64,000 bases of DNA from an uncultured delta proteobacterium (GTDB lineage Bacteria; Myxococcota_A; Polyangia; Polyangiales; Polyangiaceae). Under the pieces are notes generated by a model, which did no database searches, was not told where the DNA came from, and worked only from the letters and a program-made list of their open reading frames with translations. The DNA is taken from assembly GCA_963716725.1 (NCBI GenBank), contig CAVQUB010000012.1, positions 32,001 through 96,000 of the forward strand, written 5' to 3'. The first letter of the stretch is position 1, and each line of letters starts with the position of its first letter. Shown piece by piece: positions 1 to 64,000 of the stretch. The position numbers were made by a program, and so were the translations under genes.

Positions 1-515
1 TTCGCGATTCCGAAGTCGAGGAGCGTGAGTTGTTCGGCATTGCCGGGACTGACGAAAATGTTCGAGGGCTTGACGTCTCGATGGACGATGCCGCCGGCGT
101 GACAGCGCTCGAGCGCAGAGGCCATCTCGACGCCGGCCTTGACCGTGTCCGCTACGCTGAGCCGCCCGCGCGCGGCCAGCAGCCCGCCGAGGGTCCTGCC
201 TTCGAGGGCACGGAACGCAATGAACTGCTTGCCATCGGCCTCACCGGCGTCGAGCATGCCAACGATGCCTGGGCCATGCAGGCGGGCCAGCGCTTGGATC
301 TCACGCTCGAATCGCGCCCGGGTGACGGGGTTGGCATCCCGCGGCACCTTGAGCACGACCTGCATCCCGGTGTGCACATGCGACGCGGCGTAGACGTCCG
401 CTCCTCCGCCCACCGCGAGCAGTCGCTGGAGTTGGTAGCGATCGATGCTACCCGTGACATCCAGCGGGCGGCTGGAGTCGGGGGCGGCGTCCTGGATTGA
501 AGTTGCACTCTGCAT
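1..515 (-). CDS. Ser/Thr protein kinase, N-terminal part (runs off the window start)
   Basis: Minus-strand translation from ATG at 515 contains LAVGGGADVYA, VVLK, IVHRDVKPSNIF and LLDFGIAK; not in the supplied ORF track because the stop is outside the window. Confidence 0.9.
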   Translation of the reverse strand, partial: MQSATSIQDAAPDSSRPLDVTGSIDRYQLQRLLAVGGGADVYAASHVHTGMQVVLKVPRDANPVTRARFEREIQALARLHGPGIVGMLDAGEADGKQFIAFRALEGRTLGGLLAARGRLSVADTVKAGVEMASALERCHAGGIVHRDVKPSNIFVSPGNAEQLTLLDFGIA

Positions 516-715
516 GGCAGTCTCCCGAAGGTGGGTCCGGCTGATGGGTTCGCAGGAAGCGGGGCGAGCCCGAGCTTCCAGTAATAACGTGGATTATCGC
601 CGGTAACAGGCTTGCACGCGACTGAGATCGAAGGTCAATATGACCGTCCGGTGGTTTCCAAGAATGGGCTGACAGTCGAAACGACCCCAAAGAGCGTCTC
701 GGCAATGTTTGTATC

Positions 716-907
716 GTGGGCGATGACCCGGTGATGCGCCGCGCCGTGTCTCGGGCGCTGGCAGTCGCTGGGTTTTCGGTCAAGGAGTTCGACACCGCCG
801 AGGAAGTGCTGGTCGCGCTCGAGCAGGCGGCCGCCGACGTCGACGTCCTCATCACCGACGTGCTCATGCCCGGTATGACGGGCTTCGAACTCAAAAGACG
901 TGGCTGA
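716..907 (+). pseudogene. Truncated response-regulator receiver domain (N-terminal part)
   Basis: GDDPVMRRAVSRAL...DVLITDVLMPGMTGFEL, ending abruptly. Confidence 0.7.
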
Positions 908-1157
908 TCGTGAGCTGGCGAGGGGCCACCACCCGTGGATCGAGCAGAACCCGCGAGCGACCGTCGTCGTGATCGTGCTGCGCCGCATCGCCTATACCCT
1001 GCTCTCGCTCTGGCGCGGCGTGACCTTGCGCAGCGACGAGCAGCGCACTCGGCCTTGGCGCGACGTGATGCGCGACACTCTGGTCGCCGCCGTCACCGCC
1101 ACCGACGATCACCTTCTCGCTTTGCGCCGCCACCGGCTCGCGCGCGTCGCCGCGTAG
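900..1157 (+). mobile_element. Transposase C-terminal remnant, probably ISAs1-like
   Basis: HPWIEQNPRATVVVIVLRRIAYTLLSLWRGVTLRSDEQR resembles the C-terminus of myxobacterial ISAs1-type transposases (from memory). Confidence 0.5.
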
Positions 1158-1419
1158 TCGTAACCCAGGCCTCGCGCCGCCTCGCTCTTTGACAGATCCG
1201 CTCCGGTCACCAGACCTGGCCTCCGCCCCCAAGGCGCTAGCTCCGGTCGGTGAGCCGAGCGCGGCCACCCGCCTCCCGCCCTCGCCCCCGCCTTTGCCCC
1301 TGACTCTCGCACTGCCGACTTCCGATCAAGGGTGCAAAGCAGGCCGGCAAGGCTTGCGCAAACCCTGGGCGAGGGCGTAGAAGAGAAGGGCCCCCGATCT
1401 CCGAGGCCGTGCGCCTGGC

Positions 1420-1558
1420 CGTCGAGGACGTCCTCAAGGCGTACCAACTGCACGCCAACTGCTACATCACCAAGCCCATCGACCTGCACCAGTTCATGAA
1501 GTTGGTCGGGTCGATCGACGATTTCTGGCTCAGCATCGTGAAGCTGCCCGAGCCCTGA
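1420..1558 (+). pseudogene. C-terminal fragment of an Rcp1-like single-domain response regulator
   Basis: EDVLKAYQLHANCYITKPIDLHQFMKLVGSIDDFWLSIVKLP*; no N-terminus. Confidence 0.75.
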
Positions 1559-1578
1559 GCCCGAGGGAACGAAGAGCC

Positions 1579-4296
1579 GTGCAACCGCCGACCATCCGGC
1601 TCCTCTTGGTCGAGGACAACCCCGGGGACGTCCACTATGTGCGCGAGTGCTTGAGCAAGAATCCCGAGGTCGAAGTGCACCACGTGGACCGGCTCGCGCC
1701 AGCGATCGAGTGGCTCGCCGGTGGGCGGAGCGACGCGGTCCTGCTCGATCTCGGGTTGCCGGACAGCCAGGGCCTCGACACCTTGCGCGGGGTGATCGCG
1801 GCGGCGCCCGGGACGCCGGTGGTCGTCTACACCGGCCACGACGACGGGAAGGCCGGCGCGCTCGCGTTCCGAGAAGGCGCACAAGACTATCTGGTCAAGG
1901 GGCGCGTCGATGGCGACGCCATCATGCGAGCGCTCCGCTACTCCCTCGAGCGCAAACGGGTGGAGGGCGCCCTCGAGCTCAGCAATCGGTACTTGCAGGT
2001 CTTGAACGGCTTGGCCAGCGATCTGGTCGGCGCTGGATTCGGGGACGATGTCTACGCGCTCGTCACGGGTCGGCTGAAGGAGCTGACCGGCGGGGCGAGC
2101 GCGGTCTTCGCGCTGTTCTCTCCGGCCGACAGGTGCCTGCGGGTGCAGCACGCAGGCCTCGACCCCAGCGTGGTCGGCGACGTGACGCGGGCCCTCGGGG
2201 GGAAGCGACTGGACGGGGCCACGCTCCCCCTGACGGACGAGTCCTACCGTGAGCTGCTGCAAGCGCCAATCTTGCAGGGCTCCTCGCTCAGCGACGCGAC
2301 GCTCGGCGCAGCACCCGAGGTGGTGGCGGCAGTCGTCCGGAAGCTGCCGGGGATCGAACAGGTTCTCCGCGTCGCGTACGCTCTGGATGGTGAGCTCTTC
2401 GGCGTTTCGCTGCTGGGCTTGCGGGCCCGATCCCCGAGTCTTCCCCCGGAGCTCTTGCGCGGGTTCGCCGAGATGGTCGCCCTTTCGCTGCGCCGTAAGC
2501 GGGTCGAGACCGAGCGAGAACTGCTGGCGACGGCCATCGATCAGGTCGCAGAGGCCGTGTGCATCACGGACGCCGAAGGCGTGATCTGCTTCGTCAACTC
2601 GGCGTTGGAGCGCACCACGGGTTACACCAGCTCCGAGCTCATCGGCCAAAACCCGAGGCTCTTCAAGAGCGGCGAGCAAGACGAGACCTTCTACCGCGTG
2701 TTCTGGGAGACCCTCAGCTCCGGAATGACCTTCCGCGGCCGGATGATCAACCGGAAGAAGGACGGGACGCTCTACACCGAGGACGCCACCATCTCGCCGG
2801 TGCGTACCGGCGGCAGAATCACCAGCTACGTGGCGGTGAAGCGGGACGTCACCAAGGATCTCGCCCTGGAGGCGCAGCTCCTCCAGGCTCAAAAGATGGA
2901 GGGCGTCGGGCAGCTCGCCGGCGGCGTGGCGCACGACTTCAACAACTTGCTCTGCCTGATCCTGAGCTACACGGACTTCGCGCTGGAGGGATTGCCCGAA
3001 GGCGACCCCCTCAGGGAAGATCTGCAAGAGGTCAAGGGCGCGGCCGAGCGGGCGGCCGTGCTCACGCACCAGCTCTTGGCCTTCAGCCGCAAACAGGTCC
3101 TGCAGCCGGTGGCGCTGAACCTCAACGAGGTCGTGACCGGGCTCCAGAAGATGCTCGGACGGATCGTTGGTGAGGACATCGAATTGAAGCTGGGGCTGGC
3201 CGCCGATCTCGACCTGGTCATGGCCGATTGGGGCCAGTTGGATCAGGTCATCGTGAATCTCGTGGTGAACGCCCGGGACGCCATGCCGGAGGGCGGCAAG
3301 CTCACGGTCGAGACCGACAACGTCGAAGTCGACGAGGAGTACTCCGAGCAGCATCTCGGCACGCCGCCGGGCCCCTACGTCCGCTTGTCGGTCTCGGACT
3401 CGGGGGCCGGGATGGATGAACAGACCCGGTCGAAGATCTTCGATCCCTTCTTCACGACCAAGGAAAAGGGCAGAGGAACGGGGCTTGGGCTCTCCACCGT
3501 GTACGGGATCGTCACCCAGTCCGGCGGTCGGATCTGGGTCTACTCGGAGCCCGGGAGAGGCACGGCGTTCAAGATCTACTTCCCGCGCACCGCAGCCCAC
3601 GGTTCGGCCCCCGCAGCCCCACCCAAGGCTCTCCCGGCCCGCCCCTCCGGGCACGAAACGATCCTCGTGGTCGAGGACGTGGAGGCGCTGCGGAGAGTCG
3701 CCAAGCGCGCCCTCGAGACGGTCGGCTACAGGGTGCTCACCGCCGGGGATGGCGAGGAGGGGCTCGCCGTCGCCGCAGGGCACTCGGGCGCCATCGATCT
3801 GCTCTTGACCGACGTGGTCATGCCAAAGATGAGCGGCAGAGTCCTCGCCCAAGCGATCGTGAAGGCGCGCCCAACCACCATGGTTCTCTACATGTCTGGC
3901 TACACCGGCGATGCCATCGTCCACCATGGCGTCCTCGATGCGGGGACGAGCTTCCTTGCCAAGCCCTTCACGGCGGACCAACTCGCGCGGAAGGTTCGTG
4001 AGGTGCTCCAAGGTGGGTCGACGCAGCAGACCGAAGCGGTCGAAGCAGCAGCCGAGCCGACGCCTCCGGACCGCGAAGCGCTGGCGGCGCTCCCGGAGGA
4101 GATCCTGCGAGAGCTCCGCGACGCTGTCCTCACCGTGCGCTACGACGAACTGGTGGCGCTCGTGGAGGTCCTGCGCGCGACCCAGCCGGAGCTCGCCTCC
4201 GGGCTCAGGCGCCTGGCAGACCTGTTCGACTACGAAGCGCTACGAAAGCTCCTGGGGCGGCCGGGAAATGGCGAGTCAGGGAAACCAGATGACTGA
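1579..4296 (+). CDS. Hybrid sensor histidine kinase (REC-PAS-HisKA-HATPase-REC)
   Basis: LLVEDNPGD receiver; PAS region; LAGGVAHDFNN H-box; NARDAM, FFTTKEKGRGTGLGL; second receiver LLLTDVVMP. Confidence 0.95.
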   Translation: MQPPTIRLLLVEDNPGDVHYVRECLSKNPEVEVHHVDRLAPAIEWLAGGRSDAVLLDLGLPDSQGLDTLRGVIAAAPGTPVVVYTGHDDGKAGALAFREGAQDYLVKGRVDGDAIMRALRYSLERKRVEGALELSNRYLQVLNGLASDLVGAGFGDDVYALVTGRLKELTGGASAVFALFSPADRCLRVQHAGLDPSVVGDVTRALGGKRLDGATLPLTDESYRELLQAPILQGSSLSDATLGAAPEVVAAVVRKLPGIEQVLRVAYALDGELFGVSLLGLRARSPSLPPELLRGFAEMVALSLRRKRVETERELLATAIDQVAEAVCITDAEGVICFVNSALERTTGYTSSELIGQNPRLFKSGEQDETFYRVFWETLSSGMTFRGRMINRKKDGTLYTEDATISPVRTGGRITSYVAVKRDVTKDLALEAQLLQAQKMEGVGQLAGGVAHDFNNLLCLILSYTDFALEGLPEGDPLREDLQEVKGAAERAAVLTHQLLAFSRKQVLQPVALNLNEVVTGLQKMLGRIVGEDIELKLGLAADLDLVMADWGQLDQVIVNLVVNARDAMPEGGKLTVETDNVEVDEEYSEQHLGTPPGPYVRLSVSDSGAGMDEQTRSKIFDPFFTTKEKGRGTGLGLSTVYGIVTQSGGRIWVYSEPGRGTAFKIYFPRTAAHGSAPAAPPKALPARPSGHETILVVEDVEALRRVAKRALETVGYRVLTAGDGEEGLAVAAGHSGAIDLLLTDVVMPKMSGRVLAQAIVKARPTTMVLYMSGYTGDAIVHHGVLDAGTSFLAKPFTADQLARKVREVLQGGSTQQTEAVEAAAEPTPPDREALAALPEEILRELRDAVLTVRYDELVALVEVLRATQPELASGLRRLADLFDYEALRKLLGRPGNGESGKPDD

Positions 4297-5234
4297 AGAC
4301 TTCCGGGACGGTGGCATCCTCGTCGTGGACGACGAGCCGGCCGAGTTGCGCCTCCTCGCCGGCGTGCTTCGGCGCGGTGGGTTCGTTCCGCGCCCGGTCA
4401 CGAGCGGCAGGCTCGCCATCGAGGCGGCGGTGCTCGCTCCCCCCGCGCTCGTCCTCCTGGACGTTCGCATGCCCGGGATGTCCGGGACGGAGGTCTGCCG
4501 ATGGATCAAGCAGCACGAGCGACTTCGGGACATCCCGGTGATGTTCATCAGCGGGCTGGACGACATCGACGACAAGGTGGAGGCGTTTCGTGCCGGAGGC
4601 GTCGACTACATCTGCAAGCCGTTTCAAGAGCAAGAGGTGCTCGCTCGGGTCAGAACGCAGCTGCAGTTGAGGCAACTGCAGCTGCAGCTCGTGTCCCACA
4701 ACCTGCACCTCGAGCAACGGATCGCCGATCAGGTCAAGATGGCCACGGCGTCTCAGGTCGCGACCATCTTCGCCCTCGCCAAGTTGGCCGAGACTCGCGA
4801 CGATGACACCGGTCAGCACGTCGGGCGCGTGCAGACGTTCAGCAGGATGCTGGCCGAGCGCATGCGCGAGACCGGGAGCCACGCGGCGCAGCTCACCCCC
4901 TCATTCATCGACACCCTATTCCAGACCGCGTCCCTCCACGACATCGGCAAGGTCGGCGTGCCCGACGCCGTCCTGCTGAAGCCGGGCCCGCTGTCGCCGG
5001 AGGAGTTCGAGGTGATGAAGAAGCACTGCGAGCTCGGGGCCGCGACGCTCGCGAGCGTGCTGACGCGTCATCCCGACAACCAGTTCTTGCGCATGGGCGT
5101 CGACGTTGCGAGATCTCACCACGAGAAGTGGGACGGCAGAGGATACCCCGATGGCCTCCAGGGAAAGACGATCCCGCTGGCGGCACGTATCGTCGCCGTG
5201 GCTGACGTCTACGACGCGCTGACCTCTGACCGGT
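4289..5234 (+). pseudogene. REC + HD-GYP c-di-GMP phosphodiesterase (RpfG-like), 5' part, interrupted by a transposon
   Basis: Receiver domain, LHDIGKVG, HHEKWDGRGYPDGL, ADVYDALTSDR; continues at 8493-8640. Confidence 0.9.
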
Positions 5235-5410
5235 TGTAGTTTCCCACGCTCTTCCCCCGCCCGAATCCCGGGCATTTTCGTGATGCCCTCGGGGTGGTTT
5301 CCCGGAGTGCGGTGGTCGAGTGGGCGTGGCGAGGTGGTGGCAGAAAGGGAGCGGCCCGACGGAGACGTGGATCTCCGCCGGGCCTTGTGGACCGTCGCCG
5401 GGCGCTGGGC

Positions 5411-6208
5411 TCAGGTGACTTCGGCCATGGCGGACTGGATGTGCTCGGTCGTGACGGTCCTGCTCTTGGTGAGCGCGGCGGCCATGAGCGCGTGGTGAGC
5501 GAGCAGGTTCACCTTCCGGGGCAGGCCGTTCGACGCCTGGAAGATCGCCTCCTGGGTTGCGGGCTCGAAGAGTTCGAGCTCGGTTCCGGCGAGTCGGAGC
5601 AGGTGCGTGAGGTACGGGCCGAGCTCGTCACGGGCAAGACCCGGGACGTGAGCGCGCACGACGACGCGCTGCGAGAGCGCCTCGTGCACCGCCATGCCGA
5701 GGCGGCGGCGCAGTTCCGGGTGTCCGACGAGGACCAGGCAGAGGCGGTTGTCGGAGTCCATCGCGTAGTTGGTGAGCAGGCGCAGGTCCTCGAGCACGTC
5801 GCTCCTGAGGTGATGAGCTTCGTCCACGATCAGGATCGGTTTCTGCCGGGCCTCGCTGCAGAGCCGCGTCACCTCGGTCCGGATCTGCCGGAACAGTGCG
5901 GCGCGGTTGCGCTCGGTGGGTAGGCCGATCTCCCAGGCGATGGTCTTGTAGAGATCCATCACGTTGCCGGTGGTGAGCGACACGTAGAGGACGCGGTGCA
6001 GACCCGTGTGGAGACCGGCGACGATCTTCCGACACGCGGTGGTCTTGCCGCTGCCGCTCTCACCGGTGACCACACCGATGCCGCGCAAGTCGAGGAGATG
6101 GGCGAGCCGGGCGTCGAGTTCTCGGAGCGCACCGGAGGCGAAGAGCTCGTCGGGCTCGATGTTTTTGGCGAAGGGGTGGCGGGTGAGGCCGAAGTGCTTG
6201 CGGTACAT
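5411..6208 (-). CDS. ExeA-family AAA+ ATPase (transposition helper)
   Basis: MYRKHFGLTRHPF; Walker A GESGSGKT; Walker B LIVDEAH. Confidence 0.9.
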   Translation of the reverse strand: MYRKHFGLTRHPFAKNIEPDELFASGALRELDARLAHLLDLRGIGVVTGESGSGKTTACRKIVAGLHTGLHRVLYVSLTTGNVMDLYKTIAWEIGLPTERNRAALFRQIRTEVTRLCSEARQKPILIVDEAHHLRSDVLEDLRLLTNYAMDSDNRLCLVLVGHPELRRRLGMAVHEALSQRVVVRAHVPGLARDELGPYLTHLLRLAGTELELFEPATQEAIFQASNGLPRKVNLLAHHALMAAALTKSRTVTTEHIQSAMAEVT

Positions 6209-7653
6209 CAGAGGAGGTCCCCCTCGTCGTCGCCAGCGCCGCCCTGCTGGTTGTCCCCGACATCGAAGTCGAAGTCGCTCAAGCGCATGCCGGGGGGCGG
6301 CTCGTCCACGGGCTGAGATGGATGCAGGGCCTTCGTCGTGTGATCGCGTCGGACGAAACAGTTGGCGTAGACGTCGACACGGCGAGCGATCTGGATCTGC
6401 TTTCCGCGATGCCAGACCTGGACGGCACGTGTCTCTCGCGGACGCGCCGGATCGAAGCGAAGGACGACGGTCTCGCCGACGAGCATCGCGTCCACTTCGT
6501 AGGCCACGCTGTCGAGCGACACGGTGCGGTCGGCCTGCACACGGCGCTTCTGCTCGAAGAGAAACAGATCGGCGAGGTCGCTCGACGACTGGCGCACCTC
6601 GTCTGAGCGCATCGCCCAGCGATCCGCGGGCGTCTCACCGTCGAGTCCGCGGTGGGGACTCCGATGATACTCACCCTCGACCCACGCCCAGAGACGGCGG
6701 TTGAGTGCTTCGAGACTCCGCCTGTCCTCGGGCTGGAGCGTCGGCAGGAGCTGAAGACGCACGGTCCGAAACCACCGCTCCATCTTTCCTTTTCCCTGGG
6801 GCGTGTAGGGACGCGCGTGGATCAAGGTGATGCCGAGCTTCGCGCACACGAGCGCCAGGTGCTGTGCTTTGAAGGCGGCACCGTTGTCGACGTAAAGCCG
6901 CTTGGGGATCCCGCGGCGGCAGATCCCTTGCTCGAGCACGCTGAGAAGGGTCGCGGCGTTCTCGCTGAGCGCGAAGGCCGCATACGGCACCATCCGTGTC
7001 GCGTCGTCGATGACGGCGAGCAGGTACGTCTTCCGCTGCCGCCCGGACACGGCGACGGCGGGGCCGTGCATCACGTCGCTCATCCACAGTTCGCCCGCCT
7101 TCTCGAAGGCGAAGCGTCGGCGGTCCTTCGCCGTCGGCTCGCCCTGCTTCTTCTGCATGAGTCCGGCCCGAGACAAGATCCGGTGCACCGTCGATGGCGC
7201 AAGCGTGACCCCCTCCGGGATCTTCGCGAAGCGCGTCACGTGCGCGATGACGAGTCCGACGCTGAAGTCCGCGTGCTGCTCTTTCGTCTCGCAGAGCAGA
7301 TCCGCGATCTCCCGGGGAATGGCGCGAGCCGAGCCCTCGTCCCGTCGGATCTTCGGGACAAGGGCGTCGAAGCCGCCGCGTCGGTAGTCCGCAAGCCATC
7401 CGCGGATCGTTTCGGCCTGGACCTTCCGCCGGAGCGTTCCGGGGATCTCCCAGTCCTTCTCCGCCTTCTCGCGCAGCTTCGCGTACATGCCGCGCGCACC
7501 GCGCTCGAGGTGGAGCAGATCTGCGATCACGCCATAACGGAACAGCGCGATCTGCTTTCTGCGCTCGGCGTCAGCGAGCGTGCGTTCGTTTTCGGGGGTC
7601 GGTGTCCTCATCGGAGTTCTCTTTCGGTGTCGGCCCGGGTCCGTCCCGGGCAC
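6208..7653 (-). CDS. DDE transposase/integrase with Mu-like C-terminus (start may be about 7611)
   Basis: WMSDVMHG, IDDATR, YVDNG, KGKMERWF; C-terminal RRVQADRTVSLD. Confidence 0.92.
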   Translation of the reverse strand: MPGTDPGRHRKRTPMRTPTPENERTLADAERRKQIALFRYGVIADLLHLERGARGMYAKLREKAEKDWEIPGTLRRKVQAETIRGWLADYRRGGFDALVPKIRRDEGSARAIPREIADLLCETKEQHADFSVGLVIAHVTRFAKIPEGVTLAPSTVHRILSRAGLMQKKQGEPTAKDRRRFAFEKAGELWMSDVMHGPAVAVSGRQRKTYLLAVIDDATRMVPYAAFALSENAATLLSVLEQGICRRGIPKRLYVDNGAAFKAQHLALVCAKLGITLIHARPYTPQGKGKMERWFRTVRLQLLPTLQPEDRRSLEALNRRLWAWVEGEYHRSPHRGLDGETPADRWAMRSDEVRQSSSDLADLFLFEQKRRVQADRTVSLDSVAYEVDAMLVGETVVLRFDPARPRETRAVQVWHRGKQIQIARRVDVYANCFVRRDHTTKALHPSQPVDEPPPGMRLSDFDFDVGDNQQGGAGDDEGDLL

Positions 7654-7662
7654 ACCAACCCG

Positions 7663-8340
7663 CTATCGGTCCCGCCGAGGAGGGTCCGGCCCCGTTTCGT
7701 GTGGGGTCGGCTCTCGCGATGCTTGCCGCGCTCGCCCTCGCGCCCGCAGTCCGACCGGCGCTGGCATGGCGGCCAGGTGAATGGCCGCGGCCGACCGCAG
7801 CGCCACGAGCGCATCCGACACCCCGAGTCGTTGCCGCACCGCGCCAAGCGTCGCCGGGCAGCCCGTGAGCGCCGGCACCAGCGTCACTGCCGCCACGAGC
7901 GCCGCGTGGACAGCAACACGCCGCCGCCGGAGCCACCGCAGCGCGCTTGGAAGCGTCACCGCGTCCGCTGCGATCGCGGGGCGCACCTTCTCGGCGACCG
8001 CCTCCAGACTCTTGGCGCCCTCGGCCACCTCGACGGCCCGCTCGACCTCCTCGAGCGTGCCCGACAGTCGGGAAGCCAGAAAATCAGGCAAAAGGCTGAT
8101 AGTCACCCGAGCCCGCGGGCACCAGAACCGGGCGACGCGGACGCCGACGGGGCGGACCCGACCGTAGCTCCCGTGCCCCGCGAGACCGCAGCCGCCCTCC
8201 GGGTGCAGCGGGCACCGCTCCAAACTTGCGGCCCGCCACGCCTGCTCGGTAACGTACCGCTCGCTGGTGAGGGTCGTCTCGTAACGGACAACCAATCCTT
8301 CGCTGGCCGGGTCCGTGCGGGTGCTACCGCGACGGACCAA
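7663..8340 (-). CDS. Transposon ORF1, Cys/His-containing hypothetical protein
   Basis: CPLHPEGGC..HGSYGR..RFWC; lies inside the transposon ends, upstream of the transposase. Confidence 0.7.
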   Translation of the reverse strand: MVRRGSTRTDPASEGLVVRYETTLTSERYVTEQAWRAASLERCPLHPEGGCGLAGHGSYGRVRPVGVRVARFWCPRARVTISLLPDFLASRLSGTLEEVERAVEVAEGAKSLEAVAEKVRPAIAADAVTLPSALRWLRRRRVAVHAALVAAVTLVPALTGCPATLGAVRQRLGVSDALVALRSAAAIHLAAMPAPVGLRARGRARQASREPTPHETGPDPPRRDR

Positions 8341-8492
8341 CCTTCTCCGGCGATCAGCTTTCCGCGGATCAGCCTCTCAGGAAAAAAGAACGGCGAAGCT
8401 CTCCGGAGTCCGAACCCGGCTCACCCGAAACAACGAGCGCCCAGACCGACACCACGACCGCGGGGGATCACGACGGAGGGTGACGGCCTACA

Positions 8493-8640
8493 CCGGTGTT
8501 ACCGCAAGGGGTTCAGCCACGCGAAGGCCTGCGGGATGATCACCGAGGGTGGGGGGACTCACTTCGACCCCGAGGTGACCCATGCATTCGAGGCCTGCCA
8601 GGTCCGCTTTGGGCGCGAGCGGCAGGCCATGCTGGGTTGA
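8493..8640 (+). pseudogene. HD-GYP gene, 3' remainder after the transposon
   Basis: RCYRKGFSHAKACGMITEGGGTHFDPEV, a typical HD-GYP tail. Confidence 0.85.
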
Positions 8641-8759
8641 TGAACGGACCAGGGACCGGCGCGGGATCGGTGACCACGACGGCGCGGGGTGCGAAGCGCC
8701 GGCCCGAGCTGCGGCTGCCAACCGTCCGGCGAGAACGAGCTGAAGTCCGTGTAGAAGTG

Positions 8760-8890
8760 CCCCTGCTGAACCCTTGGCCTGCTATGCCCACCCTGCCGAG
8801 CCCCTGGCGCTTATCGCCCAAGAACCGAAACTCCGTCGTGTCGTGGATCACGATCACCTCAGCCGTGCTCCGCAACCCGACGCACTGTGG
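8760..8890 (-). mobile_element. IS4-family transposase fragment
   Basis: VIVIHDTTEFRF..RQGLGRVG, first catalytic Asp region. Confidence 0.6.
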
Positions 8891-9005
8891 CGCTGACGTG
8901 GGGCCGGAGCACCCCGTTGAAGCTCACCTTTTCGTTCCGGACAAAGCGGAAGCGTGCCGAAACCGCGGCAATTCAATCGGCATAGGCCGAGCGGGGGCTG
9001 AAGCC

Positions 9006-9779
9006 TCACGCGGGGCTAGCGCCACTCCAGCGGATCACCGGCTCGATGGAGGGCGTCACGCAACTCACGCGCAGGCGTTCGACGGCTTCCTTTCGGAGTT
9101 GGCAGACTCGGGCCTCGGTGACCCCCAGTCGTTTGCCAATCTCCCGCAGAGTCAGCTCTTCATTGCACGAGAGATCGACCACCGTCTTCAGACGCCTGGG
9201 CAGTTCGTCGAGGGCTCCCCTGAGCTTTTCGGCTCGACGAACTGCGTCGAGCATCGCGTCCGGTCGCAATGACGGGCGACCGGGCGTGTGGGATTCGGCG
9301 GCAGAGAGGCTGACCCGATCTCGGCGCGCAGTGCTGTGCCGGGCACTGGCGAGGTCCGCGGTGGTAATACCCAACTCGGCCGCAACTTCATCCGTTTCCG
9401 GCTGTCGCCCAAAGCGCTGGCCGAGACCCTTTTCGACCCGCGCGAGCCGCTTCGCGAGGCGGCGCTGACCGCGGGTGAGGTGGTCATGACCGCGCAACGC
9501 GTCGAGCATCGCTCCGGTTGCCCGCTGCAGCGCGTACGCCTCGAAGGCACTGGGGGCCTCGAATCGCCCGTAGGCCAATGCCTGCGCCAATCCCAGATTT
9601 CCGGCCGAGATCAGATCGTCGAGCTCGACGTGAGCGGGCAGCCGCTTCTTCAGTCGGAGAGCGGCTCTACGTACTGACTCGACGAGCGCTGAGGTCTGGA
9701 AAGGTGGGTCTACCGTGGTTCTCGACGCTTCGGCCATACTGCTGGGTAATGCAGAGGCCATGCCCGGCTTCCCCAACAC
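9006..9779 (-). CDS. FliA/WhiG-family sigma factor
   Basis: LPAHVELDDLISAGNLGL, GAMLDALR, ELTLREIGKRLGVTEARVCQL. Confidence 0.88.
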   Translation of the reverse strand: MLGKPGMASALPSSMAEASRTTVDPPFQTSALVESVRRAALRLKKRLPAHVELDDLISAGNLGLAQALAYGRFEAPSAFEAYALQRATGAMLDALRGHDHLTRGQRRLAKRLARVEKGLGQRFGRQPETDEVAAELGITTADLASARHSTARRDRVSLSAAESHTPGRPSLRPDAMLDAVRRAEKLRGALDELPRRLKTVVDLSCNEELTLREIGKRLGVTEARVCQLRKEAVERLRVSCVTPSIEPVIRWSGASPA

Positions 9780-9810
9780 GAATACGCCGATTTCCGTACG
9801 GGTGCGTCAG

Positions 9811-10179
9811 TCATCCGGACTTATCCGGGTCATTACGACCTTGGACGGCGAGACGAGCGCGGGCCTGCGGGGCCCGCGCACCGATGGCTTCCAGGGCGAG
9901 CATGCTCTCTTGGCCCGACAAATCCACGGCCACTACGTCGTAGGACGAGCGACCTAGCTGCAACCGCGCTTCGTCGAGGCCCTCGACCCGCTCGATGCTC
10001 TCGGTTCGAAGCGCCTCCAAAAGTGGGTTTCTGGAGAGCGCGAGCACCCGAAGCTGAATCTGGAGTTGACCGCTGTCGTCAATGCTCGCCGGTCGATCGG
10101 GCGGCAGTGGTGGCGGTTGCTGCATGGCCGGAATGGTACTCGAATTCGAAGCAACAGCGTCCGGTTCGGCCTGCGGCAT
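9811..10179 (-). CDS. Hypothetical protein, possibly a degenerate receiver-like domain
   Basis: ATG 4 nt after the pilin stop; YDVVAVD segment. Confidence 0.45.
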   Translation of the reverse strand: MPQAEPDAVASNSSTIPAMQQPPPLPPDRPASIDDSGQLQIQLRVLALSRNPLLEALRTESIERVEGLDEARLQLGRSSYDVVAVDLSGQESMLALEAIGARAPQARARLAVQGRNDPDKSG

Positions 10180-10183
10180 GGGC

Positions 10184-10783
10184 TCATTCCGTTGGATTGG
10201 TCTCCACGAACGTCGGCGCGACGAAGAGCTCTTTGCCCGCCTTGCCCACCTTCACGACCTTCCCGCTCAGCTTGATCTCCGAGAGCTTTCCGTCGCCATC
10301 CAAGTCGCCCTGGGCAATGGCGTCGAAGGTCACGTTGACGTTCCCGGAGTTGGCGACGTTCGTGGTCGAGGTCTTGTACCGGTAGATGAAGTACTGCGGG
10401 CTGGTCACCGAGAACCTGAGACACGAGAAGCCTTTGCCTGCGGTCTTGGCGTCGGCGACCCACTCACTCGGGTTCGACTGGTACTTCTTGCCTTTGACCT
10501 TGGCCGCTTGCTGCGGGACCGTCTTCGATGCCGTGACACACAGGCGGTTCAGATCAACCACGCTCGCCTTTGCCTTCAGGACAGTGCCGGCCATGTCGCC
10601 GCGGGCGTAGGCCGCAGCAGCGTCTTTGGCCATGCGGCCCACGTTGGCTCGTGCCTCGGCTGTACGCGCCGACTTGACGTAGGTCCCGACGCCATAGCTC
10701 GCCAGGGCCGCAAGCACGCCCACGATTGCTACGGTGATCATCAGCTCGACCAAAGTGAAACCCTTGCTATTCTCGCGCTTCAT
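10184..10783 (-). CDS. Type IV pilin (prepilin)
   Basis: MKRENSKG|FTLVELMITVAIVGVLAALA class III signal; GDLDGDG near the C-terminus. Confidence 0.92.
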   Translation of the reverse strand: MKRENSKGFTLVELMITVAIVGVLAALASYGVGTYVKSARTAEARANVGRMAKDAAAAYARGDMAGTVLKAKASVVDLNRLCVTASKTVPQQAAKVKGKKYQSNPSEWVADAKTAGKGFSCLRFSVTSPQYFIYRYKTSTTNVANSGNVNVTFDAIAQGDLDGDGKLSEIKLSGKVVKVGKAGKELFVAPTFVETNPTE

Positions 10784-12157
10784 TGTTCCTCCTTTGTGGG
10801 TGCGAGTTGCCCCGCGGCGCACGCCCAGCCCTCTGGCGGAGCGGTTTGGTCGTCACATTCAACGGTCGCGAGTCCGCTCGCTCCTTCGAGTTCGGCCCCG
10901 CTGAAGTCCGTGCCCAGGGCCCGGGCCAGGCTCAGGTTTGCGCCCTTCAAATCGGCGCCCGCCAGATCGGCACGATCGAGCCGAGCTCCCGAAAGATTCG
11001 CCCCGCCAAGCTCGCTGTGCGCCAGCCTGGCGTCGGTTAGATCCGCGCCCTCGAGGTTCGCCCCGGCGAGTCGGCGATCTCCCAGCTCCACGAGCTTTTG
11101 CGCCGCCAACCCACGCCGCGCCGGGTCGGAGTGCCCCAGGTCGCCTCGTGCCCACCACTGAGACGCGCTCTGGATGGGGTTCGTGAGGAACATCGCTATC
11201 GCGATCGAAGCGGCGACGAGGACTCCGGCGAACACCGCGAGTTTCCGCTTCGTCGGCATTTCGACGCCGGGCGCCGCCGCCGCCGGGATCACTGCGTTCC
11301 GAGGCGCCGAGACCGGAGGCGAGCTCAGCCCGGTGAAGTTCTGCTCGACGGCGTTCGGGAGCATGAGGCCGACGTTCTCGAAATCGCCGTAGCGCTCCAG
11401 ATCGGCGACCAGCTCGGCCACGCCCGAGTATCTCAGCAGCGGCTCGACGCAGGTGGCACGCCTCACGATCCTGGAGAGTCCCGCTGGCGCGCGGGCGAGG
11501 CAGTCGAGGCGCGGAATGCGGTCGCCTTCGATGGGTGGCTCGGCCCCGAGCACCAAGAATGCGAGAACCCTGCCGAGCGAGTACACGTCCGAGCGCACAT
11601 CGGCCGGCGCGCCGTCGAACACCTCGGGCGCTGCGTAGATGCGCGAGTGACGCGGGCCGACCGGTCGTCCGCCGACGTCGAGCAGACACGGACTCAGATC
11701 GTCTGCCAGACCCACGATTTCCTGGACAAAGATCCCCATGAAATCGCCCCCTTTCGTGAAGCGCGGACAGCGTCTCGCAAATGGCCCCCAGAAGCTCGAG
11801 CCTGCGATCGAGCTTCATTCCCAGCGCCGGTGAATCCCTAAGGGTGCCGACGAGCGAGCCCGTGACGAGGTAGCCGCGGCGGGTGTTGAGCTCCCGAAGC
11901 TGCACCACTCCCGGGACGCCCGCGGCGCTGGTCAGGCCCTCCGCCACGGCGGCTAGGTCCCCGAGTTCGTCCGGCGTGGGCTCCGCCGCGAACGTGGTCA
12001 CCGAGACTGTTTGGTCATCGGATGTCACGGCGGACCAGATTTCGCGACCTCGAACCGTGGCGATCAACTCCTGCCGGGAAACGCCGCGGGGCCACGGCTG
12101 CTCGGCGCCGAGACCCACAAGGGGAAGCAAGTCCGTCGGATTGGAGTGGGTGTTCAT
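10780..12157 (-). pseudogene. Kinase-like domain + TM + pentapeptide repeats, frameshifted near 11716
   Basis: One frame gives LHERGRFHGDLCPGN; the other continues VGLADDL..YAAPEV..DVRSDVYSLG, a TM helix and A(D/N)LxG repeats. Confidence 0.75.
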
Positions 12158-12597
12158 AGGGCAAACATAGCCTGGCACAGTCAAACGGACGCAAAGACGC
12201 GACCTTTAACGGCTTCGGAGTGGGAGACCCGCCTACCTTCAGCTCCAACGGACAGTGCCTTACCAGCGAGAGAACTCGTGTCCATCTCGCCAGTTTCGTT
12301 GGGTGACGCCTTTATCGCGGGAGCACGCACCATCCGTTACGCAGGGGTTGCCGGATGTGCCACACCTCGGGCTCGAGGGCGGACGCAGCCGCCCACCCAT
12401 CGGGCGCAACACGTTGGATACGGCGCGCCTCGAATAGGCGCTGGCCATCGCGTTCTCCGACCCAGTGTCCTTCGATCACGAACTGCCGGCCGATGTCCAC
12501 TTCCGTCAGTCCGAGCTCTTCAGTTGCGTAAAAGACGCTGATGTCCGGGGCGCCGGCCGGCCGCTCACGCGTCCCGAACACTGGATACGGCGGCCTT

Positions 12598-13252
12598 GGT
12601 GTTGCCGGCGCGCACACTCCGGTGTCGTGACTCGACACCACCGCGGCCCTTTCCCTGGCGTTTGGGCGACGGCCCGATGGCTCACACATGCAAGTGGCGC
12701 TGCATGTCCTCGTCTCGGGTCGGAACCGTCCGCGCTGCGGTGGTCCTCGCCATGTCTCCGGTCGCGGCGCTGCTCGCTTGCGACGTGGGAGACCTGGACT
12801 TCCAGTTGTTCAGTGGCGCTGACGGGGGCTCGGGTGACTCCGGGTGGTTCGAGGGGGAGTGCAAGACCGACCAGCACTGCGAGGCGGGGCAGTGCTGCGT
12901 GCACTTTCTCGGTGGGTGGTGCGAAGACTTGGTCTGGACCAGTTCGACGCAGCCGATCTGTTTCAACTCTGGGGACGATCACGACGGGCTTTGCGCCTGT
13001 TTTCCGCCCCAGGCCGAGCCGATGTGCCCACCGGCGATACTCGAGCCCCCGGTGACGCCCGAGTGCGAGCCCCGCCCCTACGTGAAGTGCGCGATGCTCT
13101 GCCCCCAGCAGGTCTGCGCGTGTTCCACGCAAGAGCTGGATCTGTCTGACGTTGGAGTCGAAGTGCCGAGCTGTCCCCCGCCGGACTGGGCGATTCCGTG
13201 CCCAAGCGCAGACGGCGGAGTCGCCGATTGACGAGGTGCTTCGCGCGAGCCC
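12598..13252 (+). repeat. Direct repeat, copy 1 (copy 2 at 34745-35401)
   Basis: Near-identical segments of about 655 bp carrying the same lipoprotein gene. Confidence 0.95.
12704..13231 (+). CDS. Cys-rich putative lipoprotein, copy 1
   Basis: VAALLAC lipobox; many Cys; paralog at 34853-35380. Confidence 0.75.
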   Translation: MSSSRVGTVRAAVVLAMSPVAALLACDVGDLDFQLFSGADGGSGDSGWFEGECKTDQHCEAGQCCVHFLGGWCEDLVWTSSTQPICFNSGDDHDGLCACFPPQAEPMCPPAILEPPVTPECEPRPYVKCAMLCPQQVCACSTQELDLSDVGVEVPSCPPPDWAIPCPSADGGVAD

Positions 13253-13423
13253 TCAGCTTCGCCGCCGTGATCCCGGCGAGCTGGACGGGGGCCACGCTGC
13301 GCTTTCGCGACCACGCGAGCTGGGAGACCAACAACGACGGCGCGCTTCGCGAAATCTGGGTCAACTCGAAGCCGGCCTCGGCGTCTCGTGGTCGTGCCGG
13401 CGCCAATCGGGGGCTGCGCCCAC

Positions 13424-15610
13424 TCAACTGTCGCCGGCGGCTCTGAGGTCCCTCGCGACGTCGATCAGTCGAGCGAGCTCCCGACGCTCCGGCTTCGATT
13501 GCTCCGCGGCTCGACTGATCTCAGCGATGCGGTCGAGGGACCACGCCACGGCTCGAGGGCTGCCTCGGAGCACCTCCCCGAATGCAGCGACCGAGACCGC
13601 GAAGCGAAGATCCGACCCGGCGACCTCGAACACCTCGCCGATCTGGTCGGGCTGCATTTGAAAGACGGCTTCGCTCGCGGGAGCGCTCAGACTGCCATGC
13701 GCGGGCCGGTATCGGATCGACAGCGTGGCGGGTGGCAAATCCGTACGCCTGAGCACGACCTCGTACAGCGCCGTGACCGCGTGCCCCGCGCCGACTTCGC
13801 CGCCGTCCAGGCTGTCCTTGCGGAAGTCCCCGTCGGCAACGTCCCGATTTTCGTAACCGATCAGGCGATACTCGGCGACCGCTCGGGGGTCCATCGCGAC
13901 CTGCAACTTCACGTCGCGCGCGACCACGGAGAGCAGTCCGCTCATGCCTGCTCCAAAGACCCGGCGCACGTCGTCCTCGCTGCCGACGTAGGAGTAGTTC
14001 CCGTCGCCCGCGTCGGCGAGGCGTTCCATGGTCGAGTCGCGGTAGGAGCCGCGCCCGAATCCGACCGTCGACAGCGTGATGCCAAGCTCCCTCTTGGCCT
14101 CGATCAACTCCAGAATGGCATCGGGGTCCCGCGCGCCGAGGTTTGCGTCACCGTCCGAGAGCACGACCACGCGGCTCTCGTGACCCCGCTTCAGTGTGCG
14201 CGCTGCGAGTCCGTACGCGAGGTCGATGCCGCTCGCCATGGCCGTCCCGCCCACGGCCGAAAGCCCGTCGATGGCGGCCAGAATTCTTGACCGCTGCTCG
14301 GCCGGCGTGGGCGGCAGAACTTCGCGCACGTCGCCGGCATAGGTGCACAGAGCCACCGTGTCCCCGAGCCGCAGGCTCTCGCTGAGCAACCGCAAGCTCG
14401 CCTGGGCCAGGGGCAGGCGGTCGGGAGCGCGCATCGAACCGCTCGTGTCCACCAGATAGGTCAGGTGCAGCGGCGGTCGAAGAGCGATCTCGACGCGACG
14501 AGCCTGCACGGCGACGCGCAGGAAGTGACGCCCCGGATCGAAGGGGGATGGCACCGCGTCCAAGTGGACGCGAAACGGCGCGTCGCCGGGCTCGGACTCC
14601 GGACCCGGATACGCGTAGTCGAAGGCGTTCAGCATCTCTTCTACGCGCACTGCCGTCAGGGGAGGCAACTCTCCCCCCTCGAGCCGGCGCTTCACGACGT
14701 AATACGAGCCCGTGTCGACATCGGCAGCGAAGGTCGAGAGCGGATCCTGGGCGGGATCGAGGGCGGGATTGATGCCGTAATCGGCGAAGTCATCGGCCCC
14801 GGCTGCGGCTTCGGCGTTGCCGCCGACGTCGTCGTCCTGCTCAGCCGCGCCGCCCGCGGAGCCCAGCGCGAGCCCCCCGATGCTGCCGGCGTACGCCGCG
14901 GTCGACGGTCCAATCATCCCGAACTCCGCCGGCGCAGCCTCCGTCGCTCGCGCCGCGCCCGCTGCGCTCGGGCTCGCGAACCCGCGCACCCCGCGCCGAC
15001 CGCTCTTGGTCTTGCCGCGACGCACTCCGAGTCGCAGGCGCCCCGGTGCTCCGGCGCGCCCCTGCCCCGCCACCGGCTCGCGCTCCGCGTGCGCCGACAG
15101 GTAATGCTTCATCAGCTCGATCTGCTCGCGCTCTTCTTCCTGCGTCTGCCCCGGGACGTGCAGCGCTGCCGCCGCGCCGAGGGTGCTACCGCACACGAGC
15201 GCCGCGCCGAGCGCGTAGCCGCCGCCTGACGAACTCAGATGGAATCTTCGCAGGGGTGATCGCACGGCGACCTCCGCCTCGACGTCGACGCTGAAGTCTC
15301 CGAAGCTCTGGGCGAAGCGCTGGCCCAGTTGGAGCGGAAAGACCCCGAGTGACTCGTCTTCGGGGTCTACCTCGAGCGGTGCCAGGCACGCCCTCCCGTC
15401 GCGCGGCACCGCGATCAACGCCCGGCCGCCCCGCACGCGCACGATGGGCAAGTCCGCTCGCCCCAACACCTCGCTGGGCATGACGAAGTCGGCATCGTTC
15501 TCGCCGAGCACGTAGTCCCGAGGGGGCGCGAGTACGACGTCGTGCACGACGTCACCGAGCCACCACACCCGAAGCCGGAGGGAGAGGGTCACGGGCGAAT
15601 TCGACAGCCT
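13424..15610 (-). CDS. VWA-domain (YfbK-like) membrane protein; start uncertain
   Basis: STFAADVDTGSY, VRVEEMLNAFDY, MIDAS DTSGS, SDGDAN, YRLIGYENR. Confidence 0.85.
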   Translation of the reverse strand, partial: RLSNSPVTLSLRLRVWWLGDVVHDVVLAPPRDYVLGENDADFVMPSEVLGRADLPIVRVRGGRALIAVPRDGRACLAPLEVDPEDESLGVFPLQLGQRFAQSFGDFSVDVEAEVAVRSPLRRFHLSSSGGGYALGAALVCGSTLGAAAALHVPGQTQEEEREQIELMKHYLSAHAEREPVAGQGRAGAPGRLRLGVRRGKTKSGRRGVRGFASPSAAGAARATEAAPAEFGMIGPSTAAYAGSIGGLALGSAGGAAEQDDDVGGNAEAAAGADDFADYGINPALDPAQDPLSTFAADVDTGSYYVVKRRLEGGELPPLTAVRVEEMLNAFDYAYPGPESEPGDAPFRVHLDAVPSPFDPGRHFLRVAVQARRVEIALRPPLHLTYLVDTSGSMRAPDRLPLAQASLRLLSESLRLGDTVALCTYAGDVREVLPPTPAEQRSRILAAIDGLSAVGGTAMASGIDLAYGLAARTLKRGHESRVVVLSDGDANLGARDPDAILELIEAKRELGITLSTVGFGRGSYRDSTMERLADAGDGNYSYVGSEDDVRRVFGAGMSGLLSVVARDVKLQVAMDPRAVAEYRLIGYENRDVADGDFRKDSLDGGEVGAGHAVTALYEVVLRRTDLPPATLSIRYRPAHGSLSAPASEAVFQMQPDQIGEVFEVAGSDLRFAVSVAAFGEVLRGSPRAVAWSLDRIAEISRAAEQSKPERRELARLIDVARDLRAAGDS

Positions 15611-16049
15611 CGCCCGCGCCGAGTTCCACTCGGGTCGCGCGCTCTGGGTCAGTGGGAGGGAGAAACGGACCTGCCCCTCAAAATGACGCAGCCCAATCTT
15701 GTTGCCCTTTCGGGGCTGCCGCTGCTTTTCGCCGCGATTATCGCCTTGGCCCTTCGAGCACAGGGACGCCCGGCGTGGACGCCGGTGCCGGTGCCGGGTC
15801 AGTGCTGCCGGATGGCGGCGTGGACGAGATCGCAGCGTGGCGCGAAGCGAGCCGGCTGGCGCGTGGCCCGCATGCCCCAAGCGTGCAACGCGAACGCCCT
15901 GGGCCACCTTTCTCAGAGCGCACTGGGGAGCCGCTCCGAGCGATGGATCCGAAGCTCTGACCAGCCTGATTGTCGGAGAATGGACCGCCGCAGGGCAACC
16001 TCTGCAAACGCTCCTCGTTCGAACACGGCCGACGGCGCCCGCGCCTCCC

Positions 16050-16310
16050 TCACCGCCCGCCGACTTTCGCCACACACTCGCCACCTAATCGGAGGGTGGA
16101 CGACGCGGTTCTGCCGTTCGGAGTGGTCGCTACAGCGTCATGGGTGACCAGGATCCGATCTTCCGCCGCTGCCCAATCGAGCACAGCACCGTCAGGCTCG
16201 GAGCGGAGACCGCAATCCTGAACGCGCACGAAATCGATCTCCGGCAAGCGCCGGCGCACGCCGCGCACAATCAGGTTGTTGAAATCCTCGTCGGCGGCCA
16301 GCCGAATCAT
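16050..16310 (-). pseudogene. DUF5615 PIN-like toxin, 3' truncated
   Basis: MIRLAADEDFN..RVQDCGL..DGAVLDWAAAEDRILVTHD, then similarity is lost. Confidence 0.75.
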
Positions 16311-16639
16311 CCGGAGGACCCGGCCCGCCGAGCGATCAACCGGGCGCGAAGTCCTACCTGCGGAAATCGCGCCTCGATCTCCGCCTTGACCGCGTCTCCC
16401 GCTCGGCGGCGCCCGGCTACGTATTCGTCTACCTCGACCCGGTGCGCGAGCACGTACGCGAGCGTCGCGTAGACCGCCGTGAGCTCGAGCGCTGGGTAAC
16501 TGTCCACGATCTCCTCAGCCGACGCTCCGCGATCGAACACGATCACGATGGACTCCAAGGCGACCCTCGTGCCGCCAACACGGATCACTCCCTGCTCATC
16601 GAACGAGAGAGGAGGGGGCCGTGCATCAAACGCGAGCAT
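16307..16639 (-). CDS. DUF433 antitoxin
   Basis: IRVGGTRVALESIV..GASAEEIVDSYPAL..VYATLAY; overlaps the toxin start (ATGA). Confidence 0.88.
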   Translation of the reverse strand: MLAFDARPPPLSFDEQGVIRVGGTRVALESIVIVFDRGASAEEIVDSYPALELTAVYATLAYVLAHRVEVDEYVAGRRRAGDAVKAEIEARFPQVGLRARLIARRAGSSG

Positions 16640-16926
16640 GGCCCGAGAATAGCCCGTCGAGAGGCTCTCCGCCGGAGCAGCACACCTTGTCGCTGACCGT
16701 GGCGGGCACGCTTTGCGTGTCGCGTGACTTGGCTTCCGCGCTCATCCGAACGGGCGTCATGTCCAAGCCGCCTGTCTGTAGTCGTGATGTAGTCCAATCA
16801 GAACGGGGCTCGCGACAACCGCGCCGCGTCCCGCCGCAGCCGATGACCGCCCGATCGGAATGAGCTGCCCATCCCCTGATGAGTTCGCCCGCGATCGAAA
16901 TACCGGCAACACTCGCTCAGCAGTTC

Positions 16927-17222
16927 GAGCAGACTTGGAGTCACGACGCCGCTGGGTCGAGTATTCCAAGGCCAAGGACGAAATGTTCGCCCACACCGAC
17001 ATTAAGGCATCCCCCTGGTACGTGGTGACTGCGGACAGCAAGAAGCACGCGCGCCTCAACTGCATTACCCATATGTTGAGCTTGATTCCGTATGATGACT
17101 CGACGCCCGAACCCGTCGAGCTCGAACCGCGACCCAAGGCCAAGTCCGACGCGGTCTAGAAAGAGATGGGCTACGTGCGCCCGCCCATGGCGGAGCAGAC
17201 CTTCATTCCCGAGAAGTTCTGA
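16927..17222 (+). pseudogene. ppk2: Polyphosphate kinase 2, C-terminal fragment with internal TAG
   Basis: DLESRRRWVEYSKAKDEMFAHTD..PWYVV..KKHARLNCI..*KEMGYVRPP. Confidence 0.8.
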
Positions 17223-17274
17223 GTCACCGCCCGCCTCGCCGCGCTGAGCCCCCCACCGCCGCTTCGCGCCGCGC

Positions 17275-17826
17275 CTATTCGTTGGCCGCGCACCATTCAT
17301 AGAGGTCCGCCTGCAACGCTTGGATTTCCTTGTCGTTTGTCTTCAGGCGCTCGACGACATCCGGGGGGAGCTTTGCCACCGGTTCAGCATTGCCTAGCAG
17401 CCCACGCACGCCCTCCGCCGCAGCTTCCGCGAGCACCTTCTTGCGCTCGTCTGCGGGGTCTGCAGAGCCCGCGGCTCCGGGGCTGGGTGCCGACGCCGCG
17501 GGTGAAGGTGGCTCCTGCTTGGGTTCGACGAACTGGGCACTTTCGAGGATGCGCTTTCGGTCGGAAAGCTTGGTCGACAATTCGGCCCCGTGCTTTCGCA
17601 CCTGTTCGGTCTGGATTGACTTTGCGGCGTCCTCCCATTGGCTGAGCGCCGCCGTCAGGCCGGCAGCTTCCGCCTTGCGCCCCTCTTCATTCGTAGCGTG
17701 ACTGGCCCCCGCTGGACGGAACGCAACGACAAACGCCTTGCAGTCCCTGGCCGTATGCTTGTTGCAGGCGGGAAACACGACCGAGCAGACGAGGATAACG
17801 GCGGCCAAGACCTTCATGCTTCGCAC
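17275..17826 (-). CDS. Hypothetical lipoprotein
   Basis: Signal peptide ending VVFPAC. Confidence 0.6.
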   Translation of the reverse strand: MRSMKVLAAVILVCSVVFPACNKHTARDCKAFVVAFRPAGASHATNEEGRKAEAAGLTAALSQWEDAAKSIQTEQVRKHGAELSTKLSDRKRILESAQFVEPKQEPPSPAASAPSPGAAGSADPADERKKVLAEAAAEGVRGLLGNAEPVAKLPPDVVERLKTNDKEIQALQADLYEWCAANE

Positions 17827-18005
17827 GTTATCATTGCGCTTCTGTCAGAATCGCATCTTTCAGCTTGTCACTACACGGGGCCACCCATTGCGACAGCGCA
17901 ACCCGCCGCGCCTGGGCCTCGGCCCGCAGCGGCTTGAAGCCCGCTTCCACCAGCAGCCGACGAACCAGGCTCACGACCGCAACCCGCGGTCAGCTTGGCA
18001 GTGGC

Positions 18006-18870
18006 TCAGGGCGGGGCGATGCTCATCGGCACTTCGACCGCTGCCGCCATGGTGGTGCCGAGCAACACGCCGCCAGCGAAGTACGTGCCCGAGTCCGACT
18101 CCGGCAGAATATCGTAGGTGGCGTCGTGAGCGTAGGGCACGACGCTGACGCGAGCGATGCGCACTCCACCCAGGAACGAATCGGCCACCAGATCTCCGAA
18201 CAGGCGACCGTCCGCGGTGGGGTGCGGCGCGCTAATGCGCAGCATGATTCCCGTTTCGAGTTCGACTTGGACGACCTGGTGCGCGTGGGCGGTGATGCGC
18301 TGGGCGCGCCGCAGGGGCACGGCTACGCGCTGGCCGCGATGCATGCTGAAAACGAGATCGCCGGCACGCAAGCTGGCGATGGGCTTCGGTCCGGTGGGCG
18401 TCGCGATCGGCGTGTCGGGCGATGCGCACGCGCACTCTGGACAGCCCAGGGGGCATGTTCCATTCACTGGCGCGACGCAACTGGTGATGCTGGGCCCCTG
18501 ATTGACGGTGCAGCACAGCTCGCCCGCTTGCAGATTGACCCCATGCAACATGCCGCGCCCGCGGGGGGTGGGGGCTGGACGCCTGCAGGGCGCCTTGTCG
18601 CAAGCGCTGCCGTTGCAGAACGGATTGGGTCCGGCGCACGCGCTACCGCAGGAGCCGTAGTTAGGATGTCGTTGGCGGTATTGACGCACACACTGTTGCA
18701 GCAGGTAAAGCCGCCGCCGCAAGCCGCCCCCGGCCCGCACTTCGTTGGCCCGCCTCCGCTGCCGCCAGTTCCGCCGGAGCTTGACGTGCAGGACCACAAG
18801 CCGCTTGGCGTGCAGTTGCAGCCGCGCGCGATGGCCGAGAGTCGAGAGTTTGAAGCGTGGCGCACGGCTC
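18006..18870 (-). pseudogene. Cys-rich protein with C-terminal Hint domain; upstream part frameshifted
   Basis: CASPDTPIATPTG..IASLRAGDLVFS..ISAPHPTADG..TYDI..TYFAGGVLLGT; upstream Cys-rich segments fall in different frames. Confidence 0.75.
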
Positions 18871-19377
18871 ATGCTGATGCGGGATGCGATGCGCCGTCCG
18901 GGCCGACCGACCCGCGCTGGCGCGCAGTTCGCGGGTAGGCCGAAGCGGATCTGCACCACCGGCTCATCGCGCTTCCGTACATCGACATGCCGCGGAGCGA
19001 AGCGCACGTGCGAGGAGTGCGCGACCATGCACGATCGCTTCGACGACTCAATCGCAGCCGCAGAAAACTGGGTTTCGGTCGCGCCATCAGCGTCGTCTGA
19101 CTGCGCCGCGCTATCGTCGCCCCGCTGTTCTCGCCCGCCCACTCCGGATATATTTCAGCGCTCACGAGCCGCCGCACATCCATTTGAGTACCAAGGTCAC
19201 GAGGCCTTCGTGGCATCGCAGCAGGTGAGGTGCTCGAGGGGTCGCCTGCCAAGGCGGCAATCTCAGTTGCCGAAAGTCTGCGCTCCTCATCGCCCAGCAT
19301 TTCGTCGCGTAAACGCCTCACTTTACGCAAAGGCTCCGCCGGCGGCTGGGTCTGGTCCCGTGGCGTGGGTTCTTCCT

Positions 19378-19475
19378 CCCTCACCGCACCCGACGCGCTT
19401 CGTGACGATCCTTGAAAGTGCCCGGAGGGGCATCCCCGGCGGGGGGAACCCAAGTCCCCGGTCCCCGATCGTCGC
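19378..19475 (-). repeat. Copy of the extreme 3' end of the L,D-transpeptidase gene carrying a 54-bp nested insertion
   Basis: Matches 38944-38987 except for the insertion at 19392-19445. Confidence 0.9.
19392..19445 (+). repeat. Two nested 27-bp micro-elements (type A at 19407-19433 inside a type B)
   Basis: GACGCGCTTCGTGAC[GATCCTTGAAAGTGCCCGGAGGGGCAT]CCCCGGCGGGGG; absent from the homologous sites at 35409 and 38946. Confidence 0.88.
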
Positions 19476-19583
19476 GTGGCGCTTTGCTCAGACCGGAGCG
19501 CGCGTGGCGCATGCCCGCGCGCACGCGGCGGGGCGCATGCCCGCGCGCACGCGGCGGGGCGCACGCGGCGGGGGGAGACGCGC
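19476..19583 (+). repeat. Dispersed GC-rich repeat with internal tandem expansion (other copy 34634-34702)
   Basis: GTGGCGCTTTGCTCAGACCGGAGCGCG...GGGGAGACGCGC in both places. Confidence 0.85.
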
Positions 19584-19673
19584 CGGTTCAGGACGCGAGG
19601 CCCCCGAGCTGACTCCCCGAGCCCGAGCCTTCGCCTTCGACGTTCCCACCCGGAGGGAGTAAACTTCCCGGTG

Positions 19674-19919
19674 ATGCACGCCCTGAAAGCCCAGGTGAAG
19701 AACGGCAGGCTTGTTCTCGATGAACCAACGGACCTGCCGGAGGGCGAGATCGTCGAGTTGATCGCCGTCGATGAGGTACTGGCGAAGGGCGGGGACTACC
19801 TCGATGACGAGGAACGGGAACGGCTCCATGCGGCCCTGGAGCGCTCGATCGAGCAGGCCCAGGATGGCAAACTGATCGACGCCAGCGTCGTGATGGCCAA
19901 GCTCCGAGCGATCCCTTGA
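19674..19919 (+). CDS. Putative antitoxin
   Basis: MHALKAQVKNGRLVLDEPTDLPEG..LDDEERERLHAAL; overlaps a RelE/ParE-like ORF. Confidence 0.75.
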   Translation: MHALKAQVKNGRLVLDEPTDLPEGEIVELIAVDEVLAKGGDYLDDEERERLHAALERSIEQAQDGKLIDASVVMAKLRAIP

Positions 19920-20090
19920 AGCTGACCGTTCGGTTTACTCCGGAGGCCGAGAGTCGGGCGATTGCCGTTGCGACCTGGTGGAGGGTGAACGGCATCGTCC
20001 GTGACCTGTTCGACCGAGAGCTTGCGGAGGCTCAGGAGAAAGTGATCGCCGAGCCGCTCCTCGGCGTGGTCTACCGGACGGCAAGGGGAG
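19916..20090 (+). pseudogene. RelE/ParE-like toxin, 3' truncated
   Basis: MKLTVRFTPEAE..WWRVN..LFDRELAEA..PLLG, then repeat-derived sequence. Confidence 0.7.
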
Positions 20091-20395
20091 CCCCGGTCCC
20101 CGATCGTCGCCGCTGCGCACCGAGCGCCACGTATCGGGCACGCGCAGCTCGGCTTCGCCCGAACGGGGAAGACGGGCTGCGCCGAGAGAGCGCGGGCGCC
20201 TTGGGTGGCGATCGCCACCTGACTTCGCCACTTCGCCGCCTGTCGGCGAACGAATCCTCCGGGACTCTGCGGCTCTGCCGCGCGGCACGGGACTCGCTCA
20301 TGCACGCATGGCGTGGGCCACGCCGCACACGCCTTCCCCCAGCCTGAGCGCTCGCGCTTTCGCCATCGACCGGAGAGCACCGTGCTCTACCAGAC
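20091..20395 (+). mobile_element. Deleted copy of the LDT tail + IS91-like 5' region
   Basis: 20091-20120 matches the LDT tail; 20146-20395 aligns to 22160-22485. Confidence 0.85.
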
Positions 20396-20755
20396 TCGGG
20401 AGTCGCGGCGCCGCCACTGGTCGTGTCGTAGCCCGGACCCGCCGTGGCTTTGACCACGTTGGGCTCGGGCTGCTAGGGGTGCCCCAACCCGCGCGTCCTC
20501 GGCATGCGCGGTTGGTCGTGCATGAGACACGAAGCGTCGTGGCCTGCGGCCGCGCGACCTTCCCCAAACGCCGCGTGTGGCGCAAACGCGAGCTGGCTTC
20601 GGAGATGGCGTGCGGCGGCGGCAGGGTGAGCTGAGAACGGCGGCGAGTGGCGGCCGCCGCCGGCGGCCCGCGGTTTCGCCACTCACCGAGGCCTGTAACT
20701 TGCGGCATTTTGGCCGAGAGCACGCTCGGCACGCGGCGTGCGCTTGGGCGCGCCG

Positions 20756-20995
20756 ATGGCTGCCGTGCTGCCGCCCCCGGACGCGGGCTCGGACGGTGCC
20801 GGCGCCCCGTACCGCCAGCGCCGGCCCGAGCTCGGTGCGCTCTACCAGATTATCGCGGACAACTTCCGCACGCTGGAAGCCGCTGCCGAGCAGGGCCTGG
20901 TCGCGCCGCTGCCGTCCTTCGTGAGGGACGAGTTCTTGGGCTATCTCGACTGCGGCGTGCTCGCGCGGGGCTTTGGATTTCTCCAGCGCCAAAAC
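20756..20995 (+). mobile_element. Second IS91-family transposase, N-terminal fragment
   Basis: YRQRRPELGALYQII..LPSFVRDEFLGYLDCGVLARGF. Confidence 0.8.
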
Positions 20996-21695
20996 CCAGA
21001 CCTTGGATTCCGACACGGCGTGACGAAGGCGAATCGTTCGCCGACGCCCTACGAGGAAGCGATGCGCGTACGTGGAGCGAACGGTGAACCACTGCTCGGA
21101 CTCATGCAACGCCTTCAGCGTGGCGTACCGGTCGCCTCCGCGGTCGAGCTGAAACCACGCCCGACCACCAACCGCAGTCAGGCACAGCGCGGCTCCTCGG
21201 ATGGCGCTCAGCCAGTACCTGGTTTCCTTCTCGTCTACCGTTCGGTGCTGGCAGTCCTTTCGTTTCTTACGCGCTTCGCGCCTCCACCACTTCTGGCCGA
21301 GAAGCCCAGTCGGGGCTCCGTCGGCGGCCAGCGCGTAGGCGTTGAGCACCTTGAGCCCTCGCGCGCCGAGGTTGGTCGCACCGATCGCTCCGAAATCCTT
21401 GTTCCGCTGCCAGTCGGTGAGAGTCAGCGCCGTCCCGTCGATCGCGACGAAACAGAACTCCGCGCCGCGACAAGCCAAGGCCGTTGCCTGCGTGACCGCG
21501 TCCTGAACTGCCTCGGGCGAGACGCTTCCGTTGCTCAGGAAATCGTATGCTCCCTGCCGAGTCGCGCTGGTTCGGCATACCTCGAGTACCTTTCCTCCGG
21601 GCCGCTGCGCGACCTCTGTGGCAATCCGAACGAGTCTCCGCGTTCGTCGCGAGTCACCGAGGTTCGCGTGCCCGAAGACATCTTCCGCCCAGTCC
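20995..21695 (-). mobile_element. IS4/Tn5-like transposase, N-terminal fragment
   Basis: WAEDVFGHANLGDSRRTRRL..GAYDFL..VAIDGT..FQLDRGGD. Confidence 0.8.
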
Positions 21696-21696
21696 C

Positions 21697-21840
21697 GTGC
21701 GTCAGAAGGGCTCGCACAAGCCGCGCGCGCGCGAGGAATGGCCCAATTACACGTGGGCTTTCCACGACGGCGAGGACATCGGCCCGCGCATGCTCGCCAG
21801 GATTGCGAAGCGCACCGGGCTCACGCCCGAGGATCTGTGA
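21697..21840 (+). pseudogene. hicA: HicA-family toxin, 5' truncated
   Basis: RQKGSH..WPNYTWAFHDGEDIGPRMLARIAKRTGL. Confidence 0.75.
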
Positions 21841-21871
21841 CGCACCCGTCCGTAGCCAAAACGAATGGGGT

Positions 21872-22066
21872 TTACCGCACCCGCACCCAAGTCCCCGGTC
21901 CCCGATCGTCGCCGCTGCGCACGCCATGCCAGGTCTCGGGCACCTGGGGCTCGGTCCACGAGAACAGCCACTTGGCATCCCGGATCGAGAGGTTCACGCA
22001 GCCGCCGCTCTTGGGCTCGCCAAAGCGATCGTGCCAGTAGGCCGCATGCAACGCGAAGGGCATGTG
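21872..22066 (-). repeat. Diverged copy of the L,D-transpeptidase 3' end
   Basis: Encodes [32 protein letters not shown], with mostly synonymous differences from 38946-39140. Confidence 0.92.
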
Positions 22067-22098
22067 TCTTCCTGCCCCAACTCGCCGGTGCTCCTCGC

Positions 22099-22125
22099 AC
22101 CCCTTCGAGTATCGCGAAGCGCGTC
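22099..22125 (-). repeat. 27-bp micro-element, type B
   Basis: GACGCGCTTCGCGATACTCGAAGGGGT. Confidence 0.75.
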
Positions 22126-22371
22126 GCTTCGCGCTCGTGCGCGCCTGCGGTCTTCCCCTAAGCTCGGGCTTCGCCCGAGCGGGGAAGACGGGTCGCTCCG
22201 AGCCAGGTGTGTCGTCGCTGAGCTTACGCGCGGCTCGTGGTGCTCGGCCGGCGCAGTGGTCGGGCTGCGCCGGGAGAGAGCGCGCGCCCCTGGGTGGCGA
22301 TCGCCACCTGACTTCGCCACTTCGCCGCCTGCGGGCGAACGAGTTCTCAGGGAAATTGCGGCTCTGCTGCG

Positions 22372-22386
22372 TGGCACGGGACTCGC
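22372..22386 (+). promoter_or_regulatory. Possible sigma-54 -24/-12 motif upstream of the IS91-like transposase
   Basis: TGGCAC-GGGAC-TCGC (GG-N10-GC). Confidence 0.35.
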
Positions 22387-22401
22387 TCATGCATCCGTGG
22401 C

Positions 22402-24111
22402 GTGGGCCATCCCGCACACGCGCTCGCACCGTCCGAGCGATCGCGTTCCCGCCATCGACCGGAGAGCACCGTGCTCTACCAGACGGTGGCGGAGCACTGG
22501 CCGGCGTTCTTGGAGCGGGCCGAAGAGCACGGCGGCTTGCCGCGCTTCACCCCGTCGGGTGTCACGCAGCGCGTCGTGGTGAAGGAGTTCGAGGAGTATT
22601 TAGGGTGTGGACAGCTCGAGCGAGGTTGTCTGCACCTCGTGTGTCGTGACTGCGGTTACTCCGACCTCGTGGCGTTTTCGTGCAAAAAGCGCGGCTTTTG
22701 CCCATCTTGTGTCGGGCGACGCATGGCGGACATGGCCGTGCATTTGGAGGAGCGAGTTCTGCCCCGTGTGCGGATCCGCCATTGGATTTGCTCCTTGCCC
22801 TGGGGGCTGCGTGCGCTGCTCGGCTACGACCCTTGGAAGTCCCAGAAGTGGGACGACCGGAAGCTCTGCGCAGAAGTGGTCAGCGCGTTCATGGCGGAGG
22901 TGGACCGCTCGCTGCGCAGGCGCGCGAAGCGCGAGCTCGGAATCGCAAGCGTCACGAGAGCATACACCGGCGGCGTGGTCGCGGTGCAGAGGACGGACGG
23001 TGCTTTGAGACTGAACGTCCACGGCCACGCTCTCGTGCTCGACCGCGTGTACGTGCATCAGGACGACGACCCGAGCGCTCCGCTCGAGTTCCGCGAGCTC
23101 GACACGCCATCGCACGCCGACATCGCGGAGGTCGCGTCACGCACGGCGACACGCATCGAGAAGATCCTGCGCGCGCACGGACGGAGCCTCGACCCCGAGC
23201 TCGGGGACGACACGCCGCCCGAGCTCGCCCTCGACGAGCCCGGCCTCGCAGCTTGCTACTCCGCCGCGGCGCAGGGCATCCCCCGTCGGGGACTTCCAGG
23301 GGTCGTCTCCGTGACCGGCGAACGAGCAGGAAAACCACCGCTCCGTCTCATCGCGTCGCCCGAATCGCCCGCGCGCCCGCGCGCCGCCGACGCCACCGAC
23401 GAGCCCATCGCCGAGGTGCGCGGCATCAACATTCACGCCGCCCAAGCCATCGACGGCCGCGATCGCCGTCGCGTGGAGCGAATCTGTAAGTACGACCCTT
23501 GGAAGTCCCCGACGGGGGACATCACGCGCCCACCTGTCGCGCAGGACCGCCTCGAGCGCCGCGCGGATGGCAAACTCGAGCTCAGCTTCAAGCGTGCTTG
23601 GCGTGACGACCCTTGGAAGTCCCCGACGGGGGGCGGCACACGCGCGCTGGTCTTCGAGCCCGCCGACCTCATCCCGCGCCTCGTCGCCGCGGTGCCGCCG
23701 CCTCGCTGGCATCTCCTCAGGTACTTCGGCGTGCTCTCCCTCTTCAGGGACTTCCAAGGGTCGTCGAGCCACTCCTCGCGCCGGCGTCTCGTCGTGCCCA
23801 CACCGCCGGCGGACGCGACCGCGAACAAGCCGCCGCCAGCCCGCGGCGATCAGCTCGAGCTACTTGGCGAGAAGGACGACGCGCCGGTGCCGCGCAAACG
23901 ATGGGCATGGATGCTGGCCCACGTGTTCCAAGCTGACATGGACCATTGTCCCCGCTGCTCCGGTCCGATGCGCTGGGCCGAGGTCGCCACGACGCGTGCT
24001 GCCATCACCCGCCTGCTCGCCGAGCACGGTCTCGGGGCGAGAGCGCCGCCGCGTCAACACGTGAACCTTCGGGTGCCCGAGCAGCTCGTGTTGGGGTTCG
24101 GGGAAGGGTGA
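22402..24111 (+). CDS. IS91/ISCR-family rolling-circle HUH transposase with six in-frame 9-aa insertions
   Basis: Zn motifs CRDCG..FSCKKRGFCPSC; HUH LNVHGH; ICKY..ITRPP; RYFGV. Confidence 0.93.
   Translation: MGHPAHALAPSERSRSRHRPESTVLYQTVAEHWPAFLERAEEHGGLPRFTPSGVTQRVVVKEFEEYLGCGQLERGCLHLVCRDCGYSDLVAFSCKKRGFCPSCVGRRMADMAVHLEERVLPRVRIRHWICSLPWGLRALLGYDPWKSQKWDDRKLCAEVVSAFMAEVDRSLRRRAKRELGIASVTRAYTGGVVAVQRTDGALRLNVHGHALVLDRVYVHQDDDPSAPLEFRELDTPSHADIAEVASRTATRIEKILRAHGRSLDPELGDDTPPELALDEPGLAACYSAAAQGIPRRGLPGVVSVTGERAGKPPLRLIASPESPARPRAADATDEPIAEVRGINIHAAQAIDGRDRRRVERICKYDPWKSPTGDITRPPVAQDRLERRADGKLELSFKRAWRDDPWKSPTGGGTRALVFEPADLIPRLVAAVPPPRWHLLRYFGVLSLFRDFQGSSSHSSRRRLVVPTPPADATANKPPPARGDQLELLGEKDDAPVPRKRWAWMLAHVFQADMDHCPRCSGPMRWAEVATTRAAITRLLAEHGLGARAPPRQHVNLRVPEQLVLGFGEG
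22549..22575 (-). repeat. 27-bp micro-element, type B (in-frame TPSGVTQRV)
   Basis: GACGCGCTGCGTGACACCCGACGGGGT; removal gives LPRFVVKEF. Confidence 0.85.
22828..22854 (+). repeat. 27-bp micro-element, type A (DPWKSQKWD)
   Basis: GACCCTTGGAA-GTCCCA-GAAG-TGGGAC. Confidence 0.9.
23278..23304 (-). repeat. 27-bp micro-element, type A
   Basis: GACCCCTGGAA-GTCCCC-GACG-GGGGAT on the minus strand. Confidence 0.9.
23494..23520 (+). repeat. 27-bp micro-element, type A (DPWKSPTGD)
   Basis: GACCCTTGGAA-GTCCCC-GACG-GGGGAC between KY and ITRPP. Confidence 0.92.
23608..23634 (+). repeat. 27-bp micro-element, type A (DPWKSPTGG)
   Basis: GACCCTTGGAA-GTCCCC-GACG-GGGGGC; removal gives WRDGTRAL. Confidence 0.92.
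23736..23762 (-). repeat. 27-bp micro-element, type A
   Basis: GACCCTTGGAA-GTCCCT-GAAG-AGGGAG; empty site in the paralog near 35735. Confidence 0.9.
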
Positions 24112-24258
24112 GGCTTCGTCGCGGGACTCGCCAAGGCGGTGCTCCGTGCGCGGTGGCGCGTTCTGCCTCGCTGTGACGCTCAGCAGCGGCAACCAACTGT
24201 TCAGCCAGCCACCCCGACCTGCCTCTCGACCTCCGACCGCCACGCGCGTACCCTGAGC

Positions 24259-24294
24259 ATCGGTGGGTTTTGGCAGTTCGTTCCTCCTACGCGC
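24259..24294 (+). mobile_element. Putative oriIS-like right end of the IS91 element
   Basis: CGGTGGGTTTTGGCAGTTCGTT..CCTACGCGC shared with 36136-36170; homology stops here. Confidence 0.6.
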
Positions 24295-24469
24295 GCCTCC
24301 CGCCTCGGCGACGGACCCGCCCGACGCATCCCAGCAGGGGGTTTCGAAACCGCCACCGCGCCGCGAGCCGAAGAGTCCTGCATCGGCTTCCGCGGCGAGC
24401 TCCCTGGGCATTCACGCCGACGGCCTGCTCGACCGCAAATGAGAGGTGCTAGCGTCTGGGGCAGCTCCG

Positions 24470-25573
24470 ATGAGCCGATCGCCCCTAGCCCAGCGACCAC
24501 TGACGCTGGCCCTCGCGGCCGCCGTGATGCTCCTGCCGCGTTTGGCGCGTGCCGAGCCGAGTGACGCAGACCGTCGCCAAGCCCAGGCGCTGTTCGAGCA
24601 AGGGCGGGTGTTGCTCGCGGAGCAGCGCTACGCCGAAGCCTGCCCCGCTTTCGCCGAGAGCCAGCGACTCGACCCCGGAGGCGGGACGCTCTTGAACCTG
24701 GCCGTCTGCCACGAGAAGCAGGGCCGACTGGCCACGGCCTACGCCGAGTACCAAGACGCGCTCAGCGCGGCTCGGGCCGACAGGCGCCAGGATCGTGCGC
24801 GGATCGCCACGCTGCGCCTCGAGGCGCTCGAGGGCAAGATCGCCCGCGTGCGCTTCGAGGTCGCCTCGGCGGCGGACGGCGCTTCCATCACGATCGAGCT
24901 CGACGGAACGAAAGTCCCCGAGCTTGCCTGGTCGACGCCCACACCAATCGACCCCGGTGTGCATCGCATCGTCGTGAGCGCGCCAGGCCACCGGAGCTGG
25001 CAGTCCCAGCTCGACGTCGCGACGGATGGCGGCGAGAGGGTCGTTTCGGTGCCCCGCCTCGAGGCGGTCGAAAGCCGAGGGGAGGCCCCAAAGCCGGTTG
25101 CTCCGCGTGCGCCGGCGCCGGCGGCGTGTCCGGCGGGCGGGCGAAGCGTCGGAGGTCGCTGCGTAGAGGCGCCCAGTGTCGATCGGGGCACAGAGGAGCG
25201 TCGTTTCGCTACAGCGTCCTGGGTGCTCGGCGGCGTGGGTGTGACTGCGCTCGGGGTCTCAGCGGTGACCGGCGCGATGGCGCTTTCGGCGAGCTCCGCC
25301 TCGGAAGATGCCAAGCGCCGTGCGGGCTGCGTGTCCGAGCGCCAGTTCTGTCGCGACTCGTCCGCTCTCGCTGAGTACCGCGATGACGCCGAGCGGGCGC
25401 GCTCGCTCGCCTGGATCAGTACCGGCGCGCTGGTCGCTGGCAGCGGCGCGGTCGTCGCCGCATGGCTTTGGCCGCGGGAGCACGTTTCGCGTCCGGTCGC
25501 CTCGATAGCCCTCACCCCGAGCCCGGGCCCCGGCTCGCTTTTTGTGTCCCTCCAAGGTCCCTGGTCAAACTGA
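24470..25573 (+). CDS. Secreted TPR + PEGA-like membrane protein
   Basis: AQALFEQGR..ACPAFAESQRLDP..TLLNLAVCHE; C-terminal TM helices. Confidence 0.85.
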   Translation: MSRSPLAQRPLTLALAAAVMLLPRLARAEPSDADRRQAQALFEQGRVLLAEQRYAEACPAFAESQRLDPGGGTLLNLAVCHEKQGRLATAYAEYQDALSAARADRRQDRARIATLRLEALEGKIARVRFEVASAADGASITIELDGTKVPELAWSTPTPIDPGVHRIVVSAPGHRSWQSQLDVATDGGERVVSVPRLEAVESRGEAPKPVAPRAPAPAACPAGGRSVGGRCVEAPSVDRGTEERRFATASWVLGGVGVTALGVSAVTGAMALSASSASEDAKRRAGCVSERQFCRDSSALAEYRDDAERARSLAWISTGALVAGSGAVVAAWLWPREHVSRPVASIALTPSPGPGSLFVSLQGPWSN

Positions 25574-25597
25574 AGAGCTGTCCAAGAATTGACCCCC

Positions 25598-25676
25598 CCG
25601 CATCCGCACCCGAAGAGCCCGACCGTGAGCACCCTCGACCCAAGCCGAGTTTCGGGTGCGGGTGCGGGTGCGCCGC
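25598..25676. terminator. Inverted repeat downstream of the TPR gene
   Basis: CGCATCCGCACCCGAA ... TTCGGGTGCGGGTGCG. Confidence 0.35.
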
Positions 25677-26019
25677 AAGGCGGCCAGTTCACACCCGGGC
25701 CAGTTGTCGGGACGAGTGCCCTGGTTCGCCGATTCCTGCTTGACCGATCGGAGTGGTGGGTCGAGGCGGAAGGCAAACCGGCGCGGGCGCGGTGCTCACG
25801 CGGCTTGAGCGCGCTGGTTTGGCGCGAAAACTGGGGCCTTCTCTCCCGAGCTGGAGTCGCTGTCAGGATGGAGGCTGCGACGGCGACGATTGCCCCTTTG
25901 GGCCCGCGCCCGCTCTTGAGGCGAAGGAACTGCGCGTGTAGGTACGTGTTCTTTGAGCGAGCCGCGGACCAAGCGGCCTGGACGAGCGTGGTCTTGAGCC
26001 AGGGAGCGCCCCTGCGCTG

Positions 26020-26436
26020 CTAAAGAGCCGGAAAGCATCGCATCTCAGTCATGATGCTCAGCCAGGTTCCGCACGAACAAACCTGGTCGTTGTTTGGGTC
26101 GAAACCGCAACTGGGCGGAGCGTACGTCACCTCTCGGCATTGCTCTCCGGCTTCGCATTCCGCGCTGGTGGAACATTTGGCTCGATAGCAGCCGAACTCG
26201 TCGAAGACGGACGCGGGATCTCCACAGTTGAAGTTCTCCTTTTCGCACATGTCTTGTACGCATGCGATGGGAAGGTTCGGAAGGCAGTCGGGACGGCCAG
26301 TCGCGCCGTCCCCGGACTGGCCCGCGCCGCCCCCACTGCCCGCAAGGGCCGAGCCTCCGCTGTCGGACTTGTCGCTAAAACACGCGACCAGACCTCCTGC
26401 CCCGAGCATCAGTACAACCGCAAAAAGGTGCTTCAT
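26020..26436 (-). CDS. Cys-rich lipoprotein
   Basis: MKHLFAVVLMLGAGGLVAC lipobox. Confidence 0.7.
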   Translation of the reverse strand: MKHLFAVVLMLGAGGLVACFSDKSDSGGSALAGSGGGAGQSGDGATGRPDCLPNLPIACVQDMCEKENFNCGDPASVFDEFGCYRAKCSTSAECEAGEQCREVTYAPPSCGFDPNNDQVCSCGTWLSIMTEMRCFPAL

Positions 26437-26446
26437 TTTCCTTCTC

Positions 26447-27556
26447 CTATCGTGACACAAGAGCGTGAATGCGCGCGACAAAGCTCACCACGCGGATCCG
26501 ATGGCGCCATGGTCGCAACAACCACCGCCCACCGCGTCGGCGTACGAAGCCAGCCCCAACTGCAGCTATGATCCATGGTTGCCACCAACCAGCTGCGGCA
26601 CCAACGGCCGACGCCGAGCATTGGGGTTGCGGTTTCGGGGACACCGTGCACGCGACCGACCAGTCGCCCGATGGATCGCTGCCCTCCTTTGACCCTCCCG
26701 CAAGCGCGAGTGCAGCCCGAATCGCGTCGGCTGATTCGGCCCTCTCAATTCCGTGCCCGGATCCGGTCGCCTCGACCGAGCACGTAGCCAGCGGCACCAA
26801 GTCCTCCGCACCAACAGAAAGCACGCCAACGAGATCCCCGGTCGCGTCCAACACAGGCCCGCCGCTTGCCCCAATCGCGACGTCCGCGGCCAAGCTCACG
26901 CCCGACGACGTGGTCGTCGTGACGGTCGCCTCGGGGTCGCACCGAATCGGAGCTCCGAAGCTAGCGCCGCACGCGATGAGCCGTTCTCCGGGCTTTGGCG
27001 ACAGTTCCGCGAGTCCGGCGAATGCGGCCAACGGTCGATCGATCTCGATTAGCGCGAGATCGGCGGCGGAACAGTCGTGGTAACGACGGAACAACACCCT
27101 CTGGCACCTGAAGACGCTGTCGGCCGGAACGTCCGACTGCCACGAATCCCAGAGGAAACCCCGAACAAGCAGCAGCCGGTCGCACTGTTCTTGGTCCGCA
27201 ACACAGTGGGCAGCCGTCGCGACGACGTTCGCGGCGACGGCCACACCGGTGCACACTGCAGCCGCTGGAAGCTGACCACCTGGCTCGGACGAGCACAGGT
27301 CGAAAACCTCGGCAGCCATCGGCGCGGAAATCGTGAAGGAGCCGGACCGGCTCTGGGTCGTGAAACTCACCGGGACCACAGCAAGGGTGCTGTTCACCAG
27401 AACCGCCTGCGCTGCCTGGCTTTCCAACGCGGAAGGCGCGACTCGTGAGTCGTGGCCGTACACGACGGGCGAGTCGACGCGGCCGTACGGCAGGTCGCCG
27501 GCCTCCGCAGAGCAAGCGTTTGTCGCCACAGCGATCAGCGGCACGAATCCTCTCAC
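26447..27556 (-). CDS. Trypsin-like serine protease with C-terminal hydrophobic tail
   Basis: TAAHCV, DLALIEI, GASGGP; GTG start overlaps the upstream stop. Confidence 0.85.
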   Translation of the reverse strand: MRGFVPLIAVATNACSAEAGDLPYGRVDSPVVYGHDSRVAPSALESQAAQAVLVNSTLAVVPVSFTTQSRSGSFTISAPMAAEVFDLCSSEPGGQLPAAAVCTGVAVAANVVATAAHCVADQEQCDRLLLVRGFLWDSWQSDVPADSVFRCQRVLFRRYHDCSAADLALIEIDRPLAAFAGLAELSPKPGERLIACGASFGAPIRCDPEATVTTTTSSGVSLAADVAIGASGGPVLDATGDLVGVLSVGAEDLVPLATCSVEATGSGHGIERAESADAIRAALALAGGSKEGSDPSGDWSVACTVSPKPQPQCSASAVGAAAGWWQPWIIAAVGAGFVRRRGGRWLLRPWRHRIRVVSFVARIHALVSR

Positions 27557-28788
27557 GGGTAGGTCGCCCGAAGATTGCTCATCAGGTTGAAGATGTAGCT
27601 GTCCAACCGCTTCTCCAGGTTTGGGTTCGCTCTGATGGTGGCGCTTGGCTCTTGGGCGACCGTGCACGTCGTGCAACGTTGAACCGAGGCCACTGCGAAG
27701 ATGTGGAAGCTTCCGAGCCCGGTCGTGTACATGCCCGACCCTGAATGCCCGGGGCCGTTGTCGCACCCGTGCGAGAATGTGGAGTTGAACCCGTTTCCGA
27801 ACGGGAACATGAACTGACCGAAGCTGCATCCGGAGGTCTGGCCGTACAGCCGCTCGGCCTGGCAGTTAGCCGGCGAGTTCACTTGGCCACAGCCGGGATA
27901 TCCAACCTCACGCTTGGTCCAATTCTGGATGTCGGCTTGGCCAAGCCACGCGTAACCAAGCCAGCCGGGGTGCCCCTGGGGGAAGTTGTCTTGCAGCAGC
28001 AGGAGCGCCCAGTCCTCGGGGACGCAGTCCGACCAATACCCTGGAGCGCCGCCGGTGCACTTGGAGATGTAGTTGCCACCCCACCACGCGGCGACCACAG
28101 CCTGTTGACCGAATGGGAGCGACGCGCCGTTCACGGCCGGCTGAAAGGTCCCCGCAGCGTAGTTGCCGCCCGGGTCTATCACGCAGTGCGCTGCGGTGAT
28201 GATCAGGCGTCTCCCGAAGAAGGTCGCCGTGCAACCGCCGTTGGCCAACAACCTCCCGACCGTTCGGTATTCCCAGTTCTGGAAGCCAGACAGATTCACT
28301 CGGTTGTCGATGCCGTTCCCCGACGAGACTGCGCTGGACCATCCCTTCTCTTGCAGCGGAACCTGATCGGGTTGCACTGGTTCAGCGATGCCTCTGGGCA
28401 CGAGCTCCGCGGCGAGATCCGCCAGCTTCTTGCTGTCGTAACGGAGAGTCTGCACCTCTGGCTTCGACGCTTCGAGATAGGCCACGAGCTGATGGTCCTC
28501 GGGGGGTGAGCTGGCTTCCATCTTCGAAGGGTCCGAGGCCCACGCCGCGCTCGCCATGATCCCCGTTTGCGTCGGCTTGATGGAGATCGCCGCGGTACCA
28601 ACGACCGTCGGCGCAACCGGGGCAACACCCCCCACGAGTGCTTGCTGGTGCTCGTAGCTGGTCCGCGACCGCTCGGCGACGGAGGGGCTCGGCTCTCCGC
28701 CGCAGCCCGCTGGGCCCGTCATCAGCGCGAGACTGGTCGCCGACATTCCGAGGGCTGAGCCGACCAGAAATCGAAGTCTGTTTGTCAT
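27553..28788 (-). CDS. Trypsin-like (V8-type) serine protease lipoprotein
   Basis: PAGC lipobox; ITAAHCV, DWALLLL, GHSGSG. Confidence 0.88.
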   Translation of the reverse strand: MTNRLRFLVGSALGMSATSLALMTGPAGCGGEPSPSVAERSRTSYEHQQALVGGVAPVAPTVVGTAAISIKPTQTGIMASAAWASDPSKMEASSPPEDHQLVAYLEASKPEVQTLRYDSKKLADLAAELVPRGIAEPVQPDQVPLQEKGWSSAVSSGNGIDNRVNLSGFQNWEYRTVGRLLANGGCTATFFGRRLIITAAHCVIDPGGNYAAGTFQPAVNGASLPFGQQAVVAAWWGGNYISKCTGGAPGYWSDCVPEDWALLLLQDNFPQGHPGWLGYAWLGQADIQNWTKREVGYPGCGQVNSPANCQAERLYGQTSGCSFGQFMFPFGNGFNSTFSHGCDNGPGHSGSGMYTTGLGSFHIFAVASVQRCTTCTVAQEPSATIRANPNLEKRLDSYIFNLMSNLRATYP

Positions 28789-28926
28789 TGCTTGTTCCCC
28801 GTCCCGGCCAAATTGGATGGACTGATTGCTCACTCTGCCCTCCTTGCCGGGCGAACGCGCGTAATTCCCGCGTAATTTTCTCCTCCCGCGTGGCGCACGC
28901 CGGCCCCTCACTCTACCCTTGAGTTC

Positions 28927-29709
28927 GTGAGGAGGGTTTCGGGCGAGCATGCGGTCCAAGTCTCGGCTGCGCCGCGCCTCGCCGCGCTCGACGCGATGCC
29001 CCGTTCGCATGATGTCGCCGTTGCGGTCCGAGCGGCGATGTCGGGCAGCATGTTTATTGTCGAAGACTCAACGGACGCGATGCTGCCGCAGGCACAGATC
29101 GTGGTCATCGCGGACCGGTGCGGCGAGTGGGCTTGCGAGCGCATCGCGCACTTCCAGCGCCTCGACTTCGTGGGGCCGGTGGTCGTCGTCGTGGACGAGT
29201 TCCGCGAGCAGATCGCAGTGCTCGGGTACGGCTGCGGTGCTCTCGCGTGGGAGGCGCTACCTCTGCGCGCAACCGCCTTTGTCGCCCAGCTCGATGCGCT
29301 GGCGAGCCGGCTCATCGGTTGCCCAGACCCGCCCGACGTGGCCGTGCGACTCGTCCCCTCCACTTTCTCGGCGGTCATCGACGAGGAAGTGGTGAAATTC
29401 AAGCCAAGGGCGTTCGCCGTCTTTGCCTACCTGCTGGGCCGGCGGGAGATTTGGACCACTCCGCGGAGAGTCATGCAGGATGTCTTCGAGACCAACCACT
29501 CGTCCGACTCTTCGGTTGTCCGCATGCAAATCAGGAACATTCGTGCTGCGCTTGGTCCAAAGCTCGCCTGGATCCTCGCCGGAGCAGAAGGCCGCGGCTA
29601 CCAAGTCACTCTGAGTTGGGACTCGACGGCGGGGCGCCGACTGTCACCCCATCCGCGGTACCGGGGTCCAAGCGGGGGCGCATCGCCAAGGACGTCACGC
29701 GTGCGCTGA
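28927..29709 (+). CDS. Winged-helix (OmpR C-terminal type) transcriptional regulator
   Basis: PRAFAVFAYL..VVRMQIRNIRAALG..GRGY. Confidence 0.7.
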   Translation: MRRVSGEHAVQVSAAPRLAALDAMPRSHDVAVAVRAAMSGSMFIVEDSTDAMLPQAQIVVIADRCGEWACERIAHFQRLDFVGPVVVVVDEFREQIAVLGYGCGALAWEALPLRATAFVAQLDALASRLIGCPDPPDVAVRLVPSTFSAVIDEEVVKFKPRAFAVFAYLLGRREIWTTPRRVMQDVFETNHSSDSSVVRMQIRNIRAALGPKLAWILAGAEGRGYQVTLSWDSTAGRRLSPHPRYRGPSGGASPRTSRVR

Positions 29710-29903
29710 TCGCGCGTGAGCTGGTGAAGCTCCTGTACTGCGCCGACGTGGACGCGTAGCCGTGGAGCGGTTCGTCTCGCGATATTGGCGTAGGAGCGCC
29801 GCCGCGTGAGCGGCGGCGCTCCGCATCGAGTCCGGGTCGGGACAGAGTCCGCGCCGGCGGCGATCTCATTGAAAGCCCGGAGGAGGTCGGGCACGTCGAA
29901 TGT

Positions 29904-30596
29904 ATGAGTACAACAACCCCGCCGATCGACCATCGATCGCCTCCTCCGGAAGCCCATCCATGCCTCCGCCGGGCCTACGCGTCCAGGGTGCCGGAGCAGA
30001 AGGGCGGTACGCTGATCGCCGGGAGCGTGGTGGACCTCGAGACGCACGAGCGCCTGCTAAGAATTGACGGCTACCGCCCGGCCGTTTGTCAGCGGTGCGG
30101 TGGCCCAGTGCACGCCCACGAGCACCGTGCCCGGCTGCTGCTCGGGGAAGCTGAGGGCAGCACCGACATCGCGATCTATCGCTGTGCCGACCACGAAAGC
30201 TGCGGCGCGGTGTGGCGTGTACTGCCAGGGTTGCTAGCCCGCCACCTGTGGCGGGCCTGGAGCACGGTCGAACGTACGATTGCCGATCGTGATGGCGAAG
30301 AGCGGGTCGTGGCGGGGCCGGTCGGCGCGGTTGGGCCACCAATTCCGGAGAGGACCCGCGTGCGCTGGCGCACCCGGCTCGTCACGTCGGCCGCGATGGT
30401 GGTCGCGGTACTGGCTACCGCGATGGACGTACCTGCTCTCGCTTACGTCGTGAAGCGAACTGGCTATCTGGCAACGCGCGGGGAGGTCGTCACGGTCTTC
30501 GCCGAAAACAGCCGGTCAGCGCCCGGCTGCGGTCATCTGCTCGGTGCGTTGGCCGCCGTCGTCCACAGGCTCGCACCGGGAGTGCGTCTCATGTAA
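29904..30596 (+). CDS. ORF1 of a second three-gene transposon (CxxC/His motifs)
   Basis: CQRCGGPVHAH..YRCAD..CGAVWRVLP, upstream of a DDE transposase. Confidence 0.7.
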   Translation: MSTTTPPIDHRSPPPEAHPCLRRAYASRVPEQKGGTLIAGSVVDLETHERLLRIDGYRPAVCQRCGGPVHAHEHRARLLLGEAEGSTDIAIYRCADHESCGAVWRVLPGLLARHLWRAWSTVERTIADRDGEERVVAGPVGAVGPPIPERTRVRWRTRLVTSAAMVVAVLATAMDVPALAYVVKRTGYLATRGEVVTVFAENSRSAPGCGHLLGALAAVVHRLAPGVRLM

Positions 30597-30688
30597 CGGC
30601 CGGTGAGCACCGCGCGTCGGGACGCGTGGCAGCACGGCGTCATCGAATCCCACCCAAAGTGGCGAAGGCCTCGAGATAGCGGTGGGGC

Positions 30689-32089
30689 ATGGACGAGGAG
30701 GCCCGCCACCGCATCGCGCTCTGGCGCTTCGGCGTGCTCGGCCCGCTGGTGAGCGCCCGACTCGAGCATGGCGATCGCCGCGCGTGGTTTCGCGCTGCGT
30801 CCGCGCGCGTGCACGAGCACCCGAACGGACGCCTGGTGCGGCTGAGTGCCCGCACGATCGAGGGCTGGTACCTGGCATATCGCAAAGGCGGGCTTCGGTC
30901 GCTCGAGCCCGGAACGCGCGCCGACTGCGGCCAGAGCCGAGCGATCTCGGCCGAAGTCGCGGACCTGCTTTTGCGCGCGAAGCGAGAGAAACCGCGCCGC
31001 TCGATTCGGCGCCTGATTCGCATGCTGGAGCGCGCCGGCGCCGCACGCGAAGGCGAGCTCAGTCGCTCGAGCGTGCACCGCCTGCTCGCGAGCCAGGGCA
31101 TCTCGGCTCGCCCCACGCGGGGGCCGGGCGCCGAACGGCGCTCCTTCATTACCGAGCATGCCGGCGATCTGTGCATTGGTGATGCGCTGTACGGCCCGCT
31201 CGTGCTCGCGACCGGCGGCCGGCTGAAGAAGACGATCCTGTTTTCGGAGCTCGACTGCGCAACCCGCTACGTGATCGAGAGCCGCTTCGTCATCGCTCGA
31301 GGTGAGCGCCCCGAAGACCACGAGCTCGGGCTCAAGAACGCGCTGCTCAAGGCCGGGCTCTTTCGGACCTACTACGTCGACCGGGGCCCCGCCTGCCGGG
31401 CCGGCTCGCTCAGGGCCATCACCGCCGAGCTCGGCATCCGCCTGCTCTTGACCGGCGCCGGCGACGCCGCGGCCAAGGGGGCGATCGAGAGATTCAACCG
31501 CACCTGGCGCGAGGAGGTCGGCGACGAGCTCGGGGGCGGCGTGCTCACGCTCGCCGAGCTCAATGCGTATCACTGGGCTTGGCTCGAGCAGGAGTACCAC
31601 GCGCGAAAGCACGACACGACCGGCAGATCCCCTCGCGAGCACTGGCTCGCGGAGGTCGCGGCCGGTTACGTGCGTCCGTTGCCTCGCGACATCGATCTCG
31701 ACGTCGTGTTTCTGCATCGCGCCACGCGCCACGTGCGCCAGGACGGCGTGGTCTCGTTTCGCGGACAGCTGCTCGAGGTGCGCGCCGAGCTCAGCGGCCA
31801 GAGGGTCGAGCTGCGCTTCGACCCGCACCAGCCCGCCGCGTTGCCGCAGGTGTACGTCGCCGGCCGCTTCTTCTGCGACACCGTGCCGCTCGACCGGCTC
31901 AGGAACGCGACGCGCCGTCGCCGCCGCGACCTTGGTGTCCCGGAGCCCCTGACGAGGCCGAGTGGCATCGATCCGCTCGCACTCATCGCGCGCGACCACT
32001 ACGCGCGCACGCGCGCCGGCCTGCCGCCGGACGCAGCCTTCCGTCAACTACTCGACGACACCGACGACAACAACAACGAGGAGAAGTGA
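30689..32089 (+). CDS. DDE transposase/integrase with Mu-like C-terminus
   Basis: IALWRFGVLG, IGDALYG, LDCATR, YVDRG, KGAIERF; same layout as 6208-7653. Confidence 0.9.
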   Translation: MDEEARHRIALWRFGVLGPLVSARLEHGDRRAWFRAASARVHEHPNGRLVRLSARTIEGWYLAYRKGGLRSLEPGTRADCGQSRAISAEVADLLLRAKREKPRRSIRRLIRMLERAGAAREGELSRSSVHRLLASQGISARPTRGPGAERRSFITEHAGDLCIGDALYGPLVLATGGRLKKTILFSELDCATRYVIESRFVIARGERPEDHELGLKNALLKAGLFRTYYVDRGPACRAGSLRAITAELGIRLLLTGAGDAAAKGAIERFNRTWREEVGDELGGGVLTLAELNAYHWAWLEQEYHARKHDTTGRSPREHWLAEVAAGYVRPLPRDIDLDVVFLHRATRHVRQDGVVSFRGQLLEVRAELSGQRVELRFDPHQPAALPQVYVAGRFFCDTVPLDRLRNATRRRRRDLGVPEPLTRPSGIDPLALIARDHYARTRAGLPPDAAFRQLLDDTDDNNNEEK

Positions 32090-32090
32090 C

Positions 32091-32595
32091 ATGTATCGCA
32101 AACGATTTGGTCTGACGGGCCATCCGCTGCCCAAGAATGCCCAAGGCAAGACCTTTTACGACGACAGCCCGCCGTACCGCAGGCTCGAGCGAGCCTTCCG
32201 GCAACTGGTCGACGAGCCCGGCGTGGGTCTCATCACCGGCGAGCCCGGTGTCGGCAAGACGGCAGCGCTCAGAAACCTGTGCGCGACGCTGCCCAAGCCC
32301 GACAACTTGGTGCTCTACCTCTGCGACACCGCCGTTTCGCCGCTCGACCTCTATCGCACGTTGGCGCAGGAGCTCGGCGTCGCGCCGTCCCACCGCCGCG
32401 GCCAGCTCTGGACCGACATCAAGAAGGTCCTCGTGCACCTGGTCGACGAGCGACACACCCAGCCGCTCCTCGTGCTCGACGAGGCGCAGCACCTGAGCGA
32501 CAAGTTTCTGCTCGACCTCTCCGGTTTTCTCAACTTCGCCTTCGACAGCCGCGAGCTCTTGACCTTGTGGCTGGTGGGACTGCCGGCACTCGGTC
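32091..32595 (+). pseudogene. ExeA-family ATPase, 3' truncated
   Basis: MYRKRFGLTGHP, GEPGVGKT, LVLDEAQ; switches to IS3-like sequence. Confidence 0.85.
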
Positions 32596-32596
32596 G

Positions 32597-32785
32597 CACG
32601 CCGCTCGCGATGAGCGCCCTCGATCGAGCGACCTCGGCGAGAACCCCGGCAGTCGGCATGGTCCACCACTCGGACCGGGGCAGCGTCTACGCCAGCGGCG
32701 ACTACGGCGACGCGCTGGAGAAGCTGGGAGCCGTGAAGAGCATGAGCAGGAAGGGGGACTGCTGGGACAACGCGGTCGCCGAGCC
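32597..32785 (+). mobile_element. IS3-family transposase core fragment
   Basis: HHSDRGSVYAS..SMSRKGDCWDNAVAE. Confidence 0.85.
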
Positions 32786-32979
32786 GGCTTTGTGGTGCCT
32801 GAATGGCCTAGGGCGCAGATTGGGATTCGAAGAGGAAGTGGAGGCGAAGTCTTGCTCACGCGGGCTCACCAGGACCGCCCGTGGGCTGCCGTCCTGGGGG
32901 CAACAGGTTTGTCGCGCTCATCCACCACCGACTTTGCCGCTCTGCTACACGCGCTCGCGGCGCCAAATCTTGTGGGAGG

Positions 32980-33201
32980 TTAGCTCGCTATCGGCACCTC
33001 CGTAGTTCGTGTCGTTTGCGATTTGGGACGACGAATTTTCGCCGCCGCACGCTCCAGTGCCTTCGCGCGATACTCCAGATCTTGTGCGGCTTGGCGCAAA
33101 CCGCGTGCGCCGCTGCGAGCGACACGCTCCGGCTCATAAACCGTATCGTCGCGCCACATCGCCCAAAGTACGCCGGCCAAGCGCCGCGCCAGGGCGATCA
33201 C
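32980..33201 (-). mobile_element. IS110-family transposase C-terminal fragment
   Basis: IALARRLAGVLWAMWRDDTVY. Confidence 0.7.
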
Positions 33202-33217
33202 GGCGACTCGCTTCCCC

Positions 33218-33355
33218 GACCGCCGCGTCGCGGACGCCCGCCGCGAGCGCGCGCTTTGGCGGCTCGGCTACCGGGTGCTCCGGCTCGAGTCCGACCTCGT
33301 GCTCGGTGCGCCCGAGGAAGCGGTGGCGCGGGTGCGCGCGGCGCTCGCAGGCTAG
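33218..33355 (+). pseudogene. DUF559 endonuclease, C-terminal half
   Basis: DRRVADARRERALWRLGYRVLRL..EEAVARVRAAL*. Confidence 0.75.
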
Positions 33356-33533
33356 GGAACCTCTCTTTCTGGCCCAACTCCCTCGCCAGGGGAAGGCGGG
33401 TGTTCCGAGACCGGGACGCCGGCGCTTGCGGCTGCGTCGTTGCAGAATGCCGTCCAGCGCGTTCATCTGGCTCCGCACCTTGCCAACGTCGACAGCCCGC
33501 AGTCGAGGTCGCCGGCTTCGGCAAGGTGCTAGG

Positions 33534-33944
33534 ATGAGGATCGAGATGACGACCGTGTCGTTGCAGGGATCCGCCGAAGCCCCGGTGCGGGGCGCCTTCC
33601 GTGCGGCCCGGGATGCACACGACCGGGACATCGACCTGAAGCCGATTCAACCTCTGCTCGACCGCATCGTTGCGCTCTGGCGACCTGAGCGCATCTGGTT
33701 GTTCGGGAGCCGCGCGCGCGGCGAAGCACAGGCGGGGAGCGATTGGGATCTCTTTGCTGTCGTGCCCGACGACGTGCCGGACGACCAACTCGAACCGGCC
33801 ATCAGCTGGAGGCTCCGGAAGGAATCGCGAACGCGAGCCGACGTGGTGCCCTGCCATTCCTCGGACTTCCGCGAGGCCCGGGACACGCCGAACACCATGG
33901 CGTACGAAGTCGCGCGGGGGGGCGTGATTCTGTATGAGCGCTGA
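33534..33944 (+). CDS. Minimal nucleotidyltransferase (MNT antitoxin)
   Basis: WLFGSRARG..SDWDL. Confidence 0.88.
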   Translation: MRIEMTTVSLQGSAEAPVRGAFRAARDAHDRDIDLKPIQPLLDRIVALWRPERIWLFGSRARGEAQAGSDWDLFAVVPDDVPDDQLEPAISWRLRKESRTRADVVPCHSSDFREARDTPNTMAYEVARGGVILYER

Positions 33945-34374
33945 CGTGGTGATCGCGAACTTCTTGAGGATCGCGAGCCAGGATCTCGAAGGCGCGAAGA
34001 TCCTCGCGGAAGCGAACAATCGAAACGCCGTGTATCTGTGCGAGCAAGCGGCTGAGAAGATCATCCGAGCAGTTCTCACCTCGGAGGGGCAGCATGCGGG
34101 CATCAAGCACTTGCTCGACGAAATGGTGGAAGCAGTCCCCGATGCGAACCCAATCAAGCCGCTTCTGGAGGGGATCGAGCACCTCGCGGCATTTGCCACG
34201 ACGTATCGCTATCCGAGCCCCGCCGGGAGAATCAAGGCGCCGCCTGCCGCAGCCGATCTGACCAAGCATCTGGCCGACGTCGAGGCCGCGTTGACTGAAG
34301 TAGTGAAGCGCTTCGGTGTTGATCTATCGAAGCCGAACGAACCGGCGGCGAACTCTGTACCGATACGAGACTGA
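33934..34374 (+). CDS. HEPN-domain protein
   Basis: A..DLEGA..YLCEQAAEKII..KHLL..RYP; overlaps the MNT gene. Confidence 0.85.
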   Translation: MSADVVIANFLRIASQDLEGAKILAEANNRNAVYLCEQAAEKIIRAVLTSEGQHAGIKHLLDEMVEAVPDANPIKPLLEGIEHLAAFATTYRYPSPAGRIKAPPAAADLTKHLADVEAALTEVVKRFGVDLSKPNEPAANSVPIRD

Positions 34375-34530
34375 CGAGCCGCGAGAGAGGCTCTGTGCGA
34401 TGTCCATCGCACGCCTGTTCCGGTGGGACGAGCGGACCTGTCGTGCCTCGGCCCGGCGCAGCGGTCGACGAAGCGCCCGGAGTGCCTCGGCGGCGCGGTG
34501 GTCGGGCCCCGCTCGTCAGCGCACGCTCTG

Positions 34531-34569
34531 CGCCCTGGGTCGCGAAGCCCGCCCACCACGCCGGGCCTC
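34531..34569 (+). repeat. 39-bp exact repeat (other copy 38629-38667)
   Basis: CGCCCTGGGTCGCGAAGCCCGCCCACCACGCCGGGCCTC. Confidence 0.9.
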
Positions 34570-34852
34570 TCTTCCTGCCCCCACTCGCCTCGCTGCGCTC
34601 GGCGGTCTCCCCCAACGCCGGTGCGCGCGGGCGGTGGCGCTTTGCTCAGACCGGAGCGCGGGTGGCGCATGCCCCCGCGCACGCGGCGGGGGGAGACGCG
34701 CGTTTGGGCGTGTCGGTGGCCGTGCTGGGGGGAGCGGAGTCGACGGTGTTGCCGGCGCGCACACTCCCGTGTCGTGACTCGATACCACCGCGGCCCTTTC
34801 CCTGGCGTTTGGGTGACCTACCGAATGGCTCAACGCATGCAAGTGGCGCTGC

Positions 34853-35380
34853 ATGTCCTTGTCTCGGGTCGGAACCGTCCGCGCCGCGGTGGTCCTCGCC
34901 ATGTCTCCGGTGGCGGCGCTGCTCGCTTGCGACGTGGGAGACCTGGACTTCCAGTTGTTCAGCGGCGCTGACGGGGGCTCGGGTGAGTCCGGGTGGTTCA
35001 AAGGGGAGTGCAAGACCGACCAGCACTGCGAGGCGGGGCAGTGCTGTGTGCACTTTCTCGGCGGGTCGTGCGAAGACTTGGTTTGGACCAGTTCGACGCA
35101 GCCCATCTGTTTCAACTCTGGGGACGATCACGACGGGCTTTGCGCCTGTTTCCCGCCCCAGGCCCAGCCGATGTGCCCACCGGCGATACTCGAGCCCCCG
35201 GTGAAGCCCGAGTGCGCGCCCCGCCCTTACGTGAAGTGCGCGATGCTCTGCCCCGAGCAGGTCTGCGCGTGTTCCACGCAAGAGCTGGATCTATCTGACG
35301 TTGGAGTCGAAGTGCCGAGCTGTCCCCCGTCGGACTGGTCGATTACGTGCCCAAGCGCAGACGGCGGAGTCGCCGATTGA
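34853..35380 (+). CDS. Cys-rich putative lipoprotein, copy 2
   Basis: Near-identical to 12704-13231. Confidence 0.75.
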   Translation: MSLSRVGTVRAAVVLAMSPVAALLACDVGDLDFQLFSGADGGSGESGWFKGECKTDQHCEAGQCCVHFLGGSCEDLVWTSSTQPICFNSGDDHDGLCACFPPQAQPMCPPAILEPPVKPECAPRPYVKCAMLCPEQVCACSTQELDLSDVGVEVPSCPPSDWSITCPSADGGVAD

Positions 35381-35391
35381 CGAGGCGCTTC

Positions 35392-35603
35392 GCGCGAGCC
35401 CGCCACCCTCACCGCACCCGAACCCAAGTCCCCGGTCCCCGATCGTCGCCGCTGCGCACGCTGTGCCACGCATCGGGCACCTGGGGCTCCGTCCACGAAA
35501 ACAGCCACTTCGCGTCGCGGACCGAGAGGTTGACGCAGCCGCCGCTCTTCGGCTCACCGAAGCGATCGTGCCAGTAGGCCGCATGCAAGGCGAAGGGCAT
35601 GTG
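35392..35603 (-). repeat. Apparently exact 212-bp copy of the LDT 3' end and flank (38929-39140)
   Basis: Direct comparison by eye found no mismatch. Confidence 0.92.
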
Positions 35604-36170
35604 TCTTCCTGCCCCAACTCGCCGCCGCTGCACTCCTTCGAGTATCGCGAAGCGCGTCGCGGCGTCGGTCTTCCCCAAACTCGGGCTTTGCCCGAGCGGG
35701 GAAGACGGGCGTGGGTTCCGAGGTACTTCGGCGTCCTTTCGAGGCACTCGTCGCGCCGCCGACTCGTCGTGCCTGCTCCCCCGCCCGACGCGACCGCGCA
35801 CAAGCCCCCGCCCGCCCGCGGCGATCAGCTTGAGCTGCTCGGCGAGACAGACGACGCACCCGCTCCGCGAGCCCCTTGGGGATCCCCGAAGGGGGACAAA
35901 CGACGGGCCTGGCTCCTGGCGCATGTGTTGACCACGCGAAGGTGCGCCTGCCCGAGCAGTTGGTGCTGGGGTTCGGGAAGGAGTGAGGCAGGCGCCAAGC
36001 GCCTCGCCGAGCGCGAACGTGTGTCCTCTGCAGCGCGCGACGCCGAAAATCCTGCCGCGCTCTACCTTTGCGGGGCCCCGAGCGGGTTCACGGGCCAGCC
36101 CTCGACCGCGCGCATGCCTGCGCGTACTGTTCGACTCGGTGGGTTTTGGCAGTTCGTTTTCCCTACGCGC
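35604..36170 (+). mobile_element. Internally deleted IS91-like element, with 27-bp elements at 35632-35658 (B) and 35871-35897 (A)
   Basis: Same left flank as 22067; [29 protein letters not shown]; same right end as 24259-24294. Confidence 0.88.
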
Positions 36171-36184
36171 CCGTCGTCCTGAGC

Positions 36185-36736
36185 ATGAGCGTGTTCTTGT
36201 CATGCTCAGGACTCGTCGCGCAGGACTTGATAGGTGCGGATGCCGCCCCGGAACCCGATGCTGGCGACGGGGCGGCTGCTGCTGACGGAGTAGTGGACTC
36301 TGGTGACGGATTAGATGCTGCTGACGGGGTGGCAAACGCAGATGGAGTCGCAGGTGCCGACAGCAGCTGGTCCGACGCCACCGCGGCGACTGACGCGCCT
36401 CAAGGGTGTGACGGGGATGAGCATGAAACGTCTTTGGGGTGCGTTTCGTGCGAGGCTGCGTTGGAGCTCGTGGCATCGACGATCGGGTCCTTGGTGCTGA
36501 ACGCGAAAACCTGCGACAAAGCGATTGACTGCGCACTAGCAGCCGTATCTGTCGTCCCGTGCTACAAACGTTGCGCAGAGCCTGTCTCTGCGAAGCACGT
36601 AGATACGCTGTCAGGCCAACTCAAGGAAGTCGCGAAGGGCGATCTCTGTTTCTGCGCAGACAAGCCTCCGGACTGCATTGACGCATCCCTGCAAAAAGTC
36701 GGTTGTCTTGGCGGGCTCTGCCAATTCCTTCCTTGA
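36185..36736 (+). CDS. Cys-rich secreted protein, possibly 5' truncated
   Basis: Asp/Ala/Gly linker followed by a Cys-rich domain; begins just after the IS91-like end. Confidence 0.55.
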
Positions 36737-36777
36737 TCGTCGTCCGCGAGAGAGCGTGGCTGTTCGACCATCTACGG

Positions 36778-37038
36778 TCACGGCGCCCACACCCCGAACG
36801 GGCACGTGGATGCATACCACGCGAACACGAGACCCAAAGCCCACCACGCGATGGACCGGGCCATCGGCCACCGCGAAAGCAGCCATGCGAGGGCGACGAC
36901 GAGATAAGCGTTTGCCGCTTGGTAGCGGGCAAACGAAATGAGTGAAGGGGAAAAAAACGGCAGCAACCAAAGTGCTAACCCAAGCCCCGCCAATGCGTAG
37001 AGGATTCCCGCGCGGCGGCGAACAAAGAAGAGGGGCAA
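36778..37038 (-). CDS. Small hydrophobic membrane protein or fragment
   Basis: Three hydrophobic stretches; lower GC. Confidence 0.4.
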   Translation of the reverse strand: MPLFFVRRRAGILYALAGLGLALWLLPFFSPSLISFARYQAANAYLVVALAWLLSRWPMARSIAWWALGLVFAWYASTCPFGVWAP

Positions 37039-37181
37039 AGTGACAACGGCAGCTAAAACGCTCCTGCGTGCGGTATCTCCTCCTTCCTACACACGGCGCC
37101 CAGCGCTGCACCGCCCTGGCGCAACTGCGAGGGTCGCGGGCACGGCCTGGAGCGACGCGCGGTGGGCGCTATCACCGGCGC

Positions 37182-38350
37182 ATGCGGGGACGATGGCGTG
37201 GGTTGAAAGGGCTGTGGCTCGCGTGCGCGCTGGGCGCCTGCTCGTCGGAAGAGACTTCCCCAAGCGGCGCGAGGTGTACACCCGGGCAGTCGGCGCAGTG
37301 CGCCTGCGCCAACGGGCAGACCGGCGCCCAGATCTGCCAGGGCGACGGCACGTTCGCGGGCTGTGTCTGCGGCGGGAGCGGTGGTGGCGCGGGGCACGCG
37401 AGCGGAGGAACGGGAGGCCAGTCGACCGGGGGCGGGGCGGGCCAGTCGATCGGCGGGACGGGCGGTTCCGTGCCCGGCGAATCTCTTACCGGCGAGTGGA
37501 GCAAGGTGTTCCCGGGCGGCTTCGAGATCGCTGCGCTGGCGGTCGATGCTTCCGGGACGCTGGTCGTGGCTGGCGCGAGCTCGGCTCCGGTGGATTTCGA
37601 GAACGGTCCGGTTGGCAAGACGATGACCGGCTGGGCCAAACAACTGCTGATCGCTGGCTTCGACTCGAGCGGCCAGCGCAAGTTCGCCTTCGCCAAGGAT
37701 GCCGGGCGCATCGACGCGCAAACGTTGTCCATCCGACCCGTGGCCCAGGATCGGATCGTGGTTCAGGGCGAGACCACGGTGATCAGCCAGGGCTCGGGCC
37801 CGAGCGTGAAGTACACGCTCGTCTGGCCGTGCGGAACGGCACCTTCCAGCATCGGGAGCGGCGTACACTTCGTCGTCGAGCTCGACCAGGTGGGCAACTG
37901 CATCTGGGATCACACCTATCCGGCGGATGGCTACTCTCAGTTGCCGACCGCCGTGGTGTCTCCGAAGGACGGCTCGGTGTTCGTCACCGCCGTTGGGCAG
38001 TGGGGGACGCCGGTGACTCGGCGCTACCTCGCAAACGGCACTGAGCGCTGGCAGAAGGCGTTCGGGGGCAGCGCGCTCACCGCTCTGTCCACCGGCCATG
38101 TGCTGCTCGCGAGCTACAATCCGTTGACGCTACCTTCGGGAACGGTCGCCGGCCTGTTCGCGCTGGCTAGGCTGGACAGCACGGGCGGCGTCGTCGCTGG
38201 AAACGCCTGGGGCACCAGTGTCTACGACCCCACGCGCCAGCTCGTGGGCTTCGACATCGGCGGCAACGATCTCGTGGCGCTCGCTTTGCGCTACACCGGT
38301 ACCGTCGACTTGGGTGGCGGGCCTCGCACCTCTACCAATGCTGGCGCCAG
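37182..38350 (+). pseudogene. Cys-rich/beta-propeller lipoprotein, 3' truncated
   Basis: ALGAC lipobox, CTPGQSAQCAC, Gly linker, propeller-like repeats, then junction with unrelated DNA. Confidence 0.7.
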
Positions 38351-38364
38351 CCCGTCGAAGTCCC

Positions 38365-38493
38365 GAGCTCGGCCGCCGCGTACCCTTCGAGCCGGTGGGC
38401 GTCATGCGTCGGTACGAGCGCGGTGCGGACGGCGCCTACCACGACGGCATGCTGCTCGACCTCTTGCCCGAGGACTTGAACCGCGGGAAGTAG
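38365..38493 (+). pseudogene. GNAT acetyltransferase C-terminal fragment
   Basis: FEPVGVMRRYERGADGAYHDGMLLDLL. Confidence 0.6.
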
Positions 38494-38677
38494 GGCAGTC
38501 GGGGAGAATTTGCTCGCCCCGCAGTGCGCGCTCTCTCCGCTTCAGCGCCCCCCGGGATGTCCGGGATGATGACGGTCTGGCCGTGCGACTCTTGGTCCGT
38601 CTTGCTGTGGGGGATCGTCAAGAGCAGCCGCCCTGGGTCGCGAAGCCCGCCCACCACGCCGGGCCTCGGAGGAACCC

Positions 38678-38936
38678 ATGCTTGCCCGTGACCGTCATCA
38701 GCTCCGCCGCCAGCAAACCCCCGCCGAACGCGCCGCCGAGATGCGCGCCGTGCCCACCCGCTCGGAGGCTGCCCTCTGGGCAATGCTCCGCGCTCGAAAA
38801 CTCGGCGCGTCGGTGCGGCGTCAGGTGGTGATCGGCCAGCACGTGGTCGACTTCTTGGTGCCCGCTCGCAAGCTCGTCGTCGAAGTCGACGGCGGGTGCC
38901 ACCGCGACCGCCGCGTGGCGGACGCCCGGCGCGAGC
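38678..38936 (+). pseudogene. DUF559 endonuclease, N-terminal part
   Basis: AEMRAVPTRSEAALWAMLR..RRQVVIG..VDF..LVVEVDGG.H. Confidence 0.8.
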
Positions 38937-38945
38937 CCGCCACCC

Positions 38946-40664
38946 TCACCGCACCCGAACCCAAGTCCCCGGTCCCCGATCGTCGCCGCTGCGCACGCTG
39001 TGCCACGCATCGGGCACCTGGGGCTCCGTCCACGAAAACAGCCACTTCGCGTCGCGGACCGAGAGGTTGACGCAGCCGCCGCTCTTCGGCTCACCGAAGC
39101 GATCGTGCCAGTAGGCCGCATGCAAGGCGAAGGGCATGTGGAAAAACTGCGTGAAGGGGACCTCCGAGAGGTAGTAGCTCTTGCGCTCGGGGTCGGGCGT
39201 CATGGTCGTCGATCGGTGCTTCCACTCGATGCGGAAGGTGCCCGTCGGCGTGGTGAACTTCGCGGGCGCGCCGTTGTCGCGTTTGTAGCCGTTGGCGCCC
39301 GGCGAGATCAGCGTGGCGAAGATCGCGCGATCGCCCTCGTAGGCGACCAACGTGCCCCTGAAGATGCTGATGTCCACCCACTTCTCGCCGGCGGCTAGCG
39401 AGAAGCCTCGGGGCGGACGCTCGTCGATCATCGTGGCGTCGCGCTCGCGGATGAAGCCGCCGTCGGTCGTCTCCAGGTAGCGGACGTTGCGCTCCTTGCG
39501 GTAGCGGCCCGTCAGGCCCATCCAGGACAATCGCGTCCAGCTGCCCGGCGTCTCGCGCATCGCACCCGGCGTGGTGTCCTCACGAAAGCCGGCCAGCGGA
39601 TCGGGGTCGTCCGCGCGTGGTTCGTGAACATCGAGCTCCTCCTCGAAGCTCACCGGGGTCAGATCCGAGGCCGTTGCGATCACGCGGTACTTGGGCTTGT
39701 CGTCGTGCCTCACGAAGGCGAGGGGCAAGCGCACGCGCTCGCCGTCGATCTGCACTCCCACGAAGGGCGAGGGCTCGAGGGGGGCGAGTTTGTCCTTGGG
39801 GGCGACCAGCAGATCGTCGGTCAGGACCCAGCTGCGGCCGTCGACCACGAACTCGTCGGTCCACGCGATGGCCGAGCGAGCGGGGATCCACTTGGCGAAG
39901 GGGCGCGTCTCGTGAGGTGCGCTGGCCAGCGATGCAGGGGAGAGGGCACCGGTGGCGAATACGTTCGGGGGCGCGCCGGTGGCAGCGGCGAGATCGACGT
40001 CCTTCAGCGCCGCGGGAACGCGGACCGGATCGCGACCCTCGCGCTGCGCGGTGCGGAGCTCTTCGAGGCGGGCGAGGTGAGCGTCGAGCTCGAACTCGAC
40101 CCGGCGTTGCTCGTCGGCGGTCGGGATCTTCCGATAGAGCAGCCCCTCGCGCGAGGTGCTCCAGCCCAGGGGCGCCGCGGCATCGAAGTCGCCGTGGTGG
40201 CTGCGCTTGGCGACGATGATCGGGTGCGAGTCCACGTCGAGCGTGGTACTCGGATCGAGACAGACGTAGCCCGCCGGCTCGACCGCGTACCAGCCCTTGC
40301 TGCAGCCATCGGTCCCCTTCGAAGCAGCGTCGCGCAGGGGCACGACCGCGCCGATGTGAAGCTGGCCGATCTCAGGCGAGGTTTGGCGGGGGCTCTGCCG
40401 AACGAAGACGCGGGACGACAGCGCGCCGATGCGCGGCGGTGGCGGCGTTGGCGCGACCTGAGCGGCGGGCGCGACCTGAGCGGCGGGCGCGACCTGAGCG
40501 GCGGGTGCCGGACCGTCGGCGGCGAGTGTCGTGGTGGCTGCGGCGGTGGGCTCGGACTCGGTCGTTGTCGACGCCGCGGGTGACGGAGTGACGGATGACG
40601 GCCGACAGGCCGCGAGCACGAGCGCGAGCGCGGTGCCCAGGACCAGCCGACGTTCCAGAGACAT
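38946..40664 (-). CDS. L,D-transpeptidase lipoprotein
   Basis: LAAC lipobox; [21 protein letters not shown]. Confidence 0.92.
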   Translation of the reverse strand: MSLERRLVLGTALALVLAACRPSSVTPSPAASTTTESEPTAAATTTLAADGPAPAAQVAPAAQVAPAAQVAPTPPPPRIGALSSRVFVRQSPRQTSPEIGQLHIGAVVPLRDAASKGTDGCSKGWYAVEPAGYVCLDPSTTLDVDSHPIIVAKRSHHGDFDAAAPLGWSTSREGLLYRKIPTADEQRRVEFELDAHLARLEELRTAQREGRDPVRVPAALKDVDLAAATGAPPNVFATGALSPASLASAPHETRPFAKWIPARSAIAWTDEFVVDGRSWVLTDDLLVAPKDKLAPLEPSPFVGVQIDGERVRLPLAFVRHDDKPKYRVIATASDLTPVSFEEELDVHEPRADDPDPLAGFREDTTPGAMRETPGSWTRLSWMGLTGRYRKERNVRYLETTDGGFIRERDATMIDERPPRGFSLAAGEKWVDISIFRGTLVAYEGDRAIFATLISPGANGYKRDNGAPAKFTTPTGTFRIEWKHRSTTMTPDPERKSYYLSEVPFTQFFHMPFALHAAYWHDRFGEPKSGGCVNLSVRDAKWLFSWTEPQVPDAWHSVRSGDDRGPGTWVRVR

Positions 40665-40769
40665 GGCGCGAATATCGCGGAGGACCGCTGATCCGGCCCA
40701 GATCCTTGAGACCGAGCTCGATGGGCGGCTCGATCTCGCGCGAATCATCGTGGGGCGAGCAACGGGCGC

Positions 40770-42947
40770 TCAGAACGGCTTGCCCGGTTTGACCGGAGGC
40801 CGGGGTGCCATCTCGGGACGCGGCGGCGGGGGGCGCGGGGCCATCTCGGGACGCGGCGGCGGCGGACGCGGCGCAGTGTGGGTCGGCGGGGGAGGCGGGG
40901 GAGCCGTGGCGTCGCGGGGCGAGGCCGCGTTGGCGACCTCGGTGCGCGTGAAGCCGATCTGGAAGCGCTGCCCGCGCACGTTTGCATCGAAGGTCAGCTT
41001 CCGGGTCGCGTCCACGATGGCGCGCTCTCGATCGGGGTCGAGCCGAGGGTGCAGCACGGTGACCTTCGATACGCTGCCATCGGTCGCGATCCAGAGCTCG
41101 AGGTCGACGCTGTCGGCGGGCACCACGTTTCGTGCGAGCAGGGGCAGCAGCTCTTCGTCGAGGATGGGCTTGATCAACGCGGCCGGACCCTGGGGCGGTG
41201 GCGTGTCGCGGGGCGCTGGCGTCGGCGTCGGCGTCGGCGCTGCATCCGGCACGTTCCGTGGCGGGCCGGAGGCGGTGGCCGTCGGGATCGCCACCATCTC
41301 GGTGGGGTGGCTCTTCTCCTTGCAGCCTGCCGCGCCGAGCGTGACCGTGGCGACGAGCCCAGCGCTGGCTGCCACCTGCATGAAGCCGCTGGATTTCTGC
41401 CGCCTGGTGGGCCGCAGCGGGACCGTGCGGATCTCGTCCAGGAGCTCCTTGACCTTGCGCCCGAGCCGCTCGTTGTCCGCGATCACCCGCCCTCGCAGCT
41501 CGGCGGTGAAAGCGTCCCGATCGGCCGGGCCGGTCAGGCGCGCGATGCCAGCGATGAGCGCCTCGAGGTGGTCGCAGGTGTTGACGTTCACCTCGACGAT
41601 CTGTTGTTTCACCTTGCGTCGGATCGCGTCGTTTGGCTCGAAGAATCTGGCGAGCAGCTGCTGCTCGTAGTCGATCTGCATCGCCAGGTGGTGCAGCCCC
41701 TCGTCACCGTAGTTTCGTGCCTCGAAGGCGGGATACATGATCTCGAAGGCGGTCTGGGCCCGCGCGTCGGTGATCTGGTAGTCGTATCCCCAATAGTCGC
41801 CGATCAGACGATTGTCGCGGCGCAGTCGCTTCTCGAGGGGCGTGCCCGCGTAGATCTCGGTGCGACAGAAGTTCATGGCTTGGTCGGGGTGGGCCCGCAG
41901 GAACGCCACGTTTCCGGCGAGGTCTTCCAGGGTCGAGTCCGGGTTGAGCACCAAGAGGTTGAAGCAGGTATGGATCTCCAGGCCGCCCAGGATCTCGAGC
42001 GCGCGCAGGTTGTCCTCGACGGTCTGACCGCGCCCGAGGCGCCGCAGCGACTCCGCCGTGCCCGCTTCGAGGCCGAGAAAGACGCGGAACATGCCCATCT
42101 CGCGCAAGAGCTCGAAGACCTCGGCGTCCACCACGTCCGGCCGACACTTGATCGCGAAGGCGATGGGTGTCGTCACGTTACGCGCGGCCAGCGCCGATCG
42201 GAGCGCGTGCATGCGTTCGAGCATCGCGACCTTGTCGTCGAGCACGAAGTTGTCGTCGTGGAAGTTGAAGATGCGCACCCCCTGGCCGTAGAGCAGCGCC
42301 ATCTCGTCGGCGAGGTGCTCCGGTGCGCGCAGGCGCAGGCGATCGCCGCCGCAGAGCCGATGCCAGGCGGCGATGGAGCAGAAGGAGCAGTTGCGCGTGC
42401 AGCCCCGGGACGACAGGATGTTGGTGATGGGGATCCCGAGGTAGTCGTCGAAGGGATGCTTGCGGGGCGGGAAGGGCAGCACGTCGAGATCGGGGGGCTT
42501 GATCGCGTCCGCGTTCTTCACCAGACCATCTCCCTGGCGCCAGACCAGGCCCGCGACGCTCGACGGATCGGGCAGCACGTGGACCAGATCGCACAAGATG
42601 GGCTCACCTTCGCCGCAGGCCACCGAGTCGAAGGCGCGCACGTCGTTCAAGAGCTGATCGGGGTGCATGGCGGCGAAGTGGCCACCGGCGATCAGATGGC
42701 CGGGGAAGCCCAGCTCCCTCACTCGCACCGCGAGCCGAGCGAACTCCCTCGCGCGGTAGGTGAAGACCATCGAGAAGCCCACCAGCGGCGCGCCCGAGGC
42801 GACGATCTGTCGCGCGGCCTCCTCCACTTCGTCGGCGCCGTTGAAGACGACGGTCGTGACTCGGTGTCCCGCGTGTTCGAGCGCTCCTCTCAGGTAGCGC
42901 ACTGCCAGGTTCTCCTCGAACTCCGCACCGACCAGGACGACGTGCAT
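40770..42947 (-). CDS. B12-binding radical SAM protein with C-terminal lipobox-like/Pro-rich extension
   Basis: B12-binding N-domain (AGGHFA, CGEGE); CTRNCSFC; FHDDNF. Confidence 0.9.
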   Translation of the reverse strand: MHVVLVGAEFEENLAVRYLRGALEHAGHRVTTVVFNGADEVEEAARQIVASGAPLVGFSMVFTYRAREFARLAVRVRELGFPGHLIAGGHFAAMHPDQLLNDVRAFDSVACGEGEPILCDLVHVLPDPSSVAGLVWRQGDGLVKNADAIKPPDLDVLPFPPRKHPFDDYLGIPITNILSSRGCTRNCSFCSIAAWHRLCGGDRLRLRAPEHLADEMALLYGQGVRIFNFHDDNFVLDDKVAMLERMHALRSALAARNVTTPIAFAIKCRPDVVDAEVFELLREMGMFRVFLGLEAGTAESLRRLGRGQTVEDNLRALEILGGLEIHTCFNLLVLNPDSTLEDLAGNVAFLRAHPDQAMNFCRTEIYAGTPLEKRLRRDNRLIGDYWGYDYQITDARAQTAFEIMYPAFEARNYGDEGLHHLAMQIDYEQQLLARFFEPNDAIRRKVKQQIVEVNVNTCDHLEALIAGIARLTGPADRDAFTAELRGRVIADNERLGRKVKELLDEIRTVPLRPTRRQKSSGFMQVAASAGLVATVTLGAAGCKEKSHPTEMVAIPTATASGPPRNVPDAAPTPTPTPAPRDTPPPQGPAALIKPILDEELLPLLARNVVPADSVDLELWIATDGSVSKVTVLHPRLDPDRERAIVDATRKLTFDANVRGQRFQIGFTRTEVANAASPRDATAPPPPPPTHTAPRPPPPRPEMAPRPPPPRPEMAPRPPVKPGKPF

Positions 42948-43032
42948 GCGACCACCTCCCTCTTGGGTGGCGGCAGTCTGCGCCATGCGAGGGGCCGCCG
43001 ACACCCGCGCGGCGATGAACTATGCTGCGGGG

Positions 43033-43377
43033 ATGATCGATCTCATTTGCAAGCGCACCTGAAGCACCTGCCGCAAGGCGGTCGCCTTGCTCGAAGAAAA
43101 CAAGATCGCCTACCGCTACCGGGAGTACACCGAGGAGCCCCTCGACAAAGCCGAGCTCGTGAAGGTGCTCGGCTACCTGGGGCTCGGGCCCAAGGACGTG
43201 CTGCGCAAGAACGACGCCGCGTTCAAGGACAACGGGCTGACGGGCAACGAGAGCGACGCCAAGCTGATCGCGCTCATGGTCGCTCATCCCACTCTTTTGC
43301 AGCGGCCCATCGGAGTGAAGGGCAAGCGGGCGGTGCTCGGACGACCTCCGGAGAACCTGCTGAACCTCGCGAAGTAG
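43033..43377 (+). CDS. ArsC/Spx-family protein, probable selenoprotein (UGA at 43060-43062)
   Basis: MIDLICKRT(U)STCRKA..HPTLLQRPI..GRPPE. Confidence 0.8.
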
Positions 43378-43493
43378 CCCTGTGCCACCGCGCGAGCTGG
43401 CACAGTCCGCGGCGCGAGGGTCGCGTCAGGTCCCGTGAGAGCGCTGGTTGGGCGAGGGTTCCGCGTGGCACGCCGCGTGCAGCCGCGCGGGAC

Positions 43494-44954
43494 GTGAACT
43501 TGCGAGCTTGGGGCTGGTGCCTAGTGGGCCTTGCGGGCGCTGCCTGCGGATCGAGGAGCGGGATCTTCGGGATCGACGGGACTACCGCCGCGGGCGGCGC
43601 CGCGTCGGGCGGCAGCACGAGCGCTGGCGGATCGGGCGGATCGGGCGGCTCAGGCAACGTGGGCGGCTGGCTCGACGCCGCCATCGACGCGCCACCGCCT
43701 CTGCCCGACTGCATCTACGTCCAACACGGCGATCCCATCGTGCTCTTCACCTACCCCGATGGCGTGCGCACGCCGATGCTGGCGCGACTCTCCCCCGGCA
43801 GCCCGGGCGTGGCGGCGCGCATCGCCTTCGGCTTGATCCACGAGCACTTCTGGCACCCCGACATTCGGGTCGCGGATGTGTCGGTGGGTCCAGCGTGGCC
43901 CGAGGGCGTGAGCATCCCGCACCCCATGACGCTCTACGGGATCGACGCGCACTCGGGCGGTCAGCTCGTGCCGGCGGTGGATCCGCCCGGCGGCCTAGCG
44001 CTCTTCTACTACCACGCCGACGAGGCCAGCCCGAACGTGAAGCCCGGCTTGATGCTGCGCCGCTTCGACACCACCGCGTGGAAGCCCTTCAACGAGGTGT
44101 TCGTCGAGCAGCAGGGCGACTACGGCTTCGCGATCGCTCCCGGCCCGGTCGTGGCCCAGAAGAACGCGGACGGGATTGGCTACGCCGTGACCTGGCGCGG
44201 ACCCGTCGAGAACGACGGCGGCTACATCACGGCCACCTGGATCCGCCTGATCGACGCCCAGGGAGCGCCTGCGGGTGGCAGCATCGAGATCGATCCGCCG
44301 AGCGCGTACCCCGGGACGGGGGCCACCGTGGTGTGGGGTGGCGCGAGCTTCATCGTGGCCTCGAACTCTCGCGCGTGTCCCGGCGACGACGCTGCTTGCG
44401 CGAATCGCCTGACCATCTCGAGCCTGGGCAAGCTCGGGTTGACGAAGACGGCGGCTGCCACGCCGAACGCCGGCATGCGCGCGCGCACGCCGCTCTTGCG
44501 GTCGCACGACGGTAAGGCCTGGGTGGCGTGGCGGGAGCAGCTCATCTCCGCGAAGCCCGAGAACGATCCCTCGAGCATCGTGCGCCTGGTGGCCATCGAC
44601 CCGAGCGGTCAGCTTGCGCCCATCGCGTGGCAGACCGATGCTCATCCCGACGCGGGCGCTGAGCTGTCGGTCTCCGATCAGGGCGTGCTGTTGGCTTGGG
44701 GCGAGCGAGTCGATCCGAAGCTGCCACCGCAGACCGTCGGACACTCGCGGCTGCGGCTCCGGCAGTTCGGCAAAGCGGGCCAAGAGCTCCAAGAGCTGTC
44801 GATCCCGACCACCAGCCTGACCACGGGAACTGCGTATTCCGTCACGACCCTCGACCAGCCGCGGGCGTTGTTGGTGTCGTGGACCGCGCAGGGTGGAGAC
44901 GCTTCGAGCCAGTCCGTGGCGTATCTCGCGCGCTTCGACTGCGCGGCGCCGTGA
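43494..44954 (+). CDS. Hypothetical lipoprotein
   Basis: LAGAACGSRS lipobox and Gly-rich linker; GG-N10-GC motif at 43466-43480. Confidence 0.75.
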   Translation: MNLRAWGWCLVGLAGAACGSRSGIFGIDGTTAAGGAASGGSTSAGGSGGSGGSGNVGGWLDAAIDAPPPLPDCIYVQHGDPIVLFTYPDGVRTPMLARLSPGSPGVAARIAFGLIHEHFWHPDIRVADVSVGPAWPEGVSIPHPMTLYGIDAHSGGQLVPAVDPPGGLALFYYHADEASPNVKPGLMLRRFDTTAWKPFNEVFVEQQGDYGFAIAPGPVVAQKNADGIGYAVTWRGPVENDGGYITATWIRLIDAQGAPAGGSIEIDPPSAYPGTGATVVWGGASFIVASNSRACPGDDAACANRLTISSLGKLGLTKTAAATPNAGMRARTPLLRSHDGKAWVAWREQLISAKPENDPSSIVRLVAIDPSGQLAPIAWQTDAHPDAGAELSVSDQGVLLAWGERVDPKLPPQTVGHSRLRLRQFGKAGQELQELSIPTTSLTTGTAYSVTTLDQPRALLVSWTAQGGDASSQSVAYLARFDCAAP

Positions 44955-45408
44955 TCGGCTGGTGCGGAGTGACCTCGCACGCCGTGGACCCAAGGACGAC
45001 GGAGGGAGTCACCACGCCTTCACGCGGTGGTTCGTGCGCTGGGCGTATTCGTACGACCGGGGTCCGAGCAGGTGCGCGCTCACCGAAGTAAAGATCACGG
45101 TCGCGGTGACCTTCATCATGCCCGATTGGAGTGCGCCCCCCGAAGCGCAACCAGATCTGGTGGCGCGCTGGAACCAATATAGAACGCGTCTGCAGCGACA
45201 CGAGGATGGCCACAGGGAGCACGGCCTCGGCGCCGCCAAAGACGTGCTCTACGATCTTCAGAAGCTGCCGCCCGCATCCGACTGTGATGCCATGAACCGC
45301 CAGGCGAACGCCCGAGCCACCGGCATCCTCGGGCGATACAAACAGAAGGACAAAGACTACGACCGGGACACACGCCACGGTGCTACGCAAGGCGCCCGCT
45401 TTCCCTGA
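44893..45408 (+). CDS. DUF922-like putative Zn protease; start uncertain
   Basis: MPDW..RWNQY..LQRHEDGH. Confidence 0.7.
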   Translation: METLRASPWRISRASTARRRDRLVRSDLARRGPKDDGGSHHAFTRWFVRWAYSYDRGPSRCALTEVKITVAVTFIMPDWSAPPEAQPDLVARWNQYRTRLQRHEDGHREHGLGAAKDVLYDLQKLPPASDCDAMNRQANARATGILGRYKQKDKDYDRDTRHGATQGARFP

Positions 45409-45418
45409 GCCGCGATCC

Positions 45419-45433
45419 AGGCACGGGGCGTGC
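45419..45433 (+). promoter_or_regulatory. Possible sigma-54 promoter
   Basis: AGGCAC-GGGGC-GTGC about 40 nt upstream of ATG 45476. Confidence 0.4.
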
Positions 45434-45475
45434 AGTTAGCACCGATGACGCAGCACGAAGCCGCGACGAGGTGCC

Positions 45476-46561
45476 ATGAATACGCGAAACCGACCCGTTT
45501 TCGAGCTCATCTCCAGTCTCGTCTCCGGACTGCGTCCGGACCGGTCCGGACGGATCTTCTGCCTTTCGCTCGGGGCGATCGTCCTGGGCTGCTCGGCCGC
45601 GCCGGACGAGATGCTCGGCGACGAGCCCGAGACCATCACTCCCGGCGGTGAAGATCTGAAGGGCTGCCAGGGAAAGGCCTCGTCGAGCATCCCGGGTTCG
45701 GGATCTTACGTGCTCACCACCTTCGGAGGGCCGTCGGAGCCCCAGCCGCTCGCCTGCGGCGGGCACTCCAAGTCGGGTAGCTGGTACTACGCGGCGTCGC
45801 GGCAGCGATACGGCTGCGGCACCCGCATCCGTATCATGGCCAACGGCAAGTGCGTGGTGGCTCAGACCGACGACTACGGGCCGGACGTGTGCGTCGAGAA
45901 AGCTGCCGGCATGCCGGTGATGGACGTCTCCCCGCTGGTGAGCAAGCACTTGTTCGGCGAGTCCGGGCTCGGTTGGTCCGACAAGAAGAAAGTCAGCGTC
46001 GAGGTGGCACCGTCAGGAACGCCGCTCGGCCCCTGCGCGAGTGACAAGCCCGGTGGCGGCGGATCGAATACGGGCGGCGCGGGCGGCGGGGCTGGATCGA
46101 ACACCGGCGGCGCGGGCGGCGGGGCTGGATCGAACACCGGCGGCGCGGGCGGATCGAGCAGCGGCGGGTCGGCGGGCACCGGCGGCAAGGGTCTCGGGTG
46201 TACCCCGAAGCTGTGCGGATCGAGCAGCCCCACCCAAGACGGCTCCGGAGCGGAGTGCTACTGCGACGGCGGCTGCACCGGGTACGGCGACTGCTGCTCG
46301 AACTACGTGTCCGTGTGCGGTGGCAGCAGCGGCTCCGGTGGCAGCGGCGGTTCGGGTGGCAGCGGCGGTTCGGGTGGCAGCAGCGGCTCCGGGGGCAGCA
46401 GCGGCTCCGGGGGCGGCAAGGCCTGCTCCAGCGATGGGGCCTGCAATCCCGGCAATGACGGATCGGGCCTGATCTGCCTGAGCGGGCTCTGCGTGCCCGG
46501 GTGCAAGGTGAACGCCCAGTGTCCGGGGATCAAGACCTGCAAGAGCGGCAAGTGCGTGTGA
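45476..46561 (+). CDS. Cys/Gly-rich lipoprotein with DPBB-like and somatomedin-B-like domains
   Basis: VLGC lipobox; CG..DYGP..MDVSP; CYCDGGCTGYGDCCSNY. Confidence 0.75.
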   Translation: MNTRNRPVFELISSLVSGLRPDRSGRIFCLSLGAIVLGCSAAPDEMLGDEPETITPGGEDLKGCQGKASSSIPGSGSYVLTTFGGPSEPQPLACGGHSKSGSWYYAASRQRYGCGTRIRIMANGKCVVAQTDDYGPDVCVEKAAGMPVMDVSPLVSKHLFGESGLGWSDKKKVSVEVAPSGTPLGPCASDKPGGGGSNTGGAGGGAGSNTGGAGGGAGSNTGGAGGSSSGGSAGTGGKGLGCTPKLCGSSSPTQDGSGAECYCDGGCTGYGDCCSNYVSVCGGSSGSGGSGGSGGSGGSGGSSGSGGSSGSGGGKACSSDGACNPGNDGSGLICLSGLCVPGCKVNAQCPGIKTCKSGKCV

Positions 46562-46645
46562 TTCGCTGTCGGCGGGGCAGCGGCGCACCCGTGTTCGCGC
46601 GCGCTCGGTGAATCTCCCCTCGATCCCAGCCTGAGCGCGTGCATC

Positions 46646-47419
46646 ATGCGAGTCGGGAGACCGCATGAGCCGTGCCACTCACGACCGGAGCGCAGCGTGA
46701 GCGCGCTGTCGATCGTGCCCCTGGGCGTGGGCGACGCCTTCAGCGTGCGTTGGTATTCGTCGTGCCTGCTCATCGAGACCGAAGGCGAACGACTGCTGGT
46801 CGACTGTCCGCACCCAATCCGTAAGATCCTCAGTGAGGGGACCGCGGGACGAGTCGATCTCGGCGACATCTCCGGCGTGGTGCTCACGCACCTGCACGCC
46901 GATCACGCCTCGGGGCTCGAGGGCTTCGCCTACTTCGTCCGCTTCGCGCTCGGCCGCCGTGCGCAACTGGTGTTGCATCCGAGCGTGCAGGCGCGCCTCT
47001 GGGAGGGGCATCTCGCCGCGGGAATGGAGATGCTCGGGGACAGTCCGATGCAGCTCGAAGACTACTTCGACCTCACCGCGCTCGACCTCGATCGCCCCGT
47101 TCGCTTCGGCAAGTTCGAGATTGCGTGTCGCACCACGCGCCACCCGATCCCGACGACGGCGCTCCGGATTTCGGCGGGCGGCCGAGAGATCGGGATCAGC
47201 TCGGACACGAGCTTCGATCCGGAGCTGATCGAGTGGCTGGGGCACTCGGATCTGATCGTGCACGAGACGAATCTCGGCATCCACACTCCCTACGAAGAAC
47301 TCGCGCGGCTCCCGGCGGAGCTCCGAAGCCGCATGCGACTCACGCACTTTCCGGACGACTTCGATGGGGACGCTTCCGTCATCGCCGTGCTCGAGCAGGG
47401 CGTGCGCGTCGTGGTTTGA
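46646..47419 (+). CDS. MBL-fold metallo-hydrolase (RNase Z-like)
   Basis: THLHADH, SSDT, VHET, LTH. Confidence 0.88.
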   Translation: MRVGRPHEPCHSRPERSVSALSIVPLGVGDAFSVRWYSSCLLIETEGERLLVDCPHPIRKILSEGTAGRVDLGDISGVVLTHLHADHASGLEGFAYFVRFALGRRAQLVLHPSVQARLWEGHLAAGMEMLGDSPMQLEDYFDLTALDLDRPVRFGKFEIACRTTRHPIPTTALRISAGGREIGISSDTSFDPELIEWLGHSDLIVHETNLGIHTPYEELARLPAELRSRMRLTHFPDDFDGDASVIAVLEQGVRVVV

Positions 47420-47426
47420 CGACGGC

Positions 47427-49205
47427 CTAGTGCGACGCAAACCCCGTGTCGATCACCTCGCAGCTCCCGCTCTGGAGCCAGGTGGAGAAGCAGTGGGCCA
47501 CGGCGTTTTGCGAGTATTCCTGCACGATCAGCGCGCCGTGGCGCGAGCCCGCGGGAACCTCGTTCATGGGGTTGTGCACCAAGATGCGCGTCGCTTTTTG
47601 GCCGTCGGTGGCGAAGGCGAAGTTGTCGCTCGCCGGGAGCGCGAGCTCGGTCATCCCGGCGACCTCGTGCTGGGACGGCAGCGCCAACGCCGCGCCGAAG
47701 GCCCGCGCCCACTGGTCGCTCGACGGCTCGGGGATGACCGGATCCGCGCTGGCCTGCATGAACAGCGCCGGCCTTGGGCGCGCGCTTCGATCTTCGACCC
47801 GGAGCGCGTAGGCCAGCGGATCAGCTCCATCGAGAACGACCTCCGCCAGCCCGAGCAACGTCTCCCGCTCGGGCGTCGGGCGGTTCACGATGTTGGCCAC
47901 CAAGAGCGAGAACAGACCCTTCGCGACGATCTCGGGATAGCCCCCGGCGGCCACGAAGAGCGCCGCGGCCTTCACGTTCTTGGTGGTGGCAAAGGTCATG
48001 CTGCCGGAGATGCCACCGAGCGAGAGTCCCATGTAGAAGCCACGGGTTGCATCGAGAGCCGACTTGGTGCTCAGCGCGGGCTCGAGGGCCGCGTTGAGCT
48101 CAGCGACTCCGGTGAAGATGGCCATGTGGTCCGCGACGGTCTGCCGGAAGTTGTCGCGGGTCTTGGCGAGGTCGTCGAAGTTCACGAAATCGAGATCGGT
48201 CCCGCCGGCGCCCTGCGCGCGGTCGCCGTGATAGGGGAGGTCGATAGCTACCAACGCGAAGCCTGCTTCGGCCAGGGGGCGTGCGAGCTGGAGTACATCG
48301 GTCTTGTTTTGGCCGCCGCCGTGCTGAAAGAGCACGAAGGGGTGCGGTGCGCTGCCCTTTGCGGGCAACACCACCACGAAGCCCGGCTTGGTGACGCCGG
48401 TGGCTTCGGGAGCCCCGTCGGAGCCGCGCTGAAACACGCCGTTTTCGTCGGCGTAGGCCGGCAACTCGAGGATCCCGGTGGCGGCGGTTGGCGCCAGCGA
48501 CGGCGCCACGTCCGCCGGGGGCGCGGCGGCTCCGAAGGACGCGAGCGTTCGGGCTTCCACCTTGGCGACCTTCATCACCGGAGCCTGGGAGACGCGAGCG
48601 TAGAGCCGCACCAGATCCTGCGGCGTGGTGGCGATCCGAAATGGCAACGCCAGCGCCGCGTCGGTGTCCGCCGGGAGCGATTGCATGGCGGCGGCGTAGG
48701 CCGCAGCTTCACCACAAGCGGGCAAGGCTTTGGCGCCCGAGATCGCGCCGGCGCCGACGGTGAGCACGACCTCGGTGACGCCGGGCGGCACGGGGTCGCG
48801 CGGTTGGACCACCAGCGTCGTGCCTTCCTCGGAGAGAACGGCGCTCAGCACCGAGCCGAGATCGGTCATTGCGTCGTTGCCCTGCACGCCGAAGAGCCGA
48901 AGCTGAGTGGCATCGACACTCGAGGCCGGCGCGTCGAGCGGCAGCACCAGGGTTGGCCGCGCCGGCCACCCATCGACCAGCGAGAGCTGCGCTGCCCACT
49001 CGGGCTTCACCTCGGCGACCATCGCCACCGCGAAGTCGTTGGCTGGGGGCTCGAGCCGCGCGCTCTTGTGCCAGGCGGGCGTGGGGAACGCCAAGACCTT
49101 CGATGTGTCGGCGCAATGCCCGGCGCTGGCCGTTGCGTCGTCGTCCCCGCCGCAACCCCAGGCGAAAAGCGAGAACACGAGGACTCCGAAGAAGGGTGCT
49201 TTCAT
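47427..49205 (-). CDS. Alpha/beta-hydrolase (lipase-like) lipoprotein
   Basis: AWGC lipobox; FQHG, IDLPYHG, GLSLG. Confidence 0.82.
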   Translation of the reverse strand: MKAPFFGVLVFSLFAWGCGGDDDATASAGHCADTSKVLAFPTPAWHKSARLEPPANDFAVAMVAEVKPEWAAQLSLVDGWPARPTLVLPLDAPASSVDATQLRLFGVQGNDAMTDLGSVLSAVLSEEGTTLVVQPRDPVPPGVTEVVLTVGAGAISGAKALPACGEAAAYAAAMQSLPADTDAALALPFRIATTPQDLVRLYARVSQAPVMKVAKVEARTLASFGAAAPPADVAPSLAPTAATGILELPAYADENGVFQRGSDGAPEATGVTKPGFVVVLPAKGSAPHPFVLFQHGGGQNKTDVLQLARPLAEAGFALVAIDLPYHGDRAQGAGGTDLDFVNFDDLAKTRDNFRQTVADHMAIFTGVAELNAALEPALSTKSALDATRGFYMGLSLGGISGSMTFATTKNVKAAALFVAAGGYPEIVAKGLFSLLVANIVNRPTPERETLLGLAEVVLDGADPLAYALRVEDRSARPRPALFMQASADPVIPEPSSDQWARAFGAALALPSQHEVAGMTELALPASDNFAFATDGQKATRILVHNPMNEVPAGSRHGALIVQEYSQNAVAHCFSTWLQSGSCEVIDTGFASH

Positions 49206-49305
49206 GGCGCTGGCGCGAAGAATGCCCGATGCTGTTCGAAGCGCCAACTGGCGGCGAGAGCGATTGGGAGCGCGACGCGCCCCGCAGTGAGTACGCGCCG
49301 CCGGG

Positions 49306-50298
49306 TCAACTGCGGCTGAACACCACGGGTATCGAGACCGTTGTTGCCTTTCCCGAGGTCGGGAAGGTCCAGCCGCGGGCCTGCTCCGCGATGCAGGAGC
49401 CGAGGCCGGGAAACCCGGCCGGGTTGGACGCGCTCGCGCGCTGCACGGCTCCCGATGGCGCGATCACCAAGGTCAGCGTGATCCGCGCCGTACTCGGAGC
49501 GCCTGCTCCGTTCGCCACGGGCGCCCAGCAGCGCTGCCGAAGCGACGACGACCTTTGCTTCACGACCTTGGAGATTGCGGTCGAAGTCAGCGCGTGTTGG
49601 TCCACGGACGGTTGATCCAGGTCGGTGGAGATCGGCGGCGACTTCAGGGCTCGCTCGCCCGTAAAAGTGATGGGCACGTTCACGCGAGTCGTCGCTGTGG
49701 ATTTCGGAAAACGCCAACGCCGCGCTTCGGTGGCGACGCAGCGTCCCAGTGAGAGATCGCTGGTCGGGTCGCCCTGGATCGTCGCCGACGAGACCGCGCC
49801 GTCCGGCCCAATGGTCAGCGCCATCGCCAGGCGAGCTTCCGGCTGCTCGACGCCCTTGGCCAAGAGCGGCTGCCAGCACTGCCGGTCCAGCGCGCTGCGC
49901 TTCGCATTCACCACCGCGAGCGCGTCGCTCGAGCTCAGGCGCTCTTTCTGCGGGTCGGCGACTCCCGTCTGCTGTCCCGTTGACGGCGGCAAGTCGAGCC
50001 CCGACCATGGATCGATCGCCTCGTGATTGTCGATGCTCGCACCCGCTAGCGGCGCATCGGTCTCGACCGGCTCGCGCGTCACGTGCAGGTCCCCGTCGCG
50101 GGAACGCGCGAGCAGCACGATCACACCTGCCGCCACCGCCACCAGGCCAGCAGCGGCTCCGAGCCGAGCGCGCCGCCGCCGCTGGTGGACGACCGGCCGC
50201 CAGGTGCCGTCGAAACGCAGCACCGCCAGCGTGTCCTCCAGCTCCCGGATCGCAGGCTCCGGATCGCCAGTCGGGTCCCAGAGGTAGTCGTCACTCAT
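49306..50298 (-). CDS. Putative anti-sigma factor with two AgmX/TonB-C-like domains
   Basis: MSDDYLWD N-terminus, TM helix, two C..C..W.FP domains; overlaps the sigma factor stop. Confidence 0.72.
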   Translation of the reverse strand: MSDDYLWDPTGDPEPAIRELEDTLAVLRFDGTWRPVVHQRRRRARLGAAAGLVAVAAGVIVLLARSRDGDLHVTREPVETDAPLAGASIDNHEAIDPWSGLDLPPSTGQQTGVADPQKERLSSSDALAVVNAKRSALDRQCWQPLLAKGVEQPEARLAMALTIGPDGAVSSATIQGDPTSDLSLGRCVATEARRWRFPKSTATTRVNVPITFTGERALKSPPISTDLDQPSVDQHALTSTAISKVVKQRSSSLRQRCWAPVANGAGAPSTARITLTLVIAPSGAVQRASASNPAGFPGLGSCIAEQARGWTFPTSGKATTVSIPVVFSRS

Positions 50299-50881
50299 GG
50301 TGTCCGAGCCTTTGTCTGAGCAGCTTCAAGCCGCGGTGCAGGTTGACGCGGACGGAGTCGGGACGCAGCCCCACCCGTTCGGCGATTTCGGGTCCGCTCA
50401 GGCCTTCGACCAGCCGCAAGATCAGGGGCTCGCGATAGGCGTCAGGCAGCGCCCGGATCTGCACGAGGATCTGCTCTGCCTCGGAGCGGCGCGGATCTGC
50501 TGATGGAATGTCGTCGGGCAACTCGCTGAAGCGTCGCCCCGCGCGCAGGTGGTCCGTGGCGCGATTGCGGGTGATCTGCGCCAGCCATGCGCCGAAGGCG
50601 TCCGGTTCCTCGAGCTGGTGCAGCTTCCCGAGCGCAATCATGAACACGTCTTGCACCAGATCGTCGGCGTCCCGCTTGTCGACCCGCGCAAGCAGCACGC
50701 CGTGCACCATGCGGAAGTAGCGCTCGAACAGGCGGCCAAACGCCATCGGATCTCCCTCCCGAGCGGCCGTCACGAGGCTCCGGTCGGGTGAGGGGCTCAA
50801 GATCTCGGCCCGCGCGGCTGGCGACGCGGCCGCGTCGCGCGGAGCGAAGAGGCTTGCCACGGCTTTGGGGAACGCAGCCAC
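50291..50881 (-). CDS. ECF sigma factor
   Basis: DDLVQDVF, WLAQITRN, LPDAYREPLILR..EIA..VRVNLHRG. Confidence 0.92.
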   Translation of the reverse strand: MAAFPKAVASLFAPRDAAASPAARAEILSPSPDRSLVTAAREGDPMAFGRLFERYFRMVHGVLLARVDKRDADDLVQDVFMIALGKLHQLEEPDAFGAWLAQITRNRATDHLRAGRRFSELPDDIPSADPRRSEAEQILVQIRALPDAYREPLILRLVEGLSGPEIAERVGLRPDSVRVNLHRGLKLLRQRLGHHE

Positions 50882-50978
50882 GATACGAGCATGGACGTGA
50901 GCGGAGGGTCGATCGTTAACCGCGCGGCGCGCAAGATGGCCACCCGGGGGGTGTCTTCAGAGGTGGGACTCTCCGCCC

Positions 50979-52115
50979 ATGAAAAAGCACGGATTTTGCC
51001 TCGGCTTCCTGGTCCTGACCGGAACGGTCGCCTGCTCGGCCGCTAGCGATGGAGGCGAAGAAGACCCGGGTAACCTCGTGGCGACCGGCGGGAAGGGGGG
51101 CGCCGGGCAGGGTGGAGGTGGTGGTTCGGGTGGGTCATCCCTCGCCATTGGGGGCGCCGGGTCAGGCGCCGCGGCCGGCGGCGGGGGCATGACCGAATGC
51201 CAGGCGGTCTCCCAAGAGGCGACGAGCAAGTTCAAGCCCGTCGACATCATCTGGGCCGTCGACACCTCGGGCAGCATGAACGCCGAGCGCAAGGCCGTCG
51301 AGACCAACCTCAACGCTTTTGCCCAACAGATCACCGCCGCGGGCATCGATGTTCACGTGGTGCTGATCGCCGATCCGTCGGCGATGTGCATCGGCGCGCC
51401 GCTCGGGAAGGGTTCGTGTCCCGGCGGCTCGAACTCACCCGGGTTTCTCCACGTGGAGAAGTACGTCGGCAGCCACAGCGCGCTCAGCGCCTTCGTGGGT
51501 TACTACCAAGCCTACAAACCCGCGCTCCGACAGAACTCGCTCAAGGTCTTCACCGTCGTGACGGACGACAACACCAAGTCTGGCAACATCAACTCGGCGG
51601 CCGAGTTCACCCAGGCGGTCGCCGCCTTGGATCCCGGATGGTTCGACGATTGGAAAGTGTCAGGGATCTTCTGCACCGGGAAGGGCTGCTCGAGCAACTG
51701 CGCTGCGACCGGCCACACCTACAACGCGCTGGTCGCTCAAACCAACGGTGTCTCCGGAGACCTCTGCGGCGGCAACGCGGCGGGCTTCACCCCCGTCTTC
51801 GACTCGCTCGCGAAGTCCATCATCGACAGCAAGACCCTAGATTGTCAGTGGACGATCCCCCCGGCGCCCGTCGGTCAGACCTTCGACAAGACGAAGGTGA
51901 ACGTCCGCTTCACCTCCGGCGCGAACGTCGGCTCGGACATCTTCGCGGTGGCCGATGCGACTCAATGCGGACCGCAGGGGGGCTGGTACTACGACGACCC
52001 CAACAATCCTTCGACGATCTCGGTCTGTCCGACCACCTGCCAGGCGATCCAGGCGGATCCCAGCGGCAAGATCGACATCTTGTTCGGCTGCTCTACGGTC
52101 GTGAAGCCGAGCTGA
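50979..52115 (+). CDS. VWA-domain Cys-rich lipoprotein
   Basis: TVAC lipobox; VDTSGSM; VVTDD; GWYYD..CP.TC..FGC. Confidence 0.85.
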   Translation: MKKHGFCLGFLVLTGTVACSAASDGGEEDPGNLVATGGKGGAGQGGGGGSGGSSLAIGGAGSGAAAGGGGMTECQAVSQEATSKFKPVDIIWAVDTSGSMNAERKAVETNLNAFAQQITAAGIDVHVVLIADPSAMCIGAPLGKGSCPGGSNSPGFLHVEKYVGSHSALSAFVGYYQAYKPALRQNSLKVFTVVTDDNTKSGNINSAAEFTQAVAALDPGWFDDWKVSGIFCTGKGCSSNCAATGHTYNALVAQTNGVSGDLCGGNAAGFTPVFDSLAKSIIDSKTLDCQWTIPPAPVGQTFDKTKVNVRFTSGANVGSDIFAVADATQCGPQGGWYYDDPNNPSTISVCPTTCQAIQADPSGKIDILFGCSTVVKPS

Positions 52116-52136
52116 GGGCAAGGCCCCAGCGGAGCG

Positions 52137-52775
52137 TTACTTCTTGCTCTTGGGCCGAGCGGCGGGCGTGAGCTCTTTGTTGCGCCAGTAGTAGGCGTTC
52201 TTCTTGCCGCTCTCGTCGCTGAAGCCCACCAGCTCGATCTCCGCCTGGATGGCCGCCGTGCCTTCCGGCACGTGAGCCTTCTTCACGCACGAGAAGGTGA
52301 TCACGGCCTTCTCGCCGGCCTTCATCGGTCCTTCGAAGATGTTGCCCGCGCAGGTCTTGAAGGGCCGGTTCTGCTCGTCATCTTTGACCTCGAGCTGCTT
52401 GCCCGCCTTGTCGTAGAAGTAGACGACCAGCTTGCCGTAGTTGATCTCCACTTTGGACGTGTTCGCGACCTTGAAAGACGGGCCCTTGTCGTCCGTCTTC
52501 CCGGTCCACGACACCTCCATCGTGCGCAGAGTGCCCTTGGCTTCGCAGGGCTTCTCGAAGGTGGAATCGCCAACGGTGCCCTCGGGGCAGTCGTGTTTGG
52601 GCGCGGATGGCGAAGCGCTCGCGCTCGGGGGTGGAGCGGCACTCGGGGCCGCCGTCGCTGCGGCGCTGCTCGCGGCGCCCTTGGTGGGCGCCGGCTTCTC
52701 CTCGTCGCATGCCGAGGTCAAGCAGAGCGCGCTCGTCAGGGGGAGTACTTTCGACCAGAGAACGAGCTTTGACAT
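52137..52775 (-). CDS. Hypothetical lipoprotein
   Basis: LTSAC lipobox. Confidence 0.75.
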   Translation of the reverse strand: MSKLVLWSKVLPLTSALCLTSACDEEKPAPTKGAASSAAATAAPSAAPPPSASASPSAPKHDCPEGTVGDSTFEKPCEAKGTLRTMEVSWTGKTDDKGPSFKVANTSKVEINYGKLVVYFYDKAGKQLEVKDDEQNRPFKTCAGNIFEGPMKAGEKAVITFSCVKKAHVPEGTAAIQAEIELVGFSDESGKKNAYYWRNKELTPAARPKSKK

Positions 52776-52842
52776 GGCGCAACGTTAACGGAGGGTCGCC
52801 GCGCGGGTCGACCCGAAAATCGCCCGCGGCCGTCGCTGATGC

Positions 52843-55323
52843 TCAAACCACCGCGGATTTCTGCTTGGTGGTCTTGACCGCCACCACGTACAGCAGCGCG
52901 GCGATGGCGATGAAGGGCAGCATGCTCAACGCGTCGGAGCTCGCGCCCTCGAACACCGGATTGTTGTGCTTGGCCCAGTCGTCGATCCGGGTCTGCACGT
53001 CGCCCATCACCCCGGCCACGAACGCGATCACGATGCCGGCGATGGCGCCGCCCGCGATGTAGCCGCTGGAGAGCAGCACCCCCGGGCTCTTGTCGGTCTC
53101 TGCGACCAGCTGCTCCTGACTCAGGTTTTTTCCGGCGAGGCGCTTCTGGATCTGCTTGTCGGCCAGCCAGCGCACGAGCCCGCCGGCCAAGATGGGCGTC
53201 GACGACGAGATCGGCAGGTAGACGCCGACCGCGAAGGCGAGGGACGGGATCCCCGACAGCTCGAGCACCACCGAGATCATCACGCCGAGCAACACCAGGC
53301 TCCAGGGAAGCTCGCGGTTCAGAATGCCCTTGATGATGTAGGACATCAGCGTGGCCTTTGGCGCGTCGAACTTGGTCACCTTGCTGCCGTCCGGCCGCAG
53401 GGCGTGGGTGCCGTTGATGCCCGGATCGACCAGGTAGACGGCCCGACCTGTATCGTCGACCAGGTACTTGCCCGGGGGGCCACCCTCGCTCGCGGTCTTC
53501 TGCCAGACTCGGTAGGTCGCCGGATCGGTCTTGGACTGGGGACCCGCCAGCGCTTCACGTTTGTCGAGCCCCGCGACGCTGGTCACGAGCTCGGCGCTGA
53601 AGGTCTCGTCGATCTTGTGCGTGACCTGTTTCGTGCGCACGTCGACGACGTAGTTGCCCGGCGCGAGGTTCGGCACTCGTACCGTCTTCGAGTCGGGGGC
53701 GGCGCTCTCGTCGAGCTGAGCCAGCTTTTTGTAGCTGCCGCCGGCCCCTGGCGGCGTGCCGCGCCAGCTCGGCAGCGCCGTTATCACGTCATCGGTCACC
53801 GAAACCGGTTCGACCTGCTGGAAGGTCGCTTGGGGCACATACACGGTCGCGGCGTCGTTGAGGCGAAGCAGAATCGGTCCCAGCACCAGCGCCGACGCAA
53901 GGGCGCCGACCAAGATGGCGTACTGCTGGTACTTCGGGGTTGCTCCCACCAAGAAGCCGGTCTTGAGATCTTGAGAGGTCGTGCCGCCGTTCGATGCCGC
54001 GATGCACACGATGGCCCCGACGCTGAGCGCCGTCACGTAGTACGGCGGCGACGTCCAGCCGAGGATCAGGAACACGCCGCAGGTGAGCAGGAGTGTGGCG
54101 ACGGTCATGCCCGAGATGGGGTTCGACGAGGAGCCGATTTCTCCGGTCAAGCGCGAGCTCACGGTGACGAACAAGAAGCCGAGCACCACGATCAGCACCG
54201 CGCCCAGCACGTTCATTCGCAGCGTTGGCGCCAAGGTGATGGCGGTGATCAACACCAAACAGCCGATCAGAACCCACTTCATCGACAGGTCTTGGTCCGT
54301 GCGTGGACGGTCCCCGGCCGCCTGACTCGAGCCGCCGCGCAGATCGCGCAGGCCACCCTTGATGCCTTGCCAAATCGTCGGCAGCGAGCGGGCCAGGCTG
54401 ATGATGCCGCCGGCGGCGACCGCGCCCGCGCCAATGTAGAGCACGTACGCCCCGCGGATTTGGTAATGGCTCATCTCCCGAATCGGAATGGTGCCGGGTG
54501 GCAGAGCGTGCGTCAGGCCGTCGCCGAAAAACTTGATGGCGGGGATCAGCACCAAGTACGCGAGCACGCCGCCCGCGCACATGATCGCGGAGATGCGCGG
54601 GCCGATGATGTAGCCGACCCCGAGCAGCTCCGGCGAGATCTCGGCGGACACGCTGCCGCCCTTCAAGATCGACGTGAATACCTTCTCCGGGACGTCCTTC
54701 CAGCCGCGCAGCGCGACCATCACCGCCTTGTAGACCAGACCAATTCCGAAGCCGGCGAAGATGATCTTGCCGCCACCGGCTTCGGTCTCCTCGATGGGCG
54801 CTCCGGCCGAGTGCGCTGCGGCGCGTGACTCGTCGCTCGCCCCCGCCTTCAAGACCTCCGCGCAGGCGGTGCCCTCGGGGTACTTCAGGGAGCCGTGTTG
54901 TTCGACGATCAGGGCGCGTCGGAGCGGGATCATCATCAAGATGCCGAGCAGGCCGCCGAGCACCGCCACCAGCATGACGCGCGTGATCTCGAGGTCGAAT
55001 CCCAAGATCATGATCGCAGGCATCGTCACGCCCACGCCGAAGGCGATGGACTCACCGGCCGAGCCGGCGGTTTGCACCACGTTGTTCTCGAGGATGGTGG
55101 CGTTCTTCAGGCCGAACTTGGAGAGCAAGCGGAAGAGCGTGATCGAGATCACGGCGACCGGGATCGATGCGCTCACGGTGAGCCCGACCTTGAGTACCAG
55201 GTAGAGGGACGAGGCGCCGAAGACCATGCCGAGCAGCGTGCCGACGATCAGGGGCAGCGGCGTCAGCTCGCGCAGCGCGACGTGCGCCGGGATGTAGGGA
55301 TCGTGCTTGTTTCCCTCGCTCAT
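52843..55323 (-). CDS. OPT-family oligopeptide transporter
   Basis: YLVLKVGLTVSASIP, ENNVVQT, YPEGTACA, SSNPISG, QDLKTG, APKA. Confidence 0.93.
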   Translation of the reverse strand: MSEGNKHDPYIPAHVALRELTPLPLIVGTLLGMVFGASSLYLVLKVGLTVSASIPVAVISITLFRLLSKFGLKNATILENNVVQTAGSAGESIAFGVGVTMPAIMILGFDLEITRVMLVAVLGGLLGILMMIPLRRALIVEQHGSLKYPEGTACAEVLKAGASDESRAAAHSAGAPIEETEAGGGKIIFAGFGIGLVYKAVMVALRGWKDVPEKVFTSILKGGSVSAEISPELLGVGYIIGPRISAIMCAGGVLAYLVLIPAIKFFGDGLTHALPPGTIPIREMSHYQIRGAYVLYIGAGAVAAGGIISLARSLPTIWQGIKGGLRDLRGGSSQAAGDRPRTDQDLSMKWVLIGCLVLITAITLAPTLRMNVLGAVLIVVLGFLFVTVSSRLTGEIGSSSNPISGMTVATLLLTCGVFLILGWTSPPYYVTALSVGAIVCIAASNGGTTSQDLKTGFLVGATPKYQQYAILVGALASALVLGPILLRLNDAATVYVPQATFQQVEPVSVTDDVITALPSWRGTPPGAGGSYKKLAQLDESAAPDSKTVRVPNLAPGNYVVDVRTKQVTHKIDETFSAELVTSVAGLDKREALAGPQSKTDPATYRVWQKTASEGGPPGKYLVDDTGRAVYLVDPGINGTHALRPDGSKVTKFDAPKATLMSYIIKGILNRELPWSLVLLGVMISVVLELSGIPSLAFAVGVYLPISSSTPILAGGLVRWLADKQIQKRLAGKNLSQEQLVAETDKSPGVLLSSGYIAGGAIAGIVIAFVAGVMGDVQTRIDDWAKHNNPVFEGASSDALSMLPFIAIAALLYVVAVKTTKQKSAVV

Positions 55324-55406
55324 GGCCGCGGACGCTAGCCCACGGCGCGTCGCGGAGACAGTCGCGCCGTGGGCGCGCTCCTGCATCCAGAGTAGGCTCA
55401 GGGGTG

Positions 55407-56336
55407 ATGCGAGCACGCGTGGCGACGATCTGGGTCTGCATCGCCAGCTTTCCGCCGCTCGCCGCCTGCGGCTCCGAGGACCGCGAGCCAGGGAATTCGA
55501 GCGGCGGGGCCCCGAGCGGTGGTGCCGCTGGCAGCGCTGGAGTGTCCGGTGGCGGCAGCGGCGGTTCGCTCGGAGGCTCCGCCGGCACGGGTGGCTCGAC
55601 GGACGCCGGAGCCGACGCGGAGGCCGATGCGAGCTCGGGCGATCTGGACGGCGACGGACTCGACGACGCCGTCGAGCTCGCCGTCGCCAAGGGCTACTTT
55701 CCATATTTCGCCATCGCCCCCGACGACAAGTGTCCGCGGCACGGGGTGCTGTTCCGGGCGGCGCCGCACCCGGCCGACGCGAGCCTGATCGCCATCTGGT
55801 ACGTGGCGCTGTTCGAGAGCGACTGCGGCGCGACCGGCCACGCCGGTGACGACGAGGTGTTCGGCGCCGTCGTCGATCCGAAGACTCCCGCCCCGGCCGG
55901 GCTCCTGGCGGTTCGCGCCATCTCCCACCAGGGCACGCTGTGCGAGAAGACCACGACCTGCGGCTCATTGCCGGGCTGCAAGCCCTGCAAGACCGCCAGC
56001 AAGAACGGCGCGGCGTTCCCGGTCGTCTTCGCCAGCGTGAACAAACACGGCACCTACGTCGACGAAGGCACCTGCGATCTCAACGTGATCTGCGACTTCG
56101 GCGGCTGCACGCTGAACCCGACCCCCGCGGCGCCGGAATTCGTCAACGCAGGGGAGCCCGGAAAGCCGCTCACCAACAACCTCAGCCAGAACGGGTTCAT
56201 CAGCTCCACCAACGGCTGGACGAAGAGCGAACTCTTCGACTTCGATCCCTGGGGAAATAAGGATTTTGGCGGCGCCGGTAACGTCACCGACGATCTCGGG
56301 GACCCGGCCTTCGTGATTTCGCCATCTGGCTGCTGA
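55407..56336 (+). CDS. Hypothetical lipoprotein
   Basis: LAAC lipobox, Gly linker, DLDGDGLDD. Confidence 0.75.
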   Translation: MRARVATIWVCIASFPPLAACGSEDREPGNSSGGAPSGGAAGSAGVSGGGSGGSLGGSAGTGGSTDAGADAEADASSGDLDGDGLDDAVELAVAKGYFPYFAIAPDDKCPRHGVLFRAAPHPADASLIAIWYVALFESDCGATGHAGDDEVFGAVVDPKTPAPAGLLAVRAISHQGTLCEKTTTCGSLPGCKPCKTASKNGAAFPVVFASVNKHGTYVDEGTCDLNVICDFGGCTLNPTPAAPEFVNAGEPGKPLTNNLSQNGFISSTNGWTKSELFDFDPWGNKDFGGAGNVTDDLGDPAFVISPSGC

Positions 56337-56363
56337 GTCTCGCCGTCGTGGGCCGAGGTCGGG

Positions 56364-56864
56364 TCAGGGGATCCATGCCTTCGCCTTGGCGTCGTCTTCG
56401 GTGACGTCCGCCACGAGCCACGCCCCGCTGCTGATCTCGAACAAGAGGTGAACGAAGTCACACTTGCGCTCGCCGGGGCACACGACATCGACCGGCACCA
56501 CGGCACGATGCTGGTCGGCCCGGGCATCACCGCTCACGCGCGCTTGGAACTTCTTGCCCGCTTGGCCAGCGAAGCTCGAGCACTCTTTGCTCCAGCAATC
56601 GGGCGTCGACGCTCGCTCCGCGCCGGCGTCGTCGTCGGAGTTGGCGGCCGCGAGGAACTTCGCGACGGCTGCGTCGAGCCGGGGCGCCGGGCTCACGGGG
56701 TCGCTCTTTGCCTGCGTAGGAGCCAGATCGGCGCCCGTGGTGTCGGCGCCGGGCTCCGTCGGCTCGGGGATCGCAGTGTGGACGGGCGTTGCCGTCTCGC
56801 CCTTCGGGGGCTGAGCCGAGCAAGCAGCGAGCGCAAGCGCCACCAGGGCGCGCATGGCGATCAT
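56364..56864 (-). CDS. Hypothetical lipoprotein
   Basis: MRALVALALAAC. Confidence 0.7.
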   Translation of the reverse strand: MIAMRALVALALAACSAQPPKGETATPVHTAIPEPTEPGADTTGADLAPTQAKSDPVSPAPRLDAAVAKFLAAANSDDDAGAERASTPDCWSKECSSFAGQAGKKFQARVSGDARADQHRAVVPVDVVCPGERKCDFVHLLFEISSGAWLVADVTEDDAKAKAWIP

Positions 56865-56977
56865 GCGCCGCAGCCTAGACGATTGCTCCGTCGCAGGGGA
56901 GTGAACGCTGGGGTGTGAGCGAGGATCCGCGGGCCCCGGGCGCCCCCCGACGCTCGGGACCGCACGGATCGCTCGAG

Positions 56978-57457
56978 CTACCGCGGCCGGGCCTCCGGGG
57001 GCGCCTTCGGCGCCGCTACCTTTGCGCCCATCTCCATCCGGAGCTTGAGGTTGTCCAAGAGCGACTCGGCCTCTCGCTCGTTGATACGGTGGAGGAGCGG
57101 TTCTGCCAGCTTGTCCAAGAGCTTGCTGGGCAACGCGTATTCGATGTCGAGCACGACCTTGCACTGGCCGTTCTCGCCCGAGTACGCCCAGGTGAAGGTG
57201 CTGGGGATGCCCTTCTCGTTCTTGACGATGACGCGCTGGTTTTGGATCACCTCGGCGGTCGCCGAGTGGCCGTGGAAGTGCAACCCACCCATCTTGTAGA
57301 TCCAGTCGAAGCTGTGGGCGCCGTTGGTCGCCCGCTTGACGTTGCTGACCTCTACCAGGCTGGGCCAGACCTCCGGCAGGTTTTCGGGACGAGTCAGGAA
57401 CTCGAAAACCTGATCGAGCGGCGCGCGAATGCTTACGGATTTGCGGATCTTTGCCAT
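56978..57457 (-). CDS. SRPBCC/polyketide-cyclase family protein
   Basis: KSVSIRAPLDQVFEFL..NLPEVWP..LDNLK. Confidence 0.85.
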   Translation of the reverse strand: MAKIRKSVSIRAPLDQVFEFLTRPENLPEVWPSLVEVSNVKRATNGAHSFDWIYKMGGLHFHGHSATAEVIQNQRVIVKNEKGIPSTFTWAYSGENGQCKVVLDIEYALPSKLLDKLAEPLLHRINEREAESLLDNLKLRMEMGAKVAAPKAPPEARPR

Positions 57458-57623
57458 GTCGAATCCTCACTTGGTGTGCCCCCCCCTCGAGGGGCGACCC
57501 GCAAGAAGCAAGTGGGATGCCGTGCGGAAAAGTGCGCTGCGCGCGGGCAAGTCTCGCTGTATCAGTCGCGGGTTGCGCCGCAGACTGCGGCACCGCGGCG
57601 AAACGCACCAGTGCGGCGCGAGC

Positions 57624-58325
57624 CTAGGGCGGCCCTGGGGATTTCGTGGCGGTGAAGCTGCAGTAGTTGACTCCGCCGACGCTGCACGCGCCAGCCGTCC
57701 AGGTCGTCGCGGACACGGTGGAAGTGCAGGTCGCGCTGACGCCGCCGAGCGAGCAGTTGACGCTGAGTTGCGATGCCGACAGCGAGCCTGTGCAGGTCGT
57801 GCCGGTGTTGCAGCTCACGGTGGTCGAGCAACTCCCGGTCGCTTGGGTCACGGTGCAGGCGCCGAGGCCGCAGTCACCGCTCAGTGTCCATTGGCCGGCG
57901 ACGTTCGGGCAAGCGCCGGTGCCGCCGGTGCCGCCGCCACCCGTGCCTCCGCCGGGCGCTCCGCCACCTCCGGTGCTGACGCCACCCGTGCCTCCGCCGG
58001 GCGCTCCGCCACCTCCGGTGCTGACGCCACCCGTGCCGCCGGCGGGCAAACCGCCGCCACCGCTCGAGCCCCCGGTGCCTCCGGTGCTGACGCCGCCGGT
58101 GCCTCCGGCGGGCAAACCGCCGCCACCGCTCGCGCCCCCGGTGCCTCCAGTGCTGACGCCTCCGGTGCCGCCCGCGGGCAAACCGCCGCCACCGCTCGAG
58201 CCGCCGGCTCCCGAACCGCCATCGACGGCGGCGCCGCCGCCCGAGCCGCTGCTGCCGCACGCCACCCCGCTCGCGAAGGCGAGCAACATCACCCCGACTC
58301 GAGATCGTCGCATCGCCGCGAGCAT
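57624..58325 (-). CDS. Gly-rich repeat lipoprotein with Cys-rich C-terminus
   Basis: GVAC lipobox; tandem GGGGLPAGGTGGVSTGG repeats. Confidence 0.75.
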   Translation of the reverse strand: MLAAMRRSRVGVMLLAFASGVACGSSGSGGGAAVDGGSGAGGSSGGGGLPAGGTGGVSTGGTGGASGGGGLPAGGTGGVSTGGTGGSSGGGGLPAGGTGGVSTGGGGAPGGGTGGVSTGGGGAPGGGTGGGGTGGTGACPNVAGQWTLSGDCGLGACTVTQATGSCSTTVSCNTGTTCTGSLSASQLSVNCSLGGVSATCTSTVSATTWTAGACSVGGVNYCSFTATKSPGPP

Positions 58326-58420
58326 AGCAGGATTTGCGACGCCGCTACCGCCGCGCGATTGGGCGCAGCGCCGGCCCGGCCCCGCCCTCGAGGCTGATGC
58401 TCGAGGGACGTGGTCGGGAG

Positions 58421-59593
58421 TCAGATCTCGAGGCTGGGCGCGCGGAGATCTGGCGCGTCAGCGCCGGGCGCGCGCGGCGCGTGTTCCAACTCGCGTCGCG
58501 CGTCGCGCTTCAAGCGCGCGATGTGCCAAGCGTTGCCGACGCGGTCCTGACACGCGGCTTCGAGCAGCTGTGCCCGATCGCTCAAGCGCGACGACAGTTC
58601 GAGGCCCGTGAATGCCCGACCAACTGTCCGGGGACCGGACGCGCGACGATCGTCGAGCCAGCCCGGTTGCCCTTCGGCTCGGCGCTGTCGCTCCAAGTTC
58701 GTGAGCAACTGCGCCGAATGCACCGCCTCGAGGGGAGACGTGGTTTCGACGAATGGCGAGAAAGGCGAGTCGCTGTTCACATCAACGACCCGCGTCAGAT
58801 GCTGCGCCCAACAGTGATCTTCTCCGTAGCCGGTGTCGGTGATTCCCACGCTCTCCGTCTCGGGTCGGAGGGCGTCCGGGAATCGCGCGGCGAGGCGAGT
58901 GATCTTCGCCGGTCCGGAGTTGATGCGTCCGGGTTCGGAGCACTCCGCGTGATCCGCTCCGAGGCGGTCTCGCGCCACCTCGACCACGACGCGGGGCGAG
59001 GCGCTGGTGATCACGATTCGGAGGCCGGGACATCGCGCACGCAGGGCGTCGAGGTCTTCACGGCGGATCACTTGGTCCGGGGCGTGGCGGTCCCAGACCC
59101 GTTCGGCCAGTTCGCGAGCGACCTCGTCGGGGATCTCAGACAACAACTCGAGCATCGTGTCCTGCGGAACGCGCTGCACCACACGCACCGGCTCGGGTCC
59201 GAAGCGACGGTAGGTCCAAGCACGCAGCAGGTCGTGCTTCTCCGGGAGCTTGCCGCAGAGGAAGTAGTAGAGCCCCGGCCGAGCCCAGGTTCTACCGCCA
59301 TGCCAGAGGTAGCGCAGCGAGCCGGCCAGGCTGCGCGGATCGAAGGCCAAGCGCCCGGTTTCGCGTCGCGGTTCCATCGACTCCAGCTGCTCCCGCCCGA
59401 AGGCGCGCAGCGCGGCGATCTCCCAGCCGAGCAGCTCGCCCATGTTGCGGCCGAGGTGCAGCGTGCGGTCGAGATCCAAAATCAGAAACCGGGTGCTGTT
59501 CGGGATCACGCGCCCCGCGAGCGCGGCGAAATCCATGGGCCCTTCGTGCAGGACCAATCGATCGACCAGCCGGTAGCGGCGTTCGGGTGACAT
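58421..59593 (-). CDS. HAD-superfamily hydrolase-like protein
   Basis: ILDLDRTL motif I; ITSAS; K; GITD. Confidence 0.75.
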   Translation of the reverse strand: MSPERRYRLVDRLVLHEGPMDFAALAGRVIPNSTRFLILDLDRTLHLGRNMGELLGWEIAALRAFGREQLESMEPRRETGRLAFDPRSLAGSLRYLWHGGRTWARPGLYYFLCGKLPEKHDLLRAWTYRRFGPEPVRVVQRVPQDTMLELLSEIPDEVARELAERVWDRHAPDQVIRREDLDALRARCPGLRIVITSASPRVVVEVARDRLGADHAECSEPGRINSGPAKITRLAARFPDALRPETESVGITDTGYGEDHCWAQHLTRVVDVNSDSPFSPFVETTSPLEAVHSAQLLTNLERQRRAEGQPGWLDDRRASGPRTVGRAFTGLELSSRLSDRAQLLEAACQDRVGNAWHIARLKRDARRELEHAPRAPGADAPDLRAPSLEI

Positions 59594-59714
59594 GCCCTCC
59601 GAGCTTGCGACGCGGCTCGACGTGCGGGCGTCAGAGTTCGGTCACGTTTTCGTCAGATCTGCGCCTCTGCCACGGCTCGATTGTCCCCCCGGCCGGTTCA
59701 GATTACTTTGGGGA

Positions 59715-62083
59715 ATGGCCTGGGGTGCAAGGTTCGGATCGGGGTGCTTTGGGGGTGTGCTGTCGCTGCTGGTTGGCTTTGCGTTGCTCCCATCGGGGTG
59801 CTCCAGCGAGTCGACGAACAACGTCATTGGCCAGCCGGACGCGGGCCAGCCGGACACGGGCCAGCCGGACACGGGCCAGCCGGACGCGAATGATGCCGGC
59901 TCGGGCACCTGCTCGGACGGCGTGAAGAACGGTTCCGAGGTCGCCGTCGACTGCGGTGGCGGCTGCCTGTGTAGCACCGGACAGCCGTGCCAGCTTGCCG
60001 GCGACTGTGCGAGCAGCGTGTGCGCCGGCGGCAAATGCCAGCCGCCGAACTGCACCGACGGCTACAAGAACGGCGACGAAAGCGACATCGACTGCGGTGG
60101 CAACGCATGCCCCGCGTGCGCCGCTCTGAAGGCGTGCGCGGTCTCCGCCGACTGCCTGAGCAAGGTGTGCAAGGGCGGCGTGTGCCAGGCCCCGACCTGC
60201 AGCGACCTCGCCCAGAACGCGGACGAGACCGACGTCGACTGCGGCGGGTCCACCTGCGGCGCGTGCGCCGATGGCAAGGCGTGCGTCGCGCCGTCCGATT
60301 GCGTGAACGGGCTGTGCGCCAGCGGCAAGTGCGTTCCGGCAAGTTGCCTGGACGGCGTGCTCAACGGCGACGAAACCGACAAGGACTGCGGCGGAAGCTG
60401 TGCCAGCTGCAACGACGGTCAGATCTGTGGCGCCGGCGCTGACTGCAAGAGCCTGGTGTGCTCTTCCGGCACTTGTCAGATCGCGAGCTGCAACGACACT
60501 GCGAAGAACGCCCTGGAAACGGACGTGGACTGCGGCGGGCCCATATGCCCCAAGTGCGCCGCCCCCCTGGCCTGCGCGCAGGCCAGCGACTGCCAGAGCG
60601 CTATTTGCTTGGGCAACAAGTGCCAGGCTGCAAGCTGCACCGACAGCGTGAAGAACGGCGCAGAGAGCGACGTCGATTGCGGTGGCAACCTGTGCTCGGG
60701 GTGTCTGAACGGCCAGACCTGCTCCGCCGGAGCGGATTGCAAAAGCGGCGGCTGCGCCAGCGCCATCTCACAGTGTGGTCCCTGGGCCAAGCGATTCGGC
60801 GATACGACCGAGGAATACGCGCACACGGTCGCCGTGGACTCGCAAGGCAACATCATTCTGGTTGGCGAGTTCTGGGGCAGTGTGAGCTTCGGTGGCGCGA
60901 CGTTCACCGCCCTGGGGACCCACCCCGATGCCTTCGTCGTCAAGCTCTCACCGAGCGGCGCCCATCTGTGGTCCAAGCAGTTCGGGGGCACGGGGATCGA
61001 CATTGCCTACGGGGTGGCGGTGGACGCCAGCGACGACATCGTGGTGACGGGCGGCGCGGACAGCACCAACTTCGGCGGCGGGCTGCTCACCAGCAAGGGA
61101 AGCGTAGACGCCTTCATCGTCAAGCTGAAGGGCAGCGACGGCTCGCACATCTGGTCCACCCTGGTCGGCGGACTCATCGCCGAATACGCCCAGAGCGTAG
61201 CGGTGGTCCCGCCCACCGGCGACGTGGTGATCGTGGGTCGGGCATATTCTGCGTCGTACTCGCTCGGCGGCGCCACCTTCACTGGGAAGGGGGGCATGGA
61301 CGCCTTTGTCGCCAAGTACAAGGGCAGTGACGGCTCGCACCTCTGGTCGAAGGGCTTTGGCGACACCGGCGAGGAGCGCTTGGGCCGGGTGGCGGTGGAT
61401 TCCGCCGGAAATGCCTTCGTTGCCGGCTCCTTCACCACGTCCATTGACCTGGGAGGCGGGTCCCTGCCGACCGCCGGCAGCCTGGACATGATCGTCGGCA
61501 AGCTCGCTTCCGCGAACGGCGCCCACCTGTGGTCGAAAGCGTTCGGCGGGACGCTCGGCGATGCGTTGTCTGGCATTGCGGTGGACCCCGCCGGCGATCC
61601 CGTGGTTACCGGGTCCATGGGCACTGCCATCACTCTCGGCGGCGCCGTGCTCCCTTACGTCGCACTGTCCGACGTCGTGATCGCCAAGTTCAACGGCTCG
61701 AATGGTTCCCACTTGTGGTCGGTCGCCGCCGGCGGGGGAGCTTCGACCTGGGCAACTCCGTTGCCTTTTTCGGCAGCGATCCAATTGTTGCGGGCAGCTA
61801 TCTCTCCGGCGCTCTCAACTTTGGCGGCGGCAACTTGCCGGCCGGCAGCGGCGACGCGCTGTTCATGGTCCGTCTCACCGGCTCTACCGGCGCGCACGTG
61901 GCTTCCGCAGGTTATGCGCCGACCACGGGCAAGCTGCTCCAACGAGGCTTGGCCATCAGCCCCGTCTCTAACAGCGTCGTGATCAGCGGCTCTGTCACCG
62001 GCACTGCCAGCATCGGCACGTCGCTGCTGACCGCCGTCGGAGGGAGTGACGCCTTCGTGGCAAGCTTTGGTCCGCTGCCCTGA
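59715..62083 (+). CDS. Large surface lipoprotein (DxDCGG Cys repeats + beta-propeller), frameshift near 61735
   Basis: PSGC lipobox; NGDETDVDCGG repeats; DAFVVK/HLWSK repeats; last blades continue in the frame ending at 62083. Confidence 0.85.
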
Positions 62084-62109
62084 GCGTCACGCGGGGCTGC
62101 ACCACCGGC

Positions 62110-62246
62110 GACATCGCTGGAGAGATTGTCCCCGCTGCTCCGGTCCGAAGCGCTGGGCGGCCCGCCCTGAGCCACTCTCGACCTCGAACTGCGACGCGCG
62201 TACCCCGAGTCCCGGCGAGTGTTGCCAGATGGGATTTCCTACGCGC
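62110..62246 (+). mobile_element. Small IS91-like remnant (transposase 3' piece + right end)
   Basis: 62125-62148 identical to 23945-23968; ends ..TTCCTACGCGC like 24294 and 36170. Confidence 0.7.
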
Positions 62247-62349
62247 CAAGCCTTCCGCAAGCGGTTGGATGCGGAAGGCTTGGTGGGTGGTTCGACGGGC
62301 ACGTCATCGACGCCGCCACGCGCTGTCGAGCGAGCGCACTCAGTCAGCG

Positions 62350-63480
62350 CTAGGGCGTGGTCGCCCCCGTGATGTAGTAGCCATACTTCGCGTAGGTCTG
62401 GACGTATTCGTAGCTCAGCCGGACGTAGCCAGCGTGACCCGAGTCCGCACCCCAACTGTTCTTCATCTCGAAGTAGTTGCCGGCGCGGTTGTAGCCGACC
62501 ATCAACATGGCATGGCCGGCATAAGCGGCGGCCGGATTGCCGCCCACGAGCTGAACGTCCACCACGCCCGTGTCGATGGTTGGATCGGACCAATCGGCGC
62601 CAGCAACGTAGATGCCGAAGATGATGTCGTTGCCCGCGGCGAGCACGCTCTCGAGGTAACTCGTGTTCTCGGCAACCTGCGTTCCCGTGCCGCCCTGCGC
62701 GGTGGCAAACATCAACCGGGTCGAGGTGTGGCCGTTGGTCGCCGTGCTGCTGCAGGTGGCCGGGACGGTGACGTCACACGCCGGCAGCGCTGGGGTGTAC
62801 GCCCAGTTGGAACAAGCGCGGTCCGTCGTGAGGTACTCGGCTGCCCGCCAGGTCTGTAGCCCGTCGTTCCAACAGGACTTCTTGCCCTCCTTCGCCATGA
62901 AGATCTCGAACGCGTGTTGCTCCGAGAGATCGCGCGTCACGTCGTTCTTCCACTTGTACCAGGACTCGATGCCCGCCACGGCCGCATGCGCCACGCAGGT
63001 GCCGCGCCCGCCCTGGTTCTTGATGCCCGTCTGGCGAGCGACGTGGCTCAGGGTGTCCGGGATGAGTGCGATCTTCGGCGGCCTCTCGAACTTCAGGTAG
63101 GGCGAGGTGAAATGGGGCTGGTAGGCCTTCAGCTTGGGGTCGAGCACTGCGGCAGCCGTGAGGAGATTCTTGGGCGGACCCGGCTCGGGAACGTCGACTC
63201 GCTCGAGCACCACCTTGCGCTTGCTCTTCGCCAATGTCAGCTGTGGGAAACCTTTGGCGGTGTAGCCGAGCGCCGCCTGGACTTTCGCTTCCACGAACGG
63301 TTTTTTGCCGGCCAGCGCTTGCTTGAGCTTCGCGCCCGCAACGATCGGCTTGACCTTCAGCGTCAGCGCCGCCTTCGGCTTCACCGGCTTTGGCTCCCCG
63401 CCTGCCACTCCACCGAATGTCAATGCGATCCCGGTTGCAAACCCGACCGTGCCCAAGAGCAAAGTTCGACGACGAATCAT
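62350..63480 (-). CDS. Papain-like C1 cysteine peptidase, secreted
   Basis: NQGGRGTCVAHA, DLSEQ, GHAMLMVGY, KNSWG. Confidence 0.9.
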   Translation of the reverse strand: MIRRRTLLLGTVGFATGIALTFGGVAGGEPKPVKPKAALTLKVKPIVAGAKLKQALAGKKPFVEAKVQAALGYTAKGFPQLTLAKSKRKVVLERVDVPEPGPPKNLLTAAAVLDPKLKAYQPHFTSPYLKFERPPKIALIPDTLSHVARQTGIKNQGGRGTCVAHAAVAGIESWYKWKNDVTRDLSEQHAFEIFMAKEGKKSCWNDGLQTWRAAEYLTTDRACSNWAYTPALPACDVTVPATCSSTATNGHTSTRLMFATAQGGTGTQVAENTSYLESVLAAGNDIIFGIYVAGADWSDPTIDTGVVDVQLVGGNPAAAYAGHAMLMVGYNRAGNYFEMKNSWGADSGHAGYVRLSYEYVQTYAKYGYYITGATTP

Positions 63481-63503
63481 GATATTTTCTCCAATTCGCC
63501 CGC

Positions 63504-63884
63504 TCACGGCGGGCACCTGCCAGATTGTTCCCGGCAACTTCCGGGTGCACAGCGGCCGCGATGGAAGTCCCACTCGCGGCAACGCGAACCGTCAGCAAAG
63601 ACGCAGACCCCAACCTCCCCCGCCGGCTCGTTGACGATCTCGAGCTTGCCTCCGTTCTTCTTACAATGAACTGAGGCGGGATTCGCCAAGCCAGAGTTTT
63701 GCGGCTCAGGCGTCGACGCCGGCGGCGCGGCGGAGAGATCAGCGGGCACCGTCGTCGATTCCGACGTCGGCGCGTCCGACGTGGTCGCCGACGAAGCTGG
63801 CGAGGGCGTAGCCGCGTTCGGCGTGCAGGAGAGCACGCTGCACAGGACGCACCAGGGCGCGAAGCTCAATCTCTCCCAACGCAT
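63504..63884 (-). CDS. DUF333 lipoprotein
   Basis: LANPASVHC..GG..GVC.F.DG..C.EW. Confidence 0.85.
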   Translation of the reverse strand: MRWERLSFAPWCVLCSVLSCTPNAATPSPASSATTSDAPTSESTTVPADLSAAPPASTPEPQNSGLANPASVHCKKNGGKLEIVNEPAGEVGVCVFADGSRCREWDFHRGRCAPGSCREQSGRCPP

Positions 63885-64000
63885 GCGCGCGCCTATGCAA
63901 GCTACATTCCAGCCGGGTTAGCCCGAGTTTCTGAGACCAACCGGCCCGCTGCAGCGAAGAATTCGCGGGAAGAGCCCAGCGCGCGGCAAGCCTTGCAGAT

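Follow-up and report, generated by a model that had tools for sequence, protein, structure and literature searches.

The locus and its empty counterparts

The window, the whole 64 000 nt stretch of DNA analysed here, has a G+C content of 67% and lies on contig C12 of a 7.9 Mb, 35-contig assembly (G000). It includes an intact gene for a 600 aa L,D-transpeptidase and several copies of the 3' end of that gene, all of which fall within the 64 kb. One copy, merely a 44 bp fragment in a mosaic of repeat fragments, is interrupted by 54 bp. The features that bear on this insert are:

19378..19391, minus strand, left flank: fragment copy of the L,D-transpeptidase gene end, with its last codons and stop; same sequence at 35406-35419 and 38943-38956
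19392..19445, plus strand, insert: composite of unit A within unit B (B[A]), a 54-column gap against the empty copies; identical 54-mer at C5:31906-31959 of G000; covered by contigs from runs X1 and X5
19446..19475, minus strand, right flank: continuation of the gene-end fragment over 30 bp, matching 35420-35449 and 38957-38986 at 100% identity
21855..22066, minus strand, third transpeptidase gene-end copy, 85% identical and empty (repeat families D1, D13)
35392..35603, minus strand, 212 bp duplicate of the transpeptidase gene end, 100% identical (repeat family D1), with the empty site between 35419 and 35420
38946..40748, minus strand, intact L,D-transpeptidase gene (ORF, 600 aa; Pfam YkuD, E = 1.4e-15), with the empty site between 38956 and 38957, five codons ahead of the stop

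A further short copy of the gene end is at 20081-20152. When 19370-19480 was aligned with 35399-35455 and 38936-38992, a single gap of exactly 54 columns was found, corresponding to 19392-19445 and bordered by identical bases, 14 on the left (CCCTCACCGCACCC) and 30 on the right. This agrees with the original prediction that this copy has 54 bp more than the sites at 35409 and 38946. Read on the minus strand, the shared flanking sequence encodes the final residues and stop of the 600 aa YkuD ORF. Both of the sites that had been called empty do lack the 54 bp, but they are the 3' end of the L,D-transpeptidase gene and its 100% identical 212 bp duplicate rather than independent neutral sites. The dinucleotide GA is found at 19392-19393 and again at 19446-19447, which allows the insert to slide by up to 2 nt. 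As GA is present on both sides, the earlier statement that there is no target duplication should read none longer than 2 nt; the junctions are compatible with a duplication of 1-2 nt.

The filled state is reproduced by public contigs from two studies. One 476 nt contig from run X1 covers 19060-19535 with zero differences, and a 318 nt contig from run X5, which belongs to another study, covers 19126-19443, ending 2 nt before the right junction. As X1 may be the assembly's own sample, X5 constitutes the independent support. Other contigs of X5 and X6 carry the empty paralogues, and none of the public contigs searched joins 19391 to 19446. The insert region has no syntenic counterpart in the six congeners compared. 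A search of relatives for orthologous empty sites found none for this region or for C1:160000-179900; both are IS-rich and without synteny.

That the 54 bp are ancestral and were precisely deleted elsewhere, or are an assembly artefact, is very improbable. The direction of change is not given by a present/absent comparison alone, and short direct repeats (GA) border the block. However, the empty state is the intact end of the YkuD gene, the block recurs in unrelated flanks, and the filled junctions are reproduced without differences in independent public contigs.

Several other repeats surround the insert. A 58 bp repeat directly after the gene-end fragment is found at 19476-19560 and 34634-34691, and the copy at 19502-19559 has been lengthened by a 26 bp tandem duplication (GCGCATGCCCGCGCGCACGCGGCGGG-like). 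Two small overlapping ORFs at 19674-20095 look by eye like an antitoxin-toxin pair, and neither matches Pfam; the second is truncated at 20081 by a diverged transpeptidase gene-end fragment. Further away, a repeat of approximately 3.26 kb at 5235-8494 (C12:37235-40494) has nine or more copies in the genome that match at 100% identity, and is presumably a very recently active insertion sequence. Five to seven 147 bp tandem repeats at 59900-60700 encode a cysteine-rich module in a large ORF (D3, D4, D6).

Structure of units A and B

The insert is made up of two 27 nt units, one inside the other:

19392..19405, plus strand, 5' arm of unit B (GACGCGCTTCGTGA) and small hairpin CGCG-CTT-CGTG (solo-B consensus; DNA fold)
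19406..19432, plus strand, unit A (CGATCCTTGAAAGT GCCC GGAG GGGC A), hairpin at 19419-19432 (empty solo-B comparisons b39 and b92; A[A] nests; covariation)
19433..19445, plus strand, 3' part of unit B: T and hairpin CCCC-GGCG-GGGG (DNA fold; solo-B catalogue)

Unit A consists of a 12 nt arm, CGAYCCTKGRAA, followed by a hairpin with a 6 bp stem and a 4 nt loop. Unit B contains two small hairpins and has the solo consensus GACGCGCTTCGYGAT followed by NCCC-GNNG-GGGN; in the composite, unit A sits between these two hairpins. The predicted nest of a 27 bp A within a 27 bp B was therefore correct in kind, but the inner unit should be shifted left from 19407-19433 by 1-2 nt. When solo B units and other A insertions are compared, it falls at 19405/6-19431/2, with a 1 nt A ambiguity that makes 19405-19431 equally good. 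The base following A is T in 10 of the 11 composites (B consensus GAT) and mostly C after solo A, and position 27 of the A unit as first drawn is unpaired in 11 of 37 distinct copies.

The compensatory change that had been noted in the inner stem is real. Among 43 copies of A (37 distinct) from the window, relatives and distant metagenome-assembled genomes (MAGs), the pair at positions 14-25 varies with pairing kept (C:G in 28, A:U in five and G:C in one of the 37 distinct copies). Overall, 94.1% of stem cells are paired, both sides have changed in two of the six pairs, and the covariation score was reached by 0/500 shuffles; as the sequences are related, this is supportive and does not amount to a formal probability. 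Stem variants in which pairing is kept include GTCCCC/GGGGAC, GTACCC/GGGTAC, GTGCCC/GGGCAC, GTCCCT/AGGGAC and GTCCCA/TGGGAC. As single-stranded DNA the composite is predicted to fold into three small hairpins, with a fold energy that is ordinary for its base composition (z = -0.1). No Rfam or other known RNA family was matched at E values up to 1, bar one weak match to an unrelated sRNA.

Both units are discrete and dispersed in the genome

The core pattern of the inner unit occurs six times in the window, against 0.01 expected from shuffles. Genome-wide, the pattern combined with a stem filter recovered 98 A units against four in the reversed genome, and 129 matches were reached with iterative excision, including 10 A[A] nests of 54 bp. 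Solo B numbers 37 against four in the reversed-genome control, and 11 composites hold a single A, in 11/11 cases at one fixed position of B. The catalogues of A and B depend on regular expressions and thresholds of our own making. The genome-wide search for nests that had been proposed thus gave 11 B[A] and 10 A[A] blocks.

Unit A also forms head-to-tail arrays of 2-9 copies with a 27 bp period, some of them inside unit B. As these have no spacers, a CRISPR array was rejected. In one multi-copy element the internal array differs in length between sites (four copies at C2:193797, two at C3:37335, seven at C5:605042, two at C6:47678, six at C21:51032 and five at C33:25635), making it a variable-number tandem repeat built of micro-element A. 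Many copies of A and B are in IS-rich stretches, and normal coding sequence is short of them. Only 16/129 A, 10/37 B and 2/11 B[A] exceeded a codon log-odds threshold that 62% of random sites pass.

To obtain empty sites, each element block was removed in silico and the joined flanks were searched against the genome. For approximately 40 of 118 blocks, a gap-free paralogous site that lacks exactly 27 or 54 bp was found elsewhere (43 filled/empty pairs were listed, three of which are self-overlap artefacts). Exact absence was seen for solo A, solo B, A[A] and B[A] alike, and the proposal that the micro-elements insert as discrete units is supported by these pairs. The register of A is [A]CGAY…GGGN[A], with one ambiguous A, and the base before it is A in 14/14 informative junctions, both nest kinds included, when read by eye. 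The base before B is C in 7/7 junctions, usually with one ambiguous G, and for B the register is as originally drawn. The redundancy at the junctions amounts to 0-2 nt (maximum 5 nt) and matches the GAC with which the unit itself ends; the single A or C beside the junctions is too short a target to be diagnostic. With this redundancy and no terminal inverted repeats, A and B are not miniature inverted-repeat transposable elements (MITEs).

The composite appears to have arrived whole

The nest had been taken to imply two successive insertions at this site, and this was not borne out. The same 54-mer (54/54 identical) is found at C5:31906-31959, with unrelated flanks, where it falls in the region of another IS91-like ORF that encodes the C terminus; an empty paralogue of this second site is on C35. 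Six of the 21 blocks of 54 bp (11 B[A] and 10 A[A]) have paralogues that lack all 54 bp, and a paralogue with the outer unit alone was found for 0/21. Likewise, B alone is present in 0/5 of the transpeptidase gene-end copies. All five occurrences of the TTGAAAGT variant of A were inside B. The identical 54-mer, the six empty paralogues and the missing intermediates together suggest that composites move en bloc, an argument drawn from absences among few paralogues, with which two events in quick succession would also be compatible.

These observations argue against a B that landed first and an A that then entered that B at the same site, and two such local events are unlikely, even though A evidently does enter B. 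There are 37 solo B units, some near-identical to the outer unit, and b39 and b92 are otherwise matching solo B units that lack precisely A. Moreover, as several variants of A are found inside B, either A entered B repeatedly at the same position or the units exchange sequence. The nesting itself must have arisen from A entering B, at an earlier time and place. Of the eight A units in the congener G002, five belong to B[A] composites at loci other than this one. The corresponding syntenic sites of G000 lack these composites together with the larger intergenic inserts that contain them, which affords no precise 54 bp comparison.

Two successive events are thus probably the wrong reading of this locus, and on the sequence comparisons the insertion of a ready-made composite, once, is the more economical one. 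We consider it likely that 19392-19445 is such a composite of two tiny non-coding hairpin units, inserted as non-autonomous mobile DNA. It would have entered the dead 44 bp gene-end fragment recently and in one step, as neither the composite nor its flanks differ at any base from the nearest copies (100% identity).

An IS91-like element has collected A and B units

Downstream of the insert, an IS91-family transposase gene contains or adjoins seven of the units:

22099..22125 (C12:54099-54125), minus strand, solo B upstream of the IS91-like gene (repeat D15)
22402..24111, plus strand, IS91-family transposase ORF (Pfam Zn_Tnp_IS91 and Y2_Tnp) with five A units
22549..22575 (C12:54549-54575), minus strand, solo B, missing from paralogous IS copies (empty paralogue at C13:114119, 95% identical; b71)
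22828-22854, plus strand, A unit
23278-23304, minus strand, A unit
23494-23520, plus strand, A unit
23608-23634, plus strand, A unit
23736-23762, minus strand, A unit

Paralogues that lack each of these five A units exactly were found (b72-b76). In both orientations, each A adds nine codons to the ORF, and IS paralogues that are approximately 73% identical contain zero A units. IS91-like zones make up 0.38% of the genome and hold 20 of 119 A units, all in one IS lineage. Many of these are therefore inherited copies, and the enrichment, strong as it is, was set aside as an independent signal.

The same A insertions at the same IS positions were found in contigs of MAGs labelled Polyangiaceae and of one labelled Phycisphaerales, indicating that the IS can carry A between genomes. 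A 1257 bp IS91-like stretch with three A units (L099 and L112) has the same three contexts in Polyangiaceae- and Phycisphaerales-labelled contigs, which reflects either horizontal transfer or a binning error.

Compared with 21855-24300, the segment at 35392-36175 is a short IS91-like derivative without approximately 1.6 kb of the interior. What it shares with the longer element is the gene-end fragment, a B unit, the 3' portion of the transposase gene and the repeat at the end (D1, D15, D18, D12, D11). Pieces of the neighbouring transpeptidase gene seem to travel with the IS91-like element; in one-ended rolling-circle transposition, pieces of neighbouring genes are expected to travel along.

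Distribution of A and B in other genomes

Exact A patterns number 41 in G000 and 8, 4, 2, 1, 0 and 0 in six congeners, and there are none in 24 genomes from other genera of the family and order. A 26 nt pattern for A matched in 7 of 401 sampled genomes of the phylum, three of which hold 37, 25 and 8 copies, a patchy, burst-like distribution. Unit B is nearly private to G000, which has 26 exact copies; one congener has three, and two singletons turned up in a set of 201 genomes.

A scan of one genome per species returned at least 115 loci. Among the matches listed, 57 pass a loose arm-plus-stem filter, a few of which are still chance-like. The filtered loci are in MAGs labelled Myxococcales, Kofleriaceae, Polyangiaceae, 'Deltaproteobacteria', Fibrobacterota/Chitinivibrionales, Gammaproteobacteria, Bacillota and Natronospirales. 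A is multi-copy in MAGs labelled from at least five phyla, a count that goes by record title only, as MAG labels and binning can err. Five distant MAGs contain 10-26 exact copies of A each, and the reversed pattern gave 0 matches. The one Leptolyngbyaceae match is without the arm and chance-like. Phage or plasmid carriers of the units were sought in viral_contigs and PLSDB, with 0 matches in each.

In the distant MAGs, A is found in spacers beside ordinary genes (ftsA/ftsZ, a GTPase, an aminotransferase), often in the loop of another hairpin, and self-nested up to three deep. In a Kofleriaceae-labelled MAG (L150; G035 C1:131200-134329), A is self-nested up to three deep directly after CCTTG, and the nesting point is two bases upstream of that in the window's genome. 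At L156-L159 and L166-L168, in G031 and G032 (Chitinivibrionales/Fibrobacterota labels), the GTACCC variant of A occupies a loop, either that of another conserved hairpin (GGGGGA…CTTCCCCC) or that of a long palindrome between ftsA and ftsZ.

Conservation of the A arm and of stem pairing across MAGs labelled from several phyla, together with the position of A in spacers beside ordinary genes and the depletion of both units from coding sequence (A 16/129 and B 10/37 above a score that 62% of random sites pass), would fit motifs with a function for the host (for example a hairpin that ends or stabilises transcripts, or a site bound by a protein), held by selection, with spread as a by-product. 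We regard this as quite improbable. There is no Rfam match, many copies lie in transposase ORFs or IS-rich junk in both orientations, and self-nests, variable arrays and burst-like spread typify selfish repeats; host function would also leave the arrival of the units at new sites unexplained.

Target preference and the search for a mobilising enzyme

Of 21 independent filled/empty events, six, all of them A or A[A], have a perfect stem of at least 5 bp that begins with the base directly following the A junction, against a random rate of 1.4% per position. Similarly, a stem directly follows A at 6 of 38 independent A loci, compared with 1.8% of random AC sites (p = 6e-5). The two sets share three loci, and the offset was picked after viewing the data. 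Because the preference first came to light in data that overlap with the set used to test it, the p-values are optimistic. In both nest kinds A is one or two bases ahead of a hairpin. The preference covers just 16-30% or so of A events, and there is no such hairpin at the junction of 19391 with 19446. Junction bases are no more unpaired than background, and insertion into unpaired positions was accordingly discarded as a preference. Orientation relative to GC skew is unbiased (19:15 for A and 10:13 for B), leaving lagging-strand targeting without support.

The genome has two matches to the Y1_Tnp profile. The clear Y1 gene, a RAYT-like gene of approximately 135 aa at C5:165400-166300 (L001), has inverted copies of two other hairpin motifs on both sides and seems to be a REP-type system of its own, separate from A and B. 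With different hairpins at this gene and Y1_Tnp in one of the five distant (incomplete) A-rich MAGs, a RAYT/Y1 enzyme was rejected as the mobiliser. IS91-type Y2 transposases are present in 7/7 genomes of the genus and 4/5 distant A-rich MAGs, against 0/14 control genomes. They were also set aside, as they occur in congeners without A, one A-rich MAG is without them and the IS ends are unlike A or B; a Y2 (IS91-type) transposase is a weak lead on the mobiliser. Neither the Y1 and Y2 profiles nor comparison of ends revealed a mobilising gene for A/B in the genome or in the A-rich MAGs.

The junctions of A^C type, the lack of a clear duplication and the tendency of A to land directly on the 5' side of another hairpin suggest an enzymatic step on a single strand. 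A trans-acting enzyme that recognises structure probably moves A and B in the form of single-stranded hairpins. By analogy with the IS200/IS605 and RAYT enzymes, an HUH-type step may be involved, but this is doubtful.

Comparison with known small repeats

By description, the closest kinds are the small dispersed repeats (SDR) of cyanobacteria, followed by REPs that lack a transposase. SDR1-8 of Nostoc/Anabaena, reportedly described by Elhai et al. in 2008, are said to be approximately 20-27 nt, dispersed and in variable tandem copies, nested, and with no known transposase. SDR5 inserts precisely between nt 3 and 4 of HIP1, according to PMC4390886, and cyanobacterial SDRs are cited in passages of PMC2884548 and PMC3116915. 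A and B resemble SDRs in their length of 27 nt and their dispersal (98 A units and 37 solo B units over 7.9 Mb, with four of each in the controls), in the entry of A at a fixed site of another short repeat (11/11 in B), in nesting and in exact 27/54 bp presence or absence. SDRs are described only in cyanobacteria, whereas the GC-rich A and B come from a genome that is probably myxobacterial, and A is multi-copy in MAGs labelled Fibrobacterota, Gammaproteobacteria, Bacillota and others. Unlike SDRs, the composites appear to move en bloc and A prefers the 5' foot of a hairpin.

Passages of PMC3733652 distinguish a GTAG-tagged, RAYT-associated superfamily of REPs from a CGTC-tagged one found in five phyla without a dedicated transposase, with an 8-9 bp stem, a 4-5 nt loop and a short tail beside the tag, and place some REPs within small palindromes. 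REPINs (PMC3116915) are inverted doublets of REPs and replicate as such. Like REPs, A and B are short stem-loops with compensated stem changes, mostly outside genes and sometimes inside. They differ from GTAG REPs in having no GTAG at either end of the consensus, and from RAYT-associated REPs in that the RAYT-like gene of G000 is flanked by other hairpins. Whereas REPINs are dimers joined head-to-head or tail-to-tail, the composites are built as direct nests and head-to-tail arrays. The stems of 6 bp (A) and 4 bp (B) and the unpaired arm of 12-15 nt set them apart from CGTC REPs; the complement of B does end in CGTC, yet 11 nt from its hairpin, while in a CGTC REP the tag adjoins the 8-9 bp stem.

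IS200/IS605 elements and their miniature derivatives (PATEs) move as single strands, by 'peel and paste', through a Y1 HUH transposase. Shared with these miniatures are the hairpins and seamless presence or absence. Insertion beside a short fixed sequence without duplication would be a further similarity, but a single A or C at junctions with 0-2 ambiguous bases is too short to be diagnostic. However, IS200/IS605 elements have distinct left and right hairpin ends and a matching TnpA, whereas A has one hairpin per 27 nt unit, no autonomous element with A or B ends was found, Y1_Tnp is missing in 4/5 distant A-rich MAGs and there is no strand bias.

Palindromic repeats tolerated in frame within ORFs are known from the Rickettsia palindromic elements (PMC3733652), and the five nine-codon A units in the IS91-type transposase ORF are comparable. 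Unlike those elements, which are mostly described inside genes, most A and B units are outside normal coding sequence. The Rickettsia elements are also several times longer. When the main texts of papers were searched for the A and B sequence strings, only unrelated plant primers were returned; for small repeats in myxobacteria and nested in-frame hairpins, PMC3733652 was the sole paper of use, and such repeats in myxobacteria themselves had no relevant match.

Significance

How elements of 20-30 nt move has been a puzzle since the cyanobacterial SDRs and the CGTC REPs that lack a transposase. G000 is a clean natural experiment on this question, with dozens of filled/empty pairs in a single genome, composites that seem to be mobile and a measurable preference for the 5' foot of hairpins. 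The arm and hairpin of A, conserved across phyla, narrow down what the machinery must recognise. The units add 9 or 18 codons to ORFs, break assemblies and mimic indel polymorphism, and annotation and strain typing of GC-rich environmental genomes should therefore allow for them.

The cross-phylum reach of A and its hairpin-foot preference are the parts most worth following. Tentatively, A may represent a cross-phylum class of 27 nt gene-less mobile modules that home to the foot or loop of hairpins and build new mobile composites by nesting. By record labels such a class would span Myxococcota, Fibrobacterota, Gammaproteobacteria, Bacillota and Natronospirales, tied to no single transposase family as far as seen. 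If so, the drive would come from either an undiscovered hairpin-specific enzyme or ubiquitous host replication and repair machinery, the IS91-type element with its seven collected units would be one vehicle between genomes, and A modules would be among the smallest mobile elements known.

Follow-up and report, generated by a model that had tools for sequence, protein, structure and literature searches.

The IS91-like gene and its insertions

The window, that is, the whole 64-kb stretch of DNA analysed here, comes from a myxobacterial genome and carries an IS91-like transposase gene, a C-terminal fragment of such a gene, and a set of 27-nt hairpin units in both orientations (Table 1). A first-pass annotation had listed 11 units of 27 bp, and all of them were recovered to within one base of register, although two, placed at 19392 and 19407, are parts of one nested composite. 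Coordinates are given in the register consistent with all of the empty sites, CGACCC...GGGR with insertion after a purine, which replaces the earlier view that the units follow a C. Between 39 and 64 kb of the window no unit scored above chance, as had been said of the genes there.

Table 1. Units and IS91-like genes in the window.
Feature	Position	Strand	Remarks
Split type B	19393..19446	+	head 19393-19405, hairpin part 19433-19446, type A nested between
Type A, TTGAAAG subfamily	19406..19432	+	nested in B after ...CGTGA
Type B	22097..22123	-	upstream of IS91-like gene
IS91-like Y2 (HUH) transposase ORF P0001, 569 aa, with six in-frame 27-nt units	22402..24111	+	Pfam
Type B	22548..22574	-	in ORF, read TPSGVTQRV; absent in 17/17 aligned homologues and 4 paralogues
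Type A	22827..22853	+	in ORF, read DPWKSQKWD
Type A	23279..23305	-	in ORF, read PRRGLPGVV; C5 paralogue empty at this site
Type A	23493..23519	+	in ORF, read DPWKSPTGD; directly after invariant Tyr364 (CKY^ITRPP)
Type A	23607..23633	+	in ORF, read DPWKSPTGG
Type A	23737..23763	-	in ORF, read SLFRDFQGS; site empty in gene fragment near 35735
Type B	35631..35657	-	paralogous copy of the 22097 context
IS91-like gene, C-terminal fragment	35700..35990	+	empty at the 23737 site; filled at the site empty at 23895
Type A, diverged	35870..35896	+	head AGCCCCTTGGGGA, stem TCCCC/GGGGA; exactly 27 nt extra relative to window 23890-23900

The P0001 product matches the Pfam families Zn_Tnp_IS91 (3.4e-15) and Y2_Tnp (4.8e-08). 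Its homologues are about 490-526 aa long, and without the six inserts its length would be 569 - 54 = 515 aa, the usual one. Of the 17 homologues aligned, 16-17 lack any given 9-aa insert, and four paralogues from the same genome are empty at all six sites at the DNA level. Hence the units that had been noticed close to one transposase, keeping its frame open, are six exact in-frame insertions, and the outcome that would have spoken against the annotation, namely peptides shared by all homologous transposases, is not the one observed. The 23493 site is also filled in other IS91-like lineages (L078, L097/L098, L118), and the C13 copy has a different unit variant at the 22827 site.

In the window, the type A 16-mer with at most three mismatches gave 6 matches against 0.49 expected, a number reached in none of 100 shuffles; a loose type B 15-mer was weakly above chance (34 matches, 18.2 expected). 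The full type B pattern had 30 matches in the genome and none in the reversed control.

Architecture of the unit

Both types follow one common plan, in which a head of 13 nt precedes a hairpin with a 5-bp stem, its 3' arm lying beyond a G-rich loop of 4 nt. In the 83 aligned variants the head is CGACCCTKGGAAG in type A and ACGCGCTTCGYGA in type B, in place of the GTAG motif, which had correctly been said to be lacking. The stems covary, as first suggested by inspection: at the pair 18-23 we observed CG (n = 41), UA (n = 19), AU (n = 6) and GC (n = 4), and the covariation score was 0.257, compared with 0.132 +/- 0.010 in shuffles (0/500 as high) and at most 0.11 in slid controls. As judged from the aligned sequences, the hairpin is under selection, its GC-rich stem being kept by compensatory changes. 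Fold energies of the unit DNA range from -5.6 to -7.7 kcal/mol.

The type A consensus has no stop codon in any of the six frames, in agreement with the annotation, although in the TTGAAAG subfamily (e.g. the unit at 19406) one of the six contains a stop. Given a length divisible by three and a stop-free consensus, insertions into coding DNA survive as 9-residue loops. A search of 8.4 million texts for 14-mers of the unit gave two matches, both unrelated.

Mobility and insertion sites

In every empty/filled pair compared, the difference in length was exactly 27 nt. The reciprocal empty sites described earlier were confirmed, the one at 35735 for the 23737 unit and the one at 23895 for the 35870 unit. 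A contig from run X5, which belongs to another study, has 0 mismatches over 261 nt and yet lacks the 27 nt at 22827-22853, while in a contig from run X9 the same site is filled, also with 0 mismatches. Elsewhere, a single-copy FG-GAP gene encodes 9 residues more than three homologues in two congeners, and a type B unit within a 155-bp repeat is present in about 12 copies and missing from one.

Type A units occur in this genome singly, nested, in tandem arrays of 2-10 and within type B units; the A-in-B composite seen at 19393-19446 recurs at about 17 further loci. The units are arranged singly, nested or in direct tandem, and inverted doublets were not seen. The proposal that these are minimal non-autonomous mobile units is therefore upheld by the comparison of exactly filled and exactly empty sites in paralogues, in homologues and in a contig from an independent metagenome, by nesting and by tandem arrays, and the family is active or recently active.

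In 133 unique contexts, the base at position -1 of the insertion was A (n = 107) or G (n = 26), never C or T, and the base at -2 was G in 98. The -1 base tends to match base 27 of the unit (2 x 2 table 92, 13; 8, 17; odds ratio 15, p = 6e-8), and this match persisted in the 86 plain contexts (p = 9e-6). Insertion thus follows a purine, with CGR^C as the preferred target, and at most 1 nt (one purine) is apparently duplicated; the earlier remark on the lack of a clear duplication holds for anything longer. The target CGR^C resembles both the junction between tandem units and the sites adjoining resident hairpins.

Miniatures of the IS200/IS605 type (Y1 HUH) would be expected to insert 3' of a fixed short target without duplication; the units have the target CGR^C and no duplication above 1 nt, but their -1 base tracks base 27. 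An orientation bias tied to the replication fork, as expected of such miniatures, was not seen in the units: their orientation relative to the local GC skew (+/-25 kb) was 33:27 (p = 0.52), which is a weak test in a draft genome. Both orientations occur within 1.2 kb in one transposase gene. Together with the lack of a skew bias, this does not fit simple targeting of a single displaced strand.

Abundance and distribution

The genome contains about 110-125 type A units; at the threshold of at least 11/12 matches in the head and at least 4/6 stem pairs, we found 124, compared with 6 in the reversed genome. The IS91-like DNA holds 16 unique contexts in 22,071 bp, whereas other repeated DNA holds 6 in 306,605 bp, a 37-fold difference in density. 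Thus the concentration in IS91-like DNA that had been claimed is a strong enrichment, but the family itself is not local, being spread over the genome and across phyla. The same 27-mer with covarying stems is present in metagenome-assembled genomes (MAGs) labelled Myxococcota, Gammaproteobacteria, Bacillota, Fibrobacterota, Spirochaetota and Chloroflexota, and at the GTDB loci (n = 112) 107 of the 130 17-mer matches had at least 5/6 stem pairs. A Spirochaetota MAG carries 20 copies, a Fibrobacterota MAG 14, and four Myxococcota MAGs 67, 83, 35 and 22.

The units are, oddly, better conserved than their own flanks: shared units are 100% identical (108/108, 82/82, 82/82), even in site-specific quirks, and the flanks are 86-87% identical.

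A Y2_Tnp match is present in 13 of the 16 unit-bearing genomes and also in 22 of the 34 unit-free relatives; it was not found in the unit-bearing genomes G041 (20 units), G019 (5 units, 100% complete) and G044. Of the 35 units in congeners, 9 are about 2 kb or less from a Y2 match. Over 41 relatives, types A and B are distributed identically; one relative, G004, lacks both types and has a P0001-like Y2 gene.

Comparison with known repeats

The closest analogues seem to be the elements SDR1-8 of Nostoc punctiforme and its relatives, which are said to have been described by Elhai et al. in 2008, in volume 18 of Genome Res (page 1484), as 'very small mobile repeated elements'. The SDRs are hairpin-forming repeats of 21-27 nt, dispersed, and able to insert into each other and into genes. 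We know of no transposase assigned to them and of no established mechanism; nor, to our knowledge, have a CGR^C or 1-nt junction rule, a hot spot in an IS91-type transposase or long tandem self-arrays been reported for them. The units described here share with the SDRs, as we know these, the size, the hairpin, the dispersal, the nesting and the insertion into genes, and they show the same kind of evidence of mobility, in that copies are nested and that insertions are polymorphic between paralogues and between orthologues. The sequences are apparently different, the SDRs being compared by description only. Passages in PMC5861425, PMC13756078 and PMC3116915 support these SDR features; the passage in PMC13756078 gives the function of SDR5 as still not known, and that in PMC5861425 describes the SDRs as confined to Nostocaceae, whereas the units occur in Myxococcota and under at least five other phylum labels.

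The annotation had named REP/REPIN and Rickettsia elements as analogues and overlooked two kinds already described, the SDRs and the intragenic REPs. The latter belong, according to passages in Di Nocera et al. 2013 (PMC3733652), to the GTAG- and CGTC-tagged superfamilies. By the same passages, REPs resemble our units in being 20-40 nt long, in combining an unpaired conserved tag with a GC-rich hairpin, in having some in-frame genic copies and in being targeted by IS elements. The units differ in having a 13-nt head where the REP tags, as defined there, would be, and a stem of 5-6 bp with no CCA tail, the CGTC REPs having a stem of 8-9 bp that starts with AT (PMC3733652). The head-to-head dimers that form the REPIN inverted doublet, mostly extragenic, are not seen among the units, 33 of 110 of which lie within predicted coding frames. 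REPs and REPINs are associated with RAYTs, and no such association was found for the units in the present tests.

Rickettsia palindromic elements (RPEs) belong to a single lineage, and RPE-1 is about 100-150 bp long, whereas the units are 27 nt, nested, arrayed and cross-phylum. Both are palindromic and insert in frame into genes, the RPEs being described in a passage of PMC3733652 as selfish palindromic DNA in apparently functional genes.

A further term of comparison is the IS91/ISCR family with the eukaryotic Helitrons, Y2 HUH rolling-circle transposons that also have non-autonomous derivatives. Passages in PMC13181058 describe for the IS91 family the lack of a duplication, a target that resembles the sequence cleaved after a subterminal hairpin, and a functional single-stranded circle. 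The units likewise show no target duplication longer than 1 nt and, on their 5' side, a target that resembles the sequence at the cut beyond the hairpin. In the group as a whole the short target beside the 5' end is similar to what is cleaved beyond the subterminal 3' hairpin, the intermediates are single-stranded circles and tandem products are possible. However, these transposons are at least 1.5 kb long with two distinct ends, while here one 27-nt hairpin unit is the whole element; non-autonomous elements of the IS91 type would be expected to share their ends with an autonomous one, or to derive them from it, and the unit does not look like the right-hand terminus (...GGTGGGTTTTGGCAG) of the IS91-like copies.

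Discussion

We consider the units to be very small non-autonomous mobile repeats, similar to REPs and SDRs, that would move in single-stranded form through an HUH-type enzyme able to nick and join, and estimate the probability of this reading at about 60%. On this reading they form a further family within the little-understood class of 'very small mobile repeats'. The HUH chemistry, suggested by the logic of the junctions, is plausible. The enzyme would read the hairpin and cut R^C at both ends, and the GT at the hairpin foot could pair with either R^C junction. Multiplication may proceed through a 27-nt circle or rolling-circle copying, either of which would account for the units standing in tandem. 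Against this reading, simple HUH cut-and-paste does not predict that the -1 base should match base 27.

By association, the leading candidate for the mover is at present the Y2 transposase of the IS91 family, and some other enzyme is about equally likely. Tentatively, a dedicated or widely conserved host enzyme could move the units, the link to IS91 being indirect, with IS91-like genes as favoured targets and vehicles of horizontal spread. This would agree with a 13-nt head that is kept across phyla in which neither Y1 nor Y2 is consistent, with the joint distribution of types A and B, including their joint absence from G004, and with the SDRs, likewise without an assigned enzyme as far as we know. 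On the other hand, it leaves the excess over other repeated DNA unexplained, and also the repeated insertions at the same sites of IS91-like genes, unless these genes are a special substrate; no candidate for such an enzyme was found.

The complete identity of units amid diverged flanks is not explained by a purely selfish, decaying insert. Together with the site-specific quirks, the conservation of the head across phyla and the unit directly after the invariant tyrosine of the transposase, it might suggest functional modules under selection, e.g. hairpins that bind a protein, or RNA hairpins, holding transposase and Rhs genes in check. We regard this as quite improbable, as all six reading frames and both orientations are represented among the units, which occur also in non-coding DNA, nested and in variable arrays, and match none of the Rfam families; moreover, a function at resident sites would still require a means of spread.

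Movement as REP/REPIN-type repeats by a RAYT, an IS200-type Y1 HUH transposase, is very doubtful. It would account for the hairpin with a conserved single-stranded head and for the targeting of the units by an IS, as is known of REPs, and this genome, the richest in type A units among seven congeners, is the only one of them with Y1_Tnp matches (n = 2). But the units have neither the GTAG nor the CGTC tag, and are single or in direct tandem, never in inverted doublets. The suggested check for a RAYT or Y1 gene flanked by units was negative: no A or B unit lies within 1.5 kb of either of the two Y1 genes, and one of these genes sits between inverted repeats of its own, 66 nt long and with other hairpins. 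Among the 16 unit-bearing genomes Y1_Tnp is present in 5 and was not found in the other 11 (G001-G003, G005, G006, G019, G042, G046-G049), including those with 67 and 83 units; for a second Y1 type, 10 unit-bearing genomes gave no more than one weak match (E = 7e-4).

Since the species scan gave hairpin-bearing matches in MAGs only, one might suspect an artefact of assembly, adapters or binning; a further alternative is a peptide motif conserved in this protein family. Both are refuted for practical purposes by the comparisons with homologues and paralogues and by independent Logan contigs, from runs of four other studies, that span filled units with 0 mismatches, the more so as the variants covary, the in-frame junctions are clean and the contigs reach 1.4 Mb.

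A bolder version of the mobile-repeat reading, unlikely as a whole, is that the 27-nt hairpin is a complete cross-phylum transposable unit, a hyperparasite of IS91-type rolling-circle transposons. Here R^C would be cut and joined, with the GT at the hairpin foot guiding both ends, by the Y2 HUH transposase or another single-stranded DNA enzyme, and a 27-nt circle would give rise to the tandem arrays; the unit would land repeatedly in the transposase gene, including the site after the invariant tyrosine, and resident copies would be kept unchanged by selection.

Units in the transposase gene of the window

All 11 units placed in the window by the first-pass annotation were found at their assigned positions on reading the window sequence. 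Its statement that the units keep the transposase frame open also holds: the 569-aa IS91-like protein (Table) contains six blocks of exactly 9 residues, which are extra compared with 17 aligned homologues (TPSGVTQRV, DPWKSQKWD, PRRGLPGVV, DPWKSPTGD, DPWKSPTGG and SLFRDFQGS). In the same alignment, the HxH motif (RLNVHGHAL) and the family-invariant residues are undamaged. The length of the homologues is mostly 487-526 aa, and the protein without the six blocks has 569 - 54 = 515 aa. One homologue, P0006, carries 9-residue blocks of a similar kind at four other sites, KY^IT being the sole site in common, and another, P0007, has one such block at yet another site. At all six sites, the DNA of four paralogues in the source genome (G000; identity 77-80%) has no unit, and two closer copies (about 86%) have most of the units in common plus extra units of their own. 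An empty copy of the IS91-like transposase gene of G000 is situated at C13:127134-128681. Hence the peptides are not a shared feature of all homologous transposases, and, given the empty homologues and paralogues, the units of the window transposase are insertions. No sequence relatives of this transposase were found in PDB, so that a catalytic role of its Tyr364 is putative.

Parts of the window are contained in sequencing runs from nine studies, and contigs of four runs (four studies) were compared. A 261-nt contig from a wastewater run is identical to the window but for a gap of exactly 27 nt where the 22827 unit would be, and a 305-nt contig from a groundwater run covers the filled form with 0 differences. 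An artefact is opposed by the cover of filled units in runs of other studies. An FG-GAP repeat protein encoded by a single-copy chromosomal gene on contig C1 has 9 residues, DLGKSPTGD, following KLVAY, that three homologues from two congeneric genomes lack. Thus, the units are recently mobile and no artefact.

Coordinates of features in the window, in the source genome (G000) and in a Natronospirales MAG (G041)
Sequence	Position	Strand	Feature	Remarks
Window	22402-24111		IS91-like ORF	569 aa; domains Zn_Tnp_IS91 and Y2_Tnp
Window	19443-19475, 20088-20112, 21886-21915, 35421-35450		Motif CCCAAGTCCCCGGTCCCCGATCGTCGC	Edges of rearranged segments; adjoin fragments of a putative L,D-transpeptidase-like gene on the minus strand (identified from translation alone)
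Window	19480-19570		Short GC-rich tandem duplication, GGCGCATGCCCGCGCGCACGCGGCGGG	Two copies; directly upstream of the antitoxin-like ORF
Window	about 19674-19919		Small antitoxin-like ORF	Followed by a truncated partner ORF
G000, C5	604500-608600		3.5-kb repeated element (L007)	Codes for a 489-aa HNH-like protein and a frameshifted DDE transposase; 7 further copies (C2, C3, C4, C6, C13, C21, C33)
G000, C8	148800-150300		MITE-like repeat (L128)	155-180 bp, two hairpins, at about 149397-149576; about 18 other loci in G000
G000, C13	287800-290600		1.5-kb IS4-family element (L129)	At about 288522-289988; 469-aa ORF with Tnp_DNA_bind and DDE_Tnp_1; end CTCATGAT...
G000	C1:162397, C4:160292, C13:84032, C5:676864, C24:1779, C1:162241, C10:8825, C10:10343, C34:147323		Further IS4-family insertion sites
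G000, C5	164074-167409, ORF 1444-2037	-	Y1_Tnp (IS200-like) gene (L011)	197 aa; 66-nt inverted repeats either side, two hairpins each (CCCCGGGAT..ATCCCGGGG and AGCCCGCCCTTCGGGCGGGCT)
G000, C5	497987-501229, ORF 1111-2541	-	Second Y1_Tnp-like domain (L012)	HLHLI motif, at the end of the frame; first half a long run of 6-residue repeats (AQGSHS...), probably not coding
G041, C11	5000-23000		Cluster of Rhs/YD-repeat gene fragments (L125)	Type A unit near each start, frames differ

Hairpin structure and the insertion junction

The sole register fitting all type A empty sites is 5'-CGACCCTKGGAAGTCCCnnnnGGGGR-3', placed after a purine. Type B units form a separate family (30 uninterrupted copies by a strict pattern in G000 vs 0 in the reversed control) with several covarying hairpins and a length of 27 nt, set by three empty sites. 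Set in registers compatible with every empty site, the two types have the same geometry, with the head at positions 1-13, the stem at 14-18 and 23-27, and the loop at 19-22.

The stem covariation noticed in the first pass was borne out in a set of 83 distinct 28-mers, in which 15 chance matches were kept on purpose. The pair 18-23 is CG in 41, UA in 19, AU in 6 and GC in 4 of them, and the pair 15-26 is CG in 65, AU in 2 and GC in 2. The covariation score was 0.257 vs 0.132 +/- 0.010 for shuffled sets (none of 500 scored as high) and at most 0.11 for slid partners, columns 13-17 being fixed by the search pattern for the loci from the species scan. The predicted DNA fold is the hairpin itself, at -5.6 to -7.7 kcal/mol. 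A search of Rfam with window positions 19000-36500 yielded zero families at E <= 0.1.

The set of 133 unique contexts, taken from G000 and from other genomes, has A (n = 107) or G (n = 26) before the unit and never C or T; the second base before the unit is G in 98 contexts, and the base after it is C in 93. The base at -1 tends to be the same as the last base of the unit (A/A, 92/107; G/G, 17/26; odds ratio 15, p = 6e-8), and this tendency persists in the 86 contexts that are neither tandem nor nested (p = 9e-6). Because of this match, the insertion event looks like 26 nt plus one duplicated purine, with the target near CGR^C (R^C denotes a purine, the insertion point and a C). A CGR^C-like target is also present at the junction between two tandem units and within the GACG loop, where nested copies were seen in another genome.

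Abundance and arrangement in the source genome

The source genome comprises 7.89 Mb in 35 contigs (67.8% GC, 84% complete), the window being positions 32001-96000 of C12. A scan with three mismatches produced 1141 matches vs 857 in the control, that is, mostly noise, and was replaced by a score based on the 12-nt head and six stem pairs. Requiring 11 or more head matches and 4 or more pairs, we counted 124 sites in G000 vs 6 in the reversed genome; with 12 head matches and 6 pairs the counts were 62 vs 0. Of the 110 type A units retained, 36 follow another unit in a tandem array. By their flanks, the type A units fall into 54 distinct contexts: 32 in single-copy DNA, 16 in IS91-like DNA and 6 in other repeated DNA. 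Type A units are frequently nested in type B units (following ...CGYGA) and in other type A units; one nine-unit array, together with nested units, lies inside a type B unit.

Units are also found in other repeats. The 5' non-coding part of the 3.5-kb element (8 copies in G000) contains arrays of 2-7 identical type A units, and their number varies among copies that are 98% identical. Most copies of the MITE-like repeat have a type B unit, one copy (C6:120197) being empty. The IS4-family element has repeatedly inserted within the 3' arm of both A and B hairpins. Some type B units have a 9-nt internal duplication that is footprint-like in look.

Concentration in IS91-like DNA

IS91-like DNA accounts for 22,071 bp, or 0.28% of G000, and contains 23 of the 110 type A units. 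The density of unique contexts is 0.72 per kb there vs 0.020 in other repeated and 0.004 in single-copy DNA, in agreement with the concentration claimed in the first pass; the 16 IS91-like contexts include diverged copies of one event, and we estimate 9-11 independent events. In the congeners, 9 of 35 units are within about 2 kb of a Y2_Tnp match (the IS91-type HUH transposase domain). Several IS91-like lineages carry a unit directly behind the invariant Tyr (CKY^I/V-T/L-RPP), and the 22827 site holds different unit variants in two G000 copies. Tolerance of junk DNA does not by itself explain the IS91 pattern.

The three IS91-like copies with units in common agree at every unit position (108/108, 82/82 and 82/82), site-specific quirks included, and their coding flanks are only 86-87% identical. 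Identical units in diverged flanks suggest constraint at the nucleotide level, conversion or site-directed renewal.

Distribution in other genomes

The exact type A 16-mer was found in 7 of 41 relatives: in G000 itself (77 copies), in five of six congeners (3-13 copies each) and in one other genus of the family. The spread of type B over the same relatives is nearly the same, G004 having neither. A genus-restricted family, our first reading of these 41 genomes, was overturned by a scan with one genome per species, which gave at least 112 loci. Among the matches listed, 107 of 130 have a hairpin with at least 5 of 6 pairs; the hairpin-bearing records are all MAGs, and the matches in isolates have no hairpin. 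The record labels are Myxococcales, Polyangiaceae, Kofleriaceae, Gammaproteobacteria, Bacillota, Fibrobacterota, Natronospirales and Anaerolineales. By our own estimate, 596 Gb should contain about 140 chance 17-mers, which is consistent with the roughly 23 hairpin-less matches among those listed.

By the 16-nt pattern, four Myxococcota MAGs have 67, 83, 35 and 22 copies, the 2.6-Mb Natronospirales MAG (G041) has 20 and a Fibrobacterota MAG 14. The units of G041 (55% GC) occupy Rhs/YD-repeat genes, where they stand in three different frames and empty paralogous sites exist. The sole match in viral contigs has no hairpin and is therefore ascribed to chance. PLSDB plasmids gave 0 matches to a two-unit query at E <= 1, to which the low-complexity filter may contribute.

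Candidate enzymes

For the search of candidate movers we used 16 unit-bearing genomes, G050 being counted as G001 because the match coordinates are identical. Five of the 16 gave matches to Y1_Tnp (the IS200/RAYT type); the six congeners besides G000 and the four high-copy Myxococcota MAGs gave none, negatives that are limited by MAG incompleteness. The second Y1 type was not found in 10 other unit-bearing genomes, bar a weak match (E = 7e-4). No A, B or GTAG repeats were found near the two G000 Y1 genes. A RAYT link was rejected, as the Y1 genes are unflanked by units and sporadic across unit-bearing genomes. One of the G000 Y1 genes is bounded by its own inverted repeats, in a layout like that of a TIR-associated tyrosine transposase, with no relation to the A and B units.

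Y2_Tnp is present in 13 of the 16 unit-bearing genomes, but 22 of 34 relatives without units have it too; G041 (20 units), G019 and G044 gave no match, a negative limited by MAG incompleteness. Neither Y1 nor Y2 presence is a clean correlate of the units, and the data thus establish neither family as necessary or sufficient.

According to passages of PMC13181058, IS91-family elements create no duplication and employ a functional circle of single-stranded DNA, and their target is similar to the sequence at which cleavage occurs behind a subterminal palindrome. In their junction logic, the units are like HUH rolling-circle elements; in the reading proposed here, both unit junctions are R^C, and GT at the hairpin foot could pair with either. 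A simple version of such movement is opposed by both unit orientations inside one gene, by an orientation without bias relative to GC skew (33:27 in the draft G000), and by the -1/27 base match, which plain cut-and-paste does not predict. Of the first-pass annotation, the observation stands, and the interpretation as minimal non-autonomous single-stranded elements mobilised by an HUH enzyme is partly supported.

Relation to known repeats and significance

'Small dispersed repeats' of 21-27 nt were reportedly described in Nostoc by Elhai et al. in 2008; compared by description only, they are the closest kind to the 27-nt units. One of them, SDR5, has 21 nt and is restricted to a few heterocystous cyanobacteria, and its function is called unknown in passages of later papers. 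REPs inside genes, and the superfamilies tagged GTAG and CGTC, are already described (PMC3733652); the 27-nt unit has neither tag, nor the stem and tail typical of them. G000 contains, separately, a classical REP family of the GTAG type, with GGGTAGACC and a CTCCGCGCGTGCGGAG hairpin in about 113 copies, which is the commonest non-simple repeat of the genome (example 13-mers, GGTAGACCTCCGC and CTCCGCGCGTGCG). In the literature accessible without subscription, a search that included the 14-mers of the unit found no description of the family. We conclude that the 27-nt units form a new, cross-phylum family of a known kind whose mechanism is unsolved, marked by a clear junction rule and by an unusual concentration in HUH transposase genes.

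Very small hairpin repeats such as REPs, SDRs and RPEs are common, and how the smallest of them move is a decades-old question. The present family offers several handles on the mechanism: a fixed 27-nt unit; filled and empty polymorphism with identical flanks; a sharp junction rule, with a purine (usually CGR^C) before the first C and the last base of the unit equal to that purine; a strong hot spot in a single enzyme family, whose members are single-strand nucleases; and one and the same head sequence in distant phyla. With such handles, oligonucleotides and a few purified proteins would suffice for a direct test of the mechanism. The units matter for annotation as well, since they give proteins 9-residue loops or long DPWKS-type repeats that could be mistaken for protein motifs, split the Pfam matches of transposases and break assemblies.
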